Of a DNA stretch of 60,000 nucleotides, positions 1-60,000 are shown piece by piece. Within the stretch, counting starts at the first letter, position 1; the number at the start of each line of letters is the position of its first letter. The notes below the pieces were generated by a model. The model did no database searches. It was given only the letters and a program-made list of their open reading frames with translations, and was not told the origin of the DNA. This stretch comes from Lytechinus pictus (lineage: Eukaryota), in contig NC_087245.1 in the NCBI RefSeq assembly GCF_037042905.1, forward strand, positions 12,216,001 to 12,276,000, in the 5' to 3' direction. Made by a program: the position numbers and the translations under genes.

Positions 1-3000
1 CTCCATTTCACTTGGGGATTCAAGCTTATTGGATACCACTGTCGATATGAAAAAGCCATACAATGCTGCCCTTCTATTTCTAACACTATCAAAAATGGAC
101 TATTGCATCCTTAAAACAGTCGGTGGGTTAAACCTTCGGAGATATCGAGCAAGCTTGATATCTTTTGCTGGGACCCTATTTCTCTATAGTTGAAGAAAGA
201 TGTTATTAAATCTGGGGGTAGGTGACGGGTAGGTAAGGACAGTTTTCTTCTACCGAATTCACAATTGTTTAGGGGCAGACGCGTGTGACGTTGTGCCTCA
301 TACGTAGTTCCCGTAAACTTTTTTCTCGGTCTTCAACCAACTTTTAAAACTTCTCTAAATCATTGGGTTTCTATCGGAAACATGAAAAAGTAAGTTGTTT
401 TTCTATCCATAATTGGTATTGATTCTACGCATTTTTATAACATTTAATGATATATATTAATCTCTAACACAATTATATTTTATTTATACTCAGCTATTCA
501 ATGTTCTTTATTTGAAAAAAAAAGATATGATTTCGTAAATTTTTTTCATGAAAAGTGCTTCAAAATGTCGATGTAACTCTTAAATTGACTATATAATATT
601 GATTTACTTCATTAAACACAAAATGCATTATTCAATTATTTTCTTCTATTGATTGTCATATAGGCCTACCTATTTCGAAGTGTCATATTTTCTTTCGTTT
701 ATTTCAAAGGTGTGTAATGATGTTATGATTGACATGTTTTAACCATTTCCTCCTACAAAAACCCATTCAAAGAAACAATAAGGAAAATGGTAAGTGTATG
801 GATACTGCTTGATTGGATTTTCAACCAGGCAGAAAGATTTATAAATGAATATCGTTAATTAAGAAGTATTTAAATACAGAATGAACGTCTGTTAAATCAA
901 TATTGCCTTCATCTTATCTTAACTAAAGTCAAACAGCTTTGGTTTGGCCAATTTGTTAGTTAAAAGTTGTTTATTTCAAACTAATTTGGTAAGTCTAGAA
1001 GAATGTTAATATATTTTAACAAAATAACTTCATTCATCGTTCAAAAGGATTCATTATTTTAATTACGTCTTCCAGAATGGCTATTACATCTCAATGAACA
1101 ATGCCTGAAGTGCAAAGGATTCATTAAACAGTTTTTGACGATTTATCAATGTTGTTAATTCCTCGGGGTGATAGGAGAGCTTTAACAAATATTTTTTTAT
1201 AGCTCAATTCAATTCCGTTACCCAATTCCAAGAGGTGATAAAATCCGAGTAGAAATATCTAATACAGATAACGACACATATGACAATGATATATATAAAT
1301 GTTCCCCCTTTTAATACTTTCGGCTACAAAGGAAAATGATGTTTAATTCTATACATTATCTTGTTTCGGTAACTGAAATGAGATTTACCAGATAAGCGTT
1401 AAAAGAACATAAATTCTGATACAGACTAAAGTTATTAAAGTAATTAAATTAATCAAATTAAATTACTAAAGTAATTAAGCTATTAAAGTTATTGAACACT
1501 ACCTGTTATCGTTTTAGCACTAAATGAAATTGCTTACCACAAAAATAGAACTGTCTTGGCATCGAATTGTGCTGTTTTTAAGTCAACCTGTTAAAACTAA
1601 ATGTCAAGCAATTAACTTATTTATCACAATTCTAAAACATACCTTTTTTATGCATCGCAGCAAATTATTACAGAAATCTGTCCCATTGTTATTATCCTTC
1701 TAAAATGGCACAGAAAAGCAGTTGTTTATGAGGAGGTTTCATCTTTGCTTTAAACAATAATCAAATTCTCCTTTTTCATATTCTTCTGATTAGGCTCCAT
1801 ACAATCTCTGAAATGATTTAGAAAAAATTATCACGCACGATTTCTCTATTGTTTTTTGTTAGAATCAGCGATTCAAAGAATTCCGAGACATATTGGATGT
1901 CGATAATTCCATGGGGACTCCATAAATCTTAATTTTGTGACACATAATGTGAGGAAGTTGATGCATAGATCCATAGCGACTGGGCAGTGTTCTCTTGACC
2001 ACAAGAAATTGATGTTATTATAATTATGATCAATTTCCTTTAGACAAATAAATGAGATTGAGCCTTGGGAGAAGTAATTGTACCCCATCTTTTATATCTC
2101 AATCACTCCTGACGTATCATGCGCTGAACTCTTGCTGTTCACTCTGACGCCTGTTTGCAGTTTCAATCAGTGCACTTTGGCTAACCGAGGAGGGTAGATT
2201 ATTCCGTTATAGTGTAAAACAATAATAATATGACCATACTTGAAATTTCAAAAGTAATATTCCTTAAGTATGGATACACTGCATGCATTCTCAGAAATTA
2301 GCAATGATTACATCATCTCCATCATCGTGTTCTTCGAGTTAAGAATGGCGGAGATGGAAACGCAAATTCAGAATCACAGCGTGAAGAGAATATAAAATAT
2401 GTTTACGACTCAGGGGTTGAAATAACTGAAGTCTACAGGAATACATTATAGGCCACATCTGCTCTATTTCCCCTTGACCATCAATGAATAAAAATACCCT
2501 AGTTGCTTGGTTTCTTGCTTCAAAATCTGCCGTATATCTATCTCATAAAGACACGACACTTCGCACAGAATGTGGGCAGGGTTGACTAATATTAAGGTCA
2601 TGAAGGGATTTTAATGTATATACTGGTTTTCATTTCGAAAAAAAGTAGTATGATATCCCGGGGAAAATAATGTAAATACATTATTGGTTGCATATGCAGG
2701 ACTTCTAGCAATAATTTATTATTTTGTATTGAACCTTTTGCGTTTTTAGGGTACAGGAGAAATCTGTAAAAATAATAAGAAAAATGCAAATAAATTGCAA
2801 ATCATCTTTTTCATAGAATAAGAGTTTAAAGGGATAAAAATTTGTAAGCGTAAACCCTTAGTGCACCGAATTATGAAGAATCATGGAGATGCATAAGATG
2901 AAATTGTTTTCAACAAAAAGAATATGAATTATGACATTGAATGTGAGCATTGTGCCCATAAAAATGATTATAGGATAACAGGTAAAGTAGAAAATATAAC

Positions 3001-6000
3001 TTTAGTAAAAAGTGATTTTGTCAGAAAAAATGAGATGCTTTTTAGGTGGAACTTTACACCCATGAGCTATGAATGGCGCACCTAAGGCAACATGTACACT
3101 ATGAGCTCCCTCTTTATGGATGTACCATTAAGGATGCATATTTTTATCATTAGCAAATGCAAAATTGTGTTTGCATGTCTCTTGTGAAAACAGGGTGGTT
3201 CTAAGTTGTACCCACTTGATTCTGCGTGCACGATCCTTCCTTTGTTTCATTGATTGCATCAGTGTGAAAAATGAACATATATAGATGACACTGCACAAAG
3301 AAAAGAAAAGGCAAAGAAATCATTTATATCGTGAATAATAGGAGGATGGAGGCGCGATGACTTTGATAAAGGGCGAATTAATATGAGATGTTCATGAAAA
3401 TATTTTACCAAAATGGAAAAAAAAATATGTGTCAAATCATACAAGATTTAGGTAAAATCTATATCCAATGACTTCGTTTATTGTGACCATTCTTTTTGGT
3501 TGGATAAACCAACACATTTTATTTTTACTAATCATTTTTAAAGAGTTTGTTAAACAACTTTTATCCTTTAGAGAATAGGCACTCTTAAAAAGAACAGGAA
3601 AACAATCTTTTTTCATTTAGAGAAAATGGGGCTTTCTAAAAGATCCCAAATGATCAAAAAAAAATTCATAGCGAATTGATAACATCATTTAACATAACTG
3701 CTTACACCAAGATTAATGTTAGTTTCCCAATGATCATTCAAAAATTACAAAAAAAGACTGCGTAAAAACTCAATACACCCTTTTAATAATCACCGGACAA
3801 AGTATTTTTCATTTTAAATGAAAAAGAAATGTTTTTAGAGTTTAGGTGCGCTTTGAATTGTTTTTCAATTGATGCATTGTTTCTTGCACAACAAAAAATG
3901 GTTAGCATAACAAATACTGTAAGCATTCTATTCTCCTCTTTTCTAAATCAATATTGATTTTTGTATGCTTCCCCAGTCTCTCACACATTTTATTTTTCAT
4001 GTAATCAAAATTCGAATGAAAAAGATAACCGTATTGCTATTCCTCTTCCGAAGTGAGTGAGAGTAGTGTAGGATTGTAAATTAAAAAGAGGTCTGCGCCG
4101 TGAACTTTCCGTGGACGATGGATTTAAGCCTTGAAGGGAGTCGTTGTACGTGTAACAGTTTAGCATGACCTCATAGCTTTCCCTTCGTTGTCATATCGTC
4201 ATTATGACGATAAGCACCTTTAGCGGCGCCAATACTTTGCACTGTGTCTAGCGAATTATCTGTATATCAGGTATATTTGAAAAAGTGAATATATTTGACG
4301 TTTAGTTTGAGAAGTTATCAATAAAATGAATAGACCTCGGGTGACTTTATCAATCTGAACATGCTTTAAACTCTTAAAGAATGAATTTTCTAAATAGGTC
4401 TATATATTTGGTAAAGAGTGAATGTGAATGATTATGAGGTAAACTTACGCCAGATACTGTGTATGTTCTACGCAATGTTTGGTAAATATCCACTCATGAA
4501 ATGTGTTTTTTTTACCTGGTATCATTTTTACATAACCACTCTTGGTTTAACTCAAAGATATCCAACTACAGTGTTATATATACTTTAGCACTATAAATCC
4601 ATGTTATCACGATGGGAGCAGTCTGGTATAGGGACGTATTCCAATCTCATTTAAACATTGAACTAATGGACCTGTTTCAATATATAATGGGTAGATGCAT
4701 TTCTATGGGTATGATGGATATAAGTAAGACAAAAAACATAATAGGAAACATAAGAAAGGGGGTAAATACATAACCGTATCCCCTAAAATATAGGAGAAAT
4801 GTCAAATGTTCACGAAAACATAATTGCGAGAAAAGCGATCTATAGCTCATTGGTAGAAAATTTGCATTGAAAATAAGTTGTCGAAATCTGTTGACCTTCC
4901 ATTAAAAGTAGGATATTGAAAAATTTACACAAGGAGGGGGGGGGGGGCTCCACCCTACCACAGTTCTTTACAAATATTTAGAGTTCCTCTGAATTCTATT
5001 ATTCGAAAGCAAATGTTAAGGTTATCTGGTAGGATATTTCTTTTCATATCAATTTTGTCTGGCTTTGAACACAATGTCATACATGTATGAACCATATATT
5101 AGGCCTATAATGAGGTGATCGAAAATGCGTCATTTTCCAGCATTCATTCATTCTCTTTTTCTTACAATATTCATGCTTAATTTTTTTATGTCAAATACAT
5201 TTTCATCTAATTTCTAAACCAAACCAATATTTTCCCATTTTCTCAGATATGCTTTAATATATATAACACTTTGTAATGTTTTACTTATGAAAAAAAATAC
5301 CATAATTTTACATGCCTAAACTTATATTGTTTGTACAAGTTTCATTTTGCAAATTTCATTGTAATTATTTTTTACCACTTTACTTTGTTCTGTTGAAAAT
5401 GAAACAAAACAAATTGAAATGAAAAAAATATTTATACATATATTTTAACTTTTAACTCGTTTATCATTTTTGATCAATTCACATTCAGATTCAGCTTCAG
5501 ATTTTATTTCCAACATGAATGACATAAATATTGATACAAAAATCATTTTCATACATTTATAGCAAATATTTACGATACAAATCATTGTCATTATAATCAT
5601 ATTCAACAACATCAATGATAATCAATATATAAAGATATATACAAAATATGGTACAATTTGTAGACAAATTATAATATACGATTTAAATAGAAAAAAGGAA
5701 TCTGTGGAATTGGGAGATTCACTCAAAAGCATAGCTTGTATAATGTGAACCTCCCTAAATTAATGTCGTGAATATGTTATCTGTATATTAATATAATTTT
5801 ATACATAGTTACTGCTCTAAACGATGGTGATTTTAGAGTGAGTGGTTCAATTTTTATAAATAAATAGAATAAAAAGTTTGTTCATATCGGTATTACACGT
5901 AACCTGACCCGACGGTCGATTATAGTAATGTAACATGAATGCTTTATTATTGAAATGTAACATGAATGCTTTGTTTTGAAATAAGTGGGATTATGACCAT

Positions 6001-7689
6001 GCGTGTAAAAACATTTGATAGATGATTTATTATCCTTGGCCTATTATTATCAAAGGATCAGCACAATTTCACAGGGCGTGATGCAATAAATCTTGTGATT
6101 TTTATCGTGAGTCTTTGGAAACCGTATATCGTATAGTCGTATTTATTTATGCTAAATGGACACGAAACGATGCTTTGTCCATGATTTTTATATTATTTTT
6201 CGAAGGAAATAGTGAGAAATGTAAACTTTAAACGATGCCCCTCCTTTTTCAATCTCCACCCTCCTTACAAACCCCCCTCTCTCTGTCTTCTCACCCCTCT
6301 CTCTCCCCTAAAGGACACAAATTTTCTTAGCAAAATCAAATCTATTCGATTGTTGTTTCGGTTCACTTCAAAATGAGCACAAACGGATAAAAATGTTCCA
6401 GTTCCTTCAACCTTTTGCCCGATTTAAGGATCACCGTCGTTTAAGATGACTCGTATTGAGTTTCATCCTCATTTCAATCGCCCACTCATTCATCCTACTC
6501 ATCTACCCCTGTGCTACGTATATTTACCATCACATGCTATCCTGTTGGGAAGTAAACAGTCTTTATTAAGAATCTCCTCTTTGAAGAGTTTTTTATGGGT
6601 TCTCATCAACAAGGCAGTGATGCTTGGGGACTGTACATTCAAAATGGCAATTCTTGGTTTATTCATTAATTTATGAAAATAATCATGATAAAAAGAAGAG
6701 TGATAGTTTCATTTTCATTCTTTACAAATCAGTTTTATTGATGGTAGCTTCATCGGTGGTCGCTCTGAATACACTGTCGTGAAAGAATGCATGTTTCACA
6801 AATAATACATAATACAAAACTCAGCATAAAAATGTAACAAGAACTAAGGGTAAATAATAATTTACCAATTCTGGATAACAAATCAAGATAAGATAACTTC
6901 TCCTCTCACATGAAATGTAATTTACGTGATCAGTTTCCGGAAAAGACCCCCCCGAAAAAAAAAATGAATAAAAAATGAAATATAAATAACTTGATAAAAT
7001 ATGAAAAAAAATGAAAATAATAATAACAATAATAAAATAAATTAAATAAAATGACTTCGAATGCCAAACCAGATATCTGATTGGGGATTGGTCTACATTT
7101 GGTGTATTGTACATACATTATTAATACTACAAAATTATAGAATTAACAGTTTCTCCTGAAAATGCTTTGCCAAATAGACCTTTCATGCTTTAATGGAACG
7201 GATATGTATGCACATACTACTGTTGGAAAACAATAACAGCAACAATGATGACATTACCGTCCCTATTATTATCGCCACTATAATAATGGTATAACGGGGT
7301 CATTATGATTGTGATCATCGGCATGATTTATTGCAACCAGTTTCATATCAATTATTTATAACCCATTTGAATGATTTTTTTTCTCGCCATGGACGCCACT
7401 AACATTCAATAAAAGTGTTCATCTATAGATTTGTTAGATAAATGAATTTTATTCTGCTCTACTGGTAATGGTCCAAAGCTTATTAGATTAGAAGACTCAT
7501 TCAACGACTGCATAGAGACAACATTTTGATTGTGACAAAATTATTACATTCAAGTTTGACAGAATACTGACCGTTATTACATTAAAGACGAAATCCTATC
7601 AGTACATATAGCATTCTAAAATTATTTTATATCGAATTCGGTATTACAGTGATACAGTGTAAGTCTTTTGTGAATTTCCGAATAGATTT

Positions 7690-7820
7690 GCTCTTCTACT
7701 TCTTCTTTATTTATTTCTTTCTGCTACTTCCTTCTCTTCTCCTTCTTCTTTCTTTCTTTCTTTCTTCTTTTCCTTCTTTTCTTCTTCTTCACTTCTTCTA
7801 CTTCTTCTTCTACTCCTTCG
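7690..7820. repeat. (CTT)n / pyrimidine-rich low-complexity tract
   Basis: cttcttctttctttc...cttcttcttcttcacttcttctacttcttc. Confidence 0.85.
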
Positions 7821-9302
7821 TTCATTATGAAGTCTTTTTTTAAGAGAGCACTGCCATATTTCTTTATCTAGAATAGGGTAAGATAAATGAATATTTTGGG
7901 CATATTGTTGCACCACCTGATCTTCAAGCAAAAGAATTTGAATTTGTTTTAACAAAACATGTCTCTCATAGGAAATTCCCCTTATAGAATACAGTGCAAT
8001 TATTAAGAAAATAGTACTTCCTTTAATAAAACCTAAGATGTAAATGCAATCAATTACAAAGAAATCAATCTTACCTTGTTAAATATTCAAGAGTCTCTCC
8101 ATTACCATTCCAAGTCCGAAATGCTCTTCTCCTGCCATTATTTCCTTGTAATAATTTTCCTAGAAAGGGAAATTAACCATCTGCGACAATTTACCAAAGT
8201 ATATAGTGTTTCGATCAATTATATTTCTGGATGTTTACATTCAAAGCATATCTAGGCTCTATAATCAGGGTTGATTTTATATGAGGACATATTTCGTTTA
8301 TGTAAAGACATTATAGTGCGTGGGCGTTATTATTGAATGCCACTTTGGGAAGCATTTCATCAACGAATTGTGGGAACACGTATTTATGATAGATTTTAAA
8401 GAGAAAAACAAAAATCAATATCTTAAAAACCACTTCTCTTAAGGTTAAAATTCATTAGCATTCCAAATATAAGGTCACTTTCATACAGAACACCGTCATG
8501 TGTTTAATAATCTAAACAATACAAAACGATGCAGAATTTTTCTGCTCTTGAAAATTGATAATCGATTGCTGATAATCAGATTTTAAATCCACGTATATAT
8601 ATGTTATCTTTTACACGTTTTGTCAGAGATAACCACTTTAGTTATGGGGTTTAATGGTGAATGGTAATATAAACCTAATGATGAAAATAATAATAAGACA
8701 ATAGTCAAAGATTGTATTTTCAGCTGGTTTCTCGGTCAGTCGATTGGAGAATAAGAAGGTCAATCATTCGAACGTGTGAGATGATCAAATGTCATCATAA
8801 TGTTCTTTTTAAACAAAGTACATTACTTTATCATTATTCAAAGAATGGATTTTCCTCTCGCTTTGCTTCCTCCAAGTAATCAGGTTAAGGATTTTTAAGA
8901 CTGAGTTACTACCCTAAGAAGTCACGGCTCATTACGGCAAGGTTACAAATGTTACCACAATTTTATCATGAATTTAACTGTTCATCATAAAATACAACAC
9001 AAATCCTTAGTTAAGTCCGCTTTGGTCGGACTTAATATTATTCCACTTGTCTTCGTTGTTCTAAGACTACATACACCAATGACTCATGTAGCTTTATAAA
9101 AGAGTTATATCCATATTTGACTCTGATATTTAAAGAAAGGCATTTACATTTCATTGTTTTAATAGATCTTAAATATATTTCGAAGACAAAGCAGCACTTC
9201 TTTCCTCAGATTGGAAGATGGTTTTGTTTTCGTCACTTTAGTAACATTAATTAACAGTTATCATTGCAGTACTTCGAATACTACAATTTTAACAACACTG
9301 CC

Positions 9303-9645
9303 ACTTCTACTATTACTACTACTACTACTACTACAGTTACTACTACTATTACTACTACTACAGCTACTACTACTACTTCTACTACTACTACTACTACTAC
9401 TACTACAGCTATTATTATTATTACTACTACTACTACTACTACTACAGCTACTACTACTTCTAATACTACTACTACAGCTACTACTACTACAACTACTACC
9501 ATGACTACTACTACTACTACTAGAGCTACTACTTCTACTACTGCCAACACTACCACAACCACCACTACAACTACTATACTACTACTACTACAATAAGAAC
9601 AAAAACAACAACTATTACTACTACTACTACAACTTCTTCTACTGC
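9303..9645. repeat. (ACT)n imperfect microsatellite
   Basis: actactactact... over ~340 bp; generates the poly-L/T/V ORFs. Confidence 0.95.
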
Positions 9646-9908
9646 CCTACTTCCAATATAATGACTGTTAATTTGATTACAACTACAACACTGCAATAAA
9701 ACAGAAAGTTCTAAATCTGTTGCAGGGTAACATGTCACATAGGAACCTTGTCCCTAAAATATTGGATGGAAATCGAAAATGTTATCATCCTCTAACCATA
9801 AATAGTGTTGATATTGGCATCCATAATTTAACGCAATGATGTTGTTATTTTCTTTGCAGATGAGCTCGAAGCTTGCTACAATGGATCGAGTAGACACAAC
9901 ATAGCAGA

Positions 9909-10952
9909 ATGAATCACACAACCATTAGAATTGATGATGAAGCAAACAAGATATTCATCATCCTCGAGATTATCGTTCGCCTACTGCTCGCTCTGACGGG
10001 TACCGTAGGCAACGCTTTCGTCATCTACGCCATAGTGATGACGCCAAAATTACGAACCATACCTAACGCCCTAGTTACAACCCTGGCAGGCTTGGATTTA
10101 ACGTCCAGTGCTGTCTTGATACCTCTCATGGTCGTTGGCAAGGTAGAAAACAAGTGGCCCTTCGATGTCAGCTTCTGTCGCGTTCACGGGTTCATGCTAA
10201 TACTCTTCCACGCACTATCACTCAACGTGCTCGGCCTTATCGCACTAAATCGTTTCCTAAACATCACCAAGCCCCTGCATATCTATCGCAAATATACCAC
10301 TCCGCAGCTTTTCATCTTACAACTCATCATCGCATTTTTGTTTGCTGGTGTACCTGTCCTAAGCCCATTCTTTGGCATTGGAAGCATGGATTTCGCTGGT
10401 TTCAACCCTATGCTCGGTCACTGCTCGTTTGGATACGACGTCGAGGGCGTGTGGGTGTACGAGATCGTGCTTCTGTCTCTCGGGCTTATGATTGGGACAT
10501 TCGTCATCCCATTCAACTACATCTTGATATGGAAGCATGTGGGTGCTAGTCGATCACGGGTTCATGCATGGTCGACAACGGCTCTACCTAAGAACATCGC
10601 GGAGCAACAGTCCAACATTGAAATAGATAGTCGAAATCAAGAAATATCTATTCCCGCCTTTGCCCAAGTTATTTCAAATCGCCGTGTACAGCAAAAAGAC
10701 AACCTTCGATTGACGAGGAACTTGTGGCTCCCCTTTGTAACTTTCATGCTGTCCCTCATACCTTTCTATGTTTTTGTAATTTTTGACGAACATTACACCT
10801 TCTCTGTCTGGCTTTGGAGGGCTGTGGATATTCTCTTTTGGTCGACTTCTTCGGTCAACCCATACTTATACGCCCTGATGACGTCGAGTTTTCGAGAGGC
10901 GTCCAGAAAGCTCATCGGACTATCTAATGTCAATTCACCATTACACTCTTAA
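9909..10952 (+). CDS. Class A (rhodopsin-like) GPCR, melatonin-receptor/GPR84/Tre1-like, single coding exon, 347 aa
   Basis: Seven hydrophobic segments; TM1 GN, TM2 LAGLD, extracellular WPF..C, TM3 end IALNRF (NR[Y/F] as in melatonin-type receptors), TM7 NPYLY and helix 8 FR. A splice acceptor ttttctttgcag ending at 9859 implies an upstream non-coding exon. Confidence 0.93.
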   Translation: MNHTTIRIDDEANKIFIILEIIVRLLLALTGTVGNAFVIYAIVMTPKLRTIPNALVTTLAGLDLTSSAVLIPLMVVGKVENKWPFDVSFCRVHGFMLILFHALSLNVLGLIALNRFLNITKPLHIYRKYTTPQLFILQLIIAFLFAGVPVLSPFFGIGSMDFAGFNPMLGHCSFGYDVEGVWVYEIVLLSLGLMIGTFVIPFNYILIWKHVGASRSRVHAWSTTALPKNIAEQQSNIEIDSRNQEISIPAFAQVISNRRVQQKDNLRLTRNLWLPFVTFMLSLIPFYVFVIFDEHYTFSVWLWRAVDILFWSTSSVNPYLYALMTSSFREASRKLIGLSNVNSPLHS

Positions 10953-11139
10953 AAATGTTGGGCAACATACGGTCCACACAACAATTGGTTAAAACTTTAT
11001 CCAATTCTGGGTAGTTTTACACCAATACTGTGTAGTTTTCACCCAAAGCACACATTATTGGTGTAAAACTACCCAGAATTGGATAAAGTTTTAACCAATT
11101 GTTGTGTGGACCGTATGTTGCCCAACATTTTTAAGAGTG
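10944..11139. mobile_element. MITE with CACTCT termini, ~80-bp near-perfect TIRs, TA target duplication
   Basis: ta|CACTCTTAAAAATGTTGGGCAACATACGGTCCACACAACAATTGG ... CCAATTGTTGTGTGGACCGTATGTTGCCCAACATTTTTAAGAGTG|ta. Confidence 0.92.
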
Positions 11140-11410
11140 TACGTATAGCTGATAAACTTCAAATTAATGTCATGTGGTAATGATGATGATAACTTATTGA
11201 TTGATTGATTCATTTACTTATTTCAACGTATTCTATCTATTAAGATGTCATAGTAACAAAGGACTGGTTTACATCTCGACCTGAATACACTTATTACAGT
11301 TTTATACTAGACGATCAATCACTTAAAATGCTCACCCTGCCTTTATAATCTTGAAATTAAAGAAAATATGACAAAAAATGTAAATTAAAGGAAAACTTCA
11401 TGAGGTTTAA

Positions 11411-13221
11411 GGACGTTCCACAGTTAAAGTAAAATCCATGTCATTTTCACCAAACTTTGCACATAGATACTTTAGAACCTTAATATTCGAAATATGCTAA
11501 AATTAACACAGGTCCATGTGCTTGATTTTTTGCTATAGAGCTTCAAAGTTCACCCAAATTGATGTTCTTAAGAATTGCGCATTCAAAAGAATTTGGCATT
11601 TTTAGACCGCCCAAGATTACCACAATGAGTTTAAACCTCTATTACTCAGTCAAAATACATGAAAAAGTCATAAAATTTCGCAAGAGAGTTAATAATTGTA
11701 TCGTTAGAATGGAGAATATATTTATAGTGCTATTTGTTTGCAATTTTAAGTTTAACAGCACTGTCAGTTCTTAAAAATGGCGTAAAAGATAACAAAATCC
11801 CAATCTAAAAAATGTGAAATTTCAGTAACAAACTACAAAAGTACAATAAATGCCGCACTTTATTCAAAATCCATGTCATTTTCACCAAAATTTGCAGAGT
11901 TGTAGAGGAAGGTATACATAAGAGGTACAAACATTCAAAAATAGGGGTTCATGTGCTTGTTTTTAAACTATCAGCATTTTTATTAGAGCAAATGTGCTTT
12001 TTAAAACACCAAAAATGCGCCGAATGCATTGTATCTATGTGAAGAAAAAATCAAAACCACTCTACCATTTTATTCAAACTCGGGGTAATATTCGTGATTC
12101 TTGGTAGCACTGCAGAGTAAAGTATTTTGAAATTGTAGAAATTTTTTTCTGAATGGTCCATGGAGTAATTCCATTTTTAGCTTCATGAAATAACGCATCG
12201 GATCTGCAGTTAAAGTGCAGAAGATGAGAAAAATCAGCTCATACCCGCAGCTAATTAATCACCTGTTCATCCATTGTGACGTCAGCGCGCAGAGTGTAAA
12301 CTATGCGCAGATCATAATGATCTGCGCATAGTTTACACTCTGCGCGCTGACGTCACAATGGATGAACAGGTATTAATTAGCTGCGGGTATGAGCTGATTT
12401 TTCTCATCTTCTGCACTTTAACTGCAGATCCGATGCGTTATTTCATGAAGCTAAAAAATTGAATTATTCCATGGACCATTCAAAAAAATATTCTCTACAA
12501 TTTCAAAATACTTTACTCTGCAGTGCTGCCAAGAATCACGAATATCAGCCCGAGTTTGAATAAATGGTAGAGTGGTTTTGATTTTTTCTTCACATAGATA
12601 CTAAGCATTCGGCCCATTTTTGGTGTTTTAAAAAGCACATTTGCTCTAATAAAAATGCTGATAGTTTAAAAACAAGCACATGAACCCCTATTTTTTAATG
12701 TTTGTACCTCTTAGGTATACCTTCCTCTACAACTCTGCAAATTTTGGTGAAAATGACATGGATTTTGAATAAAGTGCAGCATTTATTGTACGTTTGTAGT
12801 TTGTTACTGAAATTTTACATTTTTCAGATTGGGATTTTGTTATCTTTTACGCCATTTTTAAGAACTGACAGTGCTGTTAAACTTAAAATTGCAAACAAAT
12901 AGCACTATTAATATATTCTCCATTCTAACGATACAATTATTAACTCTCTTGCGAAATTTGATGACTTTTTCATGTATTTTGAATGAGTAATGGAGGTTTA
13001 AACTCATTGTAGTAATCTTGGGCGGTCTAAAAATGCCAAATTATTTTGAATGCGCAATTCTTAAGAACATCAATTTGGGTGAACTTTGAAGCTCTATAGC
13101 AAAAAATCAAGCACATGGAACTATGTTAATTTTTGCATATTTCGAATATTAAGGTTCTAAAGTATCTATGTGCAAAGTTTGGTGAAAATGACATGGATTT
13201 CACTTTAACTGTAGAACGTCC
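11411..13221. mobile_element. 1.81-kb fold-back (palindromic) non-autonomous DNA transposon with TTAA target duplication (Kolobok-like)
   Basis: ttaa|GGACGTTCCACAGTTAAAGT ... ACTTTAACTGTAGAACGTCC|ttaa; arms ~905 bp, centre gatcat-a-atgatc at 12316. Confidence 0.92.
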
Positions 13222-15268
13222 TTAAGTGATGACATAATAAAGCAGATCAGTTTTATTAGATTATGACAACGCTCAACACTACCAAATCCGAATTCAAGCT
13301 AAAAGGGGAAAAGCACAACTAACAATTTTTCCTCCCAGAAGAATATCATTTTAGAAAAAAATAAAATCGTTTTGATATACAATGATAATAATATTGTACT
13401 GATAAAACTAATGAAGATGATTTCGGTATTGATAGGTATAATAATGATAAGAAAATAAGACAGTAATTCTGATAACAACATTAGCGTAATGAGCCAAAAA
13501 TATTGTCTAGAAAATATCATATTTCACCCCTTTTTGCTTTCATTTTCTCTGTTTTTCTTGGTCGTAAAAAAATTGGGATTCGTGGCCCCCAAGGCCCCGG
13601 CCCCACCTTCTGTACGCCAGTGAATAAGAATGATAATAATGACAATGATTAATAGAAATTATTTTTTTTCTTCATTTATTTCATCATAATGATAACAATC
13701 ATGAAACAAGGTAGAGCCTATCACTATCATAATTTTATAACAAGAAAAAAAATCACAGGTGTAGGCAATTGGCGATTTACTTTTAATCATTGATTCATAT
13801 TTTGCTTTGAAGAAGTCATAAAAATTCGAAGTAATGAATAGAAATTAGAAATCATATTCTGAGAGATTACTACTGAATTGATGAAGACTCACAATTTTTA
13901 TCTCTGCATATATCGATTATGTTTCTATCTGACTATACCTGACATTTGAGAGCTTTCGAAACAGGCACGGTCGATTCCTGTTTTGAGCTTATAACACTTC
14001 CCTGATATTATTAAGCATGAGTATGCGCACATTATCAGAATTGACTTCCTCGTTCCTCTATCCTCTTGACTTTCGGAAGGACCTTATTGATGAGTGAACG
14101 TTAACACTTGTATTCTAGACTGCATTGTGTCCATGCTGCTATGGAAGACAAGGTTTTGTGTGTTAACAACTAACTCAACTTAAAATTACTAGAGAACTAT
14201 TCACCGAGGTACAACATAAAAATGATAATGTCGGCTTATTTGTTTGACAGTTTGACATGACGGTGTTACAAATATTGCAGGATAATACAAAAAAAAATCA
14301 GAACGTAATATTCTCACCAAACTTAGCCTGGATATATCCAGTCAGTTTTGATAATTTGTATCAAATGTAAAGTGTTTGTCCCAGAGCTACGTACAAAATA
14401 TGAATTAAGAGGCATTGATCCACGTCCATTTATTATGCGGGTGGAGTGCGTTTACAGAAAGTATTATGCATCTTACATTTCACTTCATATTATCAGATTT
14501 GATGAATAGCGACAAAATTTCGTTTTTGTATAAAAATTTTGTTTCGAATGTTTTTTTTTCTGTCGGGCAAGGGGGGGGGGGGTTGAATCGGTAAAAGTGT
14601 CCACGGTAATTGTATTCACCATACACCGAGGAGGATGATTTTTTGACAGGAGATATTAAGTATGGGTTGTGGTTATTTTTACGGATCTTGTTCCTTCTTT
14701 AAGCAACTGTTAAAACATATTTCCCACCGGGAATATTGTTTTGTGGGATTATCGAAGAACTGAAAACCGCGAGGGGATTTTCATATGCTTAATGTAGATA
14801 ATAGAACTGTTATTCTTCATAAATTCATTCGGAATAAATACATTATCCATAATGTGTAATTTATTGAATATTGATGTTCAAGGATTAACAAAAAGAACAT
14901 GGATGCGGGAGCAGGGACGCAGCCAGTTTTAATTATGTTTAAAGGAGAAGGGAATCGAAAACGTCGCACAGTCACTCATGTTACATGTTTGAAATACCTG
15001 AATTTTCTTTCCTGATAAGGTGAAACAAAGTTTGAATCCTCCCCGAGCATGTCGTAACATAATGTGATTCCATAAAGCAATTCTATACGAGTCAAACAAT
15101 ATGATACGAAATAAACAGTGAGTTCCGCCATCAACTATCTTATTTGCTTATCAATGTGCTGATATGGTTGTAACTTTTTTATAAAAAAATAAGCAAAATA
15201 TTTTTTTAAATTTTTATTAAGAAATGCATCAGAATTAATTGAATTTATTTTATTAGAAACATGCGATG

Positions 15269-15417
15269 CAGGGGCCGCGGAAGCGGGGGGCTGGGGGGCT
15301 TCAGCCCCCCACTTTTGTCCAAAACCGTGTAAAAAAAATTAAAATGACCATATGATTGTGATTTTTTGCATGGTCAGCCACCCCCCCCCCACTTTGAAAA
15401 CCATTCCGCGGCCCCTG
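15269..15417. mobile_element. Short MITE, CAGGGGCCGCGGAA TIRs, 5-bp target duplication CGATG (hAT5-like)
   Basis: cgatg|CAGGGGCCGCGGAA ... TTCCGCGGCCCCTG|cgatg. Confidence 0.85.
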
Positions 15418-15815
15418 CGATGGACACAATTGGAGATCAAGGTATAAGAAAATTGAGGTTAATCTAAAATATGTGCTGTGTGATTTTCTTCCAATTAAAC
15501 AACTCATCTGTTCGAGTCATCGTTTACAAGGGGGCCTAAGAAAATTATATTAAAAGTATGGACTTATAAAAAAAACTAAGTCAATATTCCGGAATTTTCC
15601 ATAAGGGGTTAGACCATGTAATATTCTTTTCTTATTCATTTTATAGAATAAATTATTTGAAATTTGTGCCCTTGTGCTTTTACATATTCTTAACAGTAAT
15701 TGAGTATTGAAAAAAATTGTTTTTTTGTTACAAGAGTTTACGTGTTTTAAAGCATCTTAATCCCACTTTTTTATGCAAATATATATTTTTATGCAAATAT
15801 ATATATATATATATA

Positions 15816-16440
15816 CCGTGTGAGTCAAAAAAAAAAATTTACACCTCACAAATCCCCAATTTAAGGAAGAAATATGTCATGAACACACAATCATTGTATA
15901 TGGTTGGAAAGAATATCTTCACCCAAATAATTTGATACCATATTTATATGGTGTGTCTTCACGCTTGGATAATCAGTAGGTATTCTTTGCAGTGATGTAA
16001 GGCATTACTGCAATGAATGGATCCAGATGCCAATGATGTCATTATTCTACATGAGTTAGTAAACATATTTAAATATCCATTTTCAATGCAATTAAATTGA
16101 GAATTGATACCAAAATGTGTTTATTAAAAATTATAATGTAAATTATTGAAAAGCTGTTTTGAAATGGATTTTGATGGAACCCTTGAAGGATTATGATATC
16201 ATTGACATCTGGATTCATTTATTGCAGTTATGCCTTAATTTTGCGCTAATGAAAATTTACATCACTGCAAAGAATACGTCCTGATTATTCAAACGTTATA
16301 TAATACCACATAAATATGGTATCAAATTATTTTGGAGAACATACTCTTTTAGGCCATATATCATAATCATGAGTTCATGACATATCTTTTTACTTAAATT
16401 GGGGATTTGTGAGGTGTCAAGTTTTTCTTGACTGACATGG
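15816..16440. mobile_element. Tc1/mariner-like MITE with long diverged TIRs, inserted at TA
   Basis: ta|CCGTGTGAGTCAA...ACACCTCACAAATCCCCAATTTAAG vs CTTAAATTGGGGATTTGTGAGGTGT...TTGACTGACATGG|ta; inverted similarity extends >200 bp. Confidence 0.85.
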
Positions 16441-16952
16441 TATAGCGAAATAGATATGTGTTCTATTCTATTAAATCAATACATTATGTGTAGACATTCT
16501 AATATATATCATACTGTTTGATATCTTGTATTTCCATCATTTCATTCATTGTATTATTTTAGGGCTCATGATTGTGATAGTAATTTTCATTAATGATCAT
16601 ATAGAACAAAATATTTTTGCATGGACATCGCCACAATATTATATAGCACTTTTGATACAGTACTTTTATTTGCTGAAATATTCATCAAATTATGCCTATG
16701 TTCACCACATAATCATGTAAAAAATATATATATATTGAATGCCTTAACACGTTGTGTATGTTGGTGCTATACGAAATATTTATTACATATTCTTCAAGAT
16801 ATAAAGAAAACAGACTAGTATTTACGTCTTTTCTTATTACCTGTGTACATTTCTATTTACAATAAGCGGGTCAGTTTTTGCGTAATCATAGCTAGAGTGA
16901 ATTTGGAGAATACACTTAACAAATCTATTCTTGCATTGAATACCAAATGATA

Positions 16953-17107
16953 CACTGTAAAAAATGAAGTGCTAATTTAGCACTTACAGTGCTTGTATAG
17001 GGACTGCACTACTAGTGCTGATTTTCTAGTTCAAATTTAACCTAGAAAATCAACACTCGTAGTGCAGTCACTATACAAGCACTGTAAGTGCTAAATTTTT
17101 TGCAGTG
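16953..17107. mobile_element. Hairpin MITE with CACTG termini and TA target duplication
   Basis: ta|CACTGTAAAAAAT...TTAGCACTTACAGTGCTTGTATAG / CTATACAAGCACTGTAAGTGCTAA...TTTTTTGCAGTG|ta. Confidence 0.85.
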
Positions 17108-17843
17108 TATAAAATAGTGTTCCACTGAAGAACGGGATCGTTTTACAATAGAGACATTACCTAATAAAAAAAATGCAAAGCAATGTGGGAATGTTTGTAA
17201 CTTGATATTATAATCAAATATCGGCATACACGGTCATACCAAATCATGTCACTGCTGCTGTCACAATAACAACTACTGCCCTGATTCCGACTTGGTTTTA
17301 GTCAATAGGATTACCACTATGCCATGAATTTCACTCTCACGTGACATGGAATAGCATTATTATAGGCACTATGTGATATATTAAAACAATCACCCCAGTT
17401 CGTTTAGCTTAAACACAATTTTTATAGCATAAACTACTAAAGGAATCTTGAACCTTCTAGAATAATCTACTCATATAGATCAAAGGCGCTTGATATATAA
17501 ATTTCATTTCCATAATGAATATTTCTTATGAAAATGACGAAAAAATAAAATCATGTCATTTCAATCAATATAGTCTATTTATTCTGACAAGAAATTAGTC
17601 ATTTTGAAATTAATATTTTAGTCGAGTGTCATTATATATACAATGAATTTGAGCAGATTGCATTTATAGTGTATAATGAGATGAAACATTTAAAAATCAT
17701 CCTTCATAATAACAACCAAAAACACTAGGTAAATAAATGGTAATGCATTACATTTTGATAGGCAGAAATAATATCTAACAGACGTATATTTTTAAAGATT
17801 ATTTTACGCCTAGATGTCATCAAACTGGACCATAAGTGACCCA

Positions 17844-18002
17844 GGGGCCCGTTTCATAAAGAACTTGCAACTGTGGTAACATTGCCATAATGGCAACTAC
17901 CATGATAACAGGGCTTAGCAGCCAATCATATTCAATGTTTCCATGGTAGTTGCCATTATGGCAAAGTTACATCTTTTGCAAGTCCTTTATGAAACGGGTC
18001 CC
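17844..18002. mobile_element. PIF/Harbinger-like MITE
   Basis: GGGGCCCGTTTCATAAAG ... CTTTATGAAACGGGTCCC with internal inverted TTGCCATAATGGCAACTACCATG. Confidence 0.82.
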
Positions 18003-19510
18003 AGGCCTCAAAACGCGGACATGTGTATCACTGTGTTGCAAGTTCCACTCGCAGTTGGAAACCATTCGTATTAATATCATAATTATGGTCTAGTAACGGT
18101 GAACCCAACAAGATGGGTGAACCTCAGGTAAGGCACCTCCGAACAATCAATATTACACACAGGACCAATGATGTATACGGTTTAATTCCAATGGGAAAGA
18201 AATTAACTGGTATAAGATAAAACACAAATAGATAGGTCGGATGATTGTTCATCGTATACGTTTCAATAAACACGCATGTTCTGTATTTTATTACTGTAAG
18301 ATTATCCTGAAAAATTGTTCTTATATTTTCTAAGAATGGTATACAGTAAATGCTTAATGTATGTCACCAAGGTATTTCATTATCAAAATTATATATACAT
18401 CAGGTATATAGAAACAATAATTACAAAATGAAAAATCATATCAGTAATAAACATAAAATATTTACAAGAATCTGTATATTTACAAGTACATCTCTACTTA
18501 TAATTTTGTAAATGAATGTAATTTTAAATGAAATGCATATGGGAAATTCAAAATGAAATAGGAAACTTCAATGGATCTAAAGGTTACAAAAATAAGAGGA
18601 TATTAGCCTACTGGTCATCCAATTTACATATTATAGCATAACTGACAAGTAATATCAAGAAAATGGCACCGAGGACAGATATAAAAATATATCTATAATA
18701 TCATGAATAGTCTCTATAGGTGCATTCTCGGCTGAAATGAATCACGCCTCTTTTCTCAGGGGTCTTTAAACACGCAAATTATATTCCAAGAATCTTGAAT
18801 CCCCCCCCCCCCCGAAAAAGACAATGCACAGTGCACATGGTATGAGATCACATTCCATATGCGTTGATTTGAAAGATGATTAGCCGCAAACCCAATCATG
18901 ATAATGATAGGAAATTTAATAATGATTACTGTAAGCCCTTTATTACGATGGAATGGACATATCATTTCAATATCTGCCCTGGTTTTCAACCTCGAACCTT
19001 GGAAAAATGAGTCGTGAACTGTAAACCTTTAATTGTTTTCAATGTTTTTCAGACCATATAATGTGTTCTCAAAAAAGATCTTAATCATTTTGCTTTTATT
19101 GTCATTTGCTGTCTACGGTAGATAGCATTTCAATTTAGGCCCTTGATTTAACCTTGAACCTTAAGCTATGAACTTTTAACCTTTAACTCTGATTAATTTC
19201 ATCCAATCACGTCAGCTTTCGTAAAAAGGGTAAATCGTTTAGCTTAACAAGTGATTTGCTATCTACGGTAGATAGCATTTCAAATTCACTTATAAATTGT
19301 CTTCAAATCTTCACTTTGATCAATTAATCCCATCAATTCTGATTATTATATTATATTAATTTATTTCTATATTATTTAATTCGACTGAAGTACTGGGACA
19401 TTTTGTTATTTTATCTTGTGATCCAAAACTTCCATCAACTATAGGTAAGGCGATGATGATTTCTCATAGAGGCATATAAGTCTCTATATTCTTTCATTCT
19501 TGTAAGAATG

Positions 19511-19973
19511 CACTCTTAACAAAATGCCCAACATTTGACCAACCCTGAGCAACACTGGCGGATCCTTTTGAGAGGCACAATTAACATTTGTAATGTAAAA
19601 ATGCCATTAAAACAGAAGTGTGCCCCCCCCCCCTTTGGAAGTGAAGACCTTTTTTTTTGCTTGTCAATTTTTTTCGTGGACGAAATCTCCTTGATGTTTG
19701 GTTAAAACCCCAATTTTTTTGCTTGTCAAATTTTTCCTCGGGAAAATGTGCCCCCTTCGAAAAATCCTGGATCCGCCCCTATTAGACAACATACTGTCCA
19801 CACATCTATTGGTTGAAATCTGCCCAAATTTGGTAATAAAAACTCATACTTGGGTAGGAGATTTGCTCAATCGGATAATAATTGCCCATAATATATATAT
19901 ATATATATATACATTTCCAATATACATTACCAAACACAGTGGACAGAATGTTGCCCAACATCTTAAGTCTGTG
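19511..19973. mobile_element. Decayed CACTCT-family MITE interrupted by a GGCGGATCC-type element (19553-19780)
   Basis: Outer: cactcttaac...gcccaacattt...actgtccacac / gtggacagaatgttgcccaacatcttaag. Inner: cactggcggatcc...cctggatccgcccct. Confidence 0.65.
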
Positions 19974-20540
19974 GGCTTATAATAATTATGGCCCTTATGT
20001 AATGTGGAGCCCTTTAACTCCAGGAAGTAATAGGCCAACCTACCAGCATTACATTTCTATAATGATACCACCAATCATTACTCCCTTTGATTGGCATTTG
20101 AGCCCCGTTACTATGGGCATTTAATACGATAGACGACGAATAACGACTGCGATAGTAATGCATGAAGCATGAAAAAGGGTATATTCAGAATTACCATATT
20201 TATATACCATGAAATTTCAATATCGTGACAAATATAATCCGACGATCTTCATGTCTGTGTTCAGATTGATAATGAAAAGGGGAAGGTTTAAGAACTATGG
20301 AAAGTTGAAAACGACTATAAATGGTAATGTTTGGCATCAGCCAACTCCTTAAAGGCGTTGAGGATGTAGGCCTATAAGTAAGGTATGATATGAAAAAAAT
20401 ACTCGAATTTCTAATTGAAGTATTAAAATTTCTTGATTTGTTGTCAAAGGAGCACTGTTTTGAAAGAGCATTCGTGGAATACGAATGAAAAAAGGTAAAA
20501 ATGTAATACTGTAAAAAGGTACGAATAAAGAAAAAATAGA

Positions 20541-20760
20541 GGAGGCGCAATAGCTTAGTCGGTAGAGCGGGGTGTCGGATTCCAGTTACCCGGGTTCGAT
20601 TCCTATTCCTATGGTTCGATTCCCACTTGGTGCGCTAGTGCCCATTGGTAAGGCATTAATCCCCATTACCAAGCCCCTCAGAGAGTACCTAAAGCCGTCG
20701 TCGGTCCTCTGGTTGCTTGCTTAAAGGATTCCCGCTTTCTTAACAATCAGGTAAAAAAAA
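20541..20760 (+). mobile_element. tRNA-derived SINE
   Basis: A box TAGCTTAGTCGG and B box GGTTCGATTCC (locally duplicated), body gtgcccattggtaaggcattaatcc, A-rich end. Confidence 0.75.
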
Positions 20761-20879
20761 TCACCATTTCATAAAAGTGGAAATCTTGAAAAAAAGAAGC
20801 TCTGTTGTATAAATTTCACGCAGAACTTTTTATTAACATATCAGTCATCCAAGATAACTAAGCCATTCTCGACAAATGA

Positions 20880-21151
20880 CTAATGGGGTACGATCGTGGC
20901 CGTTTCCTGACTTTTCTTGCACAGCAACGCTCTCATCCTTCTGCAACGCTTTCCACAAAACGTTGCCACCATGGCGCGGATACGACGATTGGTAAATGAG
21001 TAAATCAGAGGATTAAACATTGCATTCAAGTAGGCTAACCACGTGGTCAATATGCTGGTCCAATGAGGCGCAATGTTCATGGGGAAGAAACACGAGTGGA
21101 TAACAAAGTATGGGGTCCAGCAAATTACAGCAGTAAGTACCAGCAATCCTC
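20880..21151 (-). CDS. Orphan GPCR coding exon 4 (TM6, TM7, C-tail)
   Basis: ttttttcag|(G)GLLVLTAVICWTPYF...NPLIYSF...VPH*; AATAAA on the minus strand at 20834-20829. Confidence 0.9.
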
Positions 21152-24100
21152 CTGAAAAAATTACAGATGAGAGTGAAAAAATGTGATTTTGAGTTATTGT
21201 TCAATTCATCATTCATTCAGTGTCAAGTCAAAGTATCTAACGAATTATGATGATAGTGGAAAGAACATTAATGAAAACGTATAATACGATGGAACCCTGC
21301 TTACCGTATAGTATATCATTACTCTTCTCTAAAGTAAATGATGGGCGCAGCTTACGCAGAAGGTTCAAGTTTTGTGAGTCTTTTGGTATGACTCGACCTT
21401 ACGCCTACGAGGTGGGTCCTAGGGGTCCTATACCGTTGAGCCAACATTAAGATATTATTACTATACGAATAATATTTTTTCAGGTTTAAAGGCATGATAA
21501 TTACCTGTCATGCATGTTGGATTAATTCCCCATTGACACTTGCCCGCATTGATCGATGATGAAATCAATACTCCCTCGGCCCCAATGAAATAAGGGTCTG
21601 TCTTTTTTTCCCGAAAGGTCGATAAACTATAATTCAGGTGTTGAGACGAATTCAATGCTGTCAACGCAACAGACTCGATTGTTAACCTCTCTATAAAAAG
21701 TGTTTGTTTAGATCTCTTTGGCCTTCTTGAGTGCTCTTCGGGATATGAAATTGAATACCCACGCACTTTGCAATCAGGATGTGATTTTTTAATTATATTA
21801 AAAACACCTCCATTACAGCACGTGCTGAGAAAAATGAAGAGAAATTAATTGAAACCATTGGCATAATCATTCCTAAGTGTTTGTAATGAGCTTTTGAACC
21901 AGTGTCAGCATCTAAAAGCGACATCACGCCCTAATACTTGAAATTATAAATTGTTGCCGAAGAAGAACTTGCTACTTTAAGAGGTCAATCCCACACAAAA
22001 CTAATTGTCATTGAAGCCTGATATTTTTGTAAAGATCGAGGGGAGACAAATCAAACAGCAGGAATATGTAAAATTTTATGACGGTAAGATCTTCGAAAAG
22101 CTAAACAAAAATACATGTACATATAAAGTCTTTACTATAGAATTAATAAGATACGAATTTATATTATTAGTAATAATGATAACAGTAATAACAACAACAA
22201 TAACAATAACAGTAGCTTGATTTCTTTAGCGCTATTTGATTGATTGTTCAAAATGAAAGGTAAACGTATGGGATTTTGCAAGAGCATCTGGAAATATTTG
22301 TATTGTTGAAACCTAGATGAAGAAGATCTCTCAGAAACCTTGACGGTTCAAATCTTACCTACAAGGTGTGAACGCTTCTTATGAATAGATCTACTATATA
22401 GATAGTTTCGAACAACAATGTGTATAATCTAGCTTTCATTGGGGTGTGGCACCAATTTTCCAATCAAAACGCTTCTCCCATGTGTTTATGATCAGATAAG
22501 GCCGCACATTTTTTTTTTTTACTTAAGATTGCATTGCACATGAGCAAATTCAGTAAGCTCATTTGTTCGATTGTGTTTCCTCACATATATCCAGAATACT
22601 TTTGAGTTCCCAACGTCAAGATAATAATAATACATTAAAAAATTGTAAAATTGTATGGAAGTGTAGTTATGATGAACAAAAAGTACGAGGGCCTCGGCGT
22701 CACAGGGGCGTTACCGGCCACAATAGGTCACAAACCTTAAGTGTACTTTGTGAGAATAAACCTGACACCCATTGCGTGAAACACTTCAATCCTGGTACAG
22801 TTATTTGATCTTGCCGGATAGAAGGGTGTTTATTAAGTTCATTCTCCTTATCATTGGCAATAATGTACGGACCAGAGAACAAACTTATATCATTTGAAAG
22901 CAAACATGTTATTCAATTTCGGCGCATTGATATATAACTTCATTCACGGACACCGTGTCCGTTTGCTTTACAGACGAAAATATAAGAGCACCTCTCAGTA
23001 TAATTACTGTGCACTTGGTTTGCATGATGACGTTGTCTGACTGTACAGTACATTAACTAAAGGTGCTTTCTCATATTACAGACAAATACGAATTACTTAC
23101 TCCTATCATGACGCATGCAGACCTACCAGCAACATTACAGCTGACCAAGTCATCCTTCAGATGATTTTGTTACAAGGAATAATAACCTATCCGATTTCTT
23201 CCATGTTTACACGATACAAACTTCAATATGTCCGTAACAGTTCGGTCAAATTGGATCCGGCAACTTACCTAATGCATCCATGACGTGGATCTCCGAACCG
23301 TGATTTAAAAATAAAGATATTTTTCACTGTCTGGATGGTTACGGATGAATATACACAAAACGCGCAATACAAAATAACCGTGTTTTTTATAATGTACATC
23401 ATGGCAGTTTTAAAGATCAATTCTATAGATCCTCCAAAACTACAATTCCTGGCCATGAAGGTTAAGCTACGACAGTGAGGAGAAAAGATTCCCTTTAGTT
23501 TAGATGATGGCAGTTGAGAACATCAATCGATTGATATGATAAAAGGGATTGACGGTAGTCATTCATAAGGGTGTTCCAACAGTAGCTCCTGCAACAATTT
23601 AGGCATTGCCTTAAATAGGCTTGAATAGAGGTTTTCACGCAGGATGCGATGAGGTATGGTTTGAGATTCGGGTTATGTTTAATGTTACTGCTAAGGTTTG
23701 GTCTAACATGTCTAATGTCCAAATTTTTCACAATAGGCCTACATGATCAAATTGTCTCAGAAGCATTTGTTAAAGATTCCATTTATGCCTCTACTTACCC
23801 ATGAGCGCGACTTGTTTATCGGCTGTTAGGGTGGGCCTCATGCTTGGTCGTCGTGTGCTGCCTCTCTTGAGTTTCATGGTACCTGTTACGCTTCTCATAG
23901 AAGATAAGCTTCCAATGGATCCCTCTCTCTTTGGTCGAACTTCGCCATTTGATGGACTCTCGTCCGAAGTCGCAAGACGCTGGATAACCACAGAAAACTG
24001 CAACCCGGGTACGCTTCGCGCTCTGACATCGTCGCCATGTCTCTCATTACATGACGATAGTTCCCCGTCTTCATCATTCATGCAAGAGCTGTTTGGTAAG

Positions 24101-27100
24101 GCTAAAAGACCTGATTCAACGGTGTCTGACAGTACCGTTGCCCCACTTTCCTCGTTTTGGGAACCATATGTTGATGAGTTTGGTGTTTCAGAACTGTTCT
24201 CATCATCTGAATCTGGTAGTGGTTCTTCTTTTGTGACGTGGTCTATAATTATGTGAGGTATGATTGGATAATCACATTCTCTAACTTGCTCCGAGAGCAT
24301 TGTTCTTTCTGGATTGTGATCTGGTTCAGGATCTTCATAAACAAAACATTCTACCACTACAGGTGTACTGTCGTCATCACAATGGACCTCGCCTTGATTT
24401 AAAAGATCCGCGTGACAGCACTCTTCTCCGAAATATTTTATATTGACAGTGTTGTCCTCAGATCCGGAGGTGCAATTATCAAAACTGGGATCATGATATT
24501 CCACGATGTCATTTGCGGAAGCTGCCTTTCGTAGATCGTTAGGTGTCACACCCAATTTTCGTCTTGCCTTTGGTAATGAATCATATTTTGATCTGGTCTT
24601 GTCTTTTTTTTTCTCCAGTCGCTTTATCATATCTCGTACGGATCCATGGCGAACACAGACCGACAATCTTTTTTCATCTGGACCATCGTCGGTACTTGCT
24701 GAGTTGTTTTTATTCAAGCTTCCATACTCGAGATTAACAGCTTCTCCTGGAAGAATTTTCGCACTTCCCGGAGGACTATCCGTCCCAACCAGAGAGTTCT
24801 TCGGAGGGGACGCGTACCCAGAATCATGATGTATTTTCCCTTTAGTCGGTTCCGAGTTCTTGTGGCTTGAATCAGTAACCAGAGAGGAACTCTGTTCTTT
24901 GGTGTTTCTTTCTGCTTTAATCCGCTTCGTTTTCTTCACAGATCGTTCGGACCGAGAGAATCGTGATCTCGACCTAGACCTAAATGACTGATGAGACTGC
25001 ATCTTACGTTCCTTCTTGCAGAGGTGGTAGACCACAAAGACATAGGATACTACCATGATAGGAATGCTGAGACCGTACACAGCGAAGAAGATTACGAAGT
25101 AGAATTCACACTTTTCCCAGACTGGTGAACAGTGGTGGGTGTCATGCATGTAAAAGTATTCTGAGAGGACATTGAGGAGTGGCAAGATGGCGACTATGCA
25201 GGAGACGACCCACGTGGAGACTATCATAAAGATGGTACGGGCATTTGAAGGAGGGAAACGTTTCGACCAAACCACTGTTAGGTATCTTTAAAGAAAAAAA
25301 CACATGCACAGATTAATACCAACAAAGAAATAAAAGAATTCATGAATACTAGAATCAATAAATATCATGTTTACCTTTTCGAATACAAAAAATAGAAGAA
25401 TCATCAAAATGAAATGTATGGGTCATCAAACTTCTAGGACCTGTTGCATGCGTATAGAGAAACTAGCATTATCTTATTATAGCGAACACTTTCATTTATG
25501 GCAGTTGCCATCAACGCTGACAAATAATCAAGATCTTTATAGCTACCATGACCATAAATACTAGAGTTTTATGGCCATGCAAAGTGATTTTGATTAATTG
25601 TTCAGCAAAATTAATGCTTTGGTGGACCTACCTGTCTACAGCTATCCATAGAACGGTGAACGAGCTTGCTACTGGGAAAGCGATTGAACAAAACCCGTTG
25701 AACTGTTAAAAAGAAATCAACATGGAAAGTAACAAACTTTTTTTAATGAAATATGGTTCTATTGGGTATAAGTTAATATTCTATATCAAATGATAAGACT
25801 CATTTACAGCTTCAGGTCACTGTAAGTAGACCGTGTGTGATAACAACATGATCATGTTTTTTGTTCTTGTGTTCATGCGTCTACATCCTGTTTCTCATGT
25901 TTACATTGTTCAACATGATATTTCCAAAAGCTTTAACAATATTTCTTCATTCAAAAGAGCCCATTTTCAAACATTTTATAGGAATTACTTTAAATGGTAT
26001 ATGAAACTGAACGAGCTGTATGATTATAAATTCAGGCATATACATGTAGTTACCCAACGATTTTACTCAATAAATTATTTTTTTAATTGTTAATATGTAT
26101 TCGTCCCGAGCTTTTCAACCAACTCACTGACTGATTCTCTTTCTCCAAATCCCTCCCCCTCCCCCACACTGTCTTCTGTTTTACCCTACCATTTTCCCCA
26201 ACTTATTTATTTCCTTTTCTATTGTAATCATGTAATGGGGTCACAGTACCGACCTACACGTAAGAAAGATAAGCCCGGCGCATACTATACGATTCGTTGC
26301 GATCCGAATTTCAAATGAATAACATTTGATATGAAGATTCCAACCAATAAAATCTTAAGAGATCAGAGTTTAGAATAGTGGTAGGACTACTGTAATCGAA
26401 ACTCTGTCTAATTCGAACCTCTAGCTGTACAGGAACAGAAGCAAATTCAATTCCAAATCGTAGTGACGTCATCATTGGCTGCGACTTGAAACCGATATGG
26501 ACTTTATTTACTCCGACCACAGGGCTTGCCTCAAAGCAAATTTATGATATTATTATTCCTAACAATCCTGAACGCAAGGTTGTGAGTTCGAATCCCAACT
26601 CTGCCATTGTCTCCACTTTGATAAAAAGGCCCGAGAGTGATATCTGTCGTCTATAACGTCAGCCACTATGACTGATTAACCTAGACGTAAAATGTTTCAT
26701 AGGTAATTGGTTATATACCAGCTTGGCGTTTACCAGCAAAATGCTGTCCTGCCGAGTTCCTACGAGAGTTACCACAAACAGAAACAGAAACAGAAACTTT
26801 AAATGAAATGATTTTACTTCTTGGAAATTTTAGATGTAATGCAAAATGGGATTTATTCAAAAAACCGCGTCGTATCGAACTGTACAGTGTGCGCTCGGCT
26901 TTACGCAAATGATTATATAACACCGTTCTTGATGACGACCTGACCTACCAGACAGAGACCTGTGTTGTGTTCCAACAATTTACCGTCGTCGAAGATAGAC
27001 ACCAACGCCAGCGGCATACTAAAGACTGTGATGAGCATGCTGATGACGTTGAGATTGACAATGAGATGGTTGTGGAGATTCTCACGGAGAAGACGAACAC

Positions 27101-27269
27101 GGAGTATCGTGGAGGTGGCAAGGGCATTTGCACATACAGACACGACGATGATGATGGAGAGACTGATGGCGGCGATGATGACGGTTGATAGACTGTGTTC
27201 CATGTCATGTGAATGATGATCGGTACTCGAATTCACCGATACATTTTTCGAATCCGTTGATAAATCCAT
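20880..27269 (-). CDS. Orphan class A GPCR, 4 coding exons (27269-26949, 25702-25632, 25285-23799, 21151-20880), 716 aa, very long ICL3
   Basis: Exons join in frame through GT-AG introns (321+71+1487+272=2151 nt). DRY is split across exons 2/3 (GAC AG|A TAC); CWTP in TM6; NPLIY in TM7. Confidence 0.9.
23799..25285 (-). CDS. Orphan GPCR coding exon 3 (TM4, TM5, long ICL3)
   Basis: ttctttaaag|(R)YLTVVWSKRF...KQVALM(G)|gtaagt; corresponds to ORF 23791..25275. Confidence 0.9.
25632..25702 (-). CDS. Orphan GPCR coding exon 2 (TM3)
   Basis: tttttaacag|FNGFCSIAFPVASSFTVLWIAVD(R)|gtaggt; 71 nt, not in the ORF track. Confidence 0.88.
26566..26797 (+). mobile_element. 5'-truncated tRNA-derived SINE with (CAGAAA)n tail
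   Basis: B box GAGTTCGAATCCC followed by a ~200-bp body ending acagaaacagaaacagaaac. Confidence 0.6.
26949..27269 (-). CDS. Orphan GPCR coding exon 1 (N-terminus, TM1-TM2)
   Basis: MDLSTDSKNVSVNSS (N-glycosylation sequons)...TGLCL|gtaggt; acceptor atttcag 4 nt before the ATG. Confidence 0.88.
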
Positions 27270-29527
27270 GATTCTGAAATCAAATCACAATCATTTTGAT
27301 AAATCAATATATCGCCAAAACCTATTATCAGTTTACTCATTTCATAATCCTTATTATTAGCATTGTCTCTTGTAAGGACACATGTGATTAGAAACACATT
27401 TTACAAATTAACATTCTAAAAATAGCAACATACAAGTTTATTAAGTATAGTCAAATATAAAAGTGATATACTTTTCAGTTCATCATGTGATGCCTTAAGG
27501 CTGATCCACAAAACACATAGGTCTATTTTTAATTTGTATGGGAAGAAATTACAAAAAAATTATATCCCTTTTTAGTTTTTTACCAAACTTGCTTGACATA
27601 TCGAACATGTTGAGTGTAACTTTTGAGGTCATTCATATTCAAGTTACTTACCTTTGAGATAAAGATGATGGAAATTTATTAAATCTCAAATATTTTTAAA
27701 GACTTGTTTTATTTGTTTCTACTTACATAATTCTGTCCCTCTTTGTGTATTCTAACTTTCAAAAAAAAAATTAACAAATGATCGTCTCCAGCCTCTAGGC
27801 CGGAAAAAAATCGGCCATGGTGGGTTAAGCTGCCAGGAACACGATCTCCTAAGAAATGTAACAAGATCTCGGTGACAATTTGTAAAAAGTTACATGTATC
27901 GTGTTTAGAACCGGTAATCAATAAAGCAATCAATTATGATAATGTTGCTGACGTATAGAATGTTATTCATTCGACATGTATGTCATCGTCTGACAAAACG
28001 AACGTTTTAACAAAGATCAAAATTAAAATCAACAATGGCAGGACATTCATGATACATGGAGTGCATTTAATTTATCATCAGTGTCTAAACAATATTGAAG
28101 CATGGTCTCCATGTTGTTGTTTTTTTTCTTCAAAATATTCTGTATGTCTCTTTTTTTCATTAAGTGCATGAAGAGAACTAATCATTTTTCAAGGACCAAG
28201 AAGTAGAACCATGACATGTATTTTTCAACGGGTCTAAGTTCAAACGGTTAATAGATCATCTTAACTTACTAGTTACTTCGGATTATTATTGACCATAAAA
28301 CGACAATGACTCGTCTTAGGTGGTTTGTAATAGACTCCTGTACTTGGGCGTGAGCCTTGCATCCATAGACCTACTGAAGATGAAACTATTGCGAGTGTAT
28401 AAACCTTGTATAGTTATCATCTAAAGCCATCCAAAGCATGGTCGGAAATTGTCGAAATCTCGAAGTATATCCGTAGGCTAAATCCTTTTGCCCCGCGGAA
28501 ATATTAAAGTCTTCAAAAAGTATCCAATCGACAAGGGTATGGCATCTCAGACCCTCACAGTATAATTCTATTCAGGTCACAAGCTGATGTCATTCAGTCA
28601 CTGTATATAGCATGTGGTATAATGCCTACATTGCTGTCAAAACAATTAATGTCTTTAAAGCGTTTATTCTGATACCAAAAAAGAACTTCGCCTGCCTCTA
28701 CCATAAATACGAATATTCCACCCCATTAAGTGGTTGGTCACTTCACGATCTAAAATTAACGTCGGTATCACCGAAGAGAGTGCATCATTATTGTATTCTT
28801 GTATCCACTCTGATCGTGCTAATGATCCTTTAATTAGAACAAGGTATTCTTCTTTCGATTCCCCCTTCATGCACAGAAATAGACATGCTAATGAATGATA
28901 TAGAACCAATTCGCAAATTGACAATAAAAGGGAATTTTCCCGAATCAACTGCATCTCTTCATTAGAAAGATTTAATCCCAATTATTTAAGGCTATTTATC
29001 CCCAGTGCAGGAGAGGTGCACACTTTCATTTAAATATTCAGGTCGGCGATGATCATAGCGGTTGAAATACACCTATCCTTGTTCAAATGACGCAATTACA
29101 GTTTCGGCTTTATTATCTGTGTCATTTTGAAACCAAAGCATTATTCAGCTTTATTTGTTTCCTCGTGTTTTGTTTCATTTTTCATATTTTGTCAAATCTG
29201 TTTCGAGTAGGTGTACAGGTGCATTTCAATATTTCTTTTTAACATATTCAGGAGCGAAAAGTAAGGAAAGTAAAAACTCTCATTCCATTTCCACGGACCA
29301 AAGAGATTGATTTTAAATTGCTTTAAGCATTATATTTTCAATTTCTTTTTTATTTCAGTTCTTCAGTTGGCTTATGAAGTTTCCCATAAAAAATATTGTC
29401 TTTTTCAGACGGCGCTGTCTGATTTAAACTTTGGATATGTTTTTAATTTGGAACCGTATGTCTAACGCCTTCTGACGAACAGATAACGGTATCTTGGTGG
29501 CAATATGCATATGTGACAGGACTTAAA

Positions 29528-29856
29528 CACTGTAAAAAATATTGGGTAACATTTTTTCCACCACGAGGGTAATTATGTGTCCAACCATATTGGGGCAGTA
29601 TCGGGGTAGTATAATAATAATATTATCCAAGTCCTTTGGAAGCGCATAGAGAAGTTATTCATATGCGCTAAACAAGAACTGTCTATTATAATTACCCAAT
29701 ACGGGAAGCATATTGACCAGTAAGGTTAAAATATAAGCAGCAATCACTTTGGAATGGGCAAAAATTTCATCACACTGGATAAATATAAATGCCCATTGTT
29801 GGTTGGACACATATAATTATCCTCATGGAGCACTTTTACCCAATATTTTTTAAGTG
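29528..29856. mobile_element. Decayed CACTG-terminus MITE
   Basis: CACTGTAAAAAATATTGGGTAA...GAGGGTAATTATGTGTCCAACCA vs TGGTTGGACACATATAATTATCCTC...TTACCCAATATTTTTTAAGTG. Confidence 0.75.
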
Positions 29857-32630
29857 CATTATGTGATTTAAACATAATGGTATATGCACTCCTGCTGTAG
29901 AAATATAATGGTATGATATTCATAAGAATGGTCCATGTATATTGCAGGATAGTTTACATTCATTTAAAATAACTTGTATTTAATAAGTTTTATTCCCATT
30001 TTTACCTCATGTTATTCCTCCCCCTCAATGTTTCTCAAATTTTATATATGTTTTGTTTGGTTTATATTGCTTTGTGTGTTTGTTTTGAACAGAATATGTG
30101 CAGACGCCAATTGACGTTCCAATAAACTCAATTCAATTCATTTATACATCAAGAAATACGATCATGCTCTTGGCAGTTATCCTGTCTCCGATAATATTTC
30201 CTTTGAATACCATATACTTATTTCCTCGAGGATGTTACCTTTGAACTTGTGTACAATGTGTCGGATCTCAAAGAACTTGATAACTCCCGATTGTTCAATC
30301 TGAACAAAATCACATATGATATCTAAAGTGTTTTTTTCTCTCTCTCTCCCTCTTTAAAAGACTTTACTGAGGCAATATCAGCATTTTTGTGCGTTGAAAT
30401 ATTTCTGGAAAAATATCAAAAGACCCCATATTCAAACGATTTTTCGGGATTTTTTTTTCCGAACCCTAAAATATACCCCCCCCCCCCCATCGGATGCGTT
30501 ATTGATGACAACCTATTTTAAGTGTTGGGCTAGGTCCAATTAGCTTGAATGAACAAACGAGAAGAGGGGAGAGAGATTGGGACAGGGAAAGAGAAGATTA
30601 TAAAGTGAAAAGTGTGTTAAGAAAAGAAAGTGACTATAAAGCCAGAAGAAGTGTGCAGGAAAAGAAGGCGAGGGGTATAGGGGTGGCAAAAGAATGAGGA
30701 AAGGAAATATTATAAGACGTCAGAAGATAGGCTGAGAAAAGGGTTTCAGTTCGTCTTACTATTTTAGAAAAAAAAACATACATTCGCTGCTTGTTAAGGG
30801 ACTATCACCTTGGACGATTTAGACAGCGATATGCTGACGTTTGTATTCCATGTAGTTATCTTACTCTAAAAAAATCAATTCATCATGCTAATAATTACAT
30901 TCTTATTATGGAGACATCATTTTGCTTTGTTAACGAGTATATGGTAATTACATGACTTAAAGGGTTGCCATCTTAGACATCGGCATAATTATATAGGCCT
31001 GCATGCATGCAATCTAAACGCCAATGTGGCAGCCCTTTCAGCGACGTTTAAATAGTTTGAATATATAATAGCAGGACTAATGAACTCAAAAGTTTTATAT
31101 TTTTAGCAAAGTGGATGATGATAATTGGTTATAGTCTCTTGCATGCCATTATAGTTTTAATATTCAATTACACACTTTGGGATAGAGCGTTGCGGATGAA
31201 CTCTGTTTGTTTATAAAATTGTCATTTCCCTTTTTGTAACATTCTGAAGTGTGTTTTTCCTATTTCAACGTTCAAGATAACGTCTAGGTTGTATTTGGGA
31301 ATATTCAGTACAATTTATTGTCCGGATTAAAATACCGGACTCATGCAGTAAGAACATCCGAGACCTAGATTCATTTCTTAAAGCGGGTCATATGGCATTC
31401 ATAATGGCTCTAAAATGTGTTTTTCAAAATGCCCTTGATGCTTATAAAATGTTATCCTCTTGGTTATATCAGAAGTAAAAGCTAGGATTAGAAAAATGAT
31501 TTTCGGATAGAAAAACATACATGGTTTTCTGCGAATCTGTTTTTCCTTTGTAAAACACATTGCAATCATGTTCCATTTTCCTAATAAGACATCAATCAAT
31601 TTTTGTCTTCATATATCCGCTTTTCTGTCCATTTTTGTACACTGAGGTTTCTCCATCTGTCATAATGTATATGGTAGGTATAGAAAAGTTAGAGTATTTT
31701 CATATTATGAAAAGTTAATCAGATGAATTGTAATGTTTAGTTTAATCTTTCCCCCTTTTGGGGAGGGGATCATTCAGGAAAATCTTCAGAGAATCCTGTG
31801 AGCTATGAATAAATAAGTTTGTTTTGATTGGACTGGATTATCATTCATAATTATGATACGTTTTAGTTAATTGATTAATGTGTTGGACATGAAAATGGAC
31901 TAAAATATCATTCTAAACAAATATGATCTACTACCAAATTATTATAACGTTCACAATTTGCAGGAGGAGGATTGTCATCATAAGCAGATTGCTTGAAAAG
32001 AGTTGATAAATAGGTACGTAAGCGGAAGAAATACAAAATAAACTGAGCCTCGATAATTGCTCTTTATTTAACCAAACTTCCCTATAATCATTACATGCAT
32101 GACCACGATGATATTACGATAATGTTTTAAGAAACTAAAAATACAAAGATTATCAATATGCATTTATATAGGGTAGAGACTGATGTTTATATAGGCATGG
32201 GCCTAATGACATATTTATACAGCTGAATTATATAGCTATTAGTCAAAGTCGAACTTTGGTGTAGGGCTCGATTGATTGTTTGTTTGATTGATTGATTGAT
32301 TGAATAATACTGACTGATTGATTGATTGATATCATTGGTAATCTTACAATCAATATTTCTAAATGTTAAACGTTAATGTTAGTCAGACAATTATTGGAAC
32401 CAAGAGCTAGTTGTCCACCGGTTAATGGGGGGGGGGGGTATAAAGGCCCGGTATATAGGGAATAGGGTACAAACTGAAACTTTTCTCTCAGGACAGGTTT
32501 TCTACACATCTCCCTTGAAAAGAATATAAATGAATGATTATAGGTATCACATTATCAAACGAATTTTGATTGTTTGATCCCTGAAAATTAAAAATGAAAC
32601 TACTTGAACGTTCCCCAATACATGTACGTA

Positions 32631-33030
32631 AGGCCATGCACCGCATATCTTACGATTAGTTTGTGACCCGATTTTTGAATAAAAAGCAGTAGAATTTCAT
32701 GATATCGAGACATGGACTTATGTTCCAAAATCATACAAATACCAATGTTCAAATCTGTGACTATGCTATCATCCTTATATTAGAATAAAAGCGAATTTGA
32801 TATTTAGTCGTTATGACGTCATAGCATTCGTACGATTGGCTACGATTTGAAACTAATTTGACCTTTACTAAAAAAAAAAAAGGCTTGTAGTTATCCAAAT
32901 TTGTTATAGTATTCATGCAGTTAATTTGACCCTCAAACAAAAATACTCTTTCATTCACATTTTCGGAAAATGGGCAAAATTCGATTTGTTCAAAAATTTG
33001 ATCGTGGACCAATCGTGGTGTGCGTTGGCA
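32631..33030. mobile_element. Decayed PIF/Harbinger-like MITE
   Basis: aggccatgcaccgcatatcttacgattagtttgtgacccgattttt vs aaaaatttgatcgtggaccaatcgtggtgtgcgttggc; imperfect TIRs. Confidence 0.5.
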
Positions 33031-33877
33031 TGGAGATTGATTTATAACAGATTTTTCTTACCAATAAGGCACAAGGATTTAAACATAATTCAGGTCAGCT
33101 TGATTGAATTAAGTTTGAGTGACCAGTCGCACCTACTATGTACGTAAATTTCATTAAAAACCGTAAAGACCTTTTTTTTCGAATCTAAAATATCCAAATT
33201 CAAATCTCGAAACGGGTCTTTCAAAAAATCAATTTTTCGGCTGCAACATACCAGGATTTATCAGAAATCAAAGAAAATTATCACTCACCTGTCATGTATT
33301 CCCTATACTTTCAATCCAACGTACAGTTCAGCTCCTTACGCAAATGGATAATTAAAATGATACCAGCCAACTATTGATTGAGCTTGACACGGCTAAGGCA
33401 CTAATTAGTAATAGAAACAATGTAAGCGAGTGATTTCGTTTACATGGCGTCTCATTTTGATATCCTTTATGGAGCACCCACGCGATATTATATAGCATGG
33501 TACCTTATGGTAAGATAAGAATTTACACGCATACTATAGATTTATCACGTTTCCGTGATGAACGTCATGTAGACACGATTCAAAATGCTTTGCTACCCGT
33601 AAGTGATGATAAAATTACCAACTGTAATGAGACTGGCTGTTTACACCAAAAAAAAATAGAATATGATGTACATTCAAAACAGTATCAGATGACAGTCATT
33701 GAAAAAAAAATATCAGGAACAGGAGAAATCATCAGGAAGATAGGCCTGTACCTTTGTAAGCTATTTCCCCGACTCCTTCGAAATCGAGGCACTCTGAGAA
33801 AACTTTTACCTATATGTCACTCTAGGAGTGATTTAATAAAAGATGCAAAGGGGCTCTCCTTTCTGGACGGTGTTAAA

Positions 33878-34072
33878 CAGGGGCGGATCCAGGATTTTCC
33901 AAAGGGGGAGGGGGCACATTTCCCCAATAAAAATTTTGACAAAAAGGTCCTTATTTAAAAGGACCTTTTGGTAAAAATGGCACTTTGGTAAAAATGGCAT
34001 ATTCACATCATAGAGAAGGGGGACACGGGCCGGATGTGCCCCCCCCCCCCCCCCTTCCTGGATCCGCTACTG
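33878..34072. mobile_element. CAGGGGCGGATCCAGG-type MITE (hAT-like)
   Basis: CAGGGGCGGATCCAGGA ... TCCTGGATCCGCTACTG; same family as 19553-19780. Confidence 0.78.
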
Positions 34073-34094
34073 ACTACAGACTTGAGATATTTAT

Positions 34095-34638
34095 ATCTCA
34101 ATAAATAGAGTAAAATTCACAAAGCAAAATGCTGAAAATTTGATCAAAACTTTTTCGGATAACAAATAACGAAGTTATTTGCATTATTCCGGTGAAACAG
34201 TTCTAGGCATGTCTTCATGAATATTCATTAGGCGGACGGATGATGCCATATCCCCACTTGTTCTTTTTATTTTGGTATATGAAATTAGGTTTATTTTTTT
34301 TCTACCAAGAACTAAAACAATTGGATTGACAACTGATTAAGTGCATTACTGCAACTTATTTCATCATAATATCATTTACACATGAATGAAAAATGAAACA
34401 ATTATGATTTCATGTAATAACATAAGAAAAAGGAAAGTGGGGATATGACATCATCAGCCCACCTTATGAATATTCATGACGATGTGCATATAACTGTTTT
34501 CACAAAATATTGATAAACTTTAAAATTCAATAACTTCGTTATTTGTTATCCGATTTCGATGAAATTTTTATCATTTTGATTTGTGAATTTTACTCTATTT
34601 ATTTAAATTAACTATTTTCAGCCCGGACCATCCTTTTA
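34095..34638. mobile_element. Kolobok-like non-autonomous element, left end eroded
   Basis: aataaatagagtaaaattcacaaa..tcggataacaaataacgaagttatt vs aataacttcgttatttgttatccga..tttgtgaattttactctatttatt; right end ccatccttttaa. Confidence 0.75.
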
Positions 34639-35240
34639 AATAAATCTAAAATTGCTCGGCAGTAGTTTCGGTCGGCACTTTGCACATTTCACAGCAGTAA
34701 AAAAAAAGTAAATCATTTTTGTTAGAGATAATAATGGAATCAAGATCACGATATCCATGATAGAACGGATTAAAATAATTTGTGCACACTATACTTCGAA
34801 TTTTCAGCTGATCCAGACCTATTATGCTAAGATTTTTTTATTTTTTCTTGTTTCTTTCTTAATTTTTTTAAGGGAGGGAAGGACATTCAAATATTATAAT
34901 TTTTTTGTTATTTGGTTGATTTGCTTCAATAAAAATCTAAATATATATATAATGTCAGACCATTTATAAAATAAACTTTAATTCATTTCTGAGTGATAGA
35001 GATGATGATGGAGAGATTTGTTTTTATCTCTTTACATGTGTCAGTACTAGTTGCATCAGTTCACGAAATCGCCTCTCATTTTTGCTTTGCAAATAAATCT
35101 CTCACGGCTACCTTCCTGAAATAAACATTTGTTGGGCCTAGTTGGGTTTCATCTCCTTGGTTTGTCAATGTCAGTGCAATTGACCCGCAATTGACGTGTC
35201 AAAAAACGGGCATATTTTGAGAGAATAATTAGAACTGAAT

Positions 35241-35283
35241 ATGGCCGGAGCTGCACTGAAGAGATTAATGGCTGAATATAAAC
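35241..35283 (+). CDS. UBE2G2: UBE2G2 exon 1 (coding part)
   Basis: [15 protein letters not shown]|gtgggt. Confidence 0.93.
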
Positions 35284-38200
35284 GTGGGTATAACTCATAA
35301 ATTATATTTGAAGGCTTAAATTTGTATTATTTTAACTGATAACTCGATCTTTATTTATGTGTGGCATATTGCAATTATTGCGTGTGCCCCATTCGTAGAT
35401 TCCCGTGTTTGTGATTCGATTGTGTCTTGATAAAGTTCTTAAGTTCGTATTTATTGTAGTCCAAGTTCATGGAAATTTTCTTTCCACCAGCATTACAAAT
35501 ATAAATGAAACGGCAACATGTGAGAACATACAAAAATGGTGAATAATACATGTAAAATAGACAAACAAAATTATGAAATTAGTCAAAAAATCAGAAGACA
35601 AAATTTTTGGTGGTGGTCGCCAGCTGAGCGGGGGCCCCGGGGGGGGGCACTCGACCAAAAAAGTGGTAGGGGTGTGCCACGGGCGATGCAAAAAACGGGG
35701 GCCTTGGAGCGGGTTTATTGTAAAAAGGAGGGTCCTCGGAACGGGCTTCGGAACTACAAATGTTTGTGAAAACGGGGGTCATCGGAACGGATCTCCGTAT
35801 CTCTGTGAGTGCGTATGCATCCCTATGGAACGGGCAATCGTGCATGACGCAGCTAGCGCGGCCTCCGCCGGGTGCGCTCGCGCTTAGGCGATGGTCGAAA
35901 AGCGCTCTACGGCCGCTTTTCACCAAAATTGTAGCAGATCAATGCGACCGGAACGGCGTAACGAAAAATATGCGAAGCTTTGGAGCGGATTTCTTTCTTC
36001 TTTTTTCTCGATAAGAAGGAAATGCTATGCCTTGGAGCGGCTTTCTTTGTTCTTTTTCTCAATAAGACAAAAATGCTATGCCTGGGAACGGAAATTTGAG
36101 TGTAAAAATGGGGGTCCCCTCCGCGGCACATACCCACTATGCATTATATACTGAGTGCCCCCCCCCCCCCCCCCCCCCCGGGGCGGGGACATGTTTGCTC
36201 ACCTGTGACCTTTAACTTAAGATTAGGGCATAATCATAAATTTCTTTGAAATTCAATTACTTTTTCACTTTACGTTTAGAATCCATTGTCATGTGATATA
36301 ATAATGTCGTGAATGTATCGTGTGTGTGATGCTCTAATAATCGATTATGACATTGGATTGTAAAGTTACTCCAATTATCAACTGAAAAAGTTATAAATTT
36401 AAACTGCATGCAGACAATAAGTTATGTAGTTTAATGTTTTATTTTATGTCATGAACAGAGCTAACAGTGAACCCTCCAGAGGGTATTATAGCAGGCCCTG
36501 TCGATGAAAAAAATTTCTTCGAATGGGAGGCTCTGATTACGTGAGTATTTTCTAAAATCTATTCTTTGCTTTGTCACATAAAGTCTGCTTTCATGATTTT
36601 TACATGTATTTGATTATTTTCTTTCGCATTCAGAATATTAGTAGAATATTGTTCTATGATATAACAAACAAAAACTTGTAATGAATTATCTTGTTGACAA
36701 TGAATGGTAAATGCGAACCTCTAATTATTCCCAGCTAAATTACCAAACGTACATGCAAGTATTCTGTAGTAAAAGAACTACTGTTGTTACTAAAGATTTT
36801 TAAACCATCACAACAAAAATACAATGTTATAAAGCAGGATGGGATATTGATAACATACATTTGAATATTTGGAATATGAAGAAAGATGGAGGTGATGGAG
36901 ATGAGATGATTGCAGAGTTGAAACTACATGTAAATCATTGACTCACTATCGTACTTTAAATGAATCAACATTGAACTTTTTCAAAGCCATCAGGGGCAAT
37001 TCCACGAATACAGAATTGGTTGGTGGGGGAATATGGGGCATTATTTTTTACCAGTATTACAAAATACTCTTCAATTATTATTATTTTTAATTAAAGGTCA
37101 AGTCCACCCAGAGTAATTTTAATTTGAATAAATAGAGAAAAATCAAACTGGCATAACGCTGAAAATTTCATCAAAATTGGATGTTAAAATAAGAAAGTTA
37201 CGACATTTTAAATTTTCGCTTATATTTAAAAAAACAGTGATATGCACAATTAAGTGACATTCAAATGAGACAGTCGATGATGTCTTTCACTCACTATTTC
37301 TTTTTTTTATTGTTTGAATGATACAATATTTCATTTTATACATATTTGACAATATGGACCATCTTTGACTTAACCATATAGTATTAAACAATGCTAATTC
37401 CACATTTTCAGGGAGGAATTCAACATTGTTTTACTTGACAATGAGGAGAAAATAAGAATATTTCATATTTCATAAATACAAAGGAAGTAATGAGTGGATG
37501 ACATCATCGGTCTCCTCATTTGCATACCGACCAGGAAAGTCAGCAAAACTTTAAATTATCATAACTTTCTTATTTTACATCCGATTTTGATGAAATTTTC
37601 AGTGTTATGCTCGCTAGATTTTTGTCTTTTTACTTTTGACTAGTCCTTTAATGGGCCTGCTACCACTGAGCCACCATTTTGGTTGAGGCTACATGTAGAA
37701 CTCGTTTTCCTATGTTGAAAGCATATATTTTTCTCCACCGATCATATCTCCCATCATCAGGGGTCCAGAAGGTACATGCTTTGAGGGTGGTGTCTTCCAG
37801 ACAGAACTGAAGTTTCCCAATGACTATCCACTCAACCCTCCTAAGATGCGATTCAAGACAGAGATGTTTCATCCAAATAGTAAGAGGCTTCAGTTTCAAG
37901 GATATCTTTGAAGATTTTGGACAATGATATGTGTCTTACTTATTTTCCTTTAGCTATCACTAATGAACCGAATCTTAAATTATGACATGAACTTACCTCA
38001 CTAGAGACTGAAACAGCAAAGATGCAGGCTGGGGTCTTTGGAACATCTATTTTTGTACAATTCCTACTTAGCTTGTACACAAGCAAATAGGAGGCTGAAT
38101 GTCAAACATTTGTATTGTTCCAAAATGCACCGTTGCACTGTCTTGATGTCATAAAACGCTTTATAGTAAATTCAGGTGCAATACGCTTAGGGTTTACTAC

Positions 38201-39650
38201 CAAATTTGTATTGCTGCTGCAGATCAGATATGCGTTTGAGGGATTTTGCTTTTCGCTTTCAATAATTCTTTTTAAAATTTTCATCTATAAACATAGGAAG
38301 AAGTAGATAATTGTTTGTATTTTTGCTAACGCCTGAGGCATTGTACTACACAAATAAGAAAAAGTGAATTTTCTTATTCATGCAATGGTGCGACATTTCA
38401 CATTCGATAAAAGAAAGAGACAGTCGAGGCTATGCCTCGTTGAATAGAGCATCTTTCTTTCACCTTATGCGACATCTCGCACCATCACACTCACGCCTAT
38501 TCGCTAATTGTATACTATCCATACTAGTCAGTCTCAATACCATCTTCTAAACACCTTGCTCCTTGTTAAAAGATGAATTGTTTGTTTAATATTGATAGTT
38601 TATAAAGATGGTCGAGTATGCATATCAATCCTGCACGCACCTGGCGATGATCCTATGGGATATGAAAGCAGTGCTGAGCGATGGAGTCCTGTACAGAGTG
38701 TTGAAAAGATCCTTCTCTCAGTCGTCAGCATGCTGGCAGGTTTGTTATATATATATATGTATATTACTTTTTATAAGGCAAATAACTGAAAAAATTGTGT
38801 ATAACAGAAAAAAATACTGAGACCTATGTCATAAAACTATTGTAACATTATACATGACTTTTATGATTACTGGAACATGAAGAGCTGATAATTTTGTAAG
38901 TTACATTGTGATTATTATTTCAGATAAATCAAAATTATGACTAGGAATATACTTTGTATTGAAAACTTTATTAGTGAAGTTGTCTAATCACATCTTGCTA
39001 ATTTCAACTTGATGCTACTGATTCTATAATTATTTAGAAAAGTATTCCCTCACCCAATTTTACTTTTTAAATTATTATTATTTTTTTACTGGCATCTTTT
39101 ATCTTTATTATCAATGTTTAATGTCTTGATAAGTAGTATTGTTATCAACCTATAAACCATCTGTCTGTATTACAATTTTCACCTCATTGGCCAGTATTCT
39201 AAACTCGGGTTTAAATTAAACCCTGGTTTAAAGTTGTGGTTTAACTATGGAGAGCCAATTGGAGCACAAATCCCTGACAGTACACATTCAATTCATAAAC
39301 TCATGTTATGAATTGTTTGGGAATGATAACTGAAATATTTTTATTAATTATAAACACAAAAGGAAACGAAAGATTAAACATAAGAAATAGATCGATCTAC
39401 ACAATACAAACATAAATTTTGATTTTTTGGCTTCCATTATTTTAGCATAGAGTTAGACCGTGGTCTAAGTTAAACCTGACTTCAGAATATGGGCCATTGT
39501 ATTTTAAATGCAAAATTATTCTGAATTTTCTCATCAGAACCCAACGATGAAAGTGGAGCAAACGTTGATGCCTCAAAGATGTGGAGAGATGATCGCGAGA
39601 GTTTTAACAGGATAGCGTACGATATTGTAAAGAAATCACTCAGCATGTGA
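35241..39650 (+). CDS. UBE2G2: Ubiquitin-conjugating enzyme E2 G2, 5 coding exons (35241-35283, 36459-36540, 37761-37879, 38599-38739, 39538-39650), 165 aa
   Basis: Spliced product [28 protein letters not shown]...[74 protein letters not shown] motif, catalytic Cys and Ubc7-type acidic loop; 498 nt; all introns GT-AG. Confidence 0.97.
35636..36182. mobile_element. GC-rich MITE with CCCGGGGGGGGGCACTC TIRs in UBE2G2 intron 1; probable 8-bp target duplication
   Basis: gcgggggc|CCCGGGGGGGGGCACTC ... GAGTGCCCC...CCGGG|gcggggac (7/8 match); internal repeated GGAACGG/GGAGCGG motifs. Confidence 0.8.
36459..36540 (+). CDS. UBE2G2: UBE2G2 exon 2
   Basis: aacag|(Q)[26 protein letters not shown](T)|gtgagt. 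Confidence 0.93.
37095..37647. mobile_element. Kolobok-like non-autonomous element with TTAA target duplication in UBE2G2 intron 2
   Basis: ttaa|AGGTCAAGTCCA...GCATAACGCTGAAAATTTCATCAAAATTGGATG vs CATCCGATTTTGATGAAATTTTCAGTGTTATGC...GACTAGTCCT|ttaa; related to 34095-34638. Confidence 0.8.
37761..37879 (+). CDS. UBE2G2: UBE2G2 exon 3
   Basis: catcag|[39 protein letters not shown]|gtaaga. Confidence 0.95.
38599..38739 (+). CDS. UBE2G2: UBE2G2 exon 4 (catalytic Cys)
   Basis: gatag|(I)[46 protein letters not shown]|gtttgt. Confidence 0.95.
39189..39495. mobile_element. PIF/Harbinger-like MITE in UBE2G2 intron 4, 3-bp target duplication ATT
   Basis: att|GGCCAGTATTCTAAACTCGGGTTTAAATTAAACC ... 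GGTCTAAGTTAAACCTGACTTCAGAATATGGGCC|att. Confidence 0.75.
39538..39650 (+). CDS. UBE2G2: UBE2G2 exon 5 (coding part)
   Basis: ctcatcag|(E)[36 protein letters not shown]. Confidence 0.94.
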
Positions 39651-42450
39651 CGAAGAGACCTGTGGTGAACAAAAAATCTGTAAATAGACTCGTCAGCAAT
39701 CATGAACTTGAATTAGAGAATTGACTGCCATGCTTTCTATGTTTGGATGAATGGAATCGTGACTGTTATTCAGTGTTGTTTTGTAGTCTCGAGGACTTTG
39801 AGCAAGCCTGTACTGTGAAATGATCAACGGAGTTGTATATCATGCTGCCTACTAGAACCTGGTGATTAATCTACAAGAGCTCTGGGAATTCCAGTCAGCG
39901 GGGTAATTTAATTTACATACCATCAGAACACAGCTGCAGTGAAGTTAAACTTTACATCACTCAAAAGACTAAAGGTTGAGGCAACATTTCAGACCATGTA
40001 GGATAGGCCATATAAACATATCTTTGCTAGGCTGTCACAATCTTGTATCTCAAAATCAATTTTTTTTTAGAGCAGTTAAGAGAAAGCTGAATGGAATATG
40101 ACAATGGTGACAACCTCACATTATCTGAAAACAGTCTCCTAGTTCATGTAGAGACCTCTATCTAGGTAAAAGAAGGTTGCTACTTACATGTATGTCTAAC
40201 TATTAAATCAGCATTTTTCTGAGCTTTCCTTAAAAAATACAAAATTTTGAGTTTTACATGTTAAATTCCAGCAATGATATGTATTTACCTCTCATGAGAC
40301 AAGTTTCCTTTTAGCCAAACAAATTTCTTTGGTTCCAAGAAAATTTGTCAAAAAGCACTAGAGACACCAAATCCTAATTCCTATAAATCCTGCATTGCTT
40401 GAGATCTCCAAGCATTGGGTATCACGTTTAATGGGAAAGGCTGTGGTAGATTTAAGAAGATAAAAGAAATTCCCTAGTGTAGGAGTCTTGTGTCCATTGC
40501 ATAAGAACTGGCATGCCATCATTTGCTATAATTACTTAATTGAAGATCTAAAGAATCAGATTTGAATGCAACATGCCATGCATGCTGCTAAGAGGGACGT
40601 ATTGTAATGGAAGCAGGAAAATGAAAGTTTCATATACAGTGTAGAATTTTTATAGCAAACATTGAGAGCAAGAAGGATATTTAATTATTTCACTGATGAA
40701 GAATCATGAATTAAAGCCTGCAATGCAACATGTAAATTTTGATATAAAATATGACTTTTGGCGCAGTCACATTTTCCCTACAGCGAGTCGAAGACAGTCA
40801 TTTTATAATTTTTTGGACCAGCTACATATAGGTGGTTTGATAGGACTTTTTACTTCACCTGTATATATTTGCACAGCACACCTAAACCTGGCCATACACA
40901 CATGCCAAATAAACCTTCTGCAAGAATCTTCAACCCTGAAGGAGGCAGATGTAACCTGAAGAAGAATAAAAATAAATTAAACAGCTGTTTTTTACTCTCT
41001 GTACAGCCAATATGTGACTGCAGCATAAATGCAGACCTTTGTTTCTTGAGTATGTCCTTTTAATTTTTGTGCAGATATGTTGGATGTCTGTCATTTTATC
41101 TATAGAACTTTTTTTCTCATTGCAGTTCAACAGCTGTACATCCATTATCATTTCTTTTGAAATATTTTCATGAAAATGTTATTTTATCTTTTACTATGCA
41201 AAGGAATCAAATCATTGATATGGTTTATATGACTCTGAACGATTTGATGGTTGAAAATGCTGTGAAAAAAAATCTTCATATTCTAAAAGGAATGGAAGAT
41301 TTGATTTACCATTGTCATTGGAATGATACAAATATCACTTGGAAACATGAATAACATAGTGATGTTTAGAATGGCAAGGATGCCTTGGGTGCTTTCAGAT
41401 ATTGTCACTATTCCAAATGGGTAGCACTATCCGCAGCCAGTGACGATCAATACTTTGTCATTCATACATTATTGCCACTTGCAATAGATTGCAAGGTCAG
41501 GCAATCAGTAACTTGTCATTTAGAAGTAATCACCTCTTGAACTTTGTAGCAATTTTTATGATAATTGTCCAAGGCATGTCAGAATGCAAATAATATTGCA
41601 CTATGGATTGTAGGGCATAACACGCAATCCAAGCTCTACCCAGTTATTATCAATGATTGATTAGCTCTGATGGTAGGTGGAATAACTTTTGAAAAAAGAA
41701 ACACAAAAGAAAGTATGGCTAACAAAATGTACCTCCATACAGTTCTATGTATACAAACATTCCAATGCTGTTAATATATTTAGATGCTACAGCATTGAAA
41801 CTACAAGCCTAATAAAATTGCCTTTAAAACATGTAATTTCTGGTTGTGCAATTTCAGCATTAGTTTCTTATGCTCATTATAATAATCTTGAAGATATAAT
41901 ATATTCCATGTGTCAAATAATTGCCTTTGTTAAAGCAATTGTTTTTATTTATTTCTGAAGACTTAAATTTCTGCTTAGTCTATTTACAGACTTCTGTTTC
42001 AAGGAGATTCTACTATACATTACCTGCATAATTATCTAAATCAGAAAATTGAGTCATGCCTCTCTTTATATTTCTCCTATAGATATGTAAATCATAATAA
42101 TCTGTTTAATGGTAACAAGTTCATTGGGATACATGACTCTCATATGAACCCATATTAAAATGCCTTCATGATCAGCTTGGTCACTTTGTTTCCTTGCTTA
42201 CATATATGTATGGTTCATGAACATTTGACCCATTCTTGTCCCTTTGGAAAAAAAAATATTGTCATTGATAGGTTTTTACATGTACGGTATTGTCTTAAAG
42301 CATTATTTGCAAAAATAACAAAATATCAATTTCATTTGGCATATTATTGGTGGAAGGACATGCAGCTTTTATTCATAAATAATAAATCTATAGGATGCTA
42401 TTCTGATAGCCGTAGTTTAGTTAGCTTAGGGTTAACTTAGACCTTGTGGA

Positions 42451-42778
42451 AGAGCCGTGGTGTAGTGGTTCTGACTCTAGCTTTGAAAACAGAGGGTCTA
42501 GGGTCCTTTGGCAAGGCGTTAATCCACACTTTGCCACTCTCGACCCAGGTGCTAAATGGGTACCCGATAGGATGTGAAAGCCTATGTAGTATGCCTATAT
42601 TTTTAGCAATCAAGTCTTGGAACTCTTGTTGGAATGCTCTCCAGGGAGTGGAAAAGGTGCATACATTGTAAATTATGTGGGCATGCAAAGATCCGATGAC
42701 CAGGGTAATAATATGCTGTAAAGTGCTTTGGGCCATTATGGGAAAAGTGATATATAAAAGATAGCTATTATTATTATA
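42451..42778 (+). mobile_element. tRNA-derived SINE with (ATT)n tail
   Basis: gagccgtggtgtagtggtt (A box), core tcctttggcaaggcgttaatccacac...cccaggtgctaaatgggtacc, tail tattattattat. Confidence 0.75.
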
Positions 42779-45700
42779 TACATTTATGGATTGCCAGTTT
42801 TAAACTCATTCTCGAAGTAAACATTTTTCTAATCCTACAGCAAACAAAATGAAAATATGATCTTTACAGATTAATTGGTGGTACATTATCTTTGCCATGA
42901 TTATGGAAAAAGTGATCACCATTACTCAATGCCAATTCTGGGGAACTTTTCTGTTTGGCGTCCGAGCAGCGATTGGCTGACCGAAATCATCAACCAATCT
43001 CTGAGTGGCCGGTGACCGCTCGACAGCCTTTGATCCAACAAGTTCAATTTTTGACCTGAATTGTTCGAGGGCGACTGCTCGATTGTGTCGGCGCCCGGAT
43101 GGCGACCACCCTGGCTTTGAGCGCATTTAGGGTGGTGAATGAAAAGTGAGCAGGCGTCGCCATAATTTTAACTCGGCGCCAAATCTCGAGTGAAAACCGA
43201 GCGATGCCCCCAAAACCAGTGGTGCCGGGGCGAAATTGGCTAAAAACTCGCCGCCCAGTTGCCGAGCAGGCTAATTTTGATGGTTATGACCGTTGCCTAA
43301 GCTAACGGGAGCAACATTTGTCAATCACCAAGAAGATATCTAATTGAACACTCCTCTGATTTACATGTAAACTTAAAAATGATTTTAATACATGTTACCT
43401 TCATGTGATTTCAATAAATGAATTTATGTTTTTTTTTAATTGCTATACTTATGTAAAATATAATAAATATTCTTTGTTCAACTCTGTGAATTCATTATGA
43501 ACTATTAAATAATTACAACTGAACATTTTTTTTATTGTGCTTGTCTTTGACTTTATTGGGAAATAAAACTCATATTCAAAACAGCATACAAAGGATCCAC
43601 TTGGAAGAATATTATGTACAAAAATAATCTGAATTCATTACAATGGATGGGGATAAACACAAGATATTCATTTCATTTGTGGTGTAAAATTTAGGCTTTG
43701 ACAATATAAAGATGCCTTGTTTCCTTATTCAGTGATAGTACAAGAAACTACTCTTTCCAATTCCTCAATGAACAGCTGATCATTAATGTTTCTTCATTGA
43801 ATATTTAATCACTATTTCGGCTTCCTCTTGGAATAATGAGGTAAATTCAATTTATTCAATATAATCATATCTTACAGCCTTGACTGGGATTAAATCTAAG
43901 TAGGGCTACACATCAAAATGTATATATACATACACAGACATTTGCATTTCATTCATCATAAAAAATATACTGCATCAATAAGTTCATTATAATAAATCAA
44001 TAGACATATTCACTGTAAAGTTAATATATTATATATAAAAATTAATTCACAGAAAAGATGAACTTTTTTTCATAAATAGCTGCATGAAGAGTGAATGCGT
44101 ACAAAAAATGGACGGTTTCAAATGCAATATGCATATAGTTTGAAATAAAAGAATCAAGGTTTAGTGATTTAATCATACTTTATCATCTCAAAGATACTTT
44201 GAAAATGACAGGACGGACAGTAGAATACAGAAATAAGAAGCCGATGGGTCATTTGTAGAATAACACTGAATTTTCTCAATTTATACTCTGTACAGAAAAA
44301 AACTTCATCACTTCAATCTTTTGCCTTCTTGAGGACTTGAGATAATCAAGAAAATTTCATTAACAAAAAATCTCCCATTATTTTCATGTTTTATTCTTCA
44401 CAAGTTTTGAATAGATCCAGTTTGATATGCCAAAGAAAAGTATAATTCATCTCCTCTGTACAGGCATGTCTACTTTAAATTCACATACCAAATACATGTA
44501 CAACTTGACTGATAGTCAAATGTTTACTTCATATGCAATTGTTGCATTTCAAAACACAAGTGATAGAAAATATCAAATACCTATACACATTTAGGACACA
44601 TAGATTGTAGTCTTCCAACTGATTCCAGAAATCTCTGACCACAGCAGAGAAATAATATTAAAATGTTGACTTTCATACAGCTATCTCAATGCAATATTAA
44701 TAAATCTAATATACAATGAATTATATTTACACAATGTACATTATATTGACCCTATGTCGTCGTCTCGTCTGAAAGTAATTTTTTTAAAAGGTATATAAAA
44801 TTTCTACATCTTCCACTTAATTTATCTTCTCAGACTACAAGAAGAAATTTGACACATTTTTATATCCATTTCTATTCTAAATAAGTTTTTATGTAAGAAG
44901 TAAATTAAATACATAACAATTTGAAGTTGACATTCTATATGAAATATTCAACAAATTAGATGCACAAACATTTTTTAGACTGGTTCCATTTTCTGGGACT
45001 AAGTCACACCTACTTTCAATGTTAATTTTACATCATATTTTCATTGCAACTTTAAATAGTATATTCTTCCAAATCCTTGTGTAAAAACAACTTTGATGGT
45101 ATCTTTACAGCATTGTCTTCATTAAAATATCTGAAATCAATCAGGAGCTTAATATCAAGTGCACCATCATTGAATAATATGACTTCACCAAGAATATCTT
45201 TGGTTGAACAAGAACTGACTTTTAATGTATTAAAAATAAAACTGGATGCCAGAATAACAAAAATAGATATTCATTCACTTACAGCTAAAGCACAAATATT
45301 GTAAGAAATGTTCTTCACTATATCACACAAGATGCTTGGAAGTGTGGTTATTTAATTATTAATTTAAATGAAATTACATAAATGTTCACAAGATGAAATA
45401 ACTTGCAATTTGGATGTAGAATATGAGCTCTATTTCTGTATGTAACATCTTATGAATCTGTCATTTTCCATTAAAGCTTAGTCATAAATGATGAATGTTA
45501 GGTGTTTCAGCTCCAAGTTCAGAGATTTCATCTTATTCTTTTAATTACAATAAGTTCATATAAATTGAATGCAAAAAATATATATAAATAACTTCAGGTG
45601 TAAAAAGCTTCCTATAAAGCAACTCCATCAAATTAACTGCAAGACTGGAGATTAGATGCATCACTGCAGATAACTAAATCATTATGTATTCAAAAGAAGG

Positions 45701-45823
45701 TAGATACTATATTGTCAATAAGGAAAATTAAATTTTTAAACATTCTTTTGAATCTCCAGTTTTTGTATAATGTCAATTAAATACTCTCTCTATGATAATA
45801 AAATAAGGAATGGTGAGAGCACT

Positions 45824-46030
45824 CTATGTATCCAACTGACAGAGTAAGGCCACGCCCCTAGCAACCCAGTGAGTCTGTGGTTTTTCTGTTGGTATCTTCA
45901 GCATGAGAACAAAGTTGGTAGAATGTCCAGTGGTTGAGAGAGTACCCCTACGTTCACTGGTCTTGTATAGTGGTGCCTCATACACAGGTTTATCTGGAAG
46001 CTCTGAACGCTTCATTGGTTTCATCCAGAT
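45824..46030 (-). CDS. DNAH7: Dynein heavy chain terminal exon (coding part)
   Basis: attacag|[41 protein letters not shown]...[11 protein letters not shown]. Confidence 0.93.
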
Positions 46031-49000
46031 CTGTAATGGGGATGTGGGATGTAAAGATGAACATGTTAGGATTTATGATTAAGATTTTTATTGGATTAAA
46101 CTTGTATCTATTATTGTACAAAAATTATTCATTCTAAATCACATGAAATTCAATTCTTAAAACTTTACAATCTTAATCTCTACGATATCACATTTATGTA
46201 GAGGTATATTTTAAAAATGCACTGTTTTGGCACAAGTTGTGGGTTGAAAATGATCGCCCAAAAAGTGGTGAAATTTTTGAATTGCGTAAGAAAGCGAGAA
46301 CGGATTATCACAAAATTCTGAAAAAGACTGAGAGAGATAGATGTAATAAAGACTGATAAAATGGCAACTGCGATTGCATCAGGTAGTACCAGATCATTTT
46401 GGTCTGAGCTTAAGAAATACAATAGATCCAAGAATGTCAGTAGATACCCTAATGTTGTTGATGGTGTTCAAGGAAAAGATAGTATAGCTGGAATGTTTGC
46501 TGATAAATTTGACGGGTTATATAACAGTGTATCTTTCAGTGTTATGGATATGGTAGATCTTAAAAATGATATTGATAACTCTGTTGATAATAAATGCAGA
46601 TGCCACGAGTGTGTACAAGATGACCATATAATAACAGAAGAAGAGATATGTAATGCAATAGCTAAGTTGAATGGGTCTAAAAAAGACGATATTAGTGGAT
46701 TAATGTCTGACCATTTAATTCATGGTAAGAAGGTTATCAGTAAATATGTTGCTATGTTATTCACAGGGATGATCTGGCATGAAATGACACCTGACAGCAT
46801 GCTTCGAAGTACAATGATTCCAATTCCGAAAGGACGTTGGGCTAATTTGGGTGATTCGTGCAACTTTCGAGCAATTACGTTAAGTAGTATAATTGGAAAA
46901 GTGTTGGAGTTGGTGATTATGAAAAGATAAATTAATAACCTGTGCACTAGTGAGTTGCAGTTTGGCTTCAAAGAAGGGCTGTCGACAACTATGTGTACCA
47001 GTATGGTAAAAGAGACAGTGTCATACTTTGTTCATGAGAAGAGTAATGTATATGGTCTTGTATTAGACGCAAGCAAAGCCTTTGATAGAGTTAATTTTGT
47101 TAAATTGTTTAAAATCATGTTATGTAAAGGAGTATGTCCCATGTTTTGTAAACTTCTATTGAATATGTATTTGGACCAAAAGATCCGTCTAAGATGGAAC
47201 GGTGTTTATTCTGATTATTTTACTGTCTCTAACGGCGTAAAACAAGGTGGAATATTATCTCCCAGTCTATATTGTTTATATATTGATAGACTTCTGTCTA
47301 AACTCCAAGATAACGGTGAGGGTTGTTTTATGGGACAAGTATTTGCAGGTGCTTTCTCTTATGCTGATGATTTAATCCTACTGTCACCTAGTGTTGTTGC
47401 CCTCAACAGAATGATCCTTATTTGTCAAGATTATGCTTCGGAATATGATATAAAATTCAATAGTGAAAAGAGCCAGCTTATCATATTTACATGTGATAGA
47501 AAAAAGGTAATGGACCCAAAGATTAAAGTCAGTGGTAATCCAGTTCAGGTTGTGGATAGAATTTGTCATCTTGGTCACGTCATCAGTCAGGATATTTTTA
47601 GTGATGATGTTTCCAAACCTATAGGCGACTTTAATCCTCAGTGCAATATGGTTTTAAGCAATTTCAAACATGCCAAGTGTTATTTGCGTAATATTCTGTT
47701 TCAAAAATTTTGTTGTAGTTTTTATGGAACACAGTTATATGCACTATTTGACTCATCTTTGGATGCTTTATTTAGACACTGGAGAATAGCTGTTCGTAGA
47801 GTGTGGAAAGTTCCTTGGCAAACACACAATGTGTTATTACCCTTTTTGGCCAAAACGATGTGCATAAAATTGTGGTTTCATAGAAGATGCTTAAATTTTG
47901 TCTTGTCATCTCTCAAGGCTGATAACATTATTGTATCATATATAACAAAAATTAGTCAGTTTGGTTCATTCTCTGTGCTTGGAGGGAATATCAAATACTT
48001 GAATAGTAAATATATGATGGACCCTAGACAGGTAAATAGGCAGTGGAATAAGGTTCAATGCAACTTAGCTAATGTGGATCGCAAGGTTGAGCAAATTAGG
48101 GAACTCATTACAATGAGGGATGCAAAGGATGTATCTCATTTAACTGAAAGTGAATTGAAAGAACTGATTGCCTTTCTGTGCCTACAGGCATATTAATTCC
48201 TGGTCCTTTTTTTTTTTTTTTTTTTTTGAATGGATGTTTTTAAGTGTATTTTTTATATATTGAATATGTTTGTTTTGTAAATTGAAAAACATGTTTTTAT
48301 GTATATGTGCATTTTTATGCGAATAAAGAAGACTTTGAATTGAATTTGAATTGAATTGAATTTATTATGCAAAAGAATATGCCATTAACGGGTACTACCA
48401 ATAAAACACTAGAGCACTACATTATAACTCCTTGCAACGAAAGATGATTGCTTACATGAACTAATTAAGGTAAAACACTTAGCAAATTTTTTTGGGGAAA
48501 AAAATTATCTTGGTAATTATCTAAAATACATATGAATTTTGCTGTGCATATTTGGCATATGACTTATAATCATCATTCATCATGGATAAAGAATAATAAA
48601 CTGACTTACCACAGGCATTGTGTCATGGAGTACCTTTGGATGAGATTCTCCAATCTGTCGTGTTTTTCGGTCCCATCTGGCACCTTCCATGAACAAGCCT
48701 CTCACATACACACCTGAAAGTTACGGGAGATGAAAACATAACTAAGTTTATACTGCACAAAGACTTTCTGTATTATTACACCTTGGAACCAAAATCATTT
48801 CCATGGTAACTCCTACAAATACCATTACTACTACCACAAACACAACTAATATCACCACTTCTTCCCCAGTTACCCCTACAAAATCTACCACTATCGCCAC
48901 CACTTCAGAGACTTGCAGGAGAGTCTAACAGGGCATTGTGTACAGTAGCAAACCCGAAATAAAAATATCACTGCTACTGCAACTACCAAGACTATAAAAA

Positions 49001-52000
49001 TAAGTACCAATAACTATAAAAACTCCTTAGTCCACTAAAATTACCACTACTGCTATCATTAACATTGCTGTAGGCATCCCAAATGATGGTTTTCTATTGT
49101 TTCTACTGTGGTTTTCTATTACCTCTTTTATTGACAAACTCTTCTTCCCAACTACAAGAAACTAAAATTCTACGGAATTCTATCAAAGGAAAAGTTTTAC
49201 GCAGACATCCAGTCCTTTCAAACATGAAAATAGTTCTTGGCCACCCAATTTTAAACAACTAAATATCTACAGTCCCTACAAAAAATAATGAGTTGCTTAC
49301 CATCTTCGGGTGCCTTTTCGTGTTTCTTGTCATCAAGAACTTCCATGTCATAGCCCAGGAGATCAATGGGTATGGTGAACTTCCTGGCATAGTTCTGCTG
49401 GGCGCCAGTCAAGAAGGCTTGTGTGAAGAAGAAACCAGACATCCAGAACACAGGTGGTGGTCCTACATCATACCAGTCCTGATAAACAAGATCAGATGCA
49501 GATGAAGAAGATACGTCTAATGAGTGTCAATCAAGACATGGAAAGTATCCACTAAACAGAAGGATGCACATGGATGCATTCCACAGATGCATATTTCTAC
49601 AAATACGTTGTAAAACCTCAACAGAAAAGGTTGCTTGAGACCATAAAACTGACCATGATATGGCAGTAATCTTATCAATAAAATGGTTACAGCTAGGACC
49701 ACAAATCATTCCTTGTAAGACCAGGGTCCTGTAACACAAAGCTTAGTGATGAATAGCAAATATGAAATAACACTTCTGATTGGTTCCAAATTAGTATTTT
49801 AAACCAAATGCGCATGTAACATTGATATTGATTGGTCAGCCCATTCAGCGATGGATCGCTAATCTTTTTGTTACTGAGCCCAGATCTTTTTTCATGAGTT
49901 TTTATAAATTTTCAAACTTGTTTTTTATTCTAAGATTTATGCTTACCTGAAGGAACTTGAGCCTTGCTAAGAAGTCATTGACATAGCTACCAAGAGGTTT
50001 GAGTGATGGGTAAGATTTAGTCATCCACATTCCTGGTATCTTGCCCTTCAGGATGCTATTAGCCACATCCTCAAGCTCTGAAGACATCACCACCAAACCC
50101 TGAGAGAAAAATCACATGCAAAGAGGTAAGAAAGTGTAAGATGATATAGAATTCATTATAATATCATATATATAATTCACTCTAATGGGGGATAAATTAA
50201 CCTTTTTTTCAAGTATTTTGCAACATTTGTTTACATTTTGTGGTAGATATTCCTCAAAAAGATATTTGTGAAATATTTTGAAAGCAAAGAGAAGAACAGT
50301 GGGGCATTTCATAAATTCTTGTTGACTGACAAGTTGTCAGACAAATTCCTTGATCTTGATTGGCTAAGTAGCACACATGTCTGACAGTTACCATATTAAC
50401 ATTTGGATAAAATACTTTTTTGGATAAAACATCTGACAAGTCTTTTCATGAAATGCTTCCCTGAAATGAATAAATAGCTTTCAGAGTTAGCAAGGTAGTA
50501 ACAGTAAATGATACCTTGATAGCCTTCTGGATGTTGATGATACTTGATCTAACCACGGCCAGGAGGTTGTTAAACCTTCCCATCTCTTGCACCAGGACAG
50601 TGTTCATACTCTGGGTGTAGGTGGTGGGATACTTGCGTAGTCCGGCCTCAATGTCAAACTGTGGTGGTAGCTTGGCCAGGATGTCAGCAGCAACATCATT
50701 GACGATGTCATCGTTAGACTTAGCACCGCCTCCCGAAGAACGAGACTGAAATCACAAATGAAGTAAACATGTTATCCTCAAATTGTAAATCAGATAATTC
50801 TACAATATTGCAGTTATTCCATATAAGAACCACGCAGAACAACATGCAAATAAACAGGATGAATATAAAGCACATAAGCTGAGCACTAAAAATCAGTTGG
50901 GTAGGCCTGAATGAAGGTTGCTTTAATCTCTGATGTTCAGACAATTTTTTAGCATATTGTAGGCGATTATATTTTTACATTCAAAGTGTGTGTTTCATTT
51001 TAGTTTGTTCCAAATACAGTATTACCATGCACTGCATTCAAGTTTAAAAGTTTAATGACATTGTATCTTCAGAAAAACTTGTGAGGCATACTGGTAAGCT
51101 GTTAACAATTTTCTTATGCCATTTTTCATATTATACCAATATTTACACACAAAAAGTTTAGTATTTGATTAGTATCCATGCCATGCATTACTTTGATGAT
51201 TTCCACCCCTTCCTCCTTTTTTCAGGTGAAAATTTTTCATCACATTTTCATCAAATATGTTAGTGTTAAAAAACATTTTATGCTTCATTCCCTCTCATTT
51301 CTTTCCATGCACACATTTAATTACTCAGAAATCCACAATTGATGTTTGATTAACTTTATAATTTCTTGATAAAATATACCATGTGCACAAATTAAGTGGA
51401 AGGTGTGTGAATATATCAACATTATTATTTTACAAAAATTGTTGAACAGAATTTGAGTGTATGCTGTGTCACAATATTGTGTGGTAAAGGAAACTATTCA
51501 CACATTAACCTTGAAAAAGCTAACTTTTTTTCGAAGCTGATTGTTAATATATAATTTACATATTACCAAATTATATATAGTATTAATGTGCTTATAATGT
51601 GATATACTATCCAGTGCAATACATTTCCCACAAACAAGAAAAACAGTGCTCTGTTTATTTTCTTTTAATTCTAGTGTCACAACGAGGTCAATATATATAC
51701 CGGTATTTAGAGTGAGTCTTATTAATTTCACAACTGCAATATTAAAGTGCAAAATGAAATAAATGTGCAAATTTAAAAATGATTTATTCAATATTATTTG
51801 ATTTTTAAGTTAATTTTTTGACTATTTGATTTTTTTTTCATTTTTAACCGATTGTAGACTGAGCCCACACATACAGTCTCTGGTCTATCAAAATGCATGT
51901 TGTTGTATAATCAGCCAGTTTCCAATGGCTTAACACAATGTTTTTTATTAAAAAAACATTTGCTTTGATGTACATCTGCACTTTGCAACCCATAGATAAG

Positions 52001-55000
52001 TTGACTGGATGAGTTAACCGATTTACAGGTTTCTATCATTTTTCAAACTTAAAACACAATTCATTATTCCTTTTAAATTATTTTCATTGTTTCAAATTTC
52101 CATGCACAAAGCAAAAAAAAAAATCAATTATCAAAAAGTATAAATAAACAGAGGTTAAGTAAAAAACCTTGGTTGTTAGTATCCAAGACATCTCAAATAA
52201 ACCATGGCCATATAAAAAATAAAATAAAGATAATCTCTTGAATAACAATTAAAAAAAACAGGTGCAAGTGTGACATCTGTTTGATTGCTAATAAGGATTA
52301 ACCAACCATCACACCCAACACCTCAAAACATCATACATGAATCATACAATACCTGAGCCTGATGATGACATATTGGGGTTTGGATTTAAATAGTCCGAGA
52401 AGGCAGGGTTGGGGGTAATAGAAGGAGGCAGGTTCATATCACACAGGCAAGTAACATAGTATACCATGCATTTAACCATGTGTTCATGATAGAAAAGATT
52501 TTAGGAAAGGGATATGGAGCATAAAATAAGATGAGGGATAAGGGGAATAAAACATGAAATTGAATTAAATTTATCATTTATGAAATCACTGATAACCATA
52601 TTATCTTGGCAATGCATTTTAGAGCATACCTATACACTCAAATTTTTTTTTCAAATCTCATGTATAAAAAAGAAGGATATTTTGCATTAAGACCATGAGA
52701 CAACAATTTGTCTTGAAAAGCTTGAATATTTGATGAACATTACAGACTGAACAAAGTAATCATCATTTTCATATGTCAAACGAAAAGAATATTGCTGGAG
52801 TAACCCTGTATATAAAGACCAAGCGAGTTAGACATGAAAATCGGTCTGCATATTCAGGTGGTCTTTACTGAAACGTTCTTGTAAATTTTAGCATCAATCA
52901 AGATGTTCCTTACAAATTTAGTATTTTCAGAAAACCATTTGAATCACAGTAATTGCAAAAAATACACGCAGTCTTTTTTCAAGAGACATACTTAAGACAC
53001 AAAACACTGAATATTTTTAAAGTGGAGAAATTCATTTGCAACATATACAAATATATTTTTTAATACAGTACATATAATCACTTCTGCATTTTTAAATGTA
53101 AAATGTCTCTTTCACTGCAAATTTTAATATGGTACTGTGAAATACAATATGTGGCAGATTTTTGTCCAATATAATACAATTATATTAAAAATCATAATTA
53201 TGCCATAGGAGTAAATGAAATATCATCTCTTTCTAATATGTGCAAAAATAAAAATATATTATGTTGCAGCCATATAGAATACATAGTGCATTCAGTTGAA
53301 ACAAGTTGTGGTTTACAGAGTATTTTGGTCAAAAGGTCATACATGTCATATATCCATCTAATGATAAAAACTGTAATATGATACATGTACAGCAAATTTG
53401 TAATATACAGTATTGCCTTTAATGCAACAAACTGCGACGGGAAATAAAGAAATGATTCCTTAAAATTGAACTTGTAATACAATATCCCAGAGTACTGATT
53501 TATCACAATGTCCTGTATTCACACTTTTGAAATTTTGATGTAAACAAAATATTTAACATACAAATATTTTCAAAACCCTCATTCAGAAATATAATCTATG
53601 TTGAAAGGAAATGAAAAGAATAGGGAATCTCTGCATGGTGACTACATGAATACCTACAGTGCAGCCAATAGGGTTTCACTGTGACTTTCTGTAAAGATTA
53701 CAATGCAAAACAGACAAGTCATACCTGAGGATACAAAAGCTGACTGTCCCCATTCTTAGCAAAATCATAAATTAAATTGGAAATCGTTAGTAAGAAAAGA
53801 TAAAGAAAGCTGCAAAATGATTGTTAAAGAAACAGAATAAGTCTTTTAGAGAAAACGACAAGATGAATATTAGTTTGAAGTATTGTTATTAGTAAAGAAA
53901 ACTATCAATGAGCCTTAGAGGAAACATTCTAATTTCATAAAAAAAAATCAAAATATGTTATCAGCCAAGAACAACACAGAATTTAACCGAAGTTGACACT
54001 GTTATTGATAACAAACTTAAACAATTTAATGGTACCACGATACGTTATTAGCAAGGTATCTATTTAGAATGTGTAAAAAAATCAAGAACTATTTGAAAAT
54101 TGTCTGTAAATGTATTCAAGAATTCTTGTGGAGAAGATTGAAACAGCATAGAAGAAGAGTAATGGAGGGTGATTGGAACATAGAGGGGTATTAGAGAGAG
54201 AATAAGAGGGGGAGAAGGGGGAGGGGTGAGGAGACATGATCATATGCAGAAATTTGTCTTCCTAGGGTGAAAAAATATGGACAGTGTTAAAAAATTCAAA
54301 GGTGTGGTTATTTTCTTTAATTATGAATTGAAACATAAGGTGCACTTGGGGTGGACCTTGTGAAAATTTACAATTAAAGAAACTGGTTTTGAAAAAATAA
54401 TGCCCCCTTCCCATCATGACATATAAAACCATACGGGAGAGGGGATAGTGGTGGGTAGAGTGAGGACAAAAATAAGAAGGGGATAGGAGGGGCGAGAAAA
54501 AGGAAGAAAAAAGGAAGAAATGAAGAGGGGGAAAAGAGATATAAGAGGGATACAGATAGGAAAAAATACAAGGGAAGAGATGAAGACACAGAGAGAAAGG
54601 GAAGACAAAAATAGGAAGGACAGAGAGAAGATGAAAGAATACCAACCTTGCTCTGTTGTTCAGCCTGATGACAGATGATTTAGTCACAAAGAGCAGAATT
54701 GAGATGATAATAACAAGCAGGTTGTGATGTGATGCAATATAGGTACATATAAATAGCATAGAAACAATGTGTATGCAAGTAAGAAATTGTTAGAAATAGA
54801 AATACAATAGAGAGAGTATCAAGATCTACATGTATGATGAAAAAGCTTACAAAATTACAGAAAAATGTAATGAAGAGCTAGATATGAATAAAGATGTTAG
54901 GTAGCACAGAAAACAGATATATGACATGAAAAGCAGCAAGTGCATACAAAAGGGAGATTTATAATTAAATGGCTGATGTTAAGCATACAATCAGAGTTAT

Positions 55001-58000
55001 TTAGACACAAAGAATGAATAAAAGGTAAGAGTGCACACTTTAGAGGACTTTAGAGGTTGCAAGGCTGGACCTAAATTATTTTCTTGGATATCTGAAAGGG
55101 TGCTCTTTGGACGTTATTATAGATTAGATCAAAGAATTCAAAGAAATCTTGGGTAAATAGCAATAAAGAAATAAAATAGAGACCAATAGGGAATGATATT
55201 ACCCTTCTTTTCCAATCTCAGTAACCGAGACTTCTTATTCAGTAATACAAGTACAAGTAGGCGTACATCAATCTATCCACTAGGATGAATCATTGTTGGG
55301 AAATCACAGGGAAGTTAATTTACCCTTATTCTAAGACTCTGAATAAGTCAACATTTACATGTAAATGCATTCTTCCTTTTGAATAATATTAAAAACATTT
55401 TACTTTACCAATGAATGATAATGGAATAGGGTTAGAGAATACAGTAGTCAACAGGTTCATGACAAATTTCTATCAGCTTATTCTATGGGTATAAAATCAG
55501 GTGGGTGTTTCATAAAGCTATTCGTAAAGTTACGCACAACTTTACGTACAACTGGGACATTATCTTTGGTGCTAAGTGAGCTATATAGGGATAGTGTGGC
55601 ACAAGAAAGGTCACCAGTCGTGCGTAAAGTCTTGCATAACTTTACAAACAGCTTTATGAACCCACCAGGTGGGTGTTTCATAAAGCTGTTTGTAAGTTAA
55701 GAGCGACTTTAAGAACGACTGGTGATCCTTTCTTACGCGCTAAATAATCACCAATGAACATTTGATGGTGAATATCATTTACCACAAGAAAGGATCACCA
55801 GTCGTTCTTAAAGTCACTCTTAACTTTAATACAAACAGCTTTATGAAACGACCCCCTGGTCAGTGAAGGTATATTATATGATAAATGGGGTATTTCACAC
55901 AGAATTAAGAGTGGCTTGAGGGTCGTACTCATATTCTTAGTTTCACGCAGTAAATAACATTGGTATGCAGTATATCACGCATCTTATTGTTCAGATAAAG
56001 CTAGGATGTACACTACTGCATAATTCTCAATAATAAGATTACATATAAACACCATCTGCACATTGGCTCTACAGCATGACTTAAGTTAAACTTAAGTTTG
56101 TGTGAAACAGCCCCTGACATCACCTATCCATATATCAATTTGTAATCTTTCTGAAAGAGAGAAGACAGACTGACTAAACTGTGCTTTAATTCTTACCTGA
56201 GTAAGAAGAATGTTGTCAAACAAGAGTTTGGTCTCACTCTGATCCTTTGTGATGTCAGCGTTGGCGTGCATGCCAAACACCTCAGGGTGAGGGATGATGG
56301 GAAGGTTCTTGGTGAACGTCAGATAGCTCTCATACTGGATGTCAAACAAAGTATACAAAGCAAAACATAATAAGTTTTCATAGCAAGACATTTTAAAAGA
56401 CAAATAAGATGACAACCAGTACCAATGTTCATGAAAAATGATATCAGTAATAATTGGACATAAGCATAACTTCAAACCTTTTGAACAGGAACTTCCTTTC
56501 AAAAAATTTTATAAAAAGGGGATATTTTCTGTTTTGGTTCATGATATATTAAAAGAGACTGAATCATTATCAATCACAACACTCTCCAGGAGTGGAGAAC
56601 GTGCATACACTATCATATTGTGTGAGGAAAAGTTTAATTGATTCAAATAACATGAGTGATAACAATTTGTAGGTCATGTAGATACACCATTACTGGTTAT
56701 GTCTTGTGAAATATAAAAGACTGATTTTATATACATACAGAATGACAGAATATATCTTCATTATTTTGTTAAAATCATCAAGCAACAAATTATTGTATAG
56801 CTAAATATGAATACTTAAAAAAAAACAGTCCAGGTCGAGACTTACATCGCCAGCAGGAGGGGCATAGTAGGTTCCACTTGAATCAAATTTATAGGACTCA
56901 TCTTCAATCTTAGGAGTGTAGAACTTATCCAGGATGGTGTGGAGGGTACGTCGATCACGATCATCTGTCACACGACCACCATAGTTACACTCACCGGTCA
57001 GGTAGGTCAATGCATCATATGGGATGTCCTAGATGTTTTAATATAAATGTGCAAAGTTGTCATGGGAAGAGTCACAAAGAAAGGGCTAACTGTGTGTAAC
57101 TAACATTGTACTGCCATTGGAGTCTTCATATAAGGCTTGATGAGTTAATACACAAACTGTTTTTGGTTATTACGTATGTATGTAGTACCAACGGAATGTC
57201 TCTTGTGACGGATTGCTTAGTGAGTGTACTGGTATTGAAAGACAAATTATGTATTGCACAATAGATTGTGTTTTGAAAATATCATAATCTTTTGAATAGA
57301 TGATGTTTTGAAAAAAATCATGATATGGGTGGGTTGAAAATCATATTTCACATATTGTCATCTTTCAAATGTTACTCAAGCATATTCCAAATGGCATTTG
57401 AAAGCGTCATGAAATAATGTCATCCTAGAAAATGAAATGAATTAAAGCAAATATTTTCAATTGAAACAAACAAATTGCGACCTCTTAATATCACATTAGA
57501 ATATATGCAACATATTCCCATTGTTTGATATGATAGTGTTTATTCTACAAATATCTATCAGTGTTATGATAATTGCAGGAATGTTAATTCTCTCTTGTCA
57601 AAACTCTAAAGATAAAAATCCTATTTTAATGTAATCTAATAGTTAAAAAATATCTCCAGACAATTCTAAATCCCCAAACAGACTATCGAAGTATAATAAT
57701 AAATAATTGTGACATATTTTTTTATATCAAATTCAAACTCTAATTTTCTTATTTTCAGCTTAGAAGAATCTTTCTACATAAAAAAATCTTACTGGTTGTT
57801 GGCATGCATGAAATCAAATTTATACAATATAAATCAATTGAAAAAAAATCTTGGAAGCTGATATAGTGCTCACCTCATATTCATTAAGGAACATAGCCAG
57901 TTGCCTGACACTGATCCTAAGATCAGTTTCATTGAACTCATAAGGAATGTTCCATCCAAGAGGACCAAACTTACGTCTCTCTTGCACCAAGGCATGGAAG

Positions 58001-59984
58001 AAGCACAGACCATAAAGCATCTTCTTCCATACATGCTGATGATATAGGAAACAAAGATAGAATAGGATTATTAATTCTACTCTTTGACCTTGAAAATACA
58101 TAATTGCATCAAGGGGTTTTGTTTCATACAACTTGTCTATTGATTACAGATTATAGAATCCATACAAATTTGTCAATCAAATGGTGCGAATAACAAGTAA
58201 AGTCATGTGAAAGGGGGACCTAATTTTAAAGGTGCTCTTGCAAACATGGAATAGAGTAGATTTGGTTGAACAGAGATCAGACTCTTCAAAGTAAACAGAC
58301 AAAATTATTGGAGTCCATAGGTTAACAGTGTCAATAGGGGAAAAAAGTTGTGCATAGCTTGGTATCAACAATCTACAATATGAAATAAAATAATGGTAAC
58401 TTTCCAATGGTGGGATCTCTTATCTTGTTCTCTAATCTTTCTAGAATGAACAACTATTAAAGCTTTCACAATTTATTTTCCTTTTAAATCCCCTTCCTTA
58501 TTGAACAAATCCCCTTTTGTTGACTCTTGCTTCTCCGTAATATAAAATTTTGAAAATTTGTTTGTGTTTCCTATAATAACAGGAGTTTTCCCCCTTTTTT
58601 ATACAAAAAAATCCTTATTTCCAAATTTTCCTTCACCGACACCCCGATGCCAAGTGAATGAAAATTTGTTTATAATGGTGGATTTTAATTCATTTTGAGG
58701 GGGGGGTGGGTCTTTAATAGCATAGCTGATATTTTGCAAGATGACGGCTGAAAATTTTGATGAATTGATTTGAGAATCCACAATATATTTTTAAGCATGA
58801 TCACAAAACAATCATAAAGAAATCAACTTCAAGGATAATCGTTAACTAATTTCTTGCCATGTGAATAGAGAGAAGTGTGCTTTGCTTACCTGAGCCTAGA
58901 TATAAGAGGAGGATGCCACAGCATTGCAATAATCAGCATTGTGAGGGGTGGGGTAAACACCACAATCAATAGTGATATACCAGTAGCCAAATAGCAAGAG
59001 TGAGATAAAGAGTGAATGAAAAGAAATGTGGAGAGAAAAATTGTGTACAGGAAAGAGTGTTTGAAGAAAAAAATGCAAGAGAAAGGAAGGGTAAAAAACA
59101 TACATAAAAACAAATCATATGAAAAATCTCAGTAAGTTTTGCAATAAAAAAAATACTACAAACACATTGCTTCAAACAAACACCACAAAAAAGACATTTA
59201 TCCATAGGAGGCTGAAAACCAACCAGCCTCATATTCCCAGTTGAATTAATCACTTGGCAATAGCATCTCTTCTGCTTGATCATTATTTTGGATACTCCCC
59301 CATGGTACGAGTCTATATGATATCATTGTTTTCACAAACTTTTAATTCTGTATTTTTGACAGAGAGAAGATGTGACAACTTTGTGTTTACCAATTTCCCA
59401 ATATTAAGACTTTACAGCAATAACTTAAAATGACATGCTGAATGACATGATTCAAAATCACAACAGAAATTGATACCATGGAGTGGTAGAACCTCCACCA
59501 TCATTCTAAATTCTCACAATACACACACGCAGCAATTGTGTATTTTCTTAAAGCTTAAAAATTGATTTCCTTTTCAAAGACAGTTGGCAACATTGGTATG
59601 ATATACCAATTTAACAAACTTGGGAATTGCAGTTCTCAAGATATCAAAACCAAACAAGCAATGTTTGAAATATACTACTGGCTGAATTTCATGGGTAGAT
59701 TTGTGAATTAAGCAAAACAACACACATTTCGAGAATCAACAAGGCATTTTCACTTCATTTAAGATGCAAAAAGAAGTTCTTACATCAGCCTTGACACTTC
59801 CAAAGAATTCTGGATCTGAGATGGGATCACTGAGGTAAGACTGGATGATGTTAGCTCTGAGACCCTTAGGTGGTTCATTGGTCATCTTGACCCCATTCTG
59901 AAGGACAGCCACAGGAAAGTGAGGGGATGGGTAACTGGTCAGCCATAGACGGAAGTCTGGATGGACCGCCTCTGGGTTCAATTC
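45824..59984 (-). CDS. DNAH7: Axonemal inner-arm dynein heavy chain (DNAH7-like), last 9 constitutive coding exons (AAA6 and C-terminal domain); gene continues beyond the window end
   Basis: Exons 59984-59784, 58035-57874, 57028-56846, 56334-56197, 50745-50515, 50099-49947, 49478-49301, 48713-48610, 46030-45824 join in frame. Motifs [74 protein letters not shown] closely match my recollection of vertebrate DNAH7. Confidence 0.93.
46200..48362 (+). mobile_element. 5'-truncated non-LTR retrotransposon (LINE, probably RTE-X-like), reverse transcriptase region, inactivated
   Basis: ORFs 46361-46930 and 46955-48196 are in the same frame, separated by one TAA at 46928-46930. RT motifs [39 protein letters not shown]. 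Upstream LFWHKLW..RP frame is shifted near 46340. 3' AATAAA then a (TTGAA)n tail at ~48335-48362. The 5' boundary is approximate. Confidence 0.92.
48610..48713 (-). CDS. DNAH7: Dynein heavy chain exon
   Basis: ctttcag|(G)[34 protein letters not shown]|gtaagt; 104 nt. Confidence 0.93.
49301..49478 (-). CDS. DNAH7: Dynein heavy chain exon
   Basis: tttatcag|[33 protein letters not shown]...APED(G)|gtaagc; 178 nt. Confidence 0.93.
49724..49881. mobile_element. PIF/Harbinger-like MITE (dynein intron)
   Basis: gggtcctgtaacacaaagcttagtgat vs atcgctaatctttttgttactgagccc. Confidence 0.6.
49947..50099 (-). CDS. DNAH7: Dynein heavy chain exon
   Basis: ttctctcag|[10 protein letters not shown]...[24 protein letters not shown]|gtaagc; 153 nt. 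Confidence 0.93.
50301..50461. mobile_element. PIF/Harbinger-like MITE (dynein intron)
   Basis: ggggcatttcataaa...ttgtcagac vs tctgacaagtcttttcatgaaatgcttcc. Confidence 0.6.
50515..50745 (-). CDS. DNAH7: Dynein heavy chain exon
   Basis: atttcag|[27 protein letters not shown]...[14 protein letters not shown]...IQKAIK|gtatca; 231 nt, not in the ORF track. Confidence 0.93.
52353..52358 (-). CDS. Candidate 6-nt alternative microexon of dynein (Ala-Gln)
   Basis: atgtcatcatcag|GCTCAG|gtattg, within a phase-0 intron. Confidence 0.35.
53725..53754 (-). CDS. Candidate 30-nt alternative mini-exon of dynein ([10 protein letters not shown])
   Basis: TACTAAC branch point at 53792-53786; first downstream AG is in ttttgctaag; donor CAG|gtatga. 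Confidence 0.45.
54430..54640. repeat. Purine-rich (GA) tract; pyrimidine-rich on the dynein sense strand
   Basis: gggagaggggatag...aaggaagaaaaaaggaagaaatgaagagggggaaaagag. Confidence 0.75.
54647..54664 (-). CDS. Candidate 18-nt alternative microexon of dynein (AEQQSK)
   Basis: tgactaaatcatctgtcatcag|GCTGAACAACAGAGCAAG|gttggt, within a phase-0 intron. Confidence 0.45.
55500..56113. mobile_element. Cluster of three adjacent PIF/Harbinger-like MITEs (55500-55665, 55668-55856, ~55886-56113)
   Basis: GGTGGGTGTTTCATAAAGCT...AGCTTTATGAACCCACC directly abutting a second GGTGGGTGTTTCATAAAGCT...AGCTTTATGAAACGACCCC; third ggggtatttcacacaga...tttgtgtgaaacagcccc. Confidence 0.8.
56197..56334 (-). CDS. 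DNAH7: Dynein heavy chain exon
   Basis: atccag|[46 protein letters not shown]|gtaaga; 138 nt. Confidence 0.93.
56846..57028 (-). CDS. DNAH7: Dynein heavy chain exon
   Basis: catctag|[27 protein letters not shown]...PPAGD|gtaagt; 183 nt. Confidence 0.93.
57874..58035 (-). CDS. DNAH7: Dynein heavy chain exon
   Basis: catcag|[24 protein letters not shown]...FLNEYE|gtgagc; 162 nt. Confidence 0.93.
58890..58895 (-). CDS. Candidate 6-nt alternative microexon of dynein (Ala-Gln)
   Basis: tcctcctcttatatctag|GCTCAG|gtaagc, within a phase-0 intron. Confidence 0.5.
59784..59984 (-). CDS. DNAH7: Dynein heavy chain exon
   Basis: tttctag|[20 protein letters not shown]...FFGSVKAD|gtaaga; 201 nt. Confidence 0.93.
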
Positions 59985-60000
59985 CTAGAAAGGAAACAAA

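What the first reader, a model, noticed from the sequence alone, without database searches (positions are those of the whole stretch)
52353..58895. Set of four candidate in-frame microexons hidden in axonemal dynein (DNAH7-like) introns
Seen: two of the longest dynein introns here contain four short AG...GT-bounded segments of 6, 18, 30 and 6 nt (58895-58890, 54664-54647, 53754-53725, 52358-52353). All are multiples of 3, stop-free and in phase-0 introns. Three lie in the single 5.4-kb intron between ...ILLTQ and SRSSGGG..., the flexible linker after AAA6; the fourth lies in a loop after FFGSVKAD. Knowledge: as I recall, vertebrate DNAH7 is contiguous at both positions (ILLTQSRS), so these would be optional inserts; regulated microexons are typically frame-preserving and fall in surface loops. 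Inference: a combinatorial alternative-splicing cassette that tunes the AAA6/C-terminal linker of a ciliary motor (e.g. sperm versus ciliary band or neurons). This is the best candidate for an undescribed system in the window, but short AG..GT matches can arise by chance.
Basis: partly seen in the sequence, partly recalled or inferred. Interest (0 to 1): 0.8.

Follow-up and report, generated by a model that had tools for sequence, protein, structure and literature searches.

The report
Real microexons at a dynein hinge
Two six-base exons in a sea urchin cilia-motor gene (DNAH7) are spliced into its RNA, and relatives from starfish to salmon and frogs carry optional inserts at one of the same spots, a hinge whose length likely tunes the motor; the 18-base candidate is probably real and the 30-base one is unproven.

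Summary
Both 6-nt segments are real. The hinge one (52358-52353) is in 21 of 21 listed junction reads and in contigs of four further runs. The other (58895-58890) is included in some runs, skipped in others and mixed in one. This species' RefSeq model lacks both, but models of other echinoderms already have them as isoforms. The 18-nt segment has no RNA support here. It shares a rare long AG-free upstream zone with the two proven exons, and a Diadema model has a similar insert: probably real. The 30-nt segment has neither RNA nor homologue support. The site matches the H1-to-cap hinge reported to affect processivity in cytoplasmic dynein, so length tuning is plausible but untested. No paper on these exons was found; the scan noted a different microexon in dynein-2 elsewhere.

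The parts
59784..59984 (-). DNAH7 coding exon ending ...FFGSVKAD (end of AAA6 large subdomain)
   Evidence: Pfam PF03028; intron map; RNA
58898..59127 (-). 230-nt AG-free, pyrimidine-rich zone upstream of microexon 1 (7 YCAY motifs in the last 150 nt; UGC at -43, -33, -28)
58890..58895 (-). Microexon 1, 6 nt, AQ; real and alternatively spliced
   Evidence: included in X11 contig, X14 (2 joint reads plus 4 loose ends), X9 depth 187.8; skipped in X5, X9 depth 112.7 and apparently X1; optional AQ/SQ in echinoderm RefSeq isoforms
57874..58035 (-). DNAH7 coding exon, start of AAA6 lid
   Evidence: PF18198
56846..57028 (-). DNAH7 coding exon, AAA6 lid
   Evidence: PF18198
56197..56334 (-). DNAH7 coding exon ending ...ILLTQ (predicted helix before the hinge)
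54667..54825 (-). 159-nt AG-free zone upstream of the 18-nt candidate
54647..54664 (-). 18-nt candidate exon (AEQQSK); probably real, not seen in RNA
   Evidence: acceptor 5.5, donor 7.6 bits; AG-free zone 159 nt, downstream 87% pyrimidine; Diadema setosum model has AETEGQ at this site; 0 of 21 listed hinge reads
54408..54646 (-). About 240-nt AG-free CT-rich tract downstream of the 18-nt candidate
53786..53792 (-). TACTAAC, a perfect branch-point consensus, 38 nt before the 30-nt candidate
   Evidence: 2 occurrences in 55.9 kb of DNAH7 introns, both in this intron
53725..53754 (-). 30-nt candidate exon ([10 protein letters not shown]); unproven, its 3' end also reads as a zero-length AG|GT site
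   Evidence: acceptor -2.1, donor 9.8, the best donor in the intron; no RNA depth; no such insert among the proteins examined
52361..52588 (-). 228-nt AG-free zone upstream of microexon 2
52353..52358 (-). Microexon 2, 6 nt, AQ, at the hinge; real, the dominant form in all runs laid
   Evidence: X12 2, X13 16, X14 3 reads; contigs of X1, X5, X9, X11; optional in RefSeq of L. variegatus, S. purpuratus, Anneissia, Patiria
50515..50745 (-). DNAH7 coding exon starting SRSSGGG (hinge and start of the C-terminal domain)
   Evidence: PF18199
45824..50099 (-). Last four DNAH7 coding exons (50099-49947, 49478-49301, 48713-48610, 46030-45824 with stop)

Best explanation
The two 6-nt segments are cassette microexons that each add Ala-Gln to the inner-arm dynein DNAH7, one just before the AAA6 lid and one at the hinge before the C-terminal domain, and their regulated inclusion likely adjusts spacer length and would thereby tune how the C-terminal cap and AAA6 move against the motor ring. 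Shown: both are spliced in; exon 1 varies between samples; both are optional in gene models across echinoderms; fishes and amphibians have an optional 4-residue insert at the hinge position. Inferred: the long AG-free pyrimidine zones are the splicing-control regions that let such short exons be recognised; the 18-nt segment is a second, rarely used hinge exon; length matters more than sequence, because inserts of 2, 4 and 6 residues with different sequence recur at one position. Inclusion is high in bulk RNA where DNAH7 is abundant, so use in ordinary motile-ciliated cells is more likely than a neuron-only programme.
For:: joint 50749-56196 with one extra letter, which spells the 6-nt exon between the flanking exons, in 2, 16 and 3 reads and the main X1 contig; read depth at 56230 was 2, 16 and 5; exon 1 both included (187.8) and skipped (112.7) in X9, skipped in X5, included in X11 and X14; exon 2 follows the ILLTQ exon in all four runs. 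AG + this hexamer + GT occurs only twice in 180 kb, at these two places, and neither intron end can supply it. AQ/SQ optional at site 1 in L. variegatus, Patiria, Acanthaster, Asterias rubens; AQ optional at site 2 in L. variegatus, S. purpuratus, Anneissia; tandem SQ+AQ in sea stars; AETEGQ in D. setosum; NNQ and AE in a hemichordate-cluster JGI protein. X1/X2 pairs differing only by 4 residues at site 2 in paddlefish, sterlet, three Oncorhynchus species, bullfrog and leopard frog; site 2 follows a predicted helix (729-740), lies in a low-confidence loop, 290 residues from the C-terminus. PMC4339881 (passages) puts the rat H1/hinge boundary 296 residues from the end and reports that a stiffer hinge lowered processivity in Dictyostelium dynein.
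Against: No functional data for any DNAH7 isoform. The hinge evidence comes from dimeric cytoplasmic dynein, and DNAH7 is a single-headed axonemal motor (recalled). The hinge match rests on distance from the C-terminus and a model with mean pLDDT 53, not on a residue alignment with cytoplasmic dynein (none was listed). No skipped form of exon 2 was listed in any run laid. Tissues of the runs are coded and unknown. Amniotes lack inserts (142 of 143 covering proteins), so the switch is dispensable there. The four AQ combinations in RefSeq may be enumerated from short reads rather than seen on single molecules. Vertebrate and echinoderm inserts share position, not clear sequence, and vertebrate genomic DNA was not examined.
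Confidence: 0.6

Rival explanations
1. The microexons are real but functionally near-neutral: a flexible phase-0 position tolerates short inserts, and exons arose there more than once.
For: Inserts differ in length and sequence between lineages (AQ, SQAQ, AETEGQ, AE, GELT, SDST, SDNT, TDSS, ADNS). Amniotes do without them. The hexamer is close to what both splice sites favour (G first, CAG last), so splice signals could explain its conservation.
Against: AQ is kept at both sites across urchins and sea stars, and at the hinge also in a crinoid. The 4-residue vertebrate insert keeps an acidic second and a Ser/Thr fourth residue from sturgeon to salmon to frog. About 230 nt of AG-free flank is maintained at each exon.
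Confidence: 0.22
2. All four segments form a neuron-specific, SRRM3/4 (eMIC)-type programme that is combined into many DNAH7 isoforms.
For: The 30-nt candidate has the architecture described for such exons in bioRxiv 2024.09.17.613571 (passages): strong branch point, weak acceptor, UGC at -7, strong donor. The 18-nt candidate has UGC at -31 and -55. A rare neuronal isoform would be missed in 21 reads.
Against: Both proven exons are major forms in bulk RNA, and exon 2 has no UGC closer than -47. No read, contig or protein examined carries the 18- or 30-nt sequence. dnah7 was not found in the supplements of two zebrafish srrm3 papers.
Confidence: 0.1
3. The 30-nt candidate is not an exon: its 3' end is a recursive (zero-length AG|GT) splice site used to remove the 5.4-kb intron in steps, or a chance match.
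For: Read as AG|GT it scores 16.6 bits, third of 154 such sites, against 7.7 as a 30-nt exon. Its AG-free zone (53 nt) is reached by 12% of intronic AGs. Unchecked scan notes describe such sites in this genome.
Against: The first AG after the TACTAAC is the 30-nt acceptor, not the AG|GT, which favours the exon reading under a scanning model. The intron is short for recursive splicing (recalled). No RNA joint to this site was listed.
Confidence: 0.5
4. All four segments are chance AG..GT matches, or the extra six bases in reads come from allelic variation at the normal splice sites.
For: 6,696 AG..GT candidates exist in these introns, and score-only tests are not significant.
Against: The same six bases appear at both junctions under two species labels and in several studies, including X11, which has 0 mismatches to the window's exons. 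They differ from both intron ends and match the only two AG-flanked, GT-followed copies.
Confidence: 0.02

Closest known systems
RefSeq DNAH7 isoforms of other echinoderms (L. variegatus XP_041475330/339/348/357, S. purpuratus XP_030830748/749, Patiria XP_038071692-696, Anneissia XP_033097641-645)
   Same: Same AQ inserts at the same two positions, present and absent.
   Different: These are automatic models; the L. pictus models XP_054751844.1 and .2 lack both exons; none examined has the 18- or 30-nt sequence of this window.
Human DYNC2H1 21-nt retina-predominant microexon (PMC7708302, passages; HsaEX0021304 row in PMC9303857 supplements)
   Same: Frame-preserving microexon in a ciliary dynein heavy chain motor domain.
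   Different: Dynein-2 (IFT), in AAA5, 7 residues, tissue-specific and disease-linked; here an axonemal inner-arm dynein, at the AAA6 lid start and C-terminal hinge, 2 residues, tissue pattern unknown.
Esrp-silenced 18-nt exon in S. purpuratus Axndhc15h=DNAH5, SpuEX0003827 (PMC5703972 supplement rows)
   Same: Regulated short exon in a sea urchin axonemal dynein heavy chain.
   Different: Different gene; its position in the protein was not checked; no DNAH7 event was listed in those exon tables.
H1-hinge-CT-cap of cytoplasmic dynein-1 (PMC4339881, passages)
   Same: A disordered hinge of about 20 residues after a helix from AAA6, at a similar distance from the C-terminus (296 versus 290 residues).
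   Different: Studied by engineered truncation or stiffening in dimeric cytoplasmic dynein, not as natural splice variation in an axonemal motor.
SRRM3/4 (eMIC)-dependent neural microexons (bioRxiv 2024.09.17.613571, passages)
   Same: Short, frame-preserving exons with a displaced pyrimidine tract.
   Different: The proven exons here are major forms in bulk RNA; neural restriction and SRRM dependence are untested.

Membership tests
DNAH7 (axonemal inner-arm dynein heavy chain) | Best sequence match to DNAH7 over the C-terminal motor region | tested here: met
   Exon 100% identical to a protein named DNAH7-like; top PDB matches are DNAH7 chains, ahead of DNAH12 and DNAH3
Cassette microexon (6-nt pair) | 3-27 nt, flanked by AG and GT inside an intron, frame-preserving | tested here: met
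Cassette microexon (6-nt pair) | Spliced into mRNA between the flanking exons | tested here: met
Cassette microexon (6-nt pair) | Both included and skipped forms exist | tested here: inconclusive
   Met for exon 1 (X9 both, X5 skip). For exon 2 no skip form was listed in RNA; skipping appears only in gene models
Cassette microexon (6-nt pair) | Conserved in related species | tested here: met
   Protein models of urchins and sea stars for both sites, and a crinoid for site 2; genomic flanks of other species not available
Cassette microexon (6-nt pair) | Falls in a surface loop | tested here: inconclusive
   Site 2 in predicted loop 741-754; site 1 at the start of helix 583-603; model mean pLDDT 53
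Cassette microexon (18-nt candidate) | Spliced into mRNA | tested here: inconclusive
   0 of 21 listed hinge reads; shallow sample, some rows hidden
Cassette microexon (18-nt candidate) | Counterpart in related species | tested here: inconclusive
   One D. setosum model with a 6-residue AE-starting insert, 2 of 6 identical
Cassette microexon (30-nt candidate) | Spliced into mRNA or present in a homologue | tested here: not met
   Mean depth 0 in its bin in three raw runs; no 10-residue insert among 269 proteins measured, 251 covering the site. Rare use is not excluded
SRRM3/4 (eMIC) neural microexons | UGC between branch point and AG | tested here: inconclusive
   Nearest UGC at -28 (exon 1), -31 (18 nt), -7 (30 nt), -47 (exon 2)
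SRRM3/4 (eMIC) neural microexons | Neuron-biased inclusion and dependence on SRRM3/4 | not testable with these tools
   Sample tissues are coded; high inclusion in bulk RNA argues against it for the 6-nt pair
Recursive splice site (30-nt 3' end) | AG|GT with strong acceptor and donor | tested here: met
   6.8 + 9.8 bits
Recursive splice site (30-nt 3' end) | Intermediate junction or saw-tooth in nascent RNA | tested here: inconclusive
   No joint listed; intronic depth near 0 in raw reads, 125 joint rows hidden

The most novel reading that the evidence does not exclude
DNAH7 carries an ancient splicing switch, dating to the deuterostome ancestor, that sets the length of the hinge holding the C-terminal cap: stacked 6-, 12- and 18-nt exons in echinoderms and hemichordates, a homologous 12-nt exon starting small-acidic in fishes and amphibians, lost in amniotes. 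It would let one inner-arm dynein gene supply motors with different force or duty ratio to sperm, larval and adult cilia.
Probability: 0.3. Interest if true: 0.72.

Novelty: new member of a known kind. Interest (0 to 1): 0.5.

Why it matters
How cilia with different beat patterns are built from one set of dynein genes, and how the C-terminal cap regulates dynein, are open questions. Natural isoforms that change only hinge length, kept at one position from echinoderms to amphibians, give a ready test in sea urchin sperm and embryos, a classic motility system. Practically, the L. pictus model misses the dominant hinge form, and standard aligners hide these exons as a one-base mismatch. Microexons as such, including in dyneins, are known, and the two AQ exons already sit in other species' database models.

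Tried and rejected
Splice-site scoring with shuffles did not separate real from chance candidates: the proven exon 2 ranks 194 of 6,696. The run search listed no holder on record as RNA; X1, X5 and X9 are only guessed to be RNA and X11 is of unknown kind, though their contigs are spliced. The first lay was cluttered by a repeat at about 55500-55870, hiding 125 joint rows and 41 between-letter rows, so rare isoforms could be among them. X14 gave the same number of records in both lays and its reads are counted once. A metagenome scan for the 18-nt segment gave one hit without dynein similarity, rejected as chance. Five paralogous dynein stretches were scanned for microexon candidates with AG-free zones of 110 nt or more: four weak ones in L013, outside the two matching introns, and none in the other four. 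One duck model with a 6-residue hinge insert starting VRK looks like intron read-through and was not counted as a microexon. P0057 and P0059 inserts were treated as prediction artefacts. The +2 hinge in Gigantopelta (all 3 isoforms) cannot be called optional. The AlphaFold model was too weak for a fold search. A sequence search of solved structures with the pre-hinge exon listed no cytoplasmic dynein chain. Literature searches and supplement searches found no description of DNAH7 microexons. Of 24 sea-star cluster members only 15 were listed, and large vertebrate clusters were shown 15 at a time.

Full report
Gene. The minus strand of 45824-60000 holds the 3' end of an axonemal dynein heavy chain (Pfam D6 P-loop, AAA lid and C-terminal domains). 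One exon is 100% identical to a protein named DNAH7-like of Lytechinus pictus, and that protein's best PDB matches are DNAH7 chains. Using a L. variegatus protein and 120 kb of adjacent genome I mapped 68 introns of the gene.

Observation. All four segments are at the stated coordinates, bounded by AG and GT, stop-free, in phase-0 introns of 1,748 and 5,451 nt. Splice-site matrices from the gene's own introns rank them 1, 28, 194 and 227 of 6,696 candidates, and shuffles show that score alone is not convincing. The AG-free zone upstream is more telling: 230 nt (58895), 159 (18 nt), 228 (52358) and 53 (30 nt). Constitutive acceptors have a median of 41 and a maximum of 133, and only 8 of 2,594 intronic AGs reach 150, at four places. 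Only 4 of 2,386 intronic AGs carry a microexon reading as good as the 18-nt one.

RNA, hinge site. In one search the aligner reported the joint as 50749-56196 with one extra letter. That is how the 6-nt exon appears, because its first base matches the donor and its last four match the acceptor. It was seen in 2, 16 and 3 raw reads (X12-X14; depth at 56230 was 2, 16 and 5) and in the main X1 contig. In one search the sequence after the ILLTQ exon was the 6-nt exon plus the next exon in X14, X5, X9 and X11, with full agreement, and no skip form was listed. The bins holding the 18- and 30-nt candidates had depth 0 in the three raw runs. With 21 reads, inclusion up to about 13% cannot be excluded, and hid 125 joint rows.

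RNA, first site. The 58895 exon is included in X11 and in X14 (2 joint reads and 4 loose ends, 0 direct). It is skipped in the main X5 contig and, judging by where the piece ends, in X1. X9 has both forms (depth 187.8 included, 112.7 skipped). X5 and X9 carry a second species label and differ from the window at 16 of 687 exon bases (X5). X11 has no differences, which rules out allelic variation at the normal splice sites. The hexamer between AG and GT occurs only at these two places in 180 kb.

Relatives. The L. pictus models lack both exons. L. variegatus isoforms X1-X4 have all four combinations of the two AQ inserts. S. purpuratus and the crinoid Anneissia have optional AQ at the hinge, and two D. 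antillarum models differ by it. Sea stars have optional AQ or SQ at site 1 and tandem SQ+AQ at the hinge. D. setosum has AETEGQ at the hinge. A JGI protein in the hemichordate cluster has NNQ and AE. Sea cucumber and RefSeq hemichordate models showed no insert. AETEGQ could be the counterpart of the 18-nt candidate, or a 12-nt exon plus a variant 6-nt exon; either reading implies a second AE-starting exon in this intron (inference).

Vertebrates. At site 1, none of 198 covering vertebrate proteins is longer. At the hinge, 8 of 24 fish and 4 of 31 amphibian proteins carry 4 extra residues (SDST, SDNT, GELT, TDSS, ADNS), seven times as isoform pairs differing only there. Of 143 covering amniote proteins 142 have none, and the exception looks like intron read-through. 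These counts are proteins, not species, and come from partial cluster listings. The inserts do not end in a codon that could carry the AG of the normal acceptor and do not start with Val, so they look like cassette exons (inference; vertebrate DNA not seen). Common descent with the echinoderm exons rests on position and a small-acidic start only.

Position in the motor. Site 1 lies between the D6 P-loop domain (437-551) and the lid (586-724) of P0001. Site 2 follows residue 744, early in the C-terminal domain (730-1030). A weak model (mean pLDDT 53) puts site 2 in a loop after helix 729-740 and site 1 at the start of helix 583-603. PMC4339881 (passages) describes a disordered hinge of about 20 residues between helix H1 and the C-terminal cap. 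It cuts rat dynein at residue 4348 of 4644 to remove hinge and cap, finds force and run length changed, and cites lower processivity for a stiffer hinge in Dictyostelium. Site 2 is 290 residues from the end, against 296 in rat, so it probably lies at the start of that hinge.

Mechanism. Shown: two frame-preserving 6-nt cassette exons, one variable between samples, both optional in models of relatives. Inferred: long AG-free flanks support their recognition; inclusion changes spacer length at the lid and cap; this would modulate motor output in different ciliated cells. The rival, near-neutral exons in tolerant positions, is not excluded. A neuron-only programme is unlikely for the proven pair, since they are major forms in bulk RNA.

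The two unproven candidates. I put the 18-nt exon at about 0.6 (flank architecture, splice sites, Diadema). I put the 30-nt exon at about 0.3. Against it: a poor acceptor, an ordinary AG-free zone, and no RNA or homologue. For it: one of only two TACTAAC motifs in 56 kb lies 38 nt upstream, a UGC sits at -7, and it has the best donor in the intron. Its end also reads well as a zero-length AG|GT site.

Known versus new. Microexons in dyneins are known: the DYNC2H1 21-nt exon (PMC7708302, passages) and an Esrp-silenced 18-nt exon in an urchin DNAH5-type gene (PMC5703972, supplement rows). Searches for DNAH7 or axonemal dynein with microexon or splicing terms (listings only) and supplements of PMC9303857 and PMC13281805 gave no description of these exons. 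Passages of PMC10987577 and bioRxiv 10.64898/2026.09.05.749416 did not mention DNAH genes. VastDB, subscription papers and bioRxiv supplements were not seen and may list them. Verdict: a real, partly database-known pair of microexons and a new member of a known kind. The added value is the recurrence of optional inserts at the cap hinge from echinoderms to amphibians. Interest 0.5.

Noticed in passing
G000:C1 about 12285960-12310998 (L001-L004), beyond the window: A 25-kb DNAH7 intron holds three long single ORFs on the opposite strand that match rhodopsin-family GPCRs (L002:3127-4296, L003:3559-4563, L003:5215-6315); the L. pictus RefSeq models split the dynein gene in two at this intron.
   Followed up: partly
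L008, extended coordinate 135696-135676 (G000:C1 12351696-12351676, minus strand): A 21-nt optional exon in the DNAH7 tail; a 6-7 residue optional insert occurs there in urchins, sea stars, crinoids and hemichordates. Hemichordates have another 7-10 residue option near residue 1800.
   Followed up: partly
window 55500-55870 and about 55890-56115: Short inverted-repeat (MITE-like) elements inside the hinge intron; the first has many diverged copies in RNA reads.
   Followed up: no
window 52181-52175 and about 52107 (minus strand): A second TACTAAC about 170 nt and a TGCATG about 246 nt downstream of microexon 2; these resemble QKI and Rbfox binding motifs (recalled), candidate enhancers.
   Followed up: no
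L015:2036-8098 (G000:C3): A paralogous dynein has a 6-kb intron almost at the same hinge position; no AG-free zone above 128 nt and no convincing microexon.
   Followed up: partly
window 9894-10949 (+); 20883-27284 (-); 37699-38786 (+): Other apparent genes: a single-exon GPCR-like ORF, a multi-exon GPCR-like gene with a very long loop, and ubiquitin-conjugating-enzyme-like exons; labels are by eye, not searched.
   Followed up: no
P0248 versus P0252 at site 1: Two Diadema species differ by QA versus GP at the start of the lid exon with equal length; cause not examined.
   Followed up: no
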